DNA of 64,000 bases from Schizochytrium sp. TIO01 (Eukaryota > Protista > Bigyra: Labyrinthulomycetes): positions 496,001-560,000 of the forward strand of contig SMSO01000033.1 in NCBI GenBank assembly GCA_004764695.1, read 5' to 3'. Positions within the stretch are counted from its first letter, which is position 1. Every line of letters begins with the position of its first letter. The notes under the pieces were generated by a model that saw nothing but the letters and a program-made list of their open reading frames with translations, was not told the origin of the DNA and searched no databases. The translations under genes and the position numbers were made by a program. Below are positions 1 to 64,000 of this stretch, one piece after another.

Positions 1-119
1 CTTTTGCTTAGTTTGATTTAGAAAGGCTACGGTAAGATTGCCAAGAAAAGAAGGAGTTTAGTCACCATTGACAGGGTTTTCTCTGAATACCGGCAAAAAG
101 GGCGATCTCATTTGGTCCT

Positions 120-2648
120 TTAAACAGTATTAAGCACGGGCGCAGAGGCCGCAGAGCTCGCACGCTGTATCTGATCACTCAGGATGGACATATCCTCGGT
201 TTCATCAGTTCTCATCTCATCGGTCTGGGAAAAAACATTGGGCGTATCAGGGTGGGAGTCGATGTCGCTCGAAGGAAGCGATGTAAACATAGAGCGGAAG
301 AAACTACTACGAGACGATCGGCGCAACCCATTAGGAGATCCTAGTTCGACCTCACTGGCAGATTGGGGACGTGGAGGGTTGAGTTGCTCAACACGAGCCC
401 GCATCGTAAGTTCTTGCAAGTTCTGCGAGAAACGGCCCTTGCGATTGAGTAATTCAACCCACTGCTCCATTTCCTGACGCGAGTCAGCGCGCAGCTTGAT
501 GGTGCGGTGTTGACCAAGTTCAAAATTGCCAGTGCGACGAGAGAGTCGAGCGCTCTTGACATTAAGACGTTCATCCCACATGTAGAGTTCAAACCAGAAG
601 TTGCGTGTGCGAGTTTGCCGCGAATGAGTGGCAGATGTTGGCGAGCTAGCGCGAAAGAATAAAGACGCAGCAGATTTTCGAGAAATCAGCTTTCGTCCCG
701 AATCAGCTGTTTGTGGGGAATCATCTCCACTAGAGTACACATCGGATGATAGGGCTGTCGCACCGATTCCAGCAGTAAGAATACGTGTTGGTAAAGAAAT
801 GGGCCTTGACAAGGTGGGTGCTTCTGCCGGCGGTGAGTTGATTTGCAGATGGGTGTGAAAAGACGCGGGGAAAGTGGAGGGCGCGGAACCAGCGCTGTTC
901 GGGCACTCTGAAGAAGTGCGCGATATAAGCGTCTTGCGGGACCGTGAGGATTTACGTACAGGAACATCGAAGCACGTGCGAATAAGAACATTTTCGAGCG
1001 GAATAAATCCTTGCGGGTCGACATCCTCAGAGTGTTTAAAGTACCATAACGTACTCTCGCTGAGGATAAACCAACGAGGACGCCACTTGGAGAGTCGGGA
1101 TGGCCCCTTTTTTTGGAGCCAGCCGCTCTTGTCGGGGTGAGTGAAGAGGTTACCAGCGACTTCATCGCGGTCAACTTTATGACGCATTTGATGCCTGAGA
1201 ATTCGGTCATAAAGCGCACCAAGTTCGTCTTGTGGAAGGTCCTTGCCATCATCCAAACCACGTAAGTTTGAGATAAACTCTCTTCGAAGCATCTTTCGTG
1301 GATTGTTGGGGTTATGAAGATCTACATTGAGTAATATAATTGAGTACGCCAAAAGGAAAGTAGTACCAGGTAAGAACATGGCACTGGGATTGGCTTCCTC
1401 GCCAACCATGCTATTATCCTCATTGAATTTGTCAGCAAAGGTTTCTACAATGCGCTCAATCTTTTGACTTTCACCAGGGGGCTTAAAACTCTCAAACACA
1501 CTGCGGAGGGCACGTTCAAGACCCTTGATTGTAGGGCCATAAACCGAGAGATCAAATTGCACGAAGAAATTCTTCAAAATAAGAATATGTTGTGGACTTT
1601 CCCCACCAAGGACTTTGCCGATCTGTTCTTTGTTGAGTCCACGCGTGTGCTTAAGAAATATAGCAACTCGACGTGCGTTGCCGGAATCGTCTCCCTGAAC
1701 TTTATGTACAAGTCCATTATCTTGAATGAATTCGACACCCCGTTTTGGGTTGAGGTTGAAGATGCGAATACCACGGCTTAACAGCTGCATCATGGCGGAG
1801 TCTGTTTCAAAACCAGTTTTCATACTGCTGCTCGATTCCGTAGGGGTAAACTCGCCCTCAGTGGACTCACTAAAGCCTGAAGCGAGAGTTACTGTTGACT
1901 CACATGTGCGAATAGATGCCAGGTCTGTCTCAGCACGTGGTACTGTGGTTTGCTTAGATGATTGCTGCTGTTGATTAATAATTTTGATTTGCATATTTTT
2001 AGATGTTGGGGAGGACGACGACATTCTTCTGGACGCAGATGTAGTTTTGTGTTCCTCCTCTTCACCTTGATCTTGCCACTCTTCCTTGGCTGGCATGCCT
2101 GCACCTGCATCGGCGCCACTTACAGCCCCCCTTGCCACTGGGATACTCTTATAAAGACTTGTAAGGTGTCTTTGGGGTGTTTGGCGATAGCTTCCGATTA
2201 TAGCCTCAGGCTCCAGTTCCTCTTCTTCTTCGTGTGCAGTATCTTCGTCTTGTGCATCTTCACCTTCATCCTCGGAGTCTGACATGATGGTGGCGTCACT
2301 ACTCCTGCGTCCTTTCTTGTGAGCATCTGAGCTTCCAGCCAGGTTTTTGCTAGCCCCAACGAGTTCAGGTGCTACAATCGTCACTGCTACGCCGCATCTC
2401 GCCAGGCTTTGTTCCACACTGTCATCGACTTCTTCGTGTTTTACTTCTTTTCTGAGTTCAATTTTTTTCTGGTCCATAATATCTAAATTGTTGGGTTTTT
2501 CAAGAACCTTGCCAAACAAGGCAGTATCACAATCAGTCGCAACAATTCCTTTTTCATCCAAGCCGACAATTTTAGCAGGATCGCTGCTTTCGGTAGACTT
2601 CTGCATTTCGCGCAAGCCAGCGTGGCCCTCATCCATCTCCTCCTCCAT
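120..2648 (-). CDS. Cytohesin-like ARF guanine-nucleotide exchange factor (Sec7 + PH domain)
   Basis: 842-aa ORF. Sec7 motifs FNLNPKRGV, FKPPGESQKIERIVE (glutamic finger) and YSIILLNVDLHNP, followed by a PH domain (PDKSGWLQKKG..KWRPRWFIL..FELY..EMEQWV); acidic low-complexity N-terminus. Confidence 0.93.
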   Translation of the reverse strand: MEEEMDEGHAGLREMQKSTESSDPAKIVGLDEKGIVATDCDTALFGKVLEKPNNLDIMDQKKIELRKEVKHEEVDDSVEQSLARCGVAVTIVAPELVGASKNLAGSSDAHKKGRRSSDATIMSDSEDEGEDAQDEDTAHEEEEELEPEAIIGSYRQTPQRHLTSLYKSIPVARGAVSGADAGAGMPAKEEWQDQGEEEEHKTTSASRRMSSSSPTSKNMQIKIINQQQQSSKQTTVPRAETDLASIRTCESTVTLASGFSESTEGEFTPTESSSSMKTGFETDSAMMQLLSRGIRIFNLNPKRGVEFIQDNGLVHKVQGDDSGNARRVAIFLKHTRGLNKEQIGKVLGGESPQHILILKNFFVQFDLSVYGPTIKGLERALRSVFESFKPPGESQKIERIVETFADKFNEDNSMVGEEANPSAMFLPGTTFLLAYSIILLNVDLHNPNNPRKMLRREFISNLRGLDDGKDLPQDELGALYDRILRHQMRHKVDRDEVAGNLFTHPDKSGWLQKKGPSRLSKWRPRWFILSESTLWYFKHSEDVDPQGFIPLENVLIRTCFDVPVRKSSRSRKTLISRTSSECPNSAGSAPSTFPASFHTHLQINSPPAEAPTLSRPISLPTRILTAGIGATALSSDVYSSGDDSPQTADSGRKLISRKSAASLFFRASSPTSATHSRQTRTRNFWFELYMWDERLNVKSARLSRRTGNFELGQHRTIKLRADSRQEMEQWVELLNRKGRFSQNLQELTMRARVEQLNPPRPQSASEVELGSPNGLRRSSRSSFFRSMFTSLPSSDIDSHPDTPNVFSQTDEMRTDETEDMSILSDQIQRASSAASAPVLNTV

Positions 2649-4747
2649 GAGATCCTCTCCAGATTGTCAGCCAGCCAGCCAACAAGCAGTGTACTAAATA
2701 CGTTTCCTGACTTCCCAAACGAGCAAAAGTCTTCTCGTAGATCGCTAGTTTTGCTATCTTGCTAGCTTGAATTATATCACGAGCGCAGCAAGCCACCACC
2801 GGTGATCTCAGAAGTATCTACGGCGTTCGATGCAACGAGTTCTTTAAATTGCCAGATATGAACCCAACGTGAATGAACGAGTGTCTCAAAAACCGGTTTC
2901 TCAAGAATGCAATTTTTTGCTGCAACATCCACAAACCCACTCCCAGAGATCGCCAAACTTGCTTCTTCTCGAGCTGCAAATTATCGTTTGGTGCTGCCTC
3001 TCGTATGATGCAAACTAGTCACCACCTGGGTTCAATGTTTGCTTCTTGTGTCCGCACAAATCTACTCTACTGGCGTATGTGTCAGTCAGCGCCACTGTCA
3101 AAGTCTCCTTTCTTCGTGCTTCTTTCTCTGCCTCTCTATGTCGCTGATATAGCCGCAGCAAGCTCGATGCCGCGATGTCGCACCCTCGTCTCCGCGAGTT
3201 ATGGGGTGGTGCCTTGCAGGAATGCCAATCTGGGGCGTGTCTGCACGGATCACGGGTCTCGAGGCTCCTCAGCAGCGTGCGACGGCGTCGGCAGTGCCAC
3301 CTCTGTCGGCGCGGAGACCGGACTTGGAACTGGAGCGAGGCCGAGTTCGCGCTGCGGCCGACTCGCAGATGCTCTAGTAGTGCCTACGCTATCGCTAGGA
3401 CTGAGCACACCAAACTAAAACAAACCAGAAACTTTTAAAAAAACATTTTACTTTCATGGTTTCATCATCTCTCTGAGAAAATTATTTTTATATTTCTATT
3501 CAAGTTGTTTACAGTTTAAACTTTAAACCGTGACTAGAAATGGCGATAGCAGTATAAAATAAAATAAGATAAAATCAATTTTTATTTAGCAAAATGAACA
3601 AGCCACCTCTTAGGCAGTACCTAGCCACCTGCTAATAAGAAAAAGAAAGAAAAGAAAGAAATAAAGCAATGAACTACTAAACTTTGAACATCAAAGCACG
3701 CTATCATGTCGTAGAAGGGGCCTACTGCTCGTTCTTTCTGTTCCAACTTCAGGGTACCCTGGCTATGGATAAGCGTAGGACACGCTTATCACTTTGTTCT
3801 TTCTTCCGCTCACTTCTTTTAAGGAGATAGAAAAACAGATACACAGAGAGATTCGTAAAACCTCTCAGTTTCGATTTCTTTCTTTTTTTTTCTTTTCTTT
3901 TTTTCTTCTTTCCAGGACCGCTAGCAGTATCCTATTGACAACTACCCGAAACTCCTCTACAGCACTTTTGTTGTTTGGTTTCTTCCTTCTGCAATAACCG
4001 TGACTCGAGCAAACAAAGTGAGCCAAACGATGATGCCAACTCCGCAAGACAGACCCAAGAAACCAGCCAGGCCAAGGCCAGAGGAGCCGTGGCGCTGTAT
4101 GCCTTGCTCGAAGGGGCCCTGCGCAGCGCAGGACCTCTTTTGCTGCGAGCCAACTTGAGGGATGCCGGAGACCTTGGTTCTGGTTTGGTGCTCCATCATC
4201 GTCATCAACAGTTTCTGGCGAATGCTTACTAACACCGCACATATAGCACATACTCTCTAGGAGTAGAGGTGAGCGCTAAGTGAGGGTTTCCCTCTTTTCT
4301 ACGATACCATTATTGCTATGTACCCTCTACTAAGTACTTTTTTTCTTCACGATGAAACTTTCATATAACTTCTTTCTAAACCTACAAATACATAAACTAT
4401 AAATAATTAAAGCTTTTAATTAAAAATAAACATATAAACAAATAGAAATTGATCCGAACATTTTAAAAGCAATTGTTTTTAAATAATGATAAAAACATCA
4501 AACAGGACATAGTGAAAGAGTGTTTTCAGTTCATTTTCGTATCTTTCACCATCATTATACTTTAATTTGTTGTTGTTTTCAACAGTGAAAAGGGGATTAA
4601 AAAGGTGTCTACGTAGCAGGGTACATAGGCCCAATAGTAGGAGTGAACAAGGTGCTGCTAAAAGGCCCATCAGCCGAAATGAAGCTCGCGAAACGATGGT
4701 GTGAAGAAACGCAGATTTCTGATGCTGTGTAAGCGATCATCGACAGG

Positions 4748-4783
4748 TGTATGTATGTATGTATGTATGTATGTATGTATGTA
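4748..4783. repeat. (TGTA)n microsatellite
   Basis: About 9 perfect tetranucleotide units. Confidence 0.95.
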
Positions 4784-5667
4784 CGTACGTACGCATACAT
4801 TGTGATGACGCCAATGAATGATTGAGTGGTTGAATGCGCGAATGAACGAATGAACGAATGATCTTGAATGATCTTGAGTGGATGACGCATGTATCTTCTC
4901 GTGCCGCTTCTTTCAAAGCTGCCTAAAGGAAGGAAGGAAGGTCCCCAGATACTGAGACCCATCACCTACCTCTTCAATCAAGACTCGGCTCTTTTCTTTT
5001 GGCACTTGTGTGCGAGGTAGATTTAGGTGTTTATGATTGGTTTGTGGTTCGATTGTGCTGTGAGTGGGCGGTCGTGAATAGCCCTGAGGCTATTCTAGCT
5101 GGAGGTGCGTGGTTTGTTGTTCTTGTTTATGAAGTTCTTCGACTTTCTTCAATAATTATGAACAAAAGGAGCTTCTTGTCATCTGGTCTCATTTGCATCT
5201 CTTGCCATTACTCTATTCCAGGACTTCGCTTGTTTACAAAATCAACAACTTGAGGTGAAGATTTGCTTTTTCCATAACTTGAATACAATAAACAAATACA
5301 TAAATAGGTAAATGAATGAATGAATCAAAGCGATGTGGGTACCATAAAGCAACTGAACCTTGATAATAGACTGACTTTGTGGATTTATGGGCAAGTGAGA
5401 GCTAAAGCTTCGGCTTCGGAAGGCGCTCTCCGAAGACTGTCAACCTCCATGGATGATGGATGGATGCTCTGTGCATCGCATCGACAGCCTCTCTCGCAGA
5501 TGGCTGACTTGGGCGACCTCCGTTTTGCCCCGAAGATCTTTGGTGAGTTTGTGGATGGATATGGATGGCCAGGACACCGTCATGAATCGCAATCGCACGC
5601 GCCGCGGCGCATGCCTGAATGGACAGTCAACTTCTATTAGCTTTAAGTAGGTACTACCATTTATTGA

Positions 5668-5687
5668 TTACTTACTTACTTACTTAC

Positions 5688-5759
<72 letters not shown>
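5668..5759. repeat. Compound (TTAC)n-(ATTG)n microsatellite
   Basis: TTAC run followed directly by about 17 ATTG units. Confidence 0.95.
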
Positions 5760-6100
5760 ATCAATCCTTTTGATAACAACTATATTGCTAGATTAGCTGG
5801 TTTTGCACATTCCCCAGTCCAAGCGAGCTGCGGATTGCAGGATTGTAGAAACCCCACCTTCATGGTGCAGACTAACCCCAGATCTACCTCCTGGTCACCA
5901 ATTGGCAAGGAAGGGCGTGGCTTACTTTGCAAGAGCGTCATCTTTGCGTCACCAAAGTAGAACCGTACGCGTGGTACCTACTACTTGTCAAATCTAGGAC
6001 ATGTGCCCACTAATTGGGCACATAGAGAGGAGCGTAGATCCATGTGAGCTAGCTAGGTGTAGATACCTAGGTAGGACCCGCTTTCTTCCTCTCATTTGTA

Positions 6101-6185
6101 CATTCATTCATACATTCACACATTCATACATTCATACATTCATACATTCATACATACATACATTCATGCATTCATACATTCATTC
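6101..6185. repeat. Imperfect (CATT/CATA)n microsatellite
   Basis: Mixed CATT/CATA units. Confidence 0.9.
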
Positions 6186-6753
6186 TTCGTGTCTTTTTGG
6201 ACGAGTGCAATTGTATTTGGTATTTGTGTAGTCAGTCACATCGGCAGGCACTGATCAGATGATAATAGTGATTGATTGACCTTTCAAGCTCTTATAGGGA
6301 ATGCACGCATATACCTAACACGGCAATGTTGTTTCACGAATAACTTTTCTTTGCCAGTTAAGCATTTCGTGCAAGTTCGCTCATTCAGGCTTGGTAAGCA
6401 GTGGCGTGGATCAGAAAATGTTCTCTTTCCAAAGATGAATGACCTCGATGAAGGACACAGCATAAGTTGGAGGCGTGCGAGTGCAACTTGGACTCTTTTC
6501 TTCATTCGTTCTTTAGATGCGAACGAAGCAAACAGTAAAAAAGAACAGGAACGAGAACAAAATTGCAATGGGAGAAACTTTTACGTGTGTACAACTCTTC
6601 AAGGGATTGCTGCTTTAAAATGTATCTCTTAGACTCACTCTGGTTATTGCTGGGCGCATGTGAAAGCTTCGCATGCGATCTATCAGAATCACTGTTCTAA
6701 AGAGTAAGTGTAAGCCATGATAGCAGCTGCTTCAGCGTGGTGGAGAACCTCGA

Positions 6754-6830
6754 GTGCTTTTGTTGTGCTTTTGTTGTGCTTTTGTTGTGCTTTTGTTGTG
6801 CTTTTGTTGTGCTTTGCTTTGCTTTGCTTT
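6754..6830. repeat. 11-bp minisatellite (GTGCTTTTGTT)x5 grading into (GCTTT)n
   Basis: Five perfect 11-mers, then GCTTT units. Confidence 0.95.
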
Positions 6831-7685
6831 AATGTTTTCTAATGTGAGAAAAGAAAATACTACTAGACTTACCTCTTACACCTACCTATTATAGTAGGTC
6901 TAGTATAGTCGTAGTCCACTCTGGTCAGTGATAGAAGAAATGCTCGACACACGCACACCTTCGATTCCATCATCGACAGACCATTCCAATACCGCTTGAC
7001 CTTGGAGCGTACAGCCGCTGCTGGTGATACGTGGCGTCTGTGACCTGATTCACCAGGAAATCCTTTCTACAGCAGTCTGTAGAGGTGCTCTTGTTTGGAG
7101 CTGCGGTTTACTTTTGTTTCGTAGCGTAGAAGTGCCGGTGGATCCTGTGAGCGAGGAAACAGGCTCTCGCTTGCTATTCTCTTGCGCTGCTGCGATAGCG
7201 ACGCCGTGGCGGAGCGGCCTTGGCCACTTTCCACCGTAAAGTCGTGCATTCTATTTGGCGTAGTTACGCGGTTTACCTACTGTGACTTTCGCCATCTGCT
7301 TGATCCAGTAGAAAGAAACTTGGACCATCTTTAATAAGAACGCTTCTTGCTGCTACTGTTCACTGTTCGACTTGCGGTTTTCTCAGCAGTGAACCTTCTC
7401 TGACGCATTGCCTTAAGAAAAAATTGCACTAGGGCATCACTTTCTGACTGTGTTTAGAAAACCTGAAAAATCTTGCCTCGGATTGTGGATAAGTAGAGAC
7501 TGATTACAAGGGCTACGGGGAAGACCGAAAGCCTCAAGACAAAGACATTTTTTTCCCGTCTACATTCGACCCGAGGAGTTAGGTCTTTTTTTAATCTTTT
7601 GAGGTTCACTTAGGATAAATTTGCGTGCAGGCTAGGTCATATCATTAGTGAAGGTCTTCACTTCGTAAGTCAAGCTTAAGAAAAC

Positions 7686-8693
7686 ATGAAGGCTGTTGTG
7701 TACGATCGCTTTGGACCTCCGCAGGAGACTTTAGACCTAGACATCAATTTTCCACGTGCTTTTATCGAGCGTGACAGCGATTGCATCTTGGTCAAAGTCA
7801 TGGCGGCTTCAGTGACCTACAGAGATTTTCGTGAGGTTAACGGCGACTTTCGCAATGTAGAGAGTGTCGATCTCCCCAGCATCCTAGGAAAGGATGTAAG
7901 TGGCATCGTCGAGGCTGTAGGCGAGCTTTGTTGTAAATTTCGTGTTGGTGATGAAGTTATTGGGATTGTGCCGAGCGGTGCTATGGCCGAATACGTTGCA
8001 GCGCCTGAGCAAAATTTCGTACGGAAGCCTAAACGTGTATCACATCTTCACGCGGCTGCTTTTCCGTTAAGTGGTTTGTTAGCTTTTCAATGCCTTTATT
8101 TGCATGGTCGTCTACGAGAGGGGGAGAAAATTCTGATTCTGAATGGGTCCGGCGGAGTTGGCAGCCTCGCCATTCAGATGGCAAAGTACAAAAAAGCGCG
8201 AGTCTATGCGACGGCATCAAAACATGTCGAAATGGTGGAAAGCTTGGGTGCTGACCATGTACTTGATTATGAAAAATGTGATTGGTGGGAGCAGCTTGAG
8301 GGAATGGATCTTGATCTCATTCTTGACTTTGGTGTTGGCTACAGCGCCTGGAAACATAGCGAGCGCGTTCTCAACCCAGTAACAGGGCGCTTTGTGACAA
8401 TTGTACCCGACAACGTTGATGGGCAAGTTGAGTTCTTAAATCATAAGATTGGGGTGCCAATGCGCTCATTATTCAATGGAAAGTATATCTACGTGGATAA
8501 TGTTGATTTGTCAAACCGTGATCATCTCACCTACATCGCAAAGATCGTGCAAAATGGCCACCTTCGGCCGGTTCTTGACCCAGATTCACCTTTTGAATTT
8601 AGCCCACGGGGTATGCGCGCTATGATTGACAAGTTGGCCACTAAACATACTAGAGGGAAACTTATCATGAATGTTGCGTGTGTCACGCGTTGA
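7686..8693 (+). CDS. Zinc-independent medium-chain dehydrogenase/reductase (NADPH:quinone oxidoreductase / RTN4IP1-like)
   Basis: MKAVVYDRFG start, LGKDVSGIVEAVG, GAMAEY, AAAFPLSGLLA, nucleotide-binding NGSGGVG, LGADHVLDY, C-terminal RGKLIM. Confidence 0.92.
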   Translation: MKAVVYDRFGPPQETLDLDINFPRAFIERDSDCILVKVMAASVTYRDFREVNGDFRNVESVDLPSILGKDVSGIVEAVGELCCKFRVGDEVIGIVPSGAMAEYVAAPEQNFVRKPKRVSHLHAAAFPLSGLLAFQCLYLHGRLREGEKILILNGSGGVGSLAIQMAKYKKARVYATASKHVEMVESLGADHVLDYEKCDWWEQLEGMDLDLILDFGVGYSAWKHSERVLNPVTGRFVTIVPDNVDGQVEFLNHKIGVPMRSLFNGKYIYVDNVDLSNRDHLTYIAKIVQNGHLRPVLDPDSPFEFSPRGMRAMIDKLATKHTRGKLIMNVACVTR

Positions 8694-9567
8694 TGAATGA
8701 GGTATGAAAGCGATAGAACTGTGTCGTATTAGTAACATAAGTTTAAAATCATGCGTTGAAGATTTATTTTTATTTTTGTTTATACCAGGAGAATATTTGT
8801 ACTTCTTTCGCCTTGATTTTCTACATCCTTTTTATTACAAAGACCTAAATCTTTCGAAAACATGGACTCAATATCTTGGCAGCTCCATTCTCATCATGCA
8901 CTTTACTCATCCGACGCAAATGACAATGACTGCTCAAAGTGGTGAACATCCAGATATCTACTGTCAACATGATCAAGCTATTTTGATGCGGCGAAGAAAG
9001 AAGGAAAGAAAGAATCCTCTTTCTCTCCACGCTCAGGCTGAGCCATACCGGCGCAGGATATGTGCTTAATTAAAATTAATTATTGTCTTTTTCTGTACTA
9101 TTTACCTAGCTTAAACTCTAACCATACAAATGCTACTGATTTCGGGAAGCTTATTCCTGGAGGAAAATGGGCATGCCGTTTCATACTTTTATGGGCAATT
9201 GAACTTCGTAACTGTCAATTGAAGTTCAGCTGATCCACTTTAAAAAACAAAAAAAAAAAAAGATAGGGCGGATGCAATGGTAGAATGATTGGGATAACGT
9301 AATTGCGAAGTAAGCCACCAGCCAGAACTTCAGCTTTGTTCAAATTTCTAAAAATGTCACATTTCGTCTTTTCCAAGTCCATTTTCTATCGTGTGAACTT
9401 TCCGTGGACTTTCAAAATGCTTCTAGGGAATGAAAAAAGGTCAATTCAAAAAGCAGGATTCCTGCTGAGTAAAGATAACGTAGTACGTATTTTTGAGTAT
9501 ATGATGTTGTTGAGGAATCAAAAATTGGGATGACCCACCCCATTGTATAGTTTTAGCTCATCTATGT

Positions 9568-10767
9568 TTACAAACGATTGGATTTTGTCATCTGGCCAAA
9601 CGACTCGTAACCACGCAACGAGAAGCCACTTGTGCTTATTGGGCTTGACATGGGGTGCGTTGGGGTATTTCGGCCATCAAAGACGATGGATGGCCCAGTG
9701 TGGGGCCCTACATCTTCAAAGCCATCGTCAAATTCAGACTCTTCCAAAGAGGCCTGTGAGTATGGCTTATTAGAGCTATAAAAACTCTTGTGGTTGCTAC
9801 CATCTGCATGGGCCACATCCGGCATACCCAGAAAATATAAATCTTCAGCCCCAGCCTCAAACCAGAGGACAAAGGAGGCAAACCAATTATTGCGGCTGTA
9901 GTGGAGTTCTGAACCTAACACTCCAAGAGAGTCAAGCCGCAGCAGAACTACCCAGTGATGATAGCCAACCCAGAGAGCCGCTGTAAACGACGCCCATACA
10001 AAGATGTCGGCAGTGTAGTGTGCTCTTGTAGACGTGATGAGCAAGTAGCCAATTAAGCAGTACATGACCACTGTGACACGAATTGTGCATGCACCAACAC
10101 CCATGGGACCTACTGTTTCCACATAATATAGCCAAACCAGCGAAACCAGCGTAATATGCACTACGTGCAATGCAAAGACAACGTCAACACAGCTTGATGC
10201 CTGTTTAAAGAAGGTTGCAAAAGCAACCAGCATCGGGTTATCCTCAGCCCTGTCATGAAACATGCACATATTTGTCACCGTCGGTGGTCTCACTGTGAGC
10301 ATACGGGCAAGTCCTCGACTCATTGATAAGACACCCACGGCGAAAAACCATCTTCGCAGTACCGTAGAGCCTATAGAGCTAAAGGTAAACCTCCCTAGAG
10401 TAATTAGAATGCCCACGAGCAGCCAAACCTCTAGAAGCTCCGAGACGCCCCATCTTGGCACTAGCTCGAAGCCCAAGTCTGGTAGAGGTCTTTGTTCGCA
10501 GGAAACACCATCAGCTTCCACAGCAGGACTTGGGGTTGACGAGTCCAAAGCTGGGGATGAAGGCCCTGGAGTTGCAGAGTCCGATGGAATTGGCGAGTCT
10601 GCAACTTGGTTATTTCCTGAAAAGGCTGCGACACCTCTGCGATGAGCCAAAACTACGAAGACAAAGCCAAGGTACATGCCGATCAGGCCCACCAACACGC
10701 CAACACAGAGGCCGCGAGCTCGCAGAGTGCGAGCCCACGGGCTGTGCAAGTGATCTAAGGACAGCAT
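9568..10767 (-). CDS. Sphingomyelin synthase / IPC synthase family multi-pass membrane protein
   Basis: SMS motifs D1 PLPD, D2 RR..R..T, D3 CVDVVFALH (variant of CGDxxFSGH) and D4 HYTADI..YH; about 6 hydrophobic segments. Confidence 0.85.
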   Translation of the reverse strand: MLSLDHLHSPWARTLRARGLCVGVLVGLIGMYLGFVFVVLAHRRGVAAFSGNNQVADSPIPSDSATPGPSSPALDSSTPSPAVEADGVSCEQRPLPDLGFELVPRWGVSELLEVWLLVGILITLGRFTFSSIGSTVLRRWFFAVGVLSMSRGLARMLTVRPPTVTNMCMFHDRAEDNPMLVAFATFFKQASSCVDVVFALHVVHITLVSLVWLYYVETVGPMGVGACTIRVTVVMYCLIGYLLITSTRAHYTADIFVWASFTAALWVGYHHWVVLLRLDSLGVLGSELHYSRNNWFASFVLWFEAGAEDLYFLGMPDVAHADGSNHKSFYSSNKPYSQASLEESEFDDGFEDVGPHTGPSIVFDGRNTPTHPMSSPISTSGFSLRGYESFGQMTKSNRL

Positions 10768-12192
10768 CTCCCCTGCTGCTCCAGCGCAGCTGCAGAGAGA
10801 TTTAATTTTGTCTGTTAAGCAAGCCCCTTCCTTACCCCAAGCAAAGATTGAACGAACAATAGCTATTTATTTTCTTTAAGCAATATATATTCTTTAGCAC
10901 GGGAAATGTAGGTGGACTTTCGTCTCTACTTTAATTGGAAGGAGATAACCTCCTCACAGAGATAGTGCTCAAGAAGTGCAAAAGCTCGTCTTGATGTGAT
11001 GTTGATAAATATAAAATACACGACAGTGAAACGTTGTACCTGGATAGATATTGAAATAATTAGAATGAAGCTTCCTAGACTTTTCTTTGCTACAATTGCC
11101 ACGTACGTTTTATTATTTTTGTTTCCCGATTATATTGATTGATGAGCACAGTTTCGTTTGACTGCGCAGCTTTATAACATGCATTGACTAAATTATGTAT
11201 TGCATGAAGGTATTTCATTTTAGAGTTTTGGGAAATTCAGCCTTAATCAGGAACCTTATTCTATAGGATTAAAATAGCTAATGAACTCAAAAGGCTACCT
11301 TTGACTTGAATTATTTGGTGTAAATTCCTTCAGATAGGAGGGATGCATACACAGATGCTGGATTGTGGAAATGGCCTCCAGAGTGTTGAGGAAAATATGA
11401 AGAGTGCAAAAAATGACCATCTTCAGTCATTGATTTTTATCAGCAGATAAACGGAAGGCAAACGAAAACCTTCGTCTCATCTCATGCAGAATTCATCACG
11501 CTGAACGATGCTTGTAGCATACGGCTACGTTCAGTCACTCCAACAGTAGTCGATTACAATCATTGGTGAGATATTTGCAGTATAGTAATATTGCAAACAA
11601 GGGGAAACATTAGAAACATAAATTCGAACCTCTTCCTTCGATACTTGTAGATCTGTATACAAGGTTTATCATGGCTTCTCTCGCCGTAATAAATGTAATA
11701 AGCGAGGTTTTGAGTGGACCTCAGAAAATGAGATATGATTAGCCCTACGGTCTTCAAAAAATTGAATTTGATTCTCTTCTTAGCAGAGTTTTATCTTCAC
11801 AGACCCCAAACCCAACGATTTTTTCTTGCGCCAAAGTTAAATGCTTTAGCCGTATCGAGGTCCTTATCAAGTCTTCATCCTTCATCAGTGACTATCTTCA
11901 TCATCTCAAGTAGATAGGTAGGTACGTGCCTAGGAATTGTCCTATTAATAAACGGTAGTATCGCGGCTGGAAAAAAAAACAAAAAAAAACTCCCTTATTA
12001 AGCAAAGTAATAAATCTGAGTTGCGATCGTCGTATACTCTATAGTAATTCCAATCCTCCATTGTGTACTGAGTCGATTAAATGAGTTATAGAAACGAATG
12101 ACTGGAATCAGTTTGAATCAATCAGTCAACTCGATTCAAAATCGTCAATTCTCAGTTCGCTATTGCTCGACACAACGCGTGAGAAGACCGCC

Positions 12193-15100
12193 ATGGGCGG
12201 CACTTCGCGCGGCGCTAGTGTTGGTGCAGGCGGTAGCTTGCGTCTAGGCGGTGGCTTGCCACGCGTGGCAGCTGCTGCAGTGGATTTTGTGGCGTTGCAG
12301 GGCGAACAAGGTTGCTCACTGGAGGCTGTTTGGACCTTTCTATCCTCGAAAGATGAGTTCGCCGCTTGGATTTCCAACCGGAAGGATGCGGTGTGGCAAT
12401 GTTTGTGCCGTGTGAACTCCACAACCCTCCAAATCGTACCCAGCTCCGCTTCTGCCAATAAATCTGCGCCCGAAAATGGCAAAACTGTCAAACTCATAGC
12501 TGGAGATCGAGCTCGACTTCAGGCGCTTCGAATCCCATTTCCAGACGTTGTGGGTACTGAAGAAGCTCTTAAAACGCTAGAGACGATTGCGTCGAGTCTA
12601 GGTAAAGGCTTTCATACTACAGAATTAAGCGAGAAACTGTCAGGCCCTCAAAAGGGCTCTGGAAGCAAAGGTGGGCGACGAATTCATTACCTCTTTGACT
12701 CGCTTGAAGAACTGCAGCTCGTGGAAAAGAATGGTGAGCGGAAGGCTAGCGGCTCGAGAAATCGAATGCGACACGCAAGATTTTCAACAAAGGAACAGAT
12801 ATCGGAGTCCGGCGCCGAAGAGGCGACTTCGGAAGTCTTCGTAAGACTGAGACGATTTGGCCTGAGGATTATTAAATTCATGGCAGCAATTCGCAATGAA
12901 CTTGGCGTCTCGCAACTTGCGTATGGCGACGTTATCTTTTTACTCGGGATAAAATCCCGGGCACTGTTTGGGTTTCTGGAGCAGGAGTGGAAGGCAGGGA
13001 GGTCGTGCCTGGAGGCTTCTCATGCTACTATCCGTTTGGTGAGTGCCAAAGATCGAACTTCCGATGAAAGCTTTTTCACACGAGTTGCACGACGGGCATC
13101 TAGGGGAAAGCTATGCGTTGATGAACGCCGAGTTGTCATTTTGCACAGCGCGCCACTTGCTAATACAAAAGGCGAGGGATCCAAACCGACACCAACTGTA
13201 AATGATCCAGATTCGAATGACTCTGACCCGCAGGATGACGATGAGGCTATTGCCGTTGCTAGGCGGATTCTTGGCATGCATGTTCCAGGTGCATTGCACG
13301 GTGTGTCACATACACAACAGCTTTATGAAGCAGTACTTGCCGCTGGTGAGTCTGGAATGTCTCTTATCGAAATGGCTAATTTGATGGCCGTTGAACAGAA
13401 ACCATTGTCACGATCATTCCACAAGCTAATGGAGGGAGGTCCCAAAGTCGCATCTAAAGCCCAGAGCCTACCTGTTCAGCTCTCTCAAACGCGTGCTGTT
13501 GGCAAGTATAATGCTGTCGGTATGGCTACCGCCCGTCAAGATGCAATTGATGCCTATCAAGCATCATGCCTTGCTGAGGAGCGTGCAGAGCGTATTCATA
13601 GACTCAAGGTGAAAAAACTCTTGCCAAGTGATGATGCGGAACTTGGGCCTGTGCAGCGTCACGACCGTGTCCAGCTCCGCTTAAACACCATTCTTCAAGA
13701 GATTAAAGAAACTGGTGTTGCCTCAATCCGTAGATTGGTCCGCGCTATTCGCGATCGCGAAGTTGGTATGTTTGAAGGCACTTGCGATGCCGAGTCTGTT
13801 CGCCGTCTTGTTGAGCGTTGTCAGGGTGAAGAGCGTCCACCAGGTATGCCTAAACTCCGCCTTGTTGAGTGGTGCCCAGGCCTTACAATAAGGGAAGATG
13901 GCGAAATCCAAGTGTTGAGCGACTCCGCTGCGGAAGAAGAGACCACAGAAATGGCAAAACAGCATTCAGGTGTAGAAGCAGGGCGAACAGATATGGATGT
14001 GGACCAAGAGAATGGCGTTGAAAGAAACCCTGCAAATGCGGCAGAAGACAAAGCCTCGGCCACTCAAGAAGAGGCACCACTGCCTCCTGCCGCAGATCCG
14101 ATGTTTGTCGATGATAGCGGCCCACCCATGCCTCCACCCATGGACGAGAGCAGTCAAGATGCCGAACCTCCCCATCCCCCTACGGTCTCTGAAACAACAA
14201 TAGATGAAGAGAACATTTCCCCGGATGAGAATGTTAATAAAGGAAGAGGGAAAAGGAAGAGTAAGCGGGACGATACAAACGTTGCAGATCCATCCAAGTC
14301 AGGAGGCGCAGGTTCGAATGAAATGGAAATTGCAAGGAGTAGCGCAATCGGTGTTCAACTGGTATGCAATCTAGACCAACGACCTACCCCACTAGCTCTC
14401 GAAAGGGCGGCACGTGAAAAGCTGAAATACATTGTTGCGCGCCCTCAGACATCAAGTATCGCTCAGATTGTGCGTATTCCTAACGAAGATTACATGAAAC
14501 TGTTTTTGTCCAAAATGGAACCAGGACAAACCGCTCTTGATGTTTTTCGGAAGATGGACCTTGAAGCTGCACAGAACTTTGTAGAAGCTGATTTGCCGCG
14601 AAAGAAAGCTGTTCGCCGTAAGGCAATGAAGATGAAAGCTATTACTTTCCCGGTTGGACCTGGTTACGCTGCAGACATGCTTCAGCAACTTCTTTCAACC
14701 TTACGTAAACAACATGGCTCTGCACCGCGAGTACTTGATTACTATTTTGATGTGCGCCTCATGGTCCGCTCACGCCTGCTACATGGATATTTTCTGGAGT
14801 ATTGCAAAGAGGCCCACCCAATAGAATGGGCAGCAGACAAAGATATATCCTTCGATATGGACGAAGCATTACGAGAGATGCCTGTGCTTCTGTACCTTCG
14901 TTTAGTAAAACGACCTATATCATTTGATGGCACGGGGCCCAGCTGGAATGAGAATACATGCGAGCGCGCTCTAGAGGCTGCATTAAACGAATGTAAAGTG
15001 CGTGAAGTACAAAGTGACGAGTTTTTCGTGCACGAAGCCCCATTTGCCTCCTTGCAAGCACTAAGTACTGTCGGGATTTTATCCAAGACTGACCGCGCAA

Positions 15101-16941
15101 CACTGACAAACTCTCGATGGGTTCTCTATGCAAAAGCTAATTTTAGCTTTTACAATGACAATGCGTCACCAAAGCCAGCGCGGAATAGCGAGGATGTTGA
15201 TCGGTTTTGGTCTGCTCTCTATGACGAAGCATCGAATCGCCAATCACACCTTAATGAGCCTGGTGAGCTCTGGCAATCTAGCAGCTGGGCTATTTTCCCT
15301 GTCAAGTCAAAGTCTGCAAAGTCTAAACTTCGCGTTGCCTTACTCGGTGTTGACGGAAAAGGTAAAAAGAAACTTAAACGCAAGCGCCAACGCAAATCAT
15401 CGCGTAAGGGAGAAGGTCATGGCGCAGTGCGTGGCCCAGGTGACCCCCAGCTCTGGAGACCGCAAAAGCGTAAGCATACGCCTCTTACTAATGAACGGGT
15501 GGAACCATGGGCGGCTAATGTTACAAAGATAGGATTTGATACCTATTTACGAACTTTAGATATGGACTCTGTTAAAGAGACACTGGTCAAGGATGAAATT
15601 GATGTCGAGGATTCAGAAGTCGCTCGAAAGAAGTTACGTTCTGCCTTGGAGTTTACCTCGAGGCCTGTGGACTACTATAAGGCAGTGGACGAATGTCGTA
15701 CTTCTCGTGACGCACACCCACGTGTGTGGGCTTTGCGTAAGCTCGTGGTCTACCACTTGTTGCAGTTAGCAAGACAAGATCATTTTCGCTCGTCTGCTCG
15801 GAAATTCGAACATTTGACACGAAATCTGAAGCGCTTCCCTTATGCTTTAATTGCCGATGTACTTGATGAGCTTGTTGTTTGCGGATTTCTTCGTGATTAT
15901 CCCCTTGATCCTGATCCCCGCTGGACACGCTACTTCGTCCAGAACATTAATCGAGAGGCATTTAAAAAACACATGAAGAAGGTTTGCACGGAAATGCAAC
16001 GCCCTCGGCGAATTCTCCCTGCTGCTTTCTCTTTTACACGGCCTTCGAAAGGAAATGTGAGCGAGATGAAGGAGTTGCGTGAAGACATAACAGGTTGCGA
16101 CCTTATGAGAATTTTGCCAATGTTTGCACTCGGCGAAGCCAGCCTTTCTCTGCAATATCAAACTTTCCGCGACCCAGAGAACCAGGGGCCACCTTTGATG
16201 GAATCTGAGCGCAGTCGTCGCGCTCCTCGTGTCCCTGTTTCTGAATTAAAAAATACAGAAGACACATTTAAGGTCATTCTGAAGACTGAACCTGGTGAAC
16301 TCCCCACTCACAATGCCACCCTCCCGTTCGCAGCAAACAAAATATCGGATCCGTCTACAGAACCTATGGAAGTTGATAATGACGCAGGCGTTGTTGAACT
16401 TCTCACAGAGGATGAGTTTGAAGATCGCCTGCGCACAGCTGGCGAGGATGGTCTGTCCGAGGCCCATGTTTTGAAGCTTGCATCGGACGCAACCATTTCT
16501 GACCTGTTGAAGAATAATCAAATCATCAAAGCGTCCGCATTCCATAGTTATCGCTATATACATGCGGACCATGCTTGGCCATGGCTTCTTCCTTCGCTGA
16601 TTTCAAACCCTGAAGATTTACCCTCTGAAAACCTGGTTATTTTGCAGCCATGGCTACAAATGGATGGCCAGGTCGACACACATTTTAAACGTTCTCTGAC
16701 CCGTGCGCTTGTACTTTTTGTGCTTGATTTTCCGGGTACAACACGCAAGGCCATCTTCAAGTCCTTCTATCCTATCCTCGACCTCATGCACATCGATGAG
16801 CTCCTTGCTCCTCTGACGCAAGGGCCTGATGCGCTGATTGAGATTCATGTTGCCGAGGGAGGTGTGGAGCTGCTATCGCCTTCTTTGCGTGCCCTGGATA
16901 GGAGGTTTCTACTACCAGCTGAGAATAGTGACGCATCATGA
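12193..16941 (+). CDS. Putative TFIIIC B-block-binding subunit (GTF3C1/Tfc3-like)
   Basis: About 1580 aa from the first ATG. N-terminal DFVALQGEQGCSLEAVW resembles the EVALEGxxG start of GTF3C1; winged-helix-like segments; C-terminal QPWLQMDG..FPG; basic NLS-like tracts. Confidence 0.7.
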   Translation: MGGTSRGASVGAGGSLRLGGGLPRVAAAAVDFVALQGEQGCSLEAVWTFLSSKDEFAAWISNRKDAVWQCLCRVNSTTLQIVPSSASANKSAPENGKTVKLIAGDRARLQALRIPFPDVVGTEEALKTLETIASSLGKGFHTTELSEKLSGPQKGSGSKGGRRIHYLFDSLEELQLVEKNGERKASGSRNRMRHARFSTKEQISESGAEEATSEVFVRLRRFGLRIIKFMAAIRNELGVSQLAYGDVIFLLGIKSRALFGFLEQEWKAGRSCLEASHATIRLVSAKDRTSDESFFTRVARRASRGKLCVDERRVVILHSAPLANTKGEGSKPTPTVNDPDSNDSDPQDDDEAIAVARRILGMHVPGALHGVSHTQQLYEAVLAAGESGMSLIEMANLMAVEQKPLSRSFHKLMEGGPKVASKAQSLPVQLSQTRAVGKYNAVGMATARQDAIDAYQASCLAEERAERIHRLKVKKLLPSDDAELGPVQRHDRVQLRLNTILQEIKETGVASIRRLVRAIRDREVGMFEGTCDAESVRRLVERCQGEERPPGMPKLRLVEWCPGLTIREDGEIQVLSDSAAEEETTEMAKQHSGVEAGRTDMDVDQENGVERNPANAAEDKASATQEEAPLPPAADPMFVDDSGPPMPPPMDESSQDAEPPHPPTVSETTIDEENISPDENVNKGRGKRKSKRDDTNVADPSKSGGAGSNEMEIARSSAIGVQLVCNLDQRPTPLALERAAREKLKYIVARPQTSSIAQIVRIPNEDYMKLFLSKMEPGQTALDVFRKMDLEAAQNFVEADLPRKKAVRRKAMKMKAITFPVGPGYAADMLQQLLSTLRKQHGSAPRVLDYYFDVRLMVRSRLLHGYFLEYCKEAHPIEWAADKDISFDMDEALREMPVLLYLRLVKRPISFDGTGPSWNENTCERALEAALNECKVREVQSDEFFVHEAPFASLQALSTVGILSKTDRATLTNSRWVLYAKANFSFYNDNASPKPARNSEDVDRFWSALYDEASNRQSHLNEPGELWQSSSWAIFPVKSKSAKSKLRVALLGVDGKGKKKLKRKRQRKSSRKGEGHGAVRGPGDPQLWRPQKRKHTPLTNERVEPWAANVTKIGFDTYLRTLDMDSVKETLVKDEIDVEDSEVARKKLRSALEFTSRPVDYYKAVDECRTSRDAHPRVWALRKLVVYHLLQLARQDHFRSSARKFEHLTRNLKRFPYALIADVLDELVVCGFLRDYPLDPDPRWTRYFVQNINREAFKKHMKKVCTEMQRPRRILPAAFSFTRPSKGNVSEMKELREDITGCDLMRILPMFALGEASLSLQYQTFRDPENQGPPLMESERSRRAPRVPVSELKNTEDTFKVILKTEPGELPTHNATLPFAANKISDPSTEPMEVDNDAGVVELLTEDEFEDRLRTAGEDGLSEAHVLKLASDATISDLLKNNQIIKASAFHSYRYIHADHAWPWLLPSLISNPEDLPSENLVILQPWLQMDGQVDTHFKRSLTRALVLFVLDFPGTTRKAIFKSFYPILDLMHIDELLAPLTQGPDALIEIHVAEGGVELLSPSLRALDRRFLLPAENSDAS

Positions 16942-18707
16942 CAAGCTTCCTCTACAAGTGCTACTAAACAAGACTCTACCGTAGACAAATCCAACGCAGA
17001 TATACCCCCAACTGGCGGAAAACTTCCTCCATTGACAAAGTGAACAGCCCGTTCGTTCCACTGGTCTAATGCAACAATTGAGGAAGGGAGAGATTTATCA
17101 AGACTACCTTGTATAAAAGAACGAAAATGTTTAGTAAAGAGTTATTCTATCTGCTATATTCTCTATGCCTCACCTTCAACCTACACAATCTCGTCGTTGT
17201 GCTTCTTGAGTGCACTTGTACTATCGTATCACGCAGAAGTTGATTTCTGGGCCGCTTTCATGGATGCTTTACGTCAGCAGGTGTGGTGTGCGAATTTTTC
17301 GTAGCCAGTATATGTTTATTTATTATTAATTTTTTTTTTAAATAAATATGATTCCGCATCGGAGACCTGCGTTATTCTCGTATTCGCTTCGTGGGGCACC
17401 AGCTGTTCTGGTGAAGAGTCCAGGCCTTATTACTAGGCGTCCAAAAGCCCACGGCTCCACAACAATTCATGATGGTTGCATGCCTCCCCACGCAAGTGTT
17501 TTCCTCTTTTGGTCCGGTATCAATTGACCACGTCCAGGCCACACTTGTGTATTTCATGTCGAGGAAACCTTCCCCTTCCCATGCAGGCTCACTTTGGGAG
17601 ATACCCACCCCATCTCCACCCCAGTCCAACCTCCCCAATGCATCACATGCTCCCGCGACTGTCCTTTGCCATTAATCCCATCAATATCGATATCGTCGAG
17701 CATAATGCGGCAGTTCTTCACCACCCACAGCCACGCACCTCCGTAGGGTACCCGCACATGTCCCTAAACCCTCTCAGGTGTGCACCGGACATTCGGCTAA
17801 ATAGAGCTGTAGCTGGCCCCTAGCGTTTGCAGGTGGTCCGGGAAAACCTTGGGGGTGGTTCTGCCGATGCTGACGTACGCCTCCAACGTCGTTGGGTCAG
17901 GAGGAGAAAGGAAAGAAGGCCCATTACGAAATCGTAAACTCGCTTCCACAAGCCAATTCCTGGCCAATCTCAGGCCCTCTGCCGTCGCGGGCCTTCGCAA
18001 GACGCTCGCTAACGCCCCCCTGCCTGCCAGGCCTGCCTTGCCCGAGGCCACCCGCGCGGTGTCGCCGTTCTTGCGTCTGGGAGTTTTCTTCATCCTCGCT
18101 ATCTCCGCGCCTTCTTTTTCAAACAGCGCGACATTGCCTGAGAACTCGGACTCGCTCACTCGCTCAGAGCTCCTTTCTTGCTGCCGGGCTGCTCGGTCGC
18201 GAGCTGGAGGCAGACATTTATTCGCTTGTCCGCTGTTCGTGCTGTGCTGCTTGTCTGCGCTGTTTCCGAGCAGGTAGATAGATAGTTAAGATCGGTCGCA
18301 GGCAGCTGGAGCTCGCTAGCTAGCTAGCCAGCAGGACCTCGACTCGACTTGAGTCCGCAGTTCGTTCTTCCGTCGCACCGGGATCAGGATCAGCTCGCGC
18401 CTGGGCTGTGTAGGTAGGCGTTCCATTTATACTGGCGGATTGGGCACCGTTTGCATCAAAGTCCGGAGGGCTGAAATATCGCATTTTCGAAGCGTCGCGG
18501 TCGCGGACTGGCTGCGCTCGAGCCTCGGGAGGTACCGAGGTGCGTGTCTACGTACCTGCTGTGCAGGCTGGCCGGGGCTCGAAGGTTACAGGGAGATTTC
18601 ACCGACACACACACATAGAGAGAGAGACACTTACACACTCACGGTCGGGTCTGCTCTGCTGACGTGAGCTGACGACGCCGACGAAGGTACTGTTTGTTTG
18701 TATCGTC

Positions 18708-18747
18708 AGAGTGCTAGAGCGGTAGAGTGCTAGAGTGCTAGAGTGCT
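18708..18747. repeat. (AGAGTGCT)x5 octamer tandem repeat
   Basis: Four perfect units and one variant unit, about 200 bp upstream of the patatin ATG. Confidence 0.85.
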
Positions 18748-18944
18748 AGGCACCGGTAGAAGGTGTAACGAGCGCCAGGTACGGTAGAAAGCGCTTTTAT
18801 TAAAAGTTGGAGGTTCTGTGGTAAAAGGGTGAGATTTGTCCCGGGGCAGCAATACCTCAACTGCGGCTGGCAAACCCAGAGAGGGGTAGGTTTCTGAGAG
18901 CAAGGCAGCACCTAGCTAGGAGTAGTATATAGAAGTGCAGCACA

Positions 18945-20360
18945 ATGAAGGGACTCGAGTTTGGGTTTTCAGCCTCGGGCTGGTTGATGATGTGGGAACT
19001 TGGTGTGGCGTACTCCTTGCAGCGCCATGGTGTCAGTGAGTCAGATGCAAAGTTCGCTGGGTCGAGTGGTGGAGCAGCTGTATCTGCAGCGTTGGCACTT
19101 GGTGTTGATGCAAAACTAGTAGCAGACTATATGGTGCGATGCTGTGCACATTGGTACTCAAACCCACTGCGTAACATGTGGAAAATGCGGGAATACGCAG
19201 AGAGCTGCTTGGAGCGTTGCCTGAGTGAATCCTCGCACGAGCACGAAGGGTTGATCTCGGGAAGACTTAACGTGCAAGTGACTCTGCTACCGTCCGTTCG
19301 AGGCAAATTAATCAACAAGTTTGCGAGCAAGGAAGAACTGCTTAATGCAGTGCGCGCAAGTTGTACTATGAGCCCTGTTGCAGGAATGCCTTTTCAGTAC
19401 GTGTCTGCTGATAAAGATATCGATGGAGCATGGGTGTTTGACGGTGGATTGACTGCTGTTATCCCGGTCCTGAGTGAAGACACTATCACTGTCTGCCCGG
19501 TATACTTTATGGACGCGGACATCAAGCCTTCTCGTTTTGTTCCTATCCACTGGGCTGTATTTCCGCCCTCGTTGCAAGAGTTCCAGGAACTCTTTTGGCT
19601 GGGTGCTCGCGATGGCATGGTTTGGCTTCACGAACAGGGCTATGGTTCATTTTCGTCCCACCCGCATGACCTGATTTCTGAACTCAAGGTCCAGCAAAAG
19701 CTTGCGAGTAAAACAACACGAATCAAACCATTGCAAACTCGAATGCAAGTGTCCTCGCATAGCTCGTATGATCTTCAAAAGCTGAGCATGAATCCGCACG
19801 CATGCGAACTTATTGAGCTTCGCCAGCGGTCTATCAGTTGGTCGAGTATGGGCAGTTCTGACACCGAGGATTCATTCTCTTCATTACGTGTACAACGTAT
19901 CATTAGTCATGATGCGGCACTAGCTGGTGTACCTATGTCACTTTCCCGAGAAAACGCATCCCGTATGGGAGATTCTATGCTTGTTGCCGTCGCAGGAACT
20001 CTCATTAAGCCCATGGCGTTATCTATTGTTTACACAGAGCTTTGGTCACGAGCAGCAGTTTCCGCTGCAAATGCTGCTTTTGCATTTGTTGAGGAGAAGC
20101 GGCGTGCAAAGAAGCCATCCAAGGGGGGTTGGCTCTCATTGCGCCGGTGGGTTCATGAAGAGATGATTGGCACAGCCCCAGATAGCTGGGAGGCAGCAAC
20201 TTCATATCTTGGAGCTGCTGTAGATCCTTCGGCATGGATCGCCCACGTTCCTGTCGTGGGAAGCAGGTTGATTCAGAGCAGCCAGGCCGAGCAAACAAAG
20301 CAAAAGTTCGAGAAGCATTCTATCTCATATCGCTTGCTTTCGCGTGCGTCGCTTATTTAG
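18945..20360 (+). CDS. Patatin-like phospholipase / triacylglycerol lipase (PNPLA, ATGL-like)
   Basis: Nucleophile elbow GSSGG, catalytic DGG (VFDGGLT), ELLNAVRASC and TITVCP motifs as in PNPLA2-type enzymes. Confidence 0.9.
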   Translation: MKGLEFGFSASGWLMMWELGVAYSLQRHGVSESDAKFAGSSGGAAVSAALALGVDAKLVADYMVRCCAHWYSNPLRNMWKMREYAESCLERCLSESSHEHEGLISGRLNVQVTLLPSVRGKLINKFASKEELLNAVRASCTMSPVAGMPFQYVSADKDIDGAWVFDGGLTAVIPVLSEDTITVCPVYFMDADIKPSRFVPIHWAVFPPSLQEFQELFWLGARDGMVWLHEQGYGSFSSHPHDLISELKVQQKLASKTTRIKPLQTRMQVSSHSSYDLQKLSMNPHACELIELRQRSISWSSMGSSDTEDSFSSLRVQRIISHDAALAGVPMSLSRENASRMGDSMLVAVAGTLIKPMALSIVYTELWSRAAVSAANAAFAFVEEKRRAKKPSKGGWLSLRRWVHEEMIGTAPDSWEAATSYLGAAVDPSAWIAHVPVVGSRLIQSSQAEQTKQKFEKHSISYRLLSRASLI

Positions 20361-21401
20361 ATATATTATGACTTCGTGACTCTTATTCGTATGCACTTGC
20401 GCATACATAAAGGCAAGGAAGAGTTAGGATGTAGACTAAAACAACATGTGAGAGCTTGATTATCCCAGTCACTCTTGCAGCTCATCACTCTTAGGCAGCA
20501 CCATCCCATCCTCGCTTCTTCATTGTTTCCGTTCCTCTACTTTCGCTTTTAAAGCCACTTGTTACACATACAATATTCTTTTTCTAATCACTGGCTTGTG
20601 TAAAGAATTGCCATGTTACCCGTAGCGGTGCAGAGCAACGTTTGCCAAGTAAGACCATGATCTAAAGATAACTTTGTCTTAGTTTGTTAGTTTAATTTGA
20701 TCCCTACAATTTTCGATTTGTCTTCGACTTTTACTTATGTGCTTGCATGAGCCTCAGGTACCAACATAACAACCTGATTAAATATGTTTGGCAATTGGAC
20801 TTTCTTGTTGGCATCAGAGTTGCACCTTCGAATGTTGCATTTATCGTTGAAAATTTAAACATAGAAATCAAAAATGAAGTTTAAAATTACTGTGCAAAAA
20901 GGAAGGAGCGTATATTAGTTGAGAAATCTTTCTGAACATATGTGTGAAGAAAGAAAGAAAGAAAGAAAGAAAGTTTAAAGGATGACATATTGCGCAATTG
21001 CGGGAAAAAAACAAAAACAAAGTACATGCAGAGCTTGCCGCTAGCAAATATCCAAGGAAATTGCAACAAGCTTTGTAAGCCCGTTACTTAACCGAGACTT
21101 GCGTTTTAGTGGACTGACTACTCTTGGAGAAATGGCGTTCAATAGAAACCACATACAAACACACAAACACAAACAAAATACAACCACAAATGCTCGAGAA
21201 AGCTCTTTCCTCTAATAACAGAGCTCTTTGGTTGGTAATTAATAAATGTTTGTTTTTTTCTCATCCTTCTTAAAAAGTATGGTTGACATCAAAAAGATCA
21301 CACACATTGATAAACCTCTATCTCCTGAAAAGGCTCATCTACAGTCATGTCAACTTACTCAGAGCAACGAAACACGAACAGAATGATAGTCAACAGCAAG
21401 C

Positions 21402-23003
21402 CTAAGAAAAGTGACGGGAGAACCGCGATGAGAATTTGCTAACGAAACCCAGACCCGGTGGGGGGCGAATACCCTTTGGAGCATTTGGTGGAGCCGGGTT
21501 GGCAGCTGCAGAGCTGGACGAAGGTGGTGGCGGAGGAACAATTCCGGGAGGCGGTCTGCTTGCTTTCGTAGGCTTGGGTGAAAACATAGGAGGCGGCGGT
21601 GGCACGCGTGAAGCAAAATCATCATCGTAACTATCGTAACGCTGGAAGGCGGAATTTCCACCAGGATTACCAACATGTGGTGTAATCGGCTTGAGGTGGT
21701 TCGAAGCATCCTCCGGCCCTGAATTATTAGAAAAGTACCCACGCAAATTGCCGAGTTTCGTCGAAGCACGCACGCCCCAATCTGAAAATGAATTAAAACT
21801 CGAGGTACTTGCTAGACCTGGGGGAGACTTTGTGCTGCTGCCTGCGCTACTTCCTCCGGGCCCGCCTGTGTAAGAGGTCATTGCTATGCTATTTACATCG
21901 CCATTACTCGTCCTGCGTTTTTGGATATGGTTACGCCGCACTGCAACCAGGGACACGACCAGCACGATCGCAGTAACACCAGCAACAACACCCGCAATGA
22001 CAATAATCATCGTCATGCTAAGTCCCCCTGACGCCTCAGCATCAGTATCTTCGCTGCTACCTGTCTGGGTATCTGGAATAGTCGGCGCATGTGAAGGAGC
22101 ACTTGTTGGGAAAAGAGTAGGGGCCTGTGTGTTCTGACGTGCACGACACGTATTGTCTGTCCAACGACAGGCCAGTGTATGCCATGTGTCCAAACTACAA
22201 TCATCAACCGTAAAGAAGGTCTTGCAGTAGAGATCTCGCTGACCATATTCAAGAGTTGTAGGTGCGTCAGTTGGTGCCAGGGTTGGGTACATAGTTGGGC
22301 TCACTGTTGGTAACATAGTCGGGTACTTTGTTGGTGCATCAGTAGGAAAATTCGTCGGGTACAACGTTGGCGCATCAGTAGGGTATTTCGTTGGATACTT
22401 TGTCGGCGCATCAGTAGGGAATTTGGTGGGCGATTGAGTAGGGAAATTAGTGGGGCTAAGAGTTGGACTAAGAGTGGGTGCCGGGGTTGGGAGGTACTCC
22501 GTGTACAAGCATTTGACTGCACCCCATTTTTTCTTCTTGCTGCTAGCCCTAACGTTGTAAGTTACAGTTCCCAAAGGAGGGCACCAACGCATTGTGGTGT
22601 CACCTTCTGTCACACCTGATAATGAGTCAATACCGTAAGGTCTGGCTTCTGCAATAGTTGGGGGATAGTCGTAAGTATAGACTTCACTCTGCCAGTTTCT
22701 GTACGTGAAAGGAAACTGGCAGTTTGTTTCTGTCTGGATGTAGCCCGGGTTATCAGCGTAAATGTAACACCCAAATGGGTTACTATCCGTAGTGGGCGAA
22801 TTTGATGAGACTGGAGCGTCTGTTTTCTCTTCAGTCCTGTAAGCATCCTCAGGCACGTAGTAATAGTTGTCAGCTTCTGTGCCATTGTCGGTCGTTGCGA
22901 CCACCATCTTCGGTGCAGAAGACGCCAAGGCTGCTAGCAAGAGAACGGTTGCAAAAACATTCCTCTTCAAGCCTGAAACGCTGCTCAAGCTGTGCGACAG
23001 CAT
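21402..23003 (-). CDS. Type I membrane protein: signal peptide, fibronectin-II-like Cys module, PTxx repeat stalk, TM, Pro-rich tail
   Basis: Hydrophobic N-terminus; CQFPFTY...WC...WGAVKC; about 20 PTxx repeats; TM IIVIAGVVAGVTAIVLVVSLVAV followed by RR; poly-Pro cytosolic tail. Confidence 0.85.
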   Translation of the reverse strand: MLSHSLSSVSGLKRNVFATVLLLAALASSAPKMVVATTDNGTEADNYYYVPEDAYRTEEKTDAPVSSNSPTTDSNPFGCYIYADNPGYIQTETNCQFPFTYRNWQSEVYTYDYPPTIAEARPYGIDSLSGVTEGDTTMRWCPPLGTVTYNVRASSKKKKWGAVKCLYTEYLPTPAPTLSPTLSPTNFPTQSPTKFPTDAPTKYPTKYPTDAPTLYPTNFPTDAPTKYPTMLPTVSPTMYPTLAPTDAPTTLEYGQRDLYCKTFFTVDDCSLDTWHTLACRWTDNTCRARQNTQAPTLFPTSAPSHAPTIPDTQTGSSEDTDAEASGGLSMTMIIVIAGVVAGVTAIVLVVSLVAVRRNHIQKRRTSNGDVNSIAMTSYTGGPGGSSAGSSTKSPPGLASTSSFNSFSDWGVRASTKLGNLRGYFSNNSGPEDASNHLKPITPHVGNPGGNSAFQRYDSYDDDFASRVPPPPPMFSPKPTKASRPPPGIVPPPPPSSSSAAANPAPPNAPKGIRPPPGLGFVSKFSSRFSRHFS

Positions 23004-26000
23004 GGCTGGCACACCCTGTTCGCCAGACTCGACTGAGATGAATACGACCTTTTCACAATATGTTCTTCTGTGTCAAGAGGCGTGATATTTCAACACCTGA
23101 TCCCGATGTCTACCGACAATGAAAACTGATTCGCCTCTAGCAACGAACCAAGGTAGGGTCCTGCCGAAGAAGAAACTAAGAACGAGAAAGAAGTAGTAGA
23201 GTAAAAAAACGAGCAGGACGAGCGTTCACGATTCCCGATGCCTGGGACCTCCAAGGTAGGCCTGCGCTGTCTCGCCTCGAGTTCTACTTCCAGAGCTCAA
23301 GACGTGCACGTGAAATTACCTACGTGCTTATCTGTGTATCTATATGCGAGCCTGTGCACCTCTCTGCCTTTGCCTGCACGCAAAGGGTTGAATTGCAGTT
23401 TTGGAGTTTTGGCTCTTCGAAATTTTTCTTGTGTTCATCTTCTTCTTTTTTAACCAATTCTTTTTTATTTATTTTTTCATGTTTGTAAGAAGTCTTTTCC
23501 AAACATAAAGAATGGGAAACCACAGCTTTTGTTACATTATCATGTGTTTCTTAATTGTAAAGTTAATTCAATACTTGGCAAGTGTCGATGTAGGTTTTTT
23601 GGTTTCCTGTAACTTAGGGTTTACCTTATTAGACTCCTACCTCTCACACAGAAGTAACAGCCCTTTCTTGGCCCTCCAAAAAGGCGGCTTCGAGAGCTCG
23701 TTTCGCGTGTCTGCAACTCCCGCGTCTGTCAGGCGCCTAGGATATTCTTTGGCGAGGACACTCTTGAGCCCACGTCCAGCATTTCCCCCATCAATCTCCT
23801 TCATAACCATTCGGAGGCCTCTTCACGAACTTTATATTCGATTTTCACACAACGTTGTACTAGTTTTCGAGTGCTTTCTTTCTTTCATGGCCCTTCCATA
23901 TTGAGGGATCACTATTACACGACTCCTTCCCCACGCGCCGTCTCTCCTCCATATCACCACCTGTATTTCAGTAGTGTAATATATTTTCAATCCTATTATA
24001 ATCCTCTATCTGAAGTACTTCCCTAGCACAATTTTATGTATAGGAGACGGGTGGGAGGTATGAAAGAAGTTCTGAAGAAAGCTGAAGCAGAATATTCCAT
24101 GTCTTGTAAAAATGAATAGACACGTGCCTTGCACACGACGGGAGCGAGAATATCATGGTAAAGCTAGGAAATCCTTGCACACAAGCCCGAGGGGAACGCG
24201 GGGCCAAAAAAGTTGTGCAGGCGCGAAAGACTTTCTTCGAACTTCGAAGTTGAACTCGAAACTTGAAGCAGAATAGGCGAAGCGCAGCTGATCTTCATAA
24301 CCTTAGCATCGGAAAGAGATGCACCAGTCGTCGTCACCTCATAGCATTGCAATTGACGAAGTGGATGCTTTGAGAAGACAGCAAGGCTGGAGAGAATGAA
24401 AAGAGAACTTTTGGGTCCATGCAAGAAAGGACTTCGATTTAATTTTTAAAATAATTTACTTTTTTTGTTTTTATACTTTATAAAACATAGTTTGGCGAGA
24501 TGGTGCACGTAGAACTATACTATTGATATCTATCGATAGCCCTTTGAGATGTACATGTTCAAAATCGAAGATCGAAGATCATTACTTTATGTGATGAAAA
24601 TTAATTTGCACGTGGCACATGCTCACTTGCTCTGTAAGTTCGAGTTGCTCTTTCTTGAACTCGAAGGTCTCAAGCGTCGCTGCGGCCGTCAGTCGTTTCT
24701 CATCTCGCCCTGCTTGATGGCTAGCTCATCGGCTAGAAGCGAGGACCGTGGCCTAAACCATCGAACCACGAACTCGGTTGCCTCCTTTGCTTCGAGTGCC
24801 TGCGTGCGTGCACAGCAATGACTCCCAATCTAGCAACAAAAAAAAGTTTAAAAGAAGAAGCTCTTTTTTAATGTAGTTTTAAATAGGTAGGCGCCTAACT
24901 AATTACTACTACCTGGTAGGTTTTTGTTTTCCTTAAATTATCATTATGGCTCGCCACATCTTTGATGCTAATAGAGATAGACAGACAGCGTTTCATCGTG
25001 AGAAGACGACGTTTGTGAATCGCGCACGAAGGCGGCAAACTTTCAAAGTCAAGCAGCCATTTCCCATGGAGGATTAGCTCCCATTAGTGGGGCCGTCGTG
25101 GCAAAGGGCATATCAGTGGGGCCACGAAAGCTCTACTAATGAAAGTTGATTAAGAAAGATCTCTGTGAGCTTTTCTGCGGACCTCCTCCGTTCACGTGCT
25201 GTCATCGTACAAAAAAAAATATAAAAAATGTTGCTTTCTATTACCTGGCATTGGTTTGCTTAGATGTATGTCTAGCTCGCTCAATCGGCCAAAGGACTCT
25301 CGTGCACGTCGCGACAAATCACACGCATACCGTACGCAAGGCAGTTTCTTCGTGCCTTTTCGTTAATCATCGTCAGCGACCCTGCGCTCGAATGCATCAA
25401 GTTCAACTTGGATGCAATCGAAACTGAATCGATTCTTATTCATCCAAGTTTGTTTGATTGATTGTTTATTCTATTCTTTTTGGAGAAAGCAGATACCTCC
25501 GTCACGAACAAATGAATGAGTGAATGAATGAGCTAATGCGCTGCAGTAAATTAACTCTGTGCGTGCACAAGAGAAGCCATGGCCGTGGCGAAAGAGGGAT
25601 GTGAAGGCTAAAAAGAGCTACTTAGGGACTAGCTGGTCGACTGGGTGGCTGGCTTCAATAGTACACAAAGTAGAACCAAAGGTAGAGAAAACCTAGCTGA
25701 AGACAGCTAGTTTTAAAAGTACAGCTACTGGTAAGATGGTTATTCACTCTGCTGCTAATGGTTTCGAAGCTAAAATATCGTTTCAAGTGCGTTTCGAGCT
25801 TTTCTGCTATATGGCGTGTCTATGGCGGGGAAGAGGAGAGGAAAGGGAAAAAAGTTGAAGGTGATGAAGTTTGTGGCTCGCGATACACATTAACACACGT
25901 CCAGATCTTGTTCGGGAAGATCGTGCGAAGGTAGCATTCCTCCTACGAGCATTTTATTTTTATTTTTTTCTTGTTTTGTTTTGTTAATTTTGTAGGATTG

Positions 26001-29000
26001 TTTTTAAAAAAGAAAGAAAAAAAGTAGATAATTAATTAATTGATGTGAAAGGCGATATGATATGTAGCTCTGTTCGATCTGCCAATCTCAGTGTTTGGGA
26101 GGTTCTTGAATGAGTAAAAGTTTCATTGTGAAGGATTTAAGCTAGAATGAACTAAAGTTGCAGCGCAGGTAAGTAGGTACAAGGTACACACGCCATGACT
26201 GGCTGAAGCAAAACAAATTCTTGGCAAGCTGCCTTTTATAAAAAGAGGATTTTAAGGTTAAAAAGGATGATGTAGGTACGAAGTTCAAGAGCAACATCTT
26301 CGAGCCACTAGTGAGAGTGTATTTGAGCTGGTCTAGTGTTTGTTCCCTTTTGACGATGCAAGGTAGTCTCCACCGCTGAGCTCGTGCGACTTTTATTTAG
26401 GCGCGTATGAATTCTATATTACACTCAGTAGTCATGAAGGGTTCACCCGACAGAGATGATGCTTACGTCGCTTTTGGCTATAAGCGCCAATGGTTATCAC
26501 TGTTTTGGTGGAGGCTCTAAACTGAAGGACCAGTATGAAATGGAGCTTAATTTTCATATGTGAAATACACCGAGGTAAAGATTGCTTTTCCTTTGGAACT
26601 TCAATACTTTCGCAGTCTCTTACAATAAAAATACACGACGACGTGTGAGGTGAAATTTAGAGCCTTGGTGGTCCAGCTTACTAGAATTGATGCGATTATG
26701 ATCCTCAGGCTGCTATTATGCTGTCAATGCGGGCGGTGCCTGGTAGGTGCTGCGAAAGTCGTGGAAAACCTTACATCGAGATAAGGACTACACTCTCGCC
26801 ATAAGTAACTGTCTTGAAGTTACTCACCCAGAGAATCTTATCGAGCTGTCCTCCAGAAGATTTAGGGTGTACGGCCAGCGTACCTGCTCCTGCAGTTGCC
26901 ATTGCCTGCCTATTACTGCGTCAGAGACTTTCTGATATTGGAAGGGTGTCACCAAAATTCAAAAGTTATGCAATTCTACTACTACTGATCACTACCTTTA
27001 GTTTGCATGCGTAAATGGGATATGCATTTAGCCTCAAGCTTTCCGGAGTGCCGCTGACATTTTATGCTCTGAGCTCGAAGGCTAAATCTGCCTCGAGGGA
27101 AATGTAGCGTCCTGGGTTTTATTGGTTCTCTTTCTTGTTCTCTTTCTTTTTGTTTTGTGGCAAATGGTAGTTTCAACCATTAGGTAGCTTTAACGAAAAC
27201 TAGTACCTAGCCACCTTATGTGGTGGGCGTGCGTCGAGAAAATTTGTTGCGTGGTAACGCCTGAAACCACCAATACCAAGAATAGATTATTTCCAAATAA
27301 GAGCTTGAGAAGACTCGGAGAGATGTTATTGCGATGACCCCCCGAGTCGCTCCACATATACAGTGCAGCTTACTTAATCTCTACAGTCGAGCTAAAGATT
27401 GCTTAAGGAATAGACTCGAAGTTAGCGATTGCTAAACACATTATTGTAATTATTGATGGCGAAGCCCTATAGGAACATTGTAATCTTGCACACCCGCGGC
27501 ACGTGAAAAACACATTTTCCAAGAAGGAGCTACGAGTCTATTCTCTAGTGAACGTACTCGACCAGTCTTGTTTACTGGCTCGGGAAAATGATGGAGAGCT
27601 CCTTTCCTGTCGTTTCTATTGAATCTAGTAGTAGATAACGAGTAGTTAGCAGGTTATGATTTCTATAGCGAATATATTGAAGTTCAAGTTGTTGATATTT
27701 GAGGGATTGGAACTTGGCGAAGAACTTAAAAAGGGACGATGCGTGGAGGTGGGAGAGGTTTTTATATTTAGAGGTTCGTGTGCTTTAATGGGTGATTCAA
27801 TTTCATCGTTCTGGTTTAACATAAACTCAGGCATCAAATTACACGCCATATACAAAGACACTGTCTTCGAAAGACTTGGCTTAGCAAACGTTTCCGAGCT
27901 TGAGTGGGTTCCTCGTGCTGAGCCTAGTAATTGTGTGTCCCATAGCTTGGTTGGATTTTGTTAGGTTATCTCCCATACGACCTCTGAAGAGCTAAGGTTC
28001 CGCTTTTCCTTTCGTAGGCAGGCTGTAGAAGAAATGCTAGCCTAAGAAAAGAATGAATAAAAAAGCATTAGCTTTCATGGATAAATTCTGTTTATCTGTG
28101 CTTTTAGCCAACGCTCATGAAAAGCATCATAATCGTCAACTTTTAAAAGCTACTCCTAAAGCATAGTTTGAGTGCAAAAGATCAAATGAAGAAATAGGCT
28201 CTACATCAAGTTGATTTAAGCGAAGCAATTATCCGATACAAGAATTCCCTCAAACTGGCTAATTTCATTTAATAATTAACTATGAAGAGGCGGTGGTCTG
28301 GCTCGGAGCTTCAAACAATGTGCATTGTTCGCATATTTTCTAACTTGCTTAGCGTCTTGCTATTGACTTACATTGTGACAACATTTGAAATGAAACTAAT
28401 GTGTTCCAATGTTAGATAAAATATTGATATCTTGATTGGTCCATATTAACTATTATGCTTTGCAGATACTGGGGTTCTCTTTATTACAATGCTACACTAA
28501 GAATATACATTGATGAGATTAATTAAAGGCAGGTATTTGTACGGTATAAGTCTACCCACTTCCAATCATGAAGCAACATAGTTTGTTTTCTGATCGAGTT
28601 TTATTTCACCAATTCATGGGTCATATGAAAATGACATTTCCAGAGTTCTTGGTACACCTCTACAAGTACGAAAGTATTTCAAGTACGAAAGTATCAAGAA
28701 GTGTATACGATAAGAACTGGAAAATTGCACCTGAAGGTATACAGTGAAGGAACTCAAGAGTTGAAAGTGCACCACAAACTAAAAAGAACATGCGAAGGTA
28801 AAACGTAAATTATTGGTCCAGGAAACAAGTTGATCTATCTTTTTTAGTTATACTTAATCCAAACCAAGGCTGCACTTGTTTACTCAGTGTAACACAAACC
28901 AACTCACCTTGACTAACTTCTCAAGAATAGTCTATCACTAACCCAAGGCTTGAGGGCGCAATCTCTTCTTCAGTCTTGATCATGTTTACAACGTGCCTTG

Positions 29001-30146
29001 CTTTAATCTTTCCAGCTAGCCTCTGGCTAATCAATGGTTAGCTTTCAGTAGTCAGGCCGAGCGGAGCATTTCCAGATTACCATACGAAGAACTTTCATAG
29101 AGCAAGGTCAAGGTATAGACTCTCTGTTAAATTTATCTAAGAGGGGTTAATTTTATTCATTATCGCGCGAACACTACAAGCCATGCACAGCTACCTGGAG
29201 AAAGTATGTTCGACCCTTGTAAGATTGATGATGTTAATCTTGACTATATGGACCATGCTCAATAACAACGATAATTTGAGATTTCCTTAGTGCAAACATA
29301 GACCGAAATTTCGGACATTGCTTTAGAGTCAAATTTCTGATACCACTTTAGGGGCATATATAAGCATGTTCACCATCTCTAGTACCTTGAGATTTGTACC
29401 TTGAGATTTGTACCAAAGAACAAGAAGCACATTTTTTTAAAGAGTCTCTGTGTATTAGATACTGAAATAGAGTAAAGGATTGTAGAGTTCCTTTCGTTCA
29501 TCATACCACATCACACAATGCGTCTTGGTACCTATTTAAAGTTAAATAGTACTGTTATGCTGTGTCCGTAAAGCTCTATGACAAACAACATATTCTTATG
29601 AATTTCAATATAGTGGTCCAGTGGCAAAAAATGCCTAAGGCTTATTGTCTCACCAACCAGTCTAGCCGCGACAAGGTCAATCTAGGCGTGTTGTAATTGA
29701 GAGAAGAAAAACTAATTGATCGTGTAAGGGTGGTTCTGATTTTGGTGGCATTTCTTCGCAGAGCCTTAACCGACACCTAGATATCCAAAATCATCCACAT
29801 CTATTTCGTTGATGTAACGAAGAAGCTTAAATCTACTTTGAATTCCATGCTACAAAAGAGTTGCACAATTATATATACGAAGAGAAGCTCTGTACTACTA
29901 ATATCCCGAATTATAGTTTATTTGCTCTCACCGATCCATTCACGTTTTCGATGCATCTAAATTGAAAGTGGATGCTCATCTGTTTTTTATTTATCACACA
30001 TTCCACTTTAGTCTTGAAAGACATTGGATAGGCTTAATTAGACGCCAGGAGCTGAATTAAGGACTTCCCCATATCTATGTATGCCTACCATTGTGTTAAG
30101 TCTAAAAGTTTTTGTTATTATTTACAACGAACCTGAATGATCTTGA

Positions 30147-30310
30147 GAGCCGCCCAGCACACTTTGCATGTGCCGAATTGGGTTACTCAAACTGGAATCC
30201 ATGCTCCGACCACACGAAAGCCAAAATGAACATCATGCAGGATCTCTGACCCAGATCTTGCCATACAAAGAGCTTGTTTCTTGCACGACTTGAGCGGCTG
30301 CGGTTGCTGA
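30147..30310 (+). pseudogene. Internally deleted copy (copy 0) of the secreted Cys-rich peptide gene
   Basis: Upstream sequence homologous to 31063-31211 is joined directly to the last codons and stop (GGCTGCGGTTGCTGA), followed by the homologous 3' flank. Confidence 0.9.
30158..30179 (+). promoter_or_regulatory. Conserved upstream element CACACTTTGCATGTGCCGAATT (copy 0)
   Basis: The same 22-mer precedes all five paralogs. Confidence 0.6.
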
Positions 30311-31076
30311 TTTCATCTGACATTCAGATCATCCTCTACTATATCAGTCTTAACTCTTCACAATATTATTTGATTTTTTCTTATCATTCTATACTCTATC
30401 AACGAACAAAGCTCTCGTTGATCAGCTTTACAATGAACAATATTACTGTTTCTGTTTGAGCAATAAAGGTACCGCTGCAGTATGGTGTGATCCTTTTACA
30501 TAATGATCCAATACAAGCATAAGTAACCAGGAACTAAATTATAGACACCAAGACAGCAAATGAAAACCACGGGACCTCTGCTTGTAGGCTAATAGATAGA
30601 CATTGTATAGCTGTCTCTCTGCTCTCCTGACTATAATTCCAGTAAGATGCAAATTGTCAGAACTCATCATTGTGGTCTTGTTGTACTTCCCACTTGACTA
30701 TCGTTAGAAACGTCACATTACGTTTACGTATCGTGATAGTTCAGATCGCTCGTGTCCACTCGAATCGAAGTTTCCGAATTATGATCCTTCCCACCTGACA
30801 ATGGCGATTTCTGCACTCGACGAGCAGAAAAAAGTCTCATGAGACGCCAGAATGGCCAACTTCAATAAACTGAATTTGGGACTCTTCTGGTCCAACATCC
30901 TAAATAAATGTTTTATCTAAGTAAGAACCTAGGGACTACTATGAAGAAACTATCCTTCGTCTCTGGAAAAAATAAAAAGGGAAAGAAAAAATTGCACCTA
31001 CGTACTACTACTAACACGGTACCAATGTTTTACATAGATTGCTTGTAAGGTGGCCATGTAAAGAGCCGCACTGTAG

Positions 31077-31098
31077 CACACTTTGCATGTGCCGAATT
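31077..31098 (+). promoter_or_regulatory. Conserved upstream element (copy 1)
   Basis: 300 bp upstream of ATG 31377. Confidence 0.7.
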
Positions 31099-31376
31099 GG
31101 GTTACTCAAACTGGAATCCATGCTCCGACCACACGAAAGCCAAAACGAACATCATGCAGGATCTCCGACCCAGATCTTGCCATACAAAGAGTTTGTTTCT
31201 TGCACGACTTGGACGGCCAAACCATTCCTCAAGATTCTCCAAACACCAAAACCCAAACATAGCAAAATTCAAACCTTCAAACCCAAGCTAACAAACCAAG
31301 TCTCAACCCAAGAATCGTCTCCCGCCACTACTGATACTACCAATCCAAGCAATACCAGTAACAACATCGCATTACA

Positions 31377-31838
31377 ATGACCAAGCTCATCAACATCGCA
31401 GTCATCTTTGCTCTCATCGGCCTCGTGTGCATGCAAGTCGCCCAAGCCGCCCCTGTCGACGACAAGAACCGTGGGCTTCTTAGAGGCCGCAAACAACAAC
31501 GTCGCCTCAGCTGGGATAGTTTTATCAAGAGTATCGAAAAAGATGCCAAAACCGTTGTCGACGACATTGAAGATATCACCGAAGAAGGTTATTGTGACGT
31601 CATCAAGCTCGCAGCGAAAGCGCTCATTTCTGAGGATATCACCACCGACTCTGGCTGTGCCTTGCTGGGCACCGAGGCCGCTCTTGAGTGTGAGACTGCT
31701 GGTGGTGGTCCGGAAGACCCTGTCGCCGACCTGTGTGCAGTAGCTATCTCGGGTACAGGAGTCGCTGCTTGTGAGAGTGCAATTGCTGATGGCGGAACTT
31801 TCGATGCATCTGCGCTTGAGAGCGACTGTGGTTGCTGA
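31377..31838 (+). CDS. Secreted acidic Cys-rich prepropeptide, copy 1
   Basis: Signal peptide (..VAQA), propeptide RGLLRGRKQQRRL, about 109-aa acidic mature region with 7 Cys; paralog differences are mostly synonymous. Confidence 0.92.
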   Translation: MTKLINIAVIFALIGLVCMQVAQAAPVDDKNRGLLRGRKQQRRLSWDSFIKSIEKDAKTVVDDIEDITEEGYCDVIKLAAKALISEDITTDSGCALLGTEAALECETAGGGPEDPVADLCAVAISGTGVAACESAIADGGTFDASALESDCGC

Positions 31839-32581
31839 TTTCATCCTCTACATATCATCCTCTCCTAGATCAGTCTTAACTCTTTACAAAATTATTTGAT
31901 TTTCTCTTATCATTCTATACTCTATCAACGAACAAAGCTCTCGTTGATCAGCTTTACAATGAACAATATAAAACTACCACTACAGTATGGTGTGATCCTT
32001 TTACATATGAACAAAAAATACAAGCATAAGTAAGCAAGAACTCGATTATAGACATCAAGACAGCAAATGAAAACCATGGAACCTCTGCTTGTAGGCTAAT
32101 AGATAGACATTGTATAGCTGTCTCTCTGCTCTCCTGACTATAATTCCAGTAAGATGCAAATTGTTAGAACTCATCATTGTGGTCTTATTTTACTTCCCAC
32201 TTGACTATCGTTAGAAACGTCAGATTACGTTTACGTATCGTGGTAGTTCAGATCGCTCGTGTCCACTCGAATCGAAGTTTCCGAATTATGATCCTCCCCA
32301 CCTGACAATGGCGACTTCTGCACTCGACGAGCAGAAAAAAGTCTCATGAGACGCCAACTTCAATAAACTGAATTCGGGACTCTTCTGGTCCAACATACTA
32401 AATAAATGTTTTATCTAAGTAAGAACCTAGGGACTACTACGAAGAAACTATCCTTCATATTGATCTCTGGAAAAAATAAAAAGGGAAAGAAAAAAATTGC
32501 ACCTACGTACTACTACTAACACGGTAACAATGTTTTACATAGATTGCTTGTAAGGTGGCCATGTAAAGAGCCGCACTGTAG

Positions 32582-32603
32582 CACACTTTGCATGTGCCGA
32601 ATT
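32582..32603 (+). promoter_or_regulatory. Conserved upstream element (copy 2)
   Basis: 300 bp upstream of ATG 32882. Confidence 0.7.
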
Positions 32604-32881
32604 GGGTTACTCAAACTGGAATCCATGCTCCGACCACACGAAAGCCAAAACGAACATCATGCAGGATCTCCGACCCAGATCTTGCCGTACAAAGAGCTTG
32701 TTTCTTGCACGACTTGGACGGCCAAACCATTCCTCAAGATTCTCCAAACACCAAAACCCAAACATAGCAAAATTCAAACCTTCAAACTCAAGCTAACAAA
32801 CCAAGTCTCAACCCAAGAATCGTCTCCCGCCACTACTGATACTACCAATCCAAGCAATACCAGTAACAACATCGCATTACA

Positions 32882-33343
32882 ATGACCAAGCTCATCAACA
32901 TCGCAGTCATCTTTGCTCTCATCGGCCTCGTGTGCATGCAAGTCGCCCAAGCCGCCCCTGTCGACGACAAGAACCGTGGGCTTCTTAGAGGCCGCAAACA
33001 ACAGCGTCGCCTCAGCTGGGATAGTTTTATCAAGAGTATCGAAAAGGATGCCAAAACCGTTGTCGACGACATTGAAGATATCACTGAAGAAGGTTATTGT
33101 GATGTCATCAAGCTCGCAGCGAAAGCGCTCGTTTCTGAGGATATCACCACCGACTCTGGCTGTGCCTTGCTGGGCACCGAGGCCGCTCTTGAGTGTGAGA
33201 CTGCTGGTGGTGGTCCGGAAGACCCTGTCGCCGACCTATGTGCAGTAGCTATCTCGGGCACTGGAGTCGCTGCTTGTGAGAGTGCAATTGCTGATGGCGG
33301 AACTTTCGATGCATCTGCGCTTGAGAGCGACTGTGGCTGCTAA
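32882..33343 (+). CDS. Secreted acidic Cys-rich prepropeptide, copy 2
   Basis: Identical to copy 1 except one I/V substitution. Confidence 0.92.
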   Translation: MTKLINIAVIFALIGLVCMQVAQAAPVDDKNRGLLRGRKQQRRLSWDSFIKSIEKDAKTVVDDIEDITEEGYCDVIKLAAKALVSEDITTDSGCALLGTEAALECETAGGGPEDPVADLCAVAISGTGVAACESAIADGGTFDASALESDCGC

Positions 33344-34036
33344 GACACTTCGAATGCTGGTTAAAGCTAACTTTTTTCAATATATATAGATAATTTTTCT
33401 AATTAAAATCATATATAATTTCTGCAATCGTTATCTTTTTCTGTTGGTCTGACAAGGGATTTTTCTAATGTATGCAGGTGATAGTTTCCCCATAATAGAT
33501 CAAGTATTCTGAAAGAATTGTTAACGAATCAGGTAATGGTTAAATTTTGTTAAATTGCTGAATAGGTTGAAGGAGTGGTGGGTGGCGGGAAACACCAGCT
33601 TGATCCCCTTCTTTCTGCAACCAATGAAGTAATTGCATCTTTTTCGTTGATTCAGGCAAGCATTGCCTATGTTTCCGAATCGTGACCCTAGCATCGAATG
33701 GACCAGGCCGGTCAAGAATATGCTGCTCACAACCAAAAAAAAAAGAGAGAAATATCGCATGTAACACTAATTCAACTACGCATCTTAAAATAAATTCAGA
33801 AACACAAAACACTCTAAATAATTCAATGTGTTTTACATACTCATTCTACATGGCAAAAATTCAGATATCTTACCGAGAGTAAAAAAGAGAAAAAAGTGCA
33901 TTTCCCTACTACTATTACTTCGTATCTACCTTGTAGACGCTATCAATACTAGTCAAATTCAGAAAAATAAAAAGTTAATTCTAGTATTTGGGCTTATGCT
34001 GCCCACTAAATAATATGCATGTAAGAGCCGCCTTAT

Positions 34037-34058
34037 CACACTTTGCATGTGTCGAATT
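34037..34058 (+). promoter_or_regulatory. Conserved upstream element (copy 3), CACACTTTGCATGTGTCGAATT
   Basis: 21/22 match within otherwise diverged upstream DNA; 291 bp before ATG 34328. Confidence 0.7.
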
Positions 34059-34327
34059 TTGTCCCTTTCGCTGAATTCAGTACTCTGTATGCTAACAAGC
34101 TCCTTGCAAGGAGTTTAGCAATATTATTTTTATCTTAAAATTATTGTATATATCATATAAGAATGAGAGTACGATACTGACTTTCAAATAGTCCCTTAAT
34201 TCTTTAAACAGAAAATATCGCAGCTCCGTTGCTGGCAAACCTTAAAACCCAAATCCAGTACGATTTTACCAAATAAAAACCTCCATATATTTTCACCCAG
34301 GAAATATCAGTTGCAATCCGTGCTACA

Positions 34328-34555
34328 ATGACGAAGCTAATCAAGATTGTCATCCTTTTTGCCTTTCTTAGCCTGATGTGCATACAAGTTGCCCAAGCCA
34401 CGTCTCCTGATGACAAGAACCTTGGGTTTCTCAGAGGTCAAGAACACGAGCGCCGCCTCAGCTGGAGTAGTTTTATCAAGACGCTTCAAAACGATGCCAA
34501 GGCTGTCGCAAATGTATTGAAAGGAGCTACCTCTGGTTTGACTGGTGCGCTTTGA
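34328..34555 (+). CDS. Truncated paralog (copy 3): signal + propeptide + 31-aa amphipathic peptide; may be a pseudogene
   Basis: Intact 75-aa ORF homologous to the N-terminal half of copies 1, 2 and 4. Confidence 0.55.
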   Translation: MTKLIKIVILFAFLSLMCIQVAQATSPDDKNLGFLRGQEHERRLSWSSFIKTLQNDAKAVANVLKGATSGLTGAL

Positions 34556-34773
34556 TCGGGTTTGCGCCTAAATCCATTATCAATAGAGATACCGCCGCCA
34601 GCTCTGGCTAGGCTTTATCTTGGTATAGAGTCTGCGTTGTCGTGACGTCTGTTGAAGTTGCTCAGAAAACTTGGCAACTGACCTCTTCTTTGTGGTAATT
34701 CAGGTACAGCCATTGTTGTTTTAAGCTCATTCGTCAATGGAGGTACTTTTGATGCTACTGAGTTTGAGGTTGA
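34556..34773 (+). pseudogene. Decayed 3' half of copy 3
   Basis: Shifted-frame remnants IGFAPKSIINRDTAASSG*, LGIESALS* and NGGTFDATEFE align with KLAAKALISEDITTDSGC, LGTEAALEC and DGGTFDASALE. Confidence 0.85.
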
Positions 34774-35715
34774 ACAGAGATTCTTCTCGACTACTTTATT
34801 TTCTTAATCAATTAAAGCTATAAACGCTTGTTCTCTTGCATTTTTTAAGGCTGGGCTCAAACAAGCTATGCAATTATTGCTCAATTAGATACGCGACTCC
34901 CATACCTGTTTTTTTAATACATGATACGTGTCTGTTGAGTGTCTAAGAAATTAATCTGTTGGTTAAGTTTTTTCCTAGCCCCCAAGTTTTAGAGAGTTAA
35001 AGTCCAGCTTGCAAGCTGTTAACCACCCAATCTGCATAGCGTCTTAATACTGCAACGAAACTCAAAGCATTTTTATCGTAGGTTTGGAACCATACTGTAC
35101 ATCTAAAGTTTTAAATCACTTACAAGCACTCTCAAACCTCTTTGTAGTGTATACAGACATTGAAGATGAAGATCTCAGCTCATCTGAAAGGTTTATTTTT
35201 TTCACTTGGAGTCTTCTATCAACACGGGCAGCTACCCTTTCACGTAAGACTTCGGATTCTATCCCCTCCGACCTAGTAACGACGAGTTTTGAACAGAGCA
35301 AAGTCTCATGAAATGCTGAAAAGTCTCACCTTGAAAGACTGAATCATGGACTACTTATTACCTCACCAGATACAATGCAGTAGGTATAAGAGAAAGCTTC
35401 CAACTTGGACACACGAGCATTTGTATTTTTAATTTATTTTATCATGTCAGCTTCGTCCGCATCTATCATGTAAAGCGCAAGCAGCTCAAGCACAAAGCCC
35501 CTATAGATGTCAGTCTGTATGATTTAAGAACAGACAGGGAATCTGTTCTAAAAGTAAAGAAACAAACTGTGCATTAGGTCTTGTGTTTTTTTAATATACG
35601 TAAATATGTAAAATTATGCTTCAATATTCAATTTTGTTTTACATTTTAAAAAATCGGATATGATATCGTATAGTTTATGATAGTCTACCTCTAGCGTTAA
35701 AAGAGCCAAATGCAT

Positions 35716-35737
35716 CACACTCTGCATGTGCCGAATT
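35716..35737 (+). promoter_or_regulatory. Conserved upstream element (copy 4), CACACTCTGCATGTGCCGAATT
   Basis: 21/22 match; 341 bp before ATG 36057. A second shared block, ATGCTCCGACCACACGAAA, follows. Confidence 0.7.
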
Positions 35738-36056
35738 GGTCAGCACAGGCTGGAAGTTATGCTCCGACCACACGAAAACAGACTCGTGCGAGACTTACCG
35801 ATTAAGCCTTTCCACACAAAGTTCAGCCAACCCTGTCACCTCTTTAAGACGAACAATCCTTTCGCAGCTCGGCAAACCATATATGAAAAGGATCTTATAT
35901 AAATTGGCGAACATATCCTCAATCTTTGAAAAGGCAAAGTTATTCACATATCAACAAACCTCGAACTCCAAGCTAATATACCCTTCAATACAAGAATTCC
36001 CAAACAGGATTACCTACTATTGGTGAAAGAAATCCCAGTCGCAAACTCGTACTACA

Positions 36057-36518
36057 ATGACTAAATTTATCAACCTTGTCACTATGTTTGTCCTCCTTAG
36101 CGTCATGTGCATGCACTTATCTGAAGCCGCTCCTACCGAAGACAAAAACCGCGGGCTGCTAAGAGGTCGTAAGCACCCGCGGCGCCTCAGTTGGGATAGC
36201 TTTGTCAAGAGCATCGAGAAAGACGCCAAGACAGTTGTTGATGACGTTGAAAGTGTTACGGAAGAAGGCTATTGTGAAGTCATTAAGCTTGCAGCGAAAG
36301 CGCTCGTCTCTGAAGACATTACAACCGACTCTGGCTGTGCTTTACTCGGCACGAAGGCTGTTCTTGAGTGTGAAACTGCTGGGGATGGTCCTGAAGACCC
36401 GGTTGCTGACCTCTGTGCTGCGGCAATTTCGGGCACAGGTGTTGCTGCTTGTGAAAGTGCCATATCCAACGGTGGTACCTTTGATGCTGCTAGTCTTGAG
36501 AGTGATTGTGGCTGCTAA
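36057..36518 (+). CDS. Secreted acidic Cys-rich prepropeptide, copy 4 (older paralog)
   Basis: 153 aa, all 7 mature Cys and the RGLLRG..RRL motif conserved; many third-position differences from copies 1 and 2. Confidence 0.92.
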   Translation: MTKFINLVTMFVLLSVMCMHLSEAAPTEDKNRGLLRGRKHPRRLSWDSFVKSIEKDAKTVVDDVESVTEEGYCEVIKLAAKALVSEDITTDSGCALLGTKAVLECETAGDGPEDPVADLCAAAISGTGVAACESAISNGGTFDAASLESDCGC

Positions 36519-37340
36519 TCAAATGTTAATATATAAAAGTTAAGTCGTTTCCTCTTATTTTAGAGACATGGCTGATATTCAAGCGTGTCTTCAATTTGAG
36601 GCTGTATATCTCGGAAATTCCACCTGCTGTTTTGATCTTACTTGACAGCTCAAGCATGTTTCAAATTTGTTCTGTATATTTTGAAATAGAATAAATACTA
36701 TAACTTTACAACAAATAGGCCTTTATTAACACTTATGGCCTAGGTGGCCCAGTAAACTGAGTGGGCTCTGAATAGTTATTCTCAAAGATGCTCTTTTAAA
36801 TTCTTCGCATGGCCATACGAAGCATTGTAGTAGACCAGTAAATACAAAGGAAGTACAGCTGCAAAACTCTCCATCCTTATCATATTTAATTGTTTTTTGT
36901 CCTCCATGACCGTCCACCATCCGTCATGCATCCTGTATCGTGCAGAATGCCAGCAGAGTGTGCCTCAGCCACCGCCAACACCCTCTGTTTAACTCTTCCA
37001 GGTTAATTAACGATCTCTTGTGGAACCCAAAGCCAGCCTGAAGGATCTATCTCTCCTCACAAAACATGGATTTGGGCTAAGTCCACGATGCTGCAGCAGC
37101 CTTGGTTTTTAAAGAGAGTTTCTGTTCCGCTGACTTTGCCTGAGAATTTGTTGAGAGCGCTTTCCAAGCCTTTTCATTTTAATTTTAAAAGCTCGTAGCT
37201 ACTTACTAGTAACAGGTACTACCTACTACTAGTATACAGAGAGATTGATCAAACCGTAGAAAAACTAGGTACTGAGCAAAGAAACAACTCTCGAGCAGTT
37301 CGAGGTTGGAAAAGAGGCTTGGGGGCAGTTGCCAATCGCT

Positions 37341-40082
37341 ATGGCTCGCAAGCGACTTTGTTGTCGCGTGAGGATCTGTCTCACAGGGCTTTTGTTGGCA
37401 CTATCAGCACTTTTGCTGGCCGCTAATGGAGTTGATGTATCCTCAGCTTCGTCGTCGTTGGCCTCAGAACAACTTGCTGCTCTGGATGCTGTACGAGGCG
37501 GAGCTCTTAAATCTTGGGCTCAGGGATCTGGCAAAGGGGGTTCGAAGGTTCTTGTGCTCGCTGGAGACACAGAATCGCATTATGCAGCGGTCCAAGGGGT
37601 CCTCCAAAAATGGAACTCCAGACTTGCCAAGCCAGCGAGCACACTCTTTGTGGTTGGTCGCTCCGAGGAATCCGGAGCCCTCCTGGATGAGGTCTCTACG
37701 TGGCTACGATCCAGAATCATTGGCGACTCACTCAAATGGTCTATAGTATTTGTCAAAGACGCTGATCAACAGAGTCTAGCAGATCTCAACGAGCTCGTGG
37801 AGGTCTTTGGCAACCGTAAATCGTGCACCGACGTAGAGAACGACCTGCACATTCCCGCTTGCGAGAAACTTCTTCTTGTTTTGAGCACCGGCCTTGGAGA
37901 AGAAATCGTTAAAAATTACCGGGACACTCTTTCCGAGGAGGTGAGTGATATTGCCCAGCGTATGGAGAGTGTTGCACGACGCCAACTTGATGACGAGTGT
38001 ACACGGGAGCTGCGAAAGCGTTGGGGAGGACAATCGTTACATGGTCTTGCGCGACTTCTCCGCGCAAACCTTAGGCAAGTCATATACCCAATATTTGGCA
38101 ATCCAAGCCTAACAGATGCGCAAGCACTTGTGAACTCCCAGGCAAAGCGCCGTGCAGAAGCTTCGAATCTAGCTTTGTCGAAACGGTCACAAAAAGAAAT
38201 AGACCTCAGCACATTTGAAAACCTTGATGAATGCATTGATGAGTCTATTATCAAACAGGCAGGGTTTGTTGGACAAACATATGTCCTTGATGCTGTAGAG
38301 AAGCTACTTAAACACATACGCCACGGTTGGCGTGCAGGAGACGGCCCAGTAGTGCTTCTGTTTGCGGGTCCACCTGGCCTTGGTAAAACGTTCCTCGCAA
38401 ATCTTGTCGCGAGAGCGTACAATTGTGGACAACAAAGGGCTTCTCTTGAGCGAGAACGCAAATATGTTCATATCGATATGGTAAACTATCAGGATGAACG
38501 TTCTGTTGACGGTTTTGTAGATCCCGCCCCTGGTCTTCAGGGCACGGGAATCTTAGCTGAGGTTTTCAAGGTATCTCAGCGCACTGTGGTTCTTTTAGAC
38601 GAAATTGAAAAATGCCACCCTAGTCTAGTGGAAAAGATGCTGCTTCCCATGCTAGACAACAATGGTGGGCATGTACAGTCAAAGAAAACAGGCGATAACT
38701 TTCCCACGCGAGATAGTGTCTTTATCATGACAACTAATTGCTTTAGTGAGGAAATTGAAGAGCTTTATAGCCAAATCATTGCAGGAAGTGCTCGTGGGCT
38801 ATCTGAGAATGTGTACGATGCACTCTCTGAGCAGGTGTCGGAGCTTATGCGTAATTCGAGTAGACAATGTCGCGGGGCACATTCGGGTAACTCCAATCCA
38901 TTCTCATCAGGCCCTTTTTGGCGTCGTTTAGTGGCAGGCTCAAGTTTGGCGACTCGGCATGGTGTGCTCCTGTTCGTACCACCATCTCCTGAGGATATAG
39001 ACGAACTTGTGTCTGTAACGTTGGAGTCTTACTCCACGCAGCTTCCAAACAAGGAAATATTTTATTCTCGACGTGCAGTGCAAGTTCTTCAGGACAAAGC
39101 ACGAGTTAGACTTCGCGCCGGAACTCTGACATCTGGCACTGTTCAGGCCTTTGTAACTTCTGAAGTGAAGGATGCTATACCTGAAGTCATTATGTTTTCT
39201 GACCACCGAAACATTCTGCTTTACCAATGCCCACATCACGGGTCACTTCGCGCCATGGTTGTTGACGCTGCCGAGTGCATCGATGAGTTATTTTCAGAGA
39301 GTCCAGAGGAACTCGCAGATCGTGTCGAGCTAGGCCGCCGAGATAAAATAAGCACTGAAAAGTTAGTATCTTCGGGAAAAAGGTTTTTTGGTGTGCCAAA
39401 GGAGAGCCGGAATTCTCCGAGCGCTACAACTTCTGGCAGTAGCAGCAAAGATCAAGATGACATAATGCTCGATATCGAGGTGCAGCAAGAGGCTAACTTC
39501 GTTCACAAAAACGAGGAGAAGGCGCACTCAATGTTTGATATCGAACAAATTCAAGCATATGCCATGCTCCTTTTATATTCCTTCGCAGTTATGGTTGCCA
39601 TGGCGTTATTCACTTCATACGCAGTACTTCCCGCTGCTAAAGCTCTATTTTCGGTTCTTGTTGTAGTGAGTTCTTTGCTTTGGTATTTTTTTCCAGAGCT
39701 CTTTTACATGCTTGTGCAATTGGTTTCCGAAGCTGCAATCTGGCTTTGGAACAACTGGCGTGTCGCACTACCAGTCGCTGGAGGTTTGTATATTTGGTGG
39801 GTGTTCCTGCAGAAAAGGCGACGCTCAAAGCTGGAGGAGGACAACAGAAGACTTCTTGCTGAGAATTTTGAGCTTCGCAAGGAGAACGAGAGTCTTCATT
39901 CGCAGGTGTCCTGCTTGAAGCTGCCACCAAAGCTTAGACCATCTGAAGAGAAAAGCAATGATTCGAAAGAGTTTCCAGGTACGACCGTCATCACTAGCCT
40001 TCATAGGACCGTGCGGCGTGGAATGAAGCGCTCGAAGAGTCTCGGGTATATTAATACTCATCTCGCGAGTGACAACGAATAA
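37341..40082 (+). CDS. Secretory-pathway torsin/ClpB-D2-like AAA+ ATPase with a degenerate N-terminal AAA-like module and C-terminal TM segments
   Basis: Signal-like N-terminus; FVGQ, Walker A GPPGLGKT, HIDM, Walker B VVLLDEIEK.HP, sensor-1 FIMTTN, FWRRL; 2-3 TM helices, then QKRRR and a coiled coil. Confidence 0.85.
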   Translation: MARKRLCCRVRICLTGLLLALSALLLAANGVDVSSASSSLASEQLAALDAVRGGALKSWAQGSGKGGSKVLVLAGDTESHYAAVQGVLQKWNSRLAKPASTLFVVGRSEESGALLDEVSTWLRSRIIGDSLKWSIVFVKDADQQSLADLNELVEVFGNRKSCTDVENDLHIPACEKLLLVLSTGLGEEIVKNYRDTLSEEVSDIAQRMESVARRQLDDECTRELRKRWGGQSLHGLARLLRANLRQVIYPIFGNPSLTDAQALVNSQAKRRAEASNLALSKRSQKEIDLSTFENLDECIDESIIKQAGFVGQTYVLDAVEKLLKHIRHGWRAGDGPVVLLFAGPPGLGKTFLANLVARAYNCGQQRASLERERKYVHIDMVNYQDERSVDGFVDPAPGLQGTGILAEVFKVSQRTVVLLDEIEKCHPSLVEKMLLPMLDNNGGHVQSKKTGDNFPTRDSVFIMTTNCFSEEIEELYSQIIAGSARGLSENVYDALSEQVSELMRNSSRQCRGAHSGNSNPFSSGPFWRRLVAGSSLATRHGVLLFVPPSPEDIDELVSVTLESYSTQLPNKEIFYSRRAVQVLQDKARVRLRAGTLTSGTVQAFVTSEVKDAIPEVIMFSDHRNILLYQCPHHGSLRAMVVDAAECIDELFSESPEELADRVELGRRDKISTEKLVSSGKRFFGVPKESRNSPSATTSGSSSKDQDDIMLDIEVQQEANFVHKNEEKAHSMFDIEQIQAYAMLLLYSFAVMVAMALFTSYAVLPAAKALFSVLVVVSSLLWYFFPELFYMLVQLVSEAAIWLWNNWRVALPVAGGLYIWWVFLQKRRRSKLEEDNRRLLAENFELRKENESLHSQVSCLKLPPKLRPSEEKSNDSKEFPGTTVITSLHRTVRRGMKRSKSLGYINTHLASDNE

Positions 40083-40315
40083 ATGGAAGTTTGAATTTAT
40101 TTTTTATTGTGTGTAGAATTGATAATGGAGCGGCCAACAACCTCAAAGTGATAAAGATATTTTTTCAAAATGATCGAAGAAGTCTATATTCTTTTATTTT
40201 ATCTTATTTTATTTTAAATTGAGCAATTTTGGTCTCTGTATGTAATAAATGGCGACTCACAGGTCTTATATTTGCACTAGTGGTTGATGATACTATCGTT
40301 ATATTGTGTAATCCT

Positions 40316-41608
40316 CTAAATCACTTCCAGAGTTGTCCGAAGGGTATCTCCAGGAATAACTCGAATCTCGATATCCTCGCTAGAGTACTTGGAGCTTGCG
40401 CTTTCTTTGAACTTGACAAGTCGCTTCTCAATGGGCATGGGCCTCTGCACACTACGTTTCAAACTTTCGTAGAGCTCTTCAGTAAGTGCGCGGGCATCTT
40501 TAACGCTGGTCTTATCATGCAGGTGGTCTAGGATTTCCTGTTTGACATGCTCTGGGCAACGCACAATACCATCCCAACGGCGTGGTTTTTCACCTTCCTC
40601 GAGCAAGTTATTGAGATTCTTGTCAATGCGATGCTTTATCTGCCGAGCCACCCGAATAACGATCTGGTCAACAATCTTGAGAAGCTCAAGGTTGGTCAGC
40701 GGTGTGAAAGGAATATGTGTAACGACACTAGGGATGAAGGAATCGGCTCCCCAATAGTCCTCAATCGCCTGTTGTACAGTGTCTACAGCGCTTTGGTAAG
40801 TTTGAGAGGGATCGAGAAGAAGGCCGAACTCGCGCAAGTCCGTGGTCAGTACAATCAAGCTCTGTTTGGCGGAGATGGCATCACCCTTGTCCGGATGGCT
40901 GAAGACACCCTTCGTGAGTAAGTCCTTAAGCATGGACACGCAAGACCCTTTGCAATACACAAAATCGTCAAGTACAAGCACAACCCTGGGTTCGTCCTCA
41001 AGCACCTGTGCCGCTTTTCTCAAAAAGCTGCGCAAGATACCCTCATTCTGCGCATCGGGGGTTGAGCTGCCTTCCTGCGGCTCTGCAAATGTTGCAGTTA
41101 CGATTCCGCATGCTTGACGCCAGTCCTCAAGCTTTGCTGAGTCTTCTGTGCAAGACCTCGTCAGTAGCGGCTTGACAGGGTCCATGGAGCCTACGGATGG
41201 TGCGAGTGCCGTGCTATGAAGCCAGGAGCCAAGTTTACGCATGGCGTTGGTCAAGTGGCCTTTAATAAGATTAGAGGTGGAAATGCAGTCATCGTAAATG
41301 GAGTTTGCAATCAATTCTGCCATAAAGGTCTTGCCTGTGCCAGACGGGCCCACCAGCTGCAGCACCACAGGCCTCTCCTTGGTGTCCACCCCGTGCACGA
41401 AATCTTGGAGATGCTCACGAATCATGCGAACCGCGTGAGATTGGCCAACAAAATCATGCTCGACGCGAGCGTTAAAGGTTGAGATGACATCATTATCGAA
41501 GCGTCGGTTTGGACATAACCCAAGCGCGACAGAAGTATGTGTCACCACCAACGCCAGGAGCGCCAAGGTCACCAGCCCAAACCTTGAAGCGAAGAAACCG
41601 CCGCCCAT
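40316..41608 (-). CDS. Torsin-like AAA+ ATPase with signal peptide
   Basis: Signal peptide; FVGQSHAV, PVVLQLVGPSGTGKTFMAELIA, LVLDDF, SLIVLTTD, IPFTPL. Confidence 0.85.
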   Translation of the reverse strand: MGGGFFASRFGLVTLALLALVVTHTSVALGLCPNRRFDNDVISTFNARVEHDFVGQSHAVRMIREHLQDFVHGVDTKERPVVLQLVGPSGTGKTFMAELIANSIYDDCISTSNLIKGHLTNAMRKLGSWLHSTALAPSVGSMDPVKPLLTRSCTEDSAKLEDWRQACGIVTATFAEPQEGSSTPDAQNEGILRSFLRKAAQVLEDEPRVVLVLDDFVYCKGSCVSMLKDLLTKGVFSHPDKGDAISAKQSLIVLTTDLREFGLLLDPSQTYQSAVDTVQQAIEDYWGADSFIPSVVTHIPFTPLTNLELLKIVDQIVIRVARQIKHRIDKNLNNLLEEGEKPRRWDGIVRCPEHVKQEILDHLHDKTSVKDARALTEELYESLKRSVQRPMPIEKRLVKFKESASSKYSSEDIEIRVIPGDTLRTTLEVI

Positions 41609-43248
41609 CGCGAGAGGAAGTCAAGTTCTCTAGACCCCAGCCTCGAGAGGGCTCAGAAACGCACGAGGTTGAGACTGACTTGGAGCGAAACGAGAGCAAG
41701 CTAGGTTTATAAGTCTTGGGCGCCAAGAGACTTTGCCGCAATGTCTAATCAACGAGTTTTGGAGAATACTTTCTTTTGTAGATAAAACAGACAAAAAATT
41801 AATTAATAAGAATATCAACTTTCCAACTGATTTTTATCCATTTCCTTTGAAAGTATTCATTTTCTTGCAAAAAAAAAAGAGCATCTTTCTCGGGCTTTCA
41901 CTCAAGTAGAAAGCTTTTGCTCTTCTCCATATGATCGAGACATTGAAATCCAAAGAAAGCCACGCCATATGTTGCATGTCGCCTCCTTCTCGCTCCATAT
42001 GCGTATAATGTCCCATCATAATTCAACGACAAAGGTCGAAGGCGAAATATTTCTAACAGAGAGCATGGAAACCATCGTCATTGCTTTAGTATCAGGTTCT
42101 GGCGATGGCTTTCTAGCCCTGGCGTACTCTCGAAAGATTCCTGAAGAAGTTGACGTTCTGCGCTTTAGTAGCGTTTGTGTAGCTCACTTCTGTTTAACTC
42201 CTCCTTTGAATATCTTCATTGGAACTTAACGTCAAAGCAAGGGACTACATCAACTGTTTTCACTGTTTCTAATTCTCAATGCTCCTTACGAACCTCCGGA
42301 TGACATCAATAATGGTAGGCACTGAGGCTGCAGTTTGTTTTATGGAGTGATTTGCGTTATAGGAGAACGAACATTCATGATATGGCAAAAATAAATGATC
42401 TCAGGTAAACGGATGAAATGACGGATGCAATTAAGACTCATATATAAGAGTGGGAACATAGCCAATTCTCGAAGTTGACACGTCATACGGTTCTCTGAGA
42501 ACCCGTCGGTGTCAAGATGACAAGAAAGGACATACTAACTCGTGAAGCTCAGTTGGAGTGAACAATAACTAATGATAACCACTAATATTCTTGAGCTCCC
42601 ACGAGTATCATCAATCAAATCATATATTTATTATTATTATTTATTTATTTATTTCCTTTTCATGATTGCCGGTGACAAAATAAAGCCTTAATTCTTTAGT
42701 TCATACGCGTAAAATAGGAATGTTTGCTTCAATCGTATACGAGCTACTCGTGATCAGCATAAAAAACCATGGTAAAACCCTTGACCAACTTATGTACCTG
42801 TTATACGCTCCCATTGAAGCTTTTGTTATTGTTGCGCCCGTAGTTATATAGCATCTTTGCCTTTTAACCTGTTTTTTCTCTCTAGAGTGTACAGGATCTT
42901 TAAAACATATCCTGATTGATTGATTGGCTATTTTTTAATCTTAAAATTAAATCCCTTTTGCTTTCTGCTATGCTTCGGTCCTTCAGTCAGAGGGAAAACT
43001 GTGACCTCTGACGGCTGGAGGATTGCAACAAAGCGGGCCACAACTTCCACAGAAAGCTCGTTAGCCTCGGTTCGAAGTACCTTAGCTTGGTGTTTATTCC
43101 TCGGACGGACGGCTTCGTCACAGCTTGAGAACGTTAATTGGTGGATTGGATAGCTCACTGCCATCGACCGTTCGCATAAGCACTAGTTTGGATCCAGGGC
43201 TCTGCGGCGGGGAGAGCCACCTTGAACGACGGAGCACAATCAACAAAA

Positions 43249-44469
43249 ATGCCGAAAGATATTCTCGATGAGTTTATGGGGAGAAAAATGTTAGATCGAC
43301 ATAGGGAAAGCCATAAGGAAGAGATTTTCGAAAAATACACCAAACATTACCCAGGTGAGGAAAAGCCAAGTACGATTGAAGATTGCATCAATCGTCTTAA
43401 AAAGAAGGAACCTAATTCATATGAGAAATTGGAACAGGCCTTTGAGGATAAGGATAAGACAAAAAACAAAAGAAAAAAGAAGACAAGATCACCTGCATCG
43501 TCCCCATCTTCTCGCAATTCTCCCACAGAAAATGAGCAGATAAGCAGCAATGCAGATTCTGAAGATGCTGATATCAACAAAGTCGTGGAGGAGAGTCCAA
43601 AGGAATTAGACTCCACAATTATTTCTGCAGAGGCTGAGAACGAAAAGGATGACAAGCATCGAGAGAAATTTGTTGTGTCCGTCTTAACGCTTCTGATTGT
43701 AGCTACTGCCATTGGTTTTGCAATGTGGGGAAACGCGGGGTTTCCCTACTCTGAAAATGACTTACAACCTGAAAGTTTGCAACGCTCAATGTGTCGTGAA
43801 GAGGCTGTTCAAAGAATTCCAGAAGCAGTCCAACATGTGATTGAATTAACTGGTGAAATCGACTCTGGAGAGGGCAGCTTATCAGACTCATTAGAGGAGT
43901 TCGCTGAAGCGTTGCTGTTTGATTGGACAGATTTTGATGACTCAGACTTTCCACCAAGGCATGCTGTTTCGATACGGCTACAAAGCAATAATGCAGACGC
44001 TCTCAGTGTAACTTTCTCAATGTTCCTAAATGACCTGTTCACCCCCGAATGCCGGGCGCAACATGTATTAGAGGTTGATGTTGGAGCTGCACAGAGTGTT
44101 AACTTGGTCACACTTGCAAACAATTTTATGCTAGAACGTAAGCAAGCTTGCGAAGAGAATATCGCTTTAGTGGTTTTCAACAATGTAAGCACGAAGGAGT
44201 CTAGCCATCATATCATGAGTTTCAAGGACCACCTCGACCGACCAGAGATCATTGTTTCGTTTGATCCCGAGAAAAAAATTTCATCGAGAGGAGTAGGATT
44301 TGTCTTTCTTGGGGCTTCACTTCCGGATGGTGAAGCATGTACAAAGGGCTCCATCGAGTACCATGACCAAAAGCTTGCGTGGTATAGAAATATGCAAGGT
44401 CGTGTTACCTTACGGGCTCGACTCTGTGCGCCATCCCAAGATCAAGTTGAAGACCCGAGCTCTCTTTAA
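43249..44469 (+). CDS. Type II single-pass membrane protein, putative LAP1/LULL1-like (degenerate AAA-like luminal domain)
   Basis: 406 aa from the first ATG. Charged N-terminus with KNKRKKKTR, one TM (FVVSVLTLLIVATAIGFAMWG), alternating alpha/beta C-terminal domain without a P-loop. The CDS is secure; the family call is tentative. Confidence 0.6.
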   Translation: MPKDILDEFMGRKMLDRHRESHKEEIFEKYTKHYPGEEKPSTIEDCINRLKKKEPNSYEKLEQAFEDKDKTKNKRKKKTRSPASSPSSRNSPTENEQISSNADSEDADINKVVEESPKELDSTIISAEAENEKDDKHREKFVVSVLTLLIVATAIGFAMWGNAGFPYSENDLQPESLQRSMCREEAVQRIPEAVQHVIELTGEIDSGEGSLSDSLEEFAEALLFDWTDFDDSDFPPRHAVSIRLQSNNADALSVTFSMFLNDLFTPECRAQHVLEVDVGAAQSVNLVTLANNFMLERKQACEENIALVVFNNVSTKESSHHIMSFKDHLDRPEIIVSFDPEKKISSRGVGFVFLGASLPDGEACTKGSIEYHDQKLAWYRNMQGRVTLRARLCAPSQDQVEDPSSL

Positions 44470-44977
44470 GCGGGCATGCCTTTACAATAAATAGATGACC
44501 TGCTGATCAGTTAGATCTCATACACTATGCGCTTTTTCTACTACTTGCCTGATGCGCCTCCTTGATAATCTGCTCAAAATTATAAATTCGCCAACCTGCC
44601 TCCCGTGTTTTAAACTACTATTGTCACCTTGTTTCACTGGTTGCTAGCTTACCCTCGACAACCTTGCTTTCCACTACCAATGCATTTAATAATAGCACTT
44701 GCTGTCCCCTGAGCAACTGCAATCTAAACCTCTTACAGGCCATAGATTCGTTGCCGTGGTCACAAATGACTTGGAAAACTTTCCCTTTTTTTCTAAAGGA
44801 ATAAAAAAAGTGCTTTCTCTACGCTTCGCTTATCTGAAGATCACCATTCCCGTTTTCCTGGCCGGCGCACGGACAAAGAAATAGTTGCAACCGAGCAGGA
44901 GTTGGCAGAGCTCCCAATCAAGCAACAACTTGAAGTGAGGTTTAAAGGGGGAAACCAAAGGCTAAAATTCTGCTGCC

Positions 44978-46411
44978 ATGGCTCGAAAGAAGCGTCGCTC
45001 ACGCGCAAAAGCAGCGTCCTCTACATCATCGTCACGATTGCCAAGCGGAGGAAGCGTGGGAAGCGGAGGTTTGAGCGATACCAAATTGAGTTTATGGGCA
45101 CAGCAAAGCTTTGCATTTTGGAGCTCTGAGAATTCTATCAAGGGCGCCAAGGATATCAAATTGGCGGCAATTGAAGCTGCTGTGGATAAGGGAAATGTGG
45201 TCCGCGTGGCAGAAATGTGTGCTGAGCGGGGTGGTCTACAAAGTGATTTTATTCGTAGGAAGGCATGGCCTCTTCTTCTAGAGGCCGGAGGAACCGACCC
45301 GGAAGAGGAGGCTGCAAAATCACCAAAAAGAGGTACACCTCGCGCACAATTATTGCATGAATTCCACATGGATATTGAACGCAGTATGTTCCACTTTAGC
45401 TGTGACAAATCGCTACCCAGGGACCTTAGGGTGCTCAAAAGGGAGGCACTCACGGCAATCATCCTGTACGTGCTCAAAGTCGACGCAAGATTACATTATT
45501 ATCAGGGTTTCCATGACGTCGCCACAGTGCATCTCCATGTATCAGGTAACGATATTCGAAAAGCTTCAAGGACAGTGCTGGCAGCAAGTAGGTTACAATT
45601 TGTAGATCATCATCAAAGGGACTTTGGTACTACAATTCAGGTCATGAACCTTTTGCCGTTGATCATACAACACTTCGATCAAAAAGTAGGAGCCACGCTT
45701 CTTCAGGCTGAGGTTGGACCAATGTTCGCTCTCGCGTGGGTTCTCACAGGGTTTGCGCACTCCGTAGACGACCTCGATGTGACCTCGCGTCTCTATGACA
45801 TCATACTGGCAAGTCATCCGCTGCTGTGTCTTTATCTAGCAGCAGCATTAGTGCTTCGTCCTACCACACGAGCACGCCTACTTAAGGTTGCTGAGGAAGA
45901 TTGCAGCATGCCCACAATTCACCATTTTCTACAAAACATCCCACCTCCAACAGCACCCTTGACTGCGAAGAACTCTTGGGCTAAGAGGAATGAGAAATAT
46001 GAAAAAGTGCGCAAGCGTATTGCAGATCGTCTCGCCAGCTCAGGAATGCCAGTCTCAGGCGCTATGTATTGCCCAGAAACCAGACATGAGGAGGAGGAAA
46101 ATTGTGTCGATAATCTTGTTGAGTCTGCCCTTGTAATGATGGCAAGATTACCTCCCTCAAAGCTTGTTAGATTGGGCGAGCGCCAGGACAACCCTATCAT
46201 AATCCCTAAAGAGTCGTCAGCTCGTCTCCCAATGGACACGAGGCCTGCTTGGCAGGCAACTATGCGATGGGGTACACGTCGCTCGCGTGCTCTTCGTTGG
46301 CCAAACTGGGCAATAAGCCACCCCGCAGCTACTACAGCTGTAACTGTAGCAGCAATGGCCATGATGATCGTATTTGTTTGGACCCCTCATGAAACGAAAG
46401 GATTTATGTAA
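44978..46411 (+). CDS. TBC-domain Rab GTPase-activating protein, TBC1D20/Gyp8-like
   Basis: IRRKAWPLLL, DIERS (R finger), LHYYQGFHD (Q finger), FALAWVLTGFAH, RLYD..LASHPL, C-terminal TM anchor. Confidence 0.92.
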   Translation: MARKKRRSRAKAASSTSSSRLPSGGSVGSGGLSDTKLSLWAQQSFAFWSSENSIKGAKDIKLAAIEAAVDKGNVVRVAEMCAERGGLQSDFIRRKAWPLLLEAGGTDPEEEAAKSPKRGTPRAQLLHEFHMDIERSMFHFSCDKSLPRDLRVLKREALTAIILYVLKVDARLHYYQGFHDVATVHLHVSGNDIRKASRTVLAASRLQFVDHHQRDFGTTIQVMNLLPLIIQHFDQKVGATLLQAEVGPMFALAWVLTGFAHSVDDLDVTSRLYDIILASHPLLCLYLAAALVLRPTTRARLLKVAEEDCSMPTIHHFLQNIPPPTAPLTAKNSWAKRNEKYEKVRKRIADRLASSGMPVSGAMYCPETRHEEEENCVDNLVESALVMMARLPPSKLVRLGERQDNPIIIPKESSARLPMDTRPAWQATMRWGTRRSRALRWPNWAISHPAATTAVTVAAMAMMIVFVWTPHETKGFM

Positions 46412-46683
46412 CCAATAAGCACTACCTACCAAAATTATACATTATGTTCAAGTGATTTATGTGGTCTTATGTTTTCTGCGAATTTTCGGCTTGCAATAAC
46501 TATGCCCAAGTTAAGAAAGGGAGCATAATAACAAATCAATAGTCACTCATTTATTATTACCCCCCTCTCCCCGCTCGAAGTTCAAAGTTGAGATAGAAAT
46601 ACATGAAACATGTTTATTTTATTTTTATTGAGAATTCCCAGTGCTCAATTCAGGAAAAGAAAAGATGATAAAGGAATGCTTGA

Positions 46684-49600
46684 TTAGGTTTCGAGAGATA
46701 GAACAAGCGCTGCTCCACGCATGGTCCAATGCGAAGGACGATGTTCCTTTGATGGTAGTGAAATGTACATAACAAATTGCCGGCGGTCTGCATAGTGATA
46801 AAGTGGCGCTTCATATGGCCCAAAAGGACCATACTCTGCTCCATTCCTCTTTGAAGCTACTTTGTTGGCTGCAGTTATATGTAGCACAGGTAAGCTCACA
46901 GAAAGTATCTTCGGAGCAGCCTCTTCGAGAGTCTGTTCAGGAACATTCCAACCAGCGCCCTCCAAAAGAAGTCCATGAATATAAGCACCTTCTTTTGGTG
47001 CCGTGCGCACATGACTGGCCTCAGTAAAGCTTGTCACTTGAGTGACAAATTCTACGTTATCCAATGTCCAGAAATCTTCTGCATGTGCCCGCGTAACCTC
47101 TTGCTTGACAGCAGTTAAAAATGCTTGTGGTCTTGCAAAACCTCCAATCCACATACACGCTGGAGCACCCTGCTCGAGCCAACCGATGAACTGTTCAACA
47201 CGATCTTGATACCCTGTAAGCCATCCATTTATGGTGGAGGCTCGCCAGCTTTGTCGTGCCCAACTTGATGGTACTTTTCCTAAGTAAATTGCATCATGGA
47301 TCTCTGATAATTCATCAGTCATGGACGCAAAGCCCTTCAACGCAGCGACTAACTCTCGGAGGGATGATGACACGAGAGACATGATAGCACGTATATGTGC
47401 AAGCTCTTGGGCAAGAACAACATTACGAGGAATGCTAAGCCCGCCCAGGCGCTCAATTTGTTCAAAGCTTGTAACCTCGGATGGGATCTTTGGCAGCTCT
47501 TCCAAAAGGTTTTCTGCCTTGCCTATCACCGCTGTCTCTGAAGTGACCTCTCCGCCTTCAGGGGGGGTCTTAGCAATGCTCTTTGGCTGCATAATCAATA
47601 TAGATTCCAAGAGTCCGCGGGATGATTGTGCAAGAGAACTCATCTGAGCGTTTGCATGAAGCCCAAGCAAGTCGGCAGGATCTTCACCCTCTGGAAATGA
47701 TGAAATCACAGTCATGTATTGCTCGAGCTCAGGATAGTCAGGCACATCATAAGCATAGATAGCACCACTGGACAAGCTTCGTACTTGACCTAAGCTAGCA
47801 CCTGGATTAAGCATAGTCTGCTGTAAGTAGAACTCTGTGAAAGCTCCCATAAGACGACGATCAACATCATCTGTCACAGAAGCCCCCATTTGCACCTCAG
47901 ATACCATAAATTGAATTGCTGGCCATGAGACCTCGGTGTTGCTGAATAGATGCCGCTCTATAAACGAAAGCGATGCTTGTAGATCTCCAACAGTAAACTG
48001 GTAAGGGATAGTCCAGCCAATTGGGCCGACACGGCGCCGCTCTTGAACTACAGCATGCATAAAGCATGTGATGTACAGCATTTTACGCCATACATCAGAC
48101 TCAACTCGCTCAATGCGCTCCTGATCTACAAGCTCAGCATAATAACGAGCCATCGAGGCTTTAACACCTGCTGGAGGCTCGTTTGTGACCTTTAGAGACC
48201 TTTGAAGCAAAGATGCAGGAAACTGCTCGTGTGGTTCTGTGGTAATAAATAAGCGAAACTTTGAGTTCACGGCGAGACGGTCTTCCGGATTGGTGCTATC
48301 TGTATTCGAAGCATTTGTTGAAAATGCCCCTCCTGCAACTGCTGCTCCAGAAACGGTGCTCCCAGAATTATGAGTCTCGGACGCTGTGCCATCTTCATCT
48401 TGTGCCTGGCCTACCATTGCGTTTTCTACCTTCTCGAGAATTCCGTTCAAAGCTTCCATGAACGGAAGATCAAGATGTCCATTCTGCAACAGAACCCAGT
48501 CTCCATGAGCAATTGCGGTACCTAAAGCCTTAAGTGCAACAGGCCCTTGACTTGCGCCCATTGAAACACATGTTAGACGCTGCTTACGGCGCTTACAGAA
48601 AGACTCCAGAGCTTCAGTAGGATCACCGCCCGTGCTGAGCAAATACATCACAGGGATGTGAGCATCTGTTTGTCTGAAAATACTATCCATTGTAACATTT
48701 GGATTCCGAATATAAGCTGGTCCCAAGAAGGGGTGAAGGTGTCCATGAGACTCAATCGTCTCACTCTTGGCAACAAAATTGCGTGCAGCCAAAGCGAAGC
48801 GATCTTCTCGCAGTGCGCGAACAAGAAGCAGCCTATAAAAGTCGCCAACCATATCTGCAGCAAGCTTACTCTCATAGTCCGGGATTTGAACTTGCTCAGG
48901 ATGATCACTTTCCCACCATCGGTGCCATAAAGACTCTTTCTCGACTAAATGAGTGGGCAATGAAGAGAAGAAAGGTACAGACTTTGCTAGTGCTAAGGCA
49001 TTAAAATAACCACTCTCTGGGAGCCACGCCATTGGCTTGGGAGGTACGCTTGACGTTTCAATGTCAGCTGATCCTCGTAAAAGTACGTCAAGCATCTCGT
49101 TTTGAATAACCCCGCGGTTTACCAAGCAGCGTAAGCAAACAATTAGCACAAATACAAGCTTGTCCTTTTTGAAGAGGCCCTGGCTTACGTACCGGAAAAC
49201 GGAAATCGTCAACATATGAATGATTGAAGAAACCCGTCGAACAATTGTGTTATGCCTCTCTGCAATATCCATTGCAAACTTGAATAACGTAATGAACTGC
49301 TCAAGCCCTGTTTGGTACATAGGGTTCAAAGAACTCATAGCCACAATACTAAAATATAATGCAGTACCACGTGCCGCAACAGCCCTGTACTGTTCACGTT
49401 TTTCGTAAATTGAAACACGCGTCTCTGCAGCTGTTTGGAGCTTCTCTTTGACTTCTGTTGCAGCCCTTTTTGTACCAGCCAAGACGGATACCAAAGCGTC
49501 ATCATCAAGAAGATTTCCACTACTCTCCGTAAGACGCTCCAAAAGTTCATCGTTCAACATGTGAAGTCTGCGTGTGTTATTCGTGACTGATGACAATACC

Positions 49601-52600
49601 TCTGAAAGCTGTTCCTCCAGAGCACGTTGTTCTTTTTGGATAACTTGTCCTAACAATTGATCTTCGAGCCCTTCCATGGTTACTGTAAAATCAATTACAG
49701 TAGTTTTCGCTTGAAGTTCAGGCGCAAAGCTACCACGCGCAAGATTTGTAATCAAAAATAATGAAAACCCTGCGTCATAATCTACTGGTTTGTCTGATAT
49801 AACAATATAATTCGCTCGTGCACGTGAGATGATCAATTTGTCTAGAACAGGATCTAGTATTGGATCTACATCTTCCTGCACGTCTGTGACAACAAGACTG
49901 TATCCCTTCGACAAACAAAACTCTAACTGCTCACGGAATCGTGGATGTTGCATGGTTGTTGTACCGAAAGATGGCAGGCGTGAAGCTTCGCGCTTACGAA
50001 TCCATTGTAAAGCTTGACCCTGAGGGTCAATGAGCAGGGGATACCTCATGCTTTGTGTTACCAAAACTCCATTCTCTGTAGAAAGAGCGTCCATGGGTAA
50101 ACCCTGAGAACCAAAGTCAGCTATTGTGACAGGATCTGTGAGAAAGGCTAACAAATCAAACCTGTTGGCGTTTGAGTCTATTGTCACAGGAACCTTGCGC
50201 TTGAGGAGATCAGGCACGAAACACTGCTGCGTAAGTGTGACACGAAATTCCTGATTGAAAGCACCACAATAGGATAGAAACGCACTTGCTACAGCACAAT
50301 CACCCACAAGTCGTTTCTTTGACTCTGCGAAAGCTTGAGCATCCTGACCCCAGCGCTCACGCTCATCCTTGAGTCCTTCTATTAGTGCAGTAGCTTTATC
50401 CATTCGTGCGCGACTCCGTCGAGTGCCATCTTCGATTTCCTGTTTCTCTGCCATTTGTGCCTGAAAACGCTCTTGAAGTTCTTCTAGTTTATTCTTGCAA
50501 CCCTGCAACTTTTTTTCTGCATCTGCAAGTTCTCCAAGAGCAGCCTCCAGCTTTGCCTCTGCAAGGCCAAGCTTTTCGAGTTTCGGTTTAACAACCTTTG
50601 ATGCGCTATGATATTTGACCATTGCAATGACCCACGCGCAGAGGCCTTCACACGCCTTACTTGCGTTGCGCGCAACCACAGGAGAGAAGCCATCGAGCTC
50701 GAGATAAGGCATTAGCAACTCAATAGTCTCGTCATTGATATTATCTTTCTCCTCCGCTGAGAACCGAAACAGACTCTTCAGGAAACTAGAATCTGCAAGC
50801 ATAGTTTTTTGACAAAGAGTATAAGAGTCTTGTACGAAACGAATCTCTTTTTTGTCTTTTCCAATACCAATATTGACCTTACCCAATGTCACAGGCTTGA
50901 GCTTGAACATGCGAAGAATCATAACTCCATCAAAGGTCAGCTTGATAATGTCTCCCGGCTTGGGAAGCTTTTTAAGTTCGTTCAAATCACCAGGTTTAAT
51001 GGAGTTCACAGCCTGCTCAGCTTCATCAAGAAATGGCTGGGCTGCTTTTAAGTCCTCTTCAGCAGCATTCTTTTCTTCAGTGATCAAAGCAGCTTCCGCC
51101 TCGCAGGCGAGTTTGATTCTGCTCACAGAATCTGCTTCTTTTTTAGCCTGTAAAGAAGACTGTTCCAATGAACTAATCATATTATTGCAGGCTTGTTCTG
51201 CTGCACGAAGTTTAACTTCCTCTTGAGCTAGCACAACCTTGAGTTGCTCAACATCGCTTGCTCCAGTAGCTAATTTCTGTAAGCCTATCTCCATACGCTT
51301 CTCCTTATGGATTAGTTCGTCAAGTCGAAGCGAGTACATACCTTTGAATTGATCTAAATAAGACAAAAAGGATTTTGGTGTCATATGAATGCTGGCACAA
51401 AGTTGATCATTATAGCGACGAGCTTGCTGTTCCGCAAGCGAATGAATTGCACCTGTATGCGCAATTAAAGAAGCACGAACAGCATCGCTACAAGTCATTT
51501 CGAACTCTAGGAGATGTTGTTCAGCTACGGCTTGTAATGCTTCCATGGGCCACGGAAGGAACCAATCAATGTACGACTCTGTGAAGATAGAAGGGAACTG
51601 ACGTGCTCTTTCGTTGTATCGTGGATGAACAGGAGACATACACAGGATTAAGTGTAGATTATTCCGAATCGAATCCACAAAGAACCTTGTGAGGTTTTCT
51701 GGAGTATCAACAAAGCCTGGTTGTTCTTTCACAGCGATAGCCCGAGCATCAGAAGCCATAACCGCGAGTTCATCTTTGGGGAATAGAGAAACAATTTCAC
51801 CACTCGCGAGGAATGAGTTAAATATCTCAAGAAAAGACTCTTCGCGAATCTCAGATTCTGTCACGAGAAAAACCACAGATTTTCGCTCTTTGCCTATAAC
51901 ACGGTACAAGGTGCGCATGTCTTCCATAAGAGCGTTGCGATTATAGGCTTTGCTGAGTCTGATTTGAAACAGATCGTGCTGAGCAATGTAGGTAGCAAGT
52001 TTTGCAATGCTTTGTTTGCCAGAACCACCAACGCCTACCAACAACAAATTTCCACGGGGCAGGCCAAGAACTCGCACCGCCCGAAGTAAATGAGCAAGAG
52101 CATCACGAAACAAAACAAGGTTCATTGCCTTCTCTGGGTTTTCCTCATTGTGAATCTCGAGAAATTCAGATACCCGCTCGAGTACAGCATTCATCGAGCT
52201 TGCAGGCTCATAAATCTGGGGCGCAGGCGCAATAATAACTCCATCTTCATCATATTCAGGATCGCGTAGGAAATTGACGAACTGAACAAGCTCTTTTTCT
52301 TTTGACGCAGCGGACGAAGATGAGGATTTGCTAGGGGTGTCACCATCTTTTTTACTTGACTTTTTCCCACCAGAAGATGAAGCTGATGACGAAGAAGAGG
52401 CTGTATTGCTAACTCCTGATGGCGGGGGTGCTGCTGCGGCTGGTGAGTAATAACATTGTGATGCTGTATCTTTACCCAGCTCTTTCAAGGTCACTTCATC
52501 CGCAATGCCACGCATCTTCACCTTATCTGCATCACAGGTGAGTTTATCGGCAAACACTCGCTCTACCTCATGCCGCCAGGCTTTGTAAATTGTTTTTTCT

Positions 52601-55600
52601 CCGCACTCAATGTAAACTTGGAAAGGAACGCGAAAAACTCCTTGAAAGACGCGACTAAGATCACGAAGCGTAAAGAAATAGTGAGACTTCGAAGGTGTCG
52701 GCAAGAGAACAGCCCTGATTTTACTCCACACGTTGATGGATGCGGGAACAAGTTTATTCGCCATGTTAGTTAGTTTTGTAAGTACTGAGGGATCGATCTC
52801 GCTCGATACTGTTGATGCACAAGCGAAATACCGCTTCACCATGGTTGAATAGATCTCAGTCAGGCTATTTTGATCAGGTAGAGGAACATTCAAAACGAAA
52901 AAGTGTCGCAAAAGACGTGCTGGAACACCCAATTTGGTGACTGAATCGTCCACTTCTGGTGAAGAGGTATCGTCCGACGAAGAAGAGCTAGAGTCTCTCA
53001 TTGAGTGTACTCTTGTCATTGCAGCCATGAATTGAACGTCTTCAATTGTCTTGAAATCACCACGTTTGTCCTTATCAAGAAATGCAAGACTATGAGTCTC
53101 AATTAACTGCCTAGCAAGTTCAAGCGTAGGTTGATCGCCCCACTCGTTGGCCATCGGAAGAGAGAGATCATCAAGAAAGATTGTCATATGCTGACCGTTG
53201 CTTGGACCATATGTCTTTCCACCTCGTTTATCTACCTCACCCTCCACAGCTTCCTGCAGCATACGAGGTGTTGATGAATAGCTAAGTTTGACTGTTTTGA
53301 AAAGCATCGAATCATCTGCTCTCTGAAGAGAGTCTGCAAACATTCGGGCAAGCGTCGATTTTCCAGTTCCTGCTTCTCCAACTAACAATAGTGGCTTTTT
53401 GCGTGCCTCCATTTGACCTAGAACGTAGAGAGATCGAACAGTTTCGGAAGTAGGAATTTGTAACTGAGCAAACCCATTCCGAAAGCGTGACACATGATCT
53501 TTTGGTCCGGACGGATTCCATTGAGGCAGATCCCAAGATGTCCAGTTCGTTTCTGGGAAAGCCAAGCGATAATTAAAGCATGTATCATCTGGATTTGCTT
53601 GATTTGGTAGGACCTCGGAAGAATCAATTGATCGTAAAAGCTTATCAAACTTTCGACGATCCGCTGATTCAATGAGAGCACCAAAAGTCCAAATAAACGC
53701 AAATATAAAAATGCGCTCAAGTTCTTGTTCTGCATCACTAGGTGAATCCGAAAGCTTTGCCTCTGCAATGAAACCTTCCATCAGCTCAAAGGTAGATGTT
53801 ATGAGGGAAGCTCTAGGCCTTGGCAATGCTTTTGGAAACAGCCGAATAAATCCTTGAAAAAAGTCGCAAGTTTGAATCCAACGACCAAAAAGATCACGTA
53901 GGATTGGTCTGTATGCTTCTTGTTGCTTTGATATCCAGCTCTCTAGTACGGGCTGCCAATCTAGATCAGTTTCACTAACAAAAATAATACCTGCTCTTGA
54001 TACAGTTGCTGGTGAAGCATTATCAAGACTCTCTGTTTCAAAGAAAAGCTTCACATTGTCAGACATGGAAATTCGCTCTCCATTTGCAAGAGTTAGAATT
54101 TTGTTATCATCTAGCACAGTGTTCAGGTTTTCTACCCAAAGAGCATCAACAGGACCATCACATATGAGCCAGGTGCGATCCCGACGAGTGCGATCATTGT
54201 GCTTCGCCCAAAGCGTTGCAAACACACCATCGACCCATTCTTGGCTTATAGGATCACATTCGCCAAACATCTCTTGTGCTCGAATGGCTTTGGGGTTCAT
54301 ACGCACAAGCTTTGTTGGCACTGCGTTGACTCTTGTCAACGTCTCTGCAAGAGTTTCCATACAGGCAGACTTGCCAGAGGCTGCTGGGCCTAAAACAATA
54401 ATCCCATGACGGACAAGTACAGTTTCGTGAACTTGGTGGACTTTCCGTACCCAAGAAGGATGCGGTTGCAAGTCATTTTCCGCAAGAACCTGAGTAAGAG
54501 TATTGTCAAGATCTTGGGAGCTCTCTTGGCGACCAATTTCAGCAACTTTTGTATGCATAAGACCAGGAAATAAGTCTTCAATTAGCGACAGAAACAATGG
54601 AACATCTGGGGCAACTAGCTTACTGAGGTTCATATCTCGCAAGGCTAGCATAAGTAGGGTGTGCTCATCTTTGTCTTGGTGATCACGCTTTGTCTTTCCT
54701 GCAGTGCGAAGGACACTCAATATATTCCGAAGGCCAAAGTCATAGTGCTGCTGGGCGCTAAGTTGCTCCTCGCAGCAACGGTAAAGTGTATTGAACTTTT
54801 TGGCTAGCTCAGTAAACTTGGTATACCCTACACTACATAACTTGACTCGAATAATAATCTCTCGATCCGGAACCATCATAGCAACGCTTCGGAAAAGAGC
54901 TTTAAGGTTTTCAGGAAGCTCTTGTCTACCCGCGTAACCAGGATTCATGGTAATAAATGTTCCAACAGAGTGCTTAATACTGATCGAATCTGCATCACCT
55001 GGGAATGTGAGGGTTGCGCTCTGCATGCGTTTTGCGTTGGTGATTGCTAGGACTTGCTGCGCAACAACAGAGAGAACTGGCAATTCGATACGGTTAAACT
55101 CATCAAAACAGCCCCAAATACCAGCACGACACAAACCCTTAAAGATTTTCGCCAAATCAGTATGACGCTGCTGGTCAGAACAATTAATCACCACTACATA
55201 AGTACCTAAAGAACGACCAAGATCCTTGACTGTCTCTGTCTTTCCTGTTCCTGCTGGACCAGCTGGAGCTCCACCAAGATTCATCCCCAAGGCTTGTGTT
55301 AAGCTTATGTAACACCTATCAGTGAGCGGTGTAATGACCAAGCGCTCTTTGCAGCCTAGGTATTCATAAGAGTAGTCAAAGTCCATGTCACAAACAGAGA
55401 CCGTGCACGCTCCGGCTCCGCCAATTCCATCGGTTCCCGAATTCGTCCAATAGAAACGCGCCTGCTTCATCCAGTCAAAATCATTAGGCGATGAAATCCG
55501 ACGGTCTTTGAACATGCGGAAGATATCAGCTGTTACGTCTCGCTGATGAACCTGAATAGTTACAAGAGTTTCAATCTTTTTACGATTCATTGCAGAGCCT

Positions 55601-58600
55601 AAATCCGTCAAACACATTGAAGAAAGTTTGGTTAAAATCGCCAATTGTAGTTTGTTTGTTTCACTCATGATATTTTTATTTGTTCGGCAGTTGACCAAAG
55701 CATTGGTCATTTGCGCAGTCCAATTGAATTGAAGACCAAGAAGCGAGAATTGTGCACTGAATCGATTGATAAACTCCACAAGATCTGCATCCAAGCACTC
55801 AATAGCTGCGGCACGGCAAGTATCTTTCATTGTGTTTCTCATTTCTTGCTCGAGCGCAAGAAGCCACTCCTCGATATGCCCTGTAGCTTGGACGGGGGAA
55901 CTTAACTTGACAACTTCTTCGTCAACACCAACGATGTTCTTCAGCTCTGTGATAGATCGATTATTGTCTGGGCTGTGAGTAACTTGACTAATCGCATCAA
56001 AAATTTTCTCATAAAATGGTTGTACTGCATCAACATCTGAACCTTGAGATAGAATTTGCAAAAGCACAGGGTTAGAAACAAAGTAGAATCGAGGGAATCG
56101 ACTACGCTTTTGTTCTAAGTAGCCTTCCAAACTCTTCTGACAGCGTTCAAGCTCTGTATAAAGGTTCGGTAGAGTGTTTTTCAAGAGATCATTTGAACAG
56201 CTTTGCAGAACGTTCCCAAAAGAGTCCTGCGCTCGATCCATCACACGGTGAAAGTCCTTATCTATTTTTGCAAATTTCTTTGCATCTTGAGGCATCTGTC
56301 TGGCAATATCTCCGCCCATGAAAACGCTCTCCAATGACATCCATAAGGTTTGCACTTTGACCCAGAGTTCTAGAGTTTCACCTGTTTCTGAGAGTTGAGC
56401 AAGAATACCAACGAGTTCTTCCCGAAAAGGAGTTACATACCTCATAGAGAGCATGCTCTGACAGGAAAGCTGAGACTCCTCTAAATCTTCGATAACCTGA
56501 CCAAACCCCTTGAGAACAACACAATCCCGCTGTCTCCATTTTGTAAATTGGAAATGCTCTGCTGCCCATTGTTCTTTAATTTGTACAATTTTCTCCTCAA
56601 TTTCAAGTTCCTTGTCTGCAGCATGGCAAACTTCTTCAATCGATTCACGATTATTCAACATCGTCGGGTGCCATAGCTCCTTAAGACGCCCCGTCTCTAT
56701 GTTAAACTGTTTTCCGGTTAACTTGGTTACCTGAGCCCAGTGTCGAATTTTGATAGATGGCTTAGAAAGCTCTACAAGAAGAGGCAAAACGTTCTGAAAA
56801 TCAGACAAATCATGCCTCAAATCTTTGTACGCATCCCAGTCTCGAAGTTTGGCAGGTAGTTTTTTGCAACGCTGCTCAAACTCTGTCACCCGGCTCGCCA
56901 TATCTCCCACACTTTTTACACAATTTGTCCACAACTGATTGCGATACTTATCCATTGTGTCAACCACATCAATGTACAAGCTGTAGAGCTGGTCTAGGAG
57001 TGCAAGTTCCTTCTTGGTCTTTACAAGATCAGGATATTCTGTTTGTTTGAGTGCAAAAAGATTTTCCCCAGCTGAAAGAATCTCTTGCTTTCGTGCATGC
57101 ACCTCAAACTCAGACTTGAAACGCCGTAGACGCTCCACAGCTTCTTTAGGTTTCAGCCCAGCCACCATTGGACCCTCTGCTAAGTAAGACGAACGAAATG
57201 AAGCAACTTCCAGGGCGAAAGACTTCACATCTCGAGTCAATTGGATCTTGAACTTTCCTTGAATTCCTGCGAGCTGATCTGTGATCTCTTCCGCGAAGTC
57301 ACCCAGCTTGCGCCACGAGCTGCGAATGATGCTTTTTTTGTCCATTTCTTCCTTACCAACAACCCCGGATGGCAAGTAGTGGTCAAGCATGTCGTACATG
57401 TCAAGAATTGGTGTAATTTCTTGTTCAATAGTGGATTCTCGCTCACGAACCTCCTTGAGAACATTCATAACGTACCGCAATGACTCCAGTGAATTTACCT
57501 CACGGCCTACACGTTGTTGGGTTAAACGAATGTATTCAAGGAGTTTCTCCATAGCCTCACTAGCCTGCTGATGCACCTTATCAGAGTACTGGACTTTCCA
57601 TTGCGAAGCCTCTGATTGTAGTTGCAACTTTAGGTTATTTGTGTTCAATGACAAAGCACCAATATTATGAACTCCAGCAATTTGGCGTATTTGGTTTTCG
57701 ATAGAGACAAAGCGACTCAACTCGGCCTCAAAATCTTCAATACTGGGATTTCGATCAATGAACTTTTTATACATGTACTCCATATCATCTTTCCAAAGCC
57801 AATCATAAACAGTGAATTGCGAGAGGTAGTCACTCACGTGGTTTTTGGTCCCCAACAAAGCACCCGTAAGGAGCAAAACCGAGCGCACGATCTGAACATC
57901 CTTTCCAATACGCTCAAAAAAGGAAACACGCTGAATCTCGTTTCCGCTGTCATCTATAATATTGTGACTTGAAAACCCAAGGTCTAGCTGGACACCCTGT
58001 CCCCAATCCCACACTGATTTTGAGCACCACAGGATAGACTGTGCACTTTTATTGATACAATTCTGGACTTCATCAAGTGAGGGAACCAAGCGAACTGACG
58101 GCACGCTTAGCTGCACGTCAACCTCAAAAAAGGGTTTGACTAGATAAAGAAAGCCTGTAGAGCCCTTAGCACAAACCCGTTTCTTGATCGCCGTGAGCGA
58201 GTTTTTTGTTGCTTGTAAAAGACCTTGGTACATCATGTTGTTGTAATGCTTGAGAATATACTCACAGTGCTCGAAGGTGACAGGAGACTCGCGTTCTTTG
58301 AAACTGCGCATTTCCTGGCCACTTGCAAAGTCACTTGCTACCATAGTTGGGGAAAGGGGACCAGCGAATGAATGCTCACCAAATTTGTAATTTCGCACAT
58401 GGGTAATCAAATCTTGTACTGCGGTCTCAATTTCGCGATTTTTCGCGTTGAGAAACCGAGTTTGTTGCTTAACAAAAGCTTCTTGCTTTTGAACAAATTC
58501 GTCCAGCGTCAGCAATCCATCTCCAGTAGGAAGGTCAACAAGGATAGTCTTCCCCACCTTTTTCAAATTCTTCTCGATACGATTTTCGATGATGTCATTC

Positions 58601-61365
58601 ATGTTTACAATGAGCTCCTCAAAACGGGTTAGATTGGATTGGACAGAGTGCTTATATGCATCAATGTTCATGCTTGTCCATGTAAGAGTGATCATGCCAG
58701 GTCTGAGAGATAGGTCAAGATCTTCAATATGTAAACGTAACATATCCCGAGCCATGGGAAGAATCATACTTTGAATTCTGTCGTACTCCCTCAATAGGTA
58801 GGTAAGCTCATTAAAGTAATGCTTGAATTTATGCTCCTGTAATAACACCATTTTTGCAGCATTAGGGATCTCGATACCCAGCCGCGAAAGACACTTTGCT
58901 TCACGAATAAGTTGTAGAATTTCTGCATCAAAGTTGACATAGAGTTTTTTTGTCGTAGGATGTCTAATGATCAGCGTAGCTTGGAGCCCAGCGCGAGCAG
59001 ACTCGACAGAATTGCACCATGCTTCATACCAAAGATATTCAAAAGCTACAAGAGTCTTTGCAACTTTATTATAGGTCTTGATTATTCTTTTTGAGTCTTT
59101 GGTAGATAACACCGAAGCATTCATCTCAAACTTTCGCATGGGTTCCTCGATACGCCTCAACAAGTGACGAGCCCAAAGAATACTACCTGCAACTGGAGGC
59201 ATGTTGCGACTAATTGGTGGACTATGCTTATGTTTCTCATACAGCTCTTGCACCGTCGTCAGGTCAAGGCCATAATTATGAAAAATGACTGTAAGCTTAG
59301 AATCCAAATCTGCTTTCAGACTGTCACGTTGAAGAATACTCTGAAACTTTTTGAGCAAAGTCAGAGAAGCCTCAATAGATGTAATGGATTCGAATGAACG
59401 ATTGATAAACTGTTGCAGCTGTGCCTCCAGGTCAGTAATGCGCATGTTAAACTGAATATAGTCGCGATCATACTTGTTGTTGTAAAAGTCCAGCAAATCG
59501 TGTTGTTTGCTACGAAAATCGTGAACAATTCGATTAAACTGTACTGTGAGGCTCTCCATACCTTCGAGATTATGCTTTGCAAGAGTTTGAAATTGATGTA
59601 TCGTGGAGAACATATCAATCAGCTTAATGACGCGTCTGCAAAATAAGTCTATTTTCCCAAAAATTTGCATCTCGCTAAAATCAAACTGTCGACCCTTTGG
59701 GACTGCAAGAAGCTTGTCTTTTGTAATATGATATTGCTCTTGGTAGTGCTCGTTAAGTTCCAAACAGGCCTCTAAGGCTTGTAATAGTCTCTCTGGGTCT
59801 TGGTCCCAAATGCGATCCACAGAGTCGATTGTATCTCCACTATCCAGATTAAGCTGTGTCCTTCCCATGGTCTTGTGCCCGCCCATCTGAAATTGAGCCT
59901 TCTTAAAAGAGTCTGTGATGTTTAGCACCTGGCGATTGCCATTCTGAGGAGAAGATGGTCCTCCAGTAGGCCCACCGCCCGCAGTGTTTCCTCCTGCCGC
60001 AGTCTTTTTAGGATCCCTTGCAAGGAACTCCTTGCAATTAATGATGAGCTGATTAGAGATCTTCATAAAAAGCGTTGTCATACGTTCGGTCGTGTTATAG
60101 TACCTTGCAATTGTGTGGATCATCTTGATACTATTCATCAGAGCCGGGAGAGCATCGACAATACTCAGTGGTGTACCGCTATATAATGGTTCCACGAACT
60201 TCTCTAAAGTACCAAGATACTTAACATTGTCCTTGGCTTCATTTGCGGCTTCTGTGATGTTAATGTCGATTTGTCTCCAGCGTCGAAGCAATGATATGAC
60301 ACTCTGCATATTTAAATCGTTGTTGCTAGCTGCAGCTGCAGCCGCTGCTGCCAATGGACTTGATGCACCGCCATTAGTATTTCCGCTCCCGAATGCACCC
60401 AATGCATTCATGACACGTGGTTGCTGTACAGTTTTGGTCAGGCTCTGCAACACACTAATGACTGTTCTACACTCCTTGCTTTTTAGTTGTTCGGTGATTG
60501 AGGTAAGGCGCTGTGTACGACGTCTCCAGTATTCCAGCTCCGTATATGGCCCCTTCTCACCTGCGTCTCGCTTAACTTGCTCCTCGTCATCTAAAAAAGA
60601 CTCTACTTTCTCGCACCAGCTTCCTAGCAAATCAACAAAATGTGTTGCAACTTCAGGGGGGACACGTACTGAGTTCATACCAGATTCAAGCAATACTGGT
60701 TGCGGTTTGGCAAGCTCCAGTCCGGAAGAAAGACTCTTGAGATTTTCTTGGACTGTGTCTGTGAACTTAGTTAAATTTGTGCAAAACTCACGAGCTTCTT
60801 TCGCTGAGCTCTGTTGCCAATTTGCCTTGGCCTCGATGAGTGGCTTGAGTGTATGCGCCAAAACACTCTCGTAGGAGTCAAGGAGCGCAGCGTTTAGAGT
60901 ACCAAAGCTGATTTCATTGTCCCCAGCCTCGGATGGTGACAAGTCCTGTTTAGGACGATTTGCCACGCGTACACGTAAGAAGTAAACGCACTGACCCGTT
61001 AGTGCATGCGACGTACCATCTGTGAGAAAAAGAACAGGTCGGTCCTGCCTTTCCACTGTCTCGAAGGCTTTATTGGGAGTGCCATGGTCATGCGTTTTGG
61101 ACTCACGAGCTGGTCCTAAGCCATTCATCAGAGCACCTGTAATACTGATTCGATGCTGCTGTTCACCATCGTCCCGAACTAGCTTTTGACTTCTAAACTG
61201 GTAAAAGAAGAATAAGGTGTCGGGGCCATCGGAAGCGAAGAAGGCATTGATACTAGCAAGCGTTTCCTCGTCTCTCAGGCTCTTCTCTACGAATGCTTCA
61301 TCCCTCAAGCCAAGCCCTTCATTGATCTTTCCAATTACCCAGCGGTGCCGTGCTTGAAACGCCAT
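46684..61365 (-). CDS. Axonemal dynein heavy chain, outer-arm gamma / DNAH5-DNAH8 type
   Basis: Uninterrupted ORF of about 4890 aa from the first ATG. P-loops GPAGTGKT, GPAASGKS, GEAGTGKS, GVGGSGKQ; CFDEFNR; long N-terminal tail with GPYTELEYW and EAKDNVKYL. Confidence 0.96.
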   Translation of the reverse strand: MAFQARHRWVIGKINEGLGLRDEAFVEKSLRDEETLASINAFFASDGPDTLFFFYQFRSQKLVRDDGEQQHRISITGALMNGLGPARESKTHDHGTPNKAFETVERQDRPVLFLTDGTSHALTGQCVYFLRVRVANRPKQDLSPSEAGDNEISFGTLNAALLDSYESVLAHTLKPLIEAKANWQQSSAKEAREFCTNLTKFTDTVQENLKSLSSGLELAKPQPVLLESGMNSVRVPPEVATHFVDLLGSWCEKVESFLDDEEQVKRDAGEKGPYTELEYWRRRTQRLTSITEQLKSKECRTVISVLQSLTKTVQQPRVMNALGAFGSGNTNGGASSPLAAAAAAAASNNDLNMQSVISLLRRWRQIDINITEAANEAKDNVKYLGTLEKFVEPLYSGTPLSIVDALPALMNSIKMIHTIARYYNTTERMTTLFMKISNQLIINCKEFLARDPKKTAAGGNTAGGGPTGGPSSPQNGNRQVLNITDSFKKAQFQMGGHKTMGRTQLNLDSGDTIDSVDRIWDQDPERLLQALEACLELNEHYQEQYHITKDKLLAVPKGRQFDFSEMQIFGKIDLFCRRVIKLIDMFSTIHQFQTLAKHNLEGMESLTVQFNRIVHDFRSKQHDLLDFYNNKYDRDYIQFNMRITDLEAQLQQFINRSFESITSIEASLTLLKKFQSILQRDSLKADLDSKLTVIFHNYGLDLTTVQELYEKHKHSPPISRNMPPVAGSILWARHLLRRIEEPMRKFEMNASVLSTKDSKRIIKTYNKVAKTLVAFEYLWYEAWCNSVESARAGLQATLIIRHPTTKKLYVNFDAEILQLIREAKCLSRLGIEIPNAAKMVLLQEHKFKHYFNELTYLLREYDRIQSMILPMARDMLRLHIEDLDLSLRPGMITLTWTSMNIDAYKHSVQSNLTRFEELIVNMNDIIENRIEKNLKKVGKTILVDLPTGDGLLTLDEFVQKQEAFVKQQTRFLNAKNREIETAVQDLITHVRNYKFGEHSFAGPLSPTMVASDFASGQEMRSFKERESPVTFEHCEYILKHYNNMMYQGLLQATKNSLTAIKKRVCAKGSTGFLYLVKPFFEVDVQLSVPSVRLVPSLDEVQNCINKSAQSILWCSKSVWDWGQGVQLDLGFSSHNIIDDSGNEIQRVSFFERIGKDVQIVRSVLLLTGALLGTKNHVSDYLSQFTVYDWLWKDDMEYMYKKFIDRNPSIEDFEAELSRFVSIENQIRQIAGVHNIGALSLNTNNLKLQLQSEASQWKVQYSDKVHQQASEAMEKLLEYIRLTQQRVGREVNSLESLRYVMNVLKEVRERESTIEQEITPILDMYDMLDHYLPSGVVGKEEMDKKSIIRSSWRKLGDFAEEITDQLAGIQGKFKIQLTRDVKSFALEVASFRSSYLAEGPMVAGLKPKEAVERLRRFKSEFEVHARKQEILSAGENLFALKQTEYPDLVKTKKELALLDQLYSLYIDVVDTMDKYRNQLWTNCVKSVGDMASRVTEFEQRCKKLPAKLRDWDAYKDLRHDLSDFQNVLPLLVELSKPSIKIRHWAQVTKLTGKQFNIETGRLKELWHPTMLNNRESIEEVCHAADKELEIEEKIVQIKEQWAAEHFQFTKWRQRDCVVLKGFGQVIEDLEESQLSCQSMLSMRYVTPFREELVGILAQLSETGETLELWVKVQTLWMSLESVFMGGDIARQMPQDAKKFAKIDKDFHRVMDRAQDSFGNVLQSCSNDLLKNTLPNLYTELERCQKSLEGYLEQKRSRFPRFYFVSNPVLLQILSQGSDVDAVQPFYEKIFDAISQVTHSPDNNRSITELKNIVGVDEEVVKLSSPVQATGHIEEWLLALEQEMRNTMKDTCRAAAIECLDADLVEFINRFSAQFSLLGLQFNWTAQMTNALVNCRTNKNIMSETNKLQLAILTKLSSMCLTDLGSAMNRKKIETLVTIQVHQRDVTADIFRMFKDRRISSPNDFDWMKQARFYWTNSGTDGIGGAGACTVSVCDMDFDYSYEYLGCKERLVITPLTDRCYISLTQALGMNLGGAPAGPAGTGKTETVKDLGRSLGTYVVVINCSDQQRHTDLAKIFKGLCRAGIWGCFDEFNRIELPVLSVVAQQVLAITNAKRMQSATLTFPGDADSISIKHSVGTFITMNPGYAGRQELPENLKALFRSVAMMVPDREIIIRVKLCSVGYTKFTELAKKFNTLYRCCEEQLSAQQHYDFGLRNILSVLRTAGKTKRDHQDKDEHTLLMLALRDMNLSKLVAPDVPLFLSLIEDLFPGLMHTKVAEIGRQESSQDLDNTLTQVLAENDLQPHPSWVRKVHQVHETVLVRHGIIVLGPAASGKSACMETLAETLTRVNAVPTKLVRMNPKAIRAQEMFGECDPISQEWVDGVFATLWAKHNDRTRRDRTWLICDGPVDALWVENLNTVLDDNKILTLANGERISMSDNVKLFFETESLDNASPATVSRAGIIFVSETDLDWQPVLESWISKQQEAYRPILRDLFGRWIQTCDFFQGFIRLFPKALPRPRASLITSTFELMEGFIAEAKLSDSPSDAEQELERIFIFAFIWTFGALIESADRRKFDKLLRSIDSSEVLPNQANPDDTCFNYRLAFPETNWTSWDLPQWNPSGPKDHVSRFRNGFAQLQIPTSETVRSLYVLGQMEARKKPLLLVGEAGTGKSTLARMFADSLQRADDSMLFKTVKLSYSSTPRMLQEAVEGEVDKRGGKTYGPSNGQHMTIFLDDLSLPMANEWGDQPTLELARQLIETHSLAFLDKDKRGDFKTIEDVQFMAAMTRVHSMRDSSSSSSDDTSSPEVDDSVTKLGVPARLLRHFFVLNVPLPDQNSLTEIYSTMVKRYFACASTVSSEIDPSVLTKLTNMANKLVPASINVWSKIRAVLLPTPSKSHYFFTLRDLSRVFQGVFRVPFQVYIECGEKTIYKAWRHEVERVFADKLTCDADKVKMRGIADEVTLKELGKDTASQCYYSPAAAAPPPSGVSNTASSSSSASSSGGKKSSKKDGDTPSKSSSSSAASKEKELVQFVNFLRDPEYDEDGVIIAPAPQIYEPASSMNAVLERVSEFLEIHNEENPEKAMNLVLFRDALAHLLRAVRVLGLPRGNLLLVGVGGSGKQSIAKLATYIAQHDLFQIRLSKAYNRNALMEDMRTLYRVIGKERKSVVFLVTESEIREESFLEIFNSFLASGEIVSLFPKDELAVMASDARAIAVKEQPGFVDTPENLTRFFVDSIRNNLHLILCMSPVHPRYNERARQFPSIFTESYIDWFLPWPMEALQAVAEQHLLEFEMTCSDAVRASLIAHTGAIHSLAEQQARRYNDQLCASIHMTPKSFLSYLDQFKGMYSLRLDELIHKEKRMEIGLQKLATGASDVEQLKVVLAQEEVKLRAAEQACNNMISSLEQSSLQAKKEADSVSRIKLACEAEAALITEEKNAAEEDLKAAQPFLDEAEQAVNSIKPGDLNELKKLPKPGDIIKLTFDGVMILRMFKLKPVTLGKVNIGIGKDKKEIRFVQDSYTLCQKTMLADSSFLKSLFRFSAEEKDNINDETIELLMPYLELDGFSPVVARNASKACEGLCAWVIAMVKYHSASKVVKPKLEKLGLAEAKLEAALGELADAEKKLQGCKNKLEELQERFQAQMAEKQEIEDGTRRSRARMDKATALIEGLKDERERWGQDAQAFAESKKRLVGDCAVASAFLSYCGAFNQEFRVTLTQQCFVPDLLKRKVPVTIDSNANRFDLLAFLTDPVTIADFGSQGLPMDALSTENGVLVTQSMRYPLLIDPQGQALQWIRKREASRLPSFGTTTMQHPRFREQLEFCLSKGYSLVVTDVQEDVDPILDPVLDKLIISRARANYIVISDKPVDYDAGFSLFLITNLARGSFAPELQAKTTVIDFTVTMEGLEDQLLGQVIQKEQRALEEQLSEVLSSVTNNTRRLHMLNDELLERLTESSGNLLDDDALVSVLAGTKRAATEVKEKLQTAAETRVSIYEKREQYRAVAARGTALYFSIVAMSSLNPMYQTGLEQFITLFKFAMDIAERHNTIVRRVSSIIHMLTISVFRYVSQGLFKKDKLVFVLIVCLRCLVNRGVIQNEMLDVLLRGSADIETSSVPPKPMAWLPESGYFNALALAKSVPFFSSLPTHLVEKESLWHRWWESDHPEQVQIPDYESKLAADMVGDFYRLLLVRALREDRFALAARNFVAKSETIESHGHLHPFLGPAYIRNPNVTMDSIFRQTDAHIPVMYLLSTGGDPTEALESFCKRRKQRLTCVSMGASQGPVALKALGTAIAHGDWVLLQNGHLDLPFMEALNGILEKVENAMVGQAQDEDGTASETHNSGSTVSGAAVAGGAFSTNASNTDSTNPEDRLAVNSKFRLFITTEPHEQFPASLLQRSLKVTNEPPAGVKASMARYYAELVDQERIERVESDVWRKMLYITCFMHAVVQERRRVGPIGWTIPYQFTVGDLQASLSFIERHLFSNTEVSWPAIQFMVSEVQMGASVTDDVDRRLMGAFTEFYLQQTMLNPGASLGQVRSLSSGAIYAYDVPDYPELEQYMTVISSFPEGEDPADLLGLHANAQMSSLAQSSRGLLESILIMQPKSIAKTPPEGGEVTSETAVIGKAENLLEELPKIPSEVTSFEQIERLGGLSIPRNVVLAQELAHIRAIMSLVSSSLRELVAALKGFASMTDELSEIHDAIYLGKVPSSWARQSWRASTINGWLTGYQDRVEQFIGWLEQGAPACMWIGGFARPQAFLTAVKQEVTRAHAEDFWTLDNVEFVTQVTSFTEASHVRTAPKEGAYIHGLLLEGAGWNVPEQTLEEAAPKILSVSLPVLHITAANKVASKRNGAEYGPFGPYEAPLYHYADRRQFVMYISLPSKEHRPSHWTMRGAALVLSLET

Positions 61366-62044
61366 CGCGGCTGACGTATACCCACCTAAAGAACTCCACA
61401 CAAAATCGAACCAATGCGCAGGCCCCCACTGCTCCTTGATATGTCTTCGAACCTTTCAAACTGCTCTAGCAGCAGGCCTCTGCCTGGACCACTGCCCGCA
61501 CGAGCGCTTCGGCGTCTAATCCCTCCAAAATCCCTTCGTGTGCTCAGGCAATAAATTCCAAGGTGTTGTGGTCATAAAAACCTGCATTTCAACATCTTAT
61601 CCAAAAACAAAAATATGAAAAATAATTAGCTACTCCAATCTCGTAGGACCTTCTAAGGGCATCGGTTCTGCTAGTCCCAAAACGACTCTGCGGAAATTGT
61701 CAACGGTCAAATCAGTAAGTAAGGACTACTAGTACTAAAGTGCTTGGAGTAGCAGGTCGAATGTAATTAAGCTCCCAGAGTATGAACAACAAAGAAAGCG
61801 CCGGGTATATTTTTTTCGGGTATGTATTAGCCTCTCCCTTGCTTATGGGAGGGGTTTAGGTAGGCCATGGGGTATTAGCTACAGCTGGCTGTACAGGGGG
61901 GCTCTTGGATAGATGCAGGCAGGTTGGGAGCGCTTGCGAGACTGAAGCTGGTAAACTTACAGTGTAGAAGACTGTGACAGCAACAGCGAAGGGGACGATA
62001 GTCCAGGAAAGGGAAAGGGGAAAGCTAGGGAGGCAAGCATAAAG

Positions 62045-63217
62045 ATGCTGTCGAGATTGTCGAGATGGAGACGCCAGGAAGCAGGTGGAGAGAATGCAGA
62101 TGGCGAGGGAAATGAAGATGGAGACAAAGCTGTAGAAGACGTTTCGAGCAGCGAGGAAGATGACGAGGAAGATGACGAGGACGATGTCAGAGAACAGGGA
62201 CGACGTAAGCGAGGTGAAAACCGAAGTCATGGTGTCCCCCAAGACTCTCATGACCTTGAAGAAGGAAACTTGAGAGATTCAAAAAGTCAAAATGGAAAGA
62301 AGGAAAAGAAGAACAGAAGACAGTCTCTTAAGAAAGCTTCTGCAACTATAAAGAAAGATGATGAAGGTGGGATTGAGACAATCCGCGAACTTTCATTTAT
62401 CAAGCTCCCTGAGGCGAAACCAGTATTTGAGCGGCAGCATTATATCATTTCCATCATACTTGGGGTAGTTGTTGCAACATGGATTTTCGGGATCGAAGGG
62501 CTTTGCTTATTCGCTGAGAGCTGCATGTTCTATACTCATCGTCAGCGCTATAACCAGGATCACTTCAAACTGAACCTTGTGGACACAACGAATCCCCATG
62601 TACCAGCAAACGGAGCAATGGCGCTCTTCCTTGCTGCAATATTCGTAATATTTGTTCTAACTCCAGGCAGCCTTTACCTCACTCGAACAGAGACACGTCG
62701 CAATGTTCGATTGGCCAGTCTCGTTTCAATTCTTGGGACAGTTCTTTTAATTTTACTTGGCATTATCTTCTTTTCCAAGAGCCCCAAAGTCCAGTATGAC
62801 TATAATTCTTCGGCGCAGCGGCTGTATTCATCTGCAGAAGAAGCTAACAAGGCTGCTCGGAAGTCAAGCAGCATGTTTGGTTTCCTATTTTTTGCAGCAG
62901 CCAGCTTGCAAGCCACATTGGCTGCATACATTTTTAAGTTTTCGAGAGACGTACCTTTCGAGTCTACACGTCCATCAAGAATCCAAATCATTGCACGTCC
63001 CAGCAGGAAAGAAGATCCTGACATTGAAATTGGTGAAGCAAAGAGGAGAAGACGTCGCGGCAGCCTTAATTCGATCCAAAGTGGCAAGGATAACCGCTCC
63101 ATAGAAAAGAAGCAGCGCCGCCGTCAGTCCCACTTACAGAAGCACCGTGAAGCAGGTCCAGCTGATGATCATGAGCACGCTGGCGACGATAAAGATGATG
63201 ACGATGATCTGCTATAA
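62045..63217 (+). CDS. Four-TM membrane protein of unknown function with charged termini
   Basis: 390-aa ORF with four hydrophobic segments and acidic/basic low-complexity N- and C-termini. Confidence 0.8.
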   Translation: MLSRLSRWRRQEAGGENADGEGNEDGDKAVEDVSSSEEDDEEDDEDDVREQGRRKRGENRSHGVPQDSHDLEEGNLRDSKSQNGKKEKKNRRQSLKKASATIKKDDEGGIETIRELSFIKLPEAKPVFERQHYIISIILGVVVATWIFGIEGLCLFAESCMFYTHRQRYNQDHFKLNLVDTTNPHVPANGAMALFLAAIFVIFVLTPGSLYLTRTETRRNVRLASLVSILGTVLLILLGIIFFSKSPKVQYDYNSSAQRLYSSAEEANKAARKSSSMFGFLFFAAASLQATLAAYIFKFSRDVPFESTRPSRIQIIARPSRKEDPDIEIGEAKRRRRRGSLNSIQSGKDNRSIEKKQRRRQSHLQKHREAGPADDHEHAGDDKDDDDDLL

Positions 63218-63819
63218 TCATCGTCGTTTTTTTTCATTTGAAAACGAGGATATAGTGTGTTCAAAGGGAGGGAATAAAGAAAGATAATAATGAGCAAGTG
63301 CGGCATTTAATCTTCGAAGTCAAATTTGAAAGAGTCTTTTGACGAAACAGGAATGAATCTGTTTGGGTAGATAATCCATTTTTATGCATATATAGTAATA
63401 TTATATTTTCAAGTCGAAGTTCTTTTCAATCGAAGTAATCAACCGAAGCACTTAATCATGGTCTCCAGACGTATAAGTTAGCCTTAAGGCGGTAAAATAG
63501 CACCTTAAGAGCACGAACGATTTGTGCGAGTGCGAATGGATACGACCGAACAATTTCCAGCACACAAGCATGCGCACGAACGCCACACTACATTCTGCAG
63601 CCATTCGTCAAGAATTTGCGATATAATCGAATGTTCCAGTACCTGTAAGTCTCTAACCGATCGGCTTTAATATATCAATCACAACTGACTTAGTTAGGGG
63701 AAACCTAGTTAGAGTCTCCTCCCGTTCTGCTTTGCTGATCTTGATTGAGAATACTAATTCTAGGGTCAGACTACTGAATGTAGGAAGTAATGGGTAGAAT
63801 CGTCACTTACATGGTTTGT

Positions 63820-64000
63820 CTACTTGCGCACAGAGGCAAACATGTCGATGATTTCCTTCCGCTCCTGCAACGTGAGGTCCGGGTGCCAGACATCAAGGAG
63901 TAGTACGACACGATCTTCCTTGGTCTTGTTCCAGGTCTCATGTTCAAAGGCATCATCAAATACCAGCGCCTTGCCCTCCTCCCAGGCGCGCTCCTGGTCC
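63820..64000 (-). CDS. Aspartyl/asparaginyl beta-hydroxylase-family protein, 3' end (partial, runs off the window)
   Basis: Manual translation, absent from the ORF track: DQERAWEEGKALVFDDAFEHETWNKTKEDRVVLLLDVWHPDLTLQERKEIIDMFASVRK*. Contains the FDD.FEHE..N and R.VL..DVWHP motifs. Confidence 0.92.
   Translation of the reverse strand, partial: DQERAWEEGKALVFDDAFEHETWNKTKEDRVVLLLDVWHPDLTLQERKEIIDMFASVRK

Follow-up and report, generated by a model that had tools for sequence, protein, structure and literature searches.

Given that two AAA+ proteins with signal-like N-termini and a single-pass membrane protein are encoded side by side on contig SMSO01000033.1 of Schizochytrium sp. TIO01 (assembly GCA_004764695.1), we wondered whether this labyrinthulomycete locus specifies a luminal ATPase and a membrane-bound activator comparable to animal torsins and LAP1/LULL1, or whether the resemblance has another explanation. 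The locus covers positions 37341-44469 of the window, that is, of the whole 64,000-nt stretch of DNA that was analysed.

Gene layout and linkage in Hondaea

The ORF list contains three adjacent, intron-free genes at this place (G1, G2 and G3; Table 1), as the original prediction had it. G1 and G2 converge, their stops lying 233 bp apart, and G2 and G3 are divergent. The 1.64-kb spacer between the latter two, a possible shared promoter region, contains neither an ORF longer than 86 aa nor an Rfam family, and its only repeats are short chance ones. The description of the cluster as "operon-like" was not borne out: the cluster is conserved but is no operon, each of its eukaryotic genes being transcribed separately. 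In Hondaea fermentalgiana, the one other genome covered by the synteny comparison, the orthologues bear the consecutive accessions GBG28855 (G1), GBG28856 (G3) and GBG28857 (G2), and for each of them the record gives a contig of 490,680 bp. Synteny is thus conserved at protein identities of only 44-53% (46% for G1 with GBG28855.1, 53% for G2 with GBG28857.1 and 44% for G3 with GBG28856.1). Judged from accession order, the gene order differs between the two organisms in a way that fits a single inversion of the G2-G3 pair.

Table 1. Features of the locus, in window coordinates
Feature	Position	Strand	Basis
G1	37341..40082; ORF open from 37329	+	913 aa from ATG; ORF list
G1 signal peptide or signal anchor, residues 1-28, MARKRLCCRVRICLTGLLLALSALLLAA	37341..37424	+	hydropathy, translation checked
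G1 AAA+ domain, residues 300-640	38238..39260	+	family alignment A3, MAFFT with bacterial ClpB D2, Skd3 alignment
G1 Walker A GPPGLGKT	38367-38390	+	alignments, coordinates checked
G1 Walker B VVLLDEIE, canonical	38586-38609	+	alignments, coordinates checked
G1 C-terminal hydrophobic cluster, residues 739-827, ends QKRR	39555..39821	+	hydropathy
G1 extraluminal tail, residues 828-913, coiled-coil-like, pI 9.5	39822..40079	+	weak coiled-coil Pfam matches, computed pI
G2	40316..41608	-	430 aa; ORF list
G2 Ser294 at arginine-finger position	40727..40729	-	HMMER, MAFFT, invariant in alignment A2
G2 Walker B VLVLDDFVY, D214 D215	40955..40981	-	invariant in A2; aligned to ClpB LLDEVEK
G2 Walker A GPSGTGKT, canonical GKT	41327..41350	-	invariant in A2, coordinates checked
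G2 signal peptide, residues 1-30, ends VALG	41519..41608	-	hydropathy, translation checked
G2-G3 spacer	41609..43248	.	1.64 kb, between divergent genes
G3	43249..44469; ORF open from 43222	+	406 aa from ATG; ORF list
G3 transmembrane segment, residues 141-161	43669..43731	+	hydropathy 2.5; model helix pLDDT 93
G3 luminal pseudo-AAA+ domain, residues 175-395	43771..44433	+	AlphaFold2, Foldseek, column statistics
G3 P-loop position, reads SNNAD	43963-44004	+	column statistics
G3 Walker-B position, reads VVFNN	44161-44190	+	column statistics
G3 Cys364, likely disulfide partner	44338..44340	+	31/32 members
G3 Arg385, candidate trans-acting arginine finger	44401..44403	+	32/32 homologues, only invariant column
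G3 Cys393, at or near C-terminus in most members	44425..44427	+	31/32 members

Two ClpB-D2-like proteins with different active sites

G1 comprises a signal-like N-terminus (mean Kyte-Doolittle 2.23 over residues 10-28, with orthologue N-termini alike), an N-domain, a ClpB-D2/Skd3-like AAA+ domain, a C-terminal transmembrane cluster and a basic coiled-coil tail. The AAA+ assignment originally made for this protein holds, with a Pfam AAA_2 match at 7.8e-21 and human CLPB/Skd3 as the best PDB sequence match (4e-19). Like ClpB/Skd3, G1 keeps Walker A and B, sensor 1 (the N within FIMTTNCF in the alignment) and conserved arginines, R529 (in FWRRL) being invariant in the finger region and R540 present in four of five members. 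In the same alignment the sensor-2 Arg of ClpB is lost, and the pore-loop position reads PGLQG, with an invariant Leu in place of Tyr. The hydrophobic cluster would correspond to about three transmembrane segments, a number and topology that we infer from hydropathy.

G2, the torsin-like component of the cluster, appears from its sequence to be a soluble luminal ClpB-D2-like AAA+ protein. As predicted, this domain lies behind a signal peptide (mean Kyte-Doolittle 2.0 over residues 4-29; orthologues P0005 and P0006 have signal-like N-termini), and G2 matches both Pfam Torsin (33.6 bits where 27 are required; N-terminal part only) and ClpB/Hsp104 D2. Its AAA domain is clearly homologous to that of G1 (hhalign 97.9%). 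In Walker B, Asp replaces the catalytic Glu and is followed by a conserved CxxxC; sensor 1 is Asp instead of Asn, and the sensor-2 Arg is kept. At the arginine-finger position, HMMER pairs DSFIPSVV of G2 with NEFINRIDEL of Hsp104, so that Ser294 lies opposite finger R757, in a column that is M in 6azy, the R328M/R757M mutant; MAFFT, run against ClpB, places Ser294 likewise. Across three homologues of 33-51% identity, seven cysteines are conserved. With its intact Walker A and sensor-2 Arg, G2 can, to judge from these motifs, bind ATP, and it may hydrolyse it very poorly owing to the Asp residues that stand for the catalytic Glu and the sensor-1 Asn. The proposal of two torsin-like ATPases without a finger thus survives for G2, with its invariant Ser294, but not for G1, with its conserved arginines and canonical Walker B.

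G2 shares with the Torsin family (PF06309, 5J1S chain A) one ClpB-D2-like AAA+ domain preceded by a signal peptide, conserved cysteines, and the absence of both an arginine finger and, by alignment, an aromatic pore loop, and it passes the PF06309 gathering score. It departs from torsins in its Walker A, which reads GKT where theirs reads GKN (PMC7175109), in sensor II (Arg versus Gly-Cys-Lys), in the Walker B DD and the sensor-1 Asp, in an insertion of ~60 aa after the Walker A helix, and in the lid, which has a full ClpB-type look with C-terminal strands whereas that of torsin is a three-helix bundle. The family profile of G2 scores 62 bits to ClpB NBD2 versus 22 bits to TorsinA, and its AlphaFold2 model (core pLDDT 70-90) finds its best Foldseek matches in ClpC/Skd3/ClpB NBD2. 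The suggested torsin kinship is therefore backed by the Pfam match above cut-off, but the profile scores favour ClpB/ClpC D2 and neither GKN nor GCK is present. Both AAA+ domains have their nearest relatives, in sequence and in structure, in ClpB/Hsp104 NBD2 and mitochondrial CLPB/Skd3; unlike these proteins, G1 and G2 are built on one AAA+ tier, lack NBD1, the middle domain and ankyrin repeats, and carry a signal peptide and membrane anchors. Pfam ClpB_D2-small matches neither of them.

The G3 family and its pseudo-AAA+ domain

In G3, a hydrophilic N-terminus of 140 aa leads to one strong transmembrane segment, after which comes a C-terminal domain of 245 aa that has no P-loop; this agrees with the type II membrane protein originally proposed. 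Its family has at least 32 members, from labyrinthulomycetes and environmental eukaryotes; upstream of the domain, one strong transmembrane segment is present in each of the 24 full-length members that were examined, and the N-terminal regions form an acidic and a basic class. An NVS sequon is found in the luminal part of G3.

G3 matches no Pfam or PDB entry by sequence, and at this level it shows no homology to any AAA+ protein, LAP1 and its neighbours G1/G2 included (hhalign probabilities below 1%). AlphaFold2, using 32 homologues, models residues 175-395 with pLDDT >90 in the order b1-a1-b2-a2-b3-a3-hairpin-b4-helices-b5, the domain ending 8 residues past R385. Model and column statistics together reveal a pre-sensor-1 hairpin. 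P-loop, Walker B and lid are all missing, and the sites of the first two are variable and non-acidic across the 32 homologues. All listed top-50 Foldseek matches in the PDB are HCLR-clade (Clp-type) AAA+ proteins, so the AAA-like fold foreseen for this protein was recovered. E-values are 1.7e-5 for ClpB NBD2, 2.8e-5 for TorsinA (rank 4) and 3.3e-5 for LAP1 (rank 5), and are thus alike, all about 1e-5, for LAP1 and active Clp ATPases; among the matches listed, the LAP1 luminal domain (4tvs_B) has the highest target-normalised TM (0.57) and identity (14%). In the model, helix 380-385 ends in R385 and the last strand (388-392) follows directly, which places R385 at the topological position of the ClpB D2 finger. 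It would also be equivalent to LAP1 R563, going by secondary-structure position and not by superposition. Four cysteines are conserved in G3, of which Cys364 is the likely partner in a predicted disulfide.

LAP1 (TOR1AIP1) and LULL1 (TOR1AIP2; 4TVS, 5J1S chain B) have an AAA+-like fold that lacks Walker motifs and the small domain, together with a strictly conserved Arg and a disulfide at the C-terminus, and their C582 (LAP1) and C468 (LULL1) tether the C-terminus (PMC4358337, PMC4999309). G3 resembles them in its type II topology with a variable extraluminal N-terminus, acidic or basic across the family as in LULL1 and LAP1, in a luminal AAA+ large subdomain lacking Walker A/B and lid, in a single strictly conserved Arg near the C-terminus and in a conserved Cys at the extreme C-terminus. 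However, there is no detectable sequence similarity to LAP1 (LAP1_C, PF05609, matches none of the 32 family members); R385 is followed by a strand with the Cys 8 residues on, whereas R563 and C582 of LAP1 are 19 residues apart and joined by helices a5/a6; and LAP1/LULL1 belong to animals, where the G3 family does not occur. The label of LAP1/LULL1-type activator accordingly fits G3 in its fold and in the invariant Arg at the finger position, but not in sequence homology, and the likeness may reflect either common descent or convergence. By sequence, the cluster belongs to neither the torsin family (62 versus 22 bits for G2) nor the LAP1 family.

A proposed trans-arginine-finger mechanism and its alternatives

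Starting from what is directly supported, namely gene anatomy, motifs, the G3 fold, the invariance of R385 and the adjacent Hondaea orthologues (consecutive accessions), we propose that the locus encodes a secretory-pathway AAA+ system working by active-site complementation, as in Torsin-LAP1/LULL1, with a luminal AAA+ protein and a trans-arginine-finger activator; we give this reading slightly better than even chances. G2 would be the soluble ATPase that binds ATP, with no finger of its own (Ser294) and a weakened Walker B (DD), and G3 the membrane protein that has given up P-loop, Walker B and lid and kept R385. G3 would dock on the nucleotide face of G2 and insert R385, and this presumed activation would lead to hydrolysis or to disassembly at the membrane, thereby coupling an ATPase switch in the lumen to the N-terminal region of G3 outside it. 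The membrane-anchored, motif-complete paralogue G1, whose coiled-coil tail is extraluminal, probably takes part as well, as a motor or as a second client of G3. Its conserved arginines count against the proposed mechanism, in that the cluster could function without a trans finger.

It is unlikely, in our view, that the three proteins instead build a single heteromeric machine in the lumen, with G1 as its sole true motor and G2 and G3 as non-catalytic or regulatory subunits, R385 serving the ATP site of G1 or ATP-bound, non-hydrolysing G2 acting as an assembly switch. Such a machine would fit the complete Walker A/B and sensor 1 of G1, the catalytic residues of G2 that are degenerate in all three homologues, the linkage of the genes in two genomes and the homology of the G1 and G2 AAA domains. 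Yet the conserved arginines of G1 (R529, R540) leave it with no obvious need for a donor, and the one protein that specifically lacks a finger is G2, which is also divergently paired with G3. Less probable again is that G3 is a pseudo-AAA+ scaffold or receptor without a catalytic role, its Arg being structural or ligand-binding and the gene adjacency a matter of co-regulation or inherited synteny. In favour of this are the absence of any homology in sequence between G3 and LAP1 or the ATPases encoded next to it, a Foldseek likeness generic to Clp-type AAA+ domains, and synteny documented in only one other genome; but a structural role alone is hard to credit, because the sole invariant residue of 32 divergent homologues stands exactly at the finger position and the neighbour G2 has lost precisely that residue, and the genes are still adjacent at ~50% protein identity despite a rearranged local order.

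The ER or perinuclear lumen is the most likely site of the system. In G1, G2 and their orthologues, basic residues precede uninterrupted hydrophobic runs of 13-17 residues, a pattern that looks like that of an ER signal peptide or anchor, unlike an amphipathic presequence; together with the conserved luminal cysteines (seven in G2, four in G3), these long stretches agree with the ER-type targeting originally proposed. We regard it as improbable that the proteins work elsewhere, as a ClpB-type disaggregase and its membrane-bound accessory, in mitochondria or in a post-ER, secreted or ectoplasmic-net compartment: the closest solved relative of G1 is indeed mitochondrial CLPB/Skd3, and no KDEL-type retention signals were found in the cluster proteins, but against this stand the signal-peptide pattern, the cysteines and the absence from G1 of the pore-loop Tyr expected of a threading disaggregase.

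Under the proposed complementation of G2 by G3, the cluster may have a cellular role in membrane or nuclear-envelope remodelling. A protist locus would then follow the same principle as torsin and LAP1, the dystonia proteins of animals: an ATPase paired with a membrane-anchored "dead" ATPase that bears an invariant Arg, an arrangement which to our knowledge has so far been described only in animals.

Genomic setting and linkage of the three genes

The window consists of ordinary eukaryotic nuclear DNA, gene-dense and intron-poor; among its other genes are those for a dynein heavy chain, a Sec7-PH ArfGEF, a RabGAP-TBC protein and a patatin-like lipase. The 4,905-aa dynein heavy chain, with its one uninterrupted ORF, illustrates how few introns this genome has. 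The original prediction placed three consecutive genes at 37341-44469, and three uninterrupted ORFs were found there, coding for the ClpB-D2-type AAA+ proteins G1 and G2 and for the candidate activator G3. Its assignment of the host to a probable stramenopile was right as well, the closest named relatives of all three proteins being those of labyrinthulomycetes (Hondaea fermentalgiana, Mucochytrium quahogii and Aplanochytrium stocchinoi). G1 and G2 are convergent, with a stop-to-stop distance of 233 bp, and G2 and G3 are divergent, separated by a 1.64-kb spacer that was considered as the site of a further gene or RNA and contains nothing recognisable. The "operon-like" organization proposed at the outset had to be abandoned in the sense of an operon, since the genes lie on opposite strands and the host is eukaryotic.

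Features of the window, with positions in window coordinates
Feature	Position	Strand	Description
Small ORF	36057-36518	+	153 aa
G1	37341-40082	+	913 aa, uninterrupted ORF
G1 N-domain	37500-38210		residues ~55-290 of G1
G2	40316-41608	-	430 aa, uninterrupted ORF
G3	43249-44469	+	406 aa, uninterrupted ORF
Basic cluster of G3	43459-43494		KNKRKKKTR
RabGAP-TBC protein	44978-46411	+	477 aa
Dynein heavy chain	46684-61401	-	4,905 aa, one uninterrupted ORF
Large ORF	12163-16941	+	1,592 aa

The orthologues of all three proteins in H. fermentalgiana have consecutive accessions, GBG28855.1 (G1, 46% protein identity), GBG28856.1 (G3, 44%) and GBG28857.1 (G2, 53%), each recorded on a 490,680-bp contig. The gene order is thus 1-3-2 in Hondaea versus 1-2-3 in the window, as expected if the divergent G2-G3 pair had been inverted once. 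This synteny, read from consecutive GenBank accessions in one other genome, bears out the expectation of conserved synteny and led us to reject a chance adjacency of the three genes. Scans of metagenome contigs for further loci of this kind found no relatives.

Several neighbouring genes deserve mention in their own right. The RabGAP-TBC protein directly downstream of G3 (PF00566, 8.4e-14) has a hydrophobic C-terminal segment, a combination that we take to be the architecture of ER-anchored TBC1D20-type GAPs. Just upstream of G1, the small ORF starts with a signal-like sequence, contains several cysteines in the C-terminal portion and gave no match in a Pfam search; judging by these features it may encode a small secreted protein. 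The dynein heavy chain shows a weak match to the axonemal DYH2-5-8 coiled-coil family, which suggests a flagellar dynein, and the large ORF has no Pfam match at E<=1e-5.

Two ClpB-D2-type AAA+ proteins

Homologues of the three proteins were sought with full-length queries among proteins 0.55-1.75 times as long as the query, which for G1 and G2 covered relatives of the whole protein. The Pfam Torsin model (PF06309) matches G2 at 33.6 bits against a gathering score of 27, over residues 32-115 only, around the Walker A motif; the match recurs in the Hondaea orthologue and is absent from a third G2 homologue, P0006. The profile of this three-member family scores ClpB NBD2 at 61.9 bits over two stretches versus 21.8 bits for Torsin-1A, the latter in the Walker A region only. 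An AlphaFold2 model of G2 (core pLDDT 70-90) has ClpC D2, Skd3 and ClpB NBD2 as its best Foldseek matches, and TorsinA is not among the 50 matches listed. The N-terminus is signal-peptide-like in all three homologues, which share seven conserved cysteines, and G2 contains an insertion of ~60 residues following the Walker A helix. Its Walker A motif is GPSGTGKT (GKS in P0006), its Walker B motif VLVLDD has Asp in place of the catalytic Glu, and sensor 1 is Asp, while the sensor-2 Arg is kept in KDARAL, with R373 and A374 invariant. No GYVG-type motif is present at the pore-loop position in the alignment with ClpB. The HMMER alignment sets G2 'DSFIPSVVTHIPF' on Hsp104 'NEFINRIDELIVF', and the finger column of Hsp104 reads M in PDB 6azy, an R328M/R757M mutant; Ser294 of G2 therefore occupies the NBD2 arginine-finger position, that of Hsp104 R757. 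The MAFFT alignment with ClpB likewise places Ser294 there, and this Ser is invariant in the G2 family. As read from these alignments, G2 is a ClpB-D2-type AAA+ protein with a putative signal peptide, in which the arginine finger has been lost.

G1 matches Pfam AAA_2 (PF07724) at 7.8e-21, and its best solved relative is human mitochondrial CLPB/Skd3 (4e-19); a PDB search with the C-terminal half of its AAA domain returned nothing useful. Motifs were read from an alignment of the five-sequence G1 family and from an alignment with bacterial ClpB D2. Like ClpB, Hsp104 and Skd3, G1 has an AAA_2-type D2 with Walker A (GPPGLGKT), Walker B (LLDEIE), sensor 1 (Asn, in TTN) and conserved Arg in the finger region, where R529 (FWRRL) is invariant and R540 is found in 4/5 members, both being candidate fingers. 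The sensor-2 Arg is absent. Unlike these proteins, G1 carries a signal-like N-terminus (residues 10-28) and a C-terminal transmembrane cluster, seen in hydropathy as a hydrophobic region at 739-827 with about three spans that ends in QKRR and is followed by a basic coiled-coil tail, and it lacks the aromatic pore loop (GYVG) that serves substrate threading: the position is conserved, with PGLQG and an invariant Leu399 instead of Tyr. With this layout, the protein would be luminal up to residue 738 and extraluminal in its tail. The disaggregases are soluble proteins of the cytosol or mitochondria that have NBD1 plus a middle domain, or ankyrin repeats; none of these domains was found in G1 with Pfam. 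Its luminal N-domain shows a weak colinear alignment with the AAA cores of G3, G1 and G2 (hhalign E 0.01-0.07), in which 'SKVLVLAGDTESH' falls on b1/P-loop, 'WSIVFVKDA' on Walker B and 'LLLVLSTGLG' on sensor 1; R245 is invariant and lies just before a strand (LRQVIYPIF). It is tempting to speculate that this region may be a second, degenerate AAA-like domain, bearing an invariant Arg and fused to the active ATPase.

The prediction of two ClpB-D2-like AAA+ domains thus held for both proteins, whereas their designation as torsin-like held in part. G2 resembles torsins in being predicted luminal, finger-less and pore-loop-less and in scoring above the PF06309 gathering score. Torsins, in contrast, have a non-canonical Walker A, GxxxxGKN (PMC7175109), and a Gly-Cys-Lys sensor II with a conserved redox cysteine (PMC4999309), where G2 has GKT and KDARAL, and ClpB D2 is its closer relative in sequence. 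A tree combining the G1 and G2 families with 20 bacterial Clp D2 domains recovered both families as monophyletic, each on a very long stem; long branches dominate this tree, which comprises no torsin or Skd3 references and is silent on torsin kinship.

The G3 family and its predicted fold

Searches of Pfam, NCBIfam and PDB sequences gave no match to G3. A three-sequence profile, run in an exhaustive HMMER search, yielded 35 cluster representatives, 31 of which were aligned with the window protein (n=32). One strong transmembrane segment lies upstream of the conserved domain in all of the full-length members examined (24/24). G3 itself has no N-terminal signal peptide and a single transmembrane segment at 141-161 (hydropathy 2.5), with the Cys-bearing conserved domain C-terminal of it; this arrangement points to a type II orientation with a luminal C-terminal domain, the charge bias around the segment being weak. 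R385 is the sole invariant column of the alignment (32/32), followed by C364 and C393 (31/32 each), F351 (30/32), K326 (29/32) and W378 (28/32); further cysteines are C182 (19/21) and, just after helix a1, C268 (17/24).

The N-terminal regions of the family are mutually unrelated and bimodal in pI, either acidic (4.6-5.7) or basic (9.6-11.5), and thereby recall LULL1, which is acidic, and LAP1, which is basic. An extraluminal N-terminal motif, F.GR...R.F ... LC ... G ... DL.AHG, occurs in many members of the alignment (P0002, P0003, P0088, P0090-P0093, P0095) and is weakly recognisable in the window protein, whose basic cluster, followed by SP-rich sequence, resembles a nuclear-localisation signal. 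Asn runs and low-complexity sequence abound in two members, P0101 and P0112; their composition suggests a very AT-rich host, unlike labyrinthulomycetes, so that the family may reach beyond stramenopiles.

AlphaFold2, run on G3 with the 32-sequence alignment, gave pLDDT >90 for residues 175-395. The model comprises b1 (240-246), a1 (249-263), b2 (273-277), a2 (286-300), b3 (306-311), a3 (316-330), a two-strand hairpin (333-345), b4 (349-355), three short helices and b5 (388-392), after which comes C393. In topology the predicted domain is an AAA+ large subdomain, and its pre-sensor-1 hairpin is that of the HCLR clade; R385 is the last residue of the helix preceding the final strand, as in ClpB D2. 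Solely Clp-type AAA+ proteins are found among the top 50 Foldseek matches listed from the PDB, which agrees with the AAA-like fold foreseen for this protein. ClpB NBD2 is matched at 1.7e-5, TorsinA (5j1s_A) at rank 4 with 2.8e-5 and the LAP1 luminal domain (4tvs_B) at rank 5 with 3.3e-5, the last exceeding all other listed matches in both target-normalised TM (0.57) and identity (14%). The P-loop position (SNNAD) and the Walker-B position (FNN) are variable across the family and hold no nucleotide motif. There is no lid domain: the conserved domain ends at the final strand and C393, and most homologues end 0-5 residues past that Cys.

LAP1 and LULL1 are type II membrane proteins whose luminal AAA+ fold is closest to ClpB-D2 and lacks Walker A/B and the small domain; a strictly conserved Arg (LAP1 R563, LULL1 R449) completes the Torsin active site, and a conserved disulfide involving the penultimate residues (LAP1 C582, LULL1 C468) tethers the C-terminus to helix a1 (PMC4358337, PMC4999309). 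With its predicted type II topology, AAA+-like fold without Walker A/B, missing lid and strictly conserved Arg, G3 matches each property of LAP1/LULL1 that could be compared here. The position of R385 would be equivalent to that of LAP1 R563, a correspondence drawn from the topology of the model by way of ClpB rather than from superposition. At the sequence level, PF05609 (LAP1_C) has no match at E<=1 in G3 or any of the 32 family members, and neither phmmer nor a profile search links G3 to LAP1/LULL1 sequences of the PDB at E<=10. Comparison of the G3 family with the G1 and G2 families by hhalign gave nothing significant; its top alignment puts G3 'PRHAVSIRLQSNNAD' on G2 'ERPVVLQLVGPSGTG' with a probability of <1%. 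Since all sequence-only tests of G3 against AAA+ proteins and LAP1 failed, the claim of homology is one of predicted fold. By analogy, G3 would work like LAP1/LULL1, but its sequence does not belong to their family. Because of this, and because G2 fails the torsin motifs and is closer to ClpB D2, we do not regard G2 and G3 as orthologues of torsin and LAP1.

A possible membrane-anchored activation system and its evolution

Taken together, we infer a mechanism of active-site complementation in which G3 would contact G2 from its anchorage in the membrane of the ER or nucleus and present R385 to the ATP site of this finger-less partner. Presentation of R385 would control hydrolysis or nucleotide-dependent assembly at the membrane, with G1 as an associated membrane-bound motor. 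That G3 donates a finger in trans to a luminal AAA+ partner seems to us slightly more likely than not. The compartment is probably the lumen of the secretory pathway; mitochondrial presequences were considered and rejected, since the N-termini have long uninterrupted hydrophobic cores, and we regard it as very unlikely that the system acts in another compartment outside the ER. Two further readings give the proteins other roles. In one, G1, which retains the Walker motifs, is the real client or motor and G2, with its altered Walker B, is a regulatory subunit; this seems unlikely to us. In the other, G3 serves as a non-catalytic scaffold, which we consider more improbable still. Of these readings, we prefer finger donation by G3.

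Torsins have been described as the sole AAA+ ATPases of the lumen of the ER and nuclear envelope and as animal-restricted; according to the literature they occur in animals, whereas single-celled organisms, plants and fungi lack them. More than 25 years on, there is still debate over their substrate and molecular function. Our literature search found no paper joining torsin with stramenopiles or with choanoflagellates, and PF06309 matches in protists may already be in databases. For the G3 family there is neither a Pfam model nor any annotation, the named members being "hypothetical" or "uncharacterized". It is possible, though we hold it as a tentative view a little short of an even chance, that trans-arginine-finger activation of an ER-luminal AAA+ protein by a membrane-anchored pseudo-AAA+ protein is not an animal invention, with a linked pair in labyrinthulomycetes, a presence in the hosts of ~30 other G3-family members, and G3 as a previously unrecognised family. 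The relation of G2/G3 to Torsin-LAP1 can be read either as deep common ancestry or as convergence. Shared ancestry would push the system back towards the base of eukaryotes and entail massive loss; an independent origin from a ClpB-D2-type ancestor would be a striking molecular convergence.

If the activation model is true, a compact, linked ATPase and activator module in a unicellular organism would offer a simple model system, provided that the host is culturable and genetically tractable, and evolutionary comparison would point to the essential features of such systems: finger loss, a lid-less activator, conserved cysteines and a membrane tether. As a new protein family without a Pfam entry, G3 can be searched for across eukaryotes.
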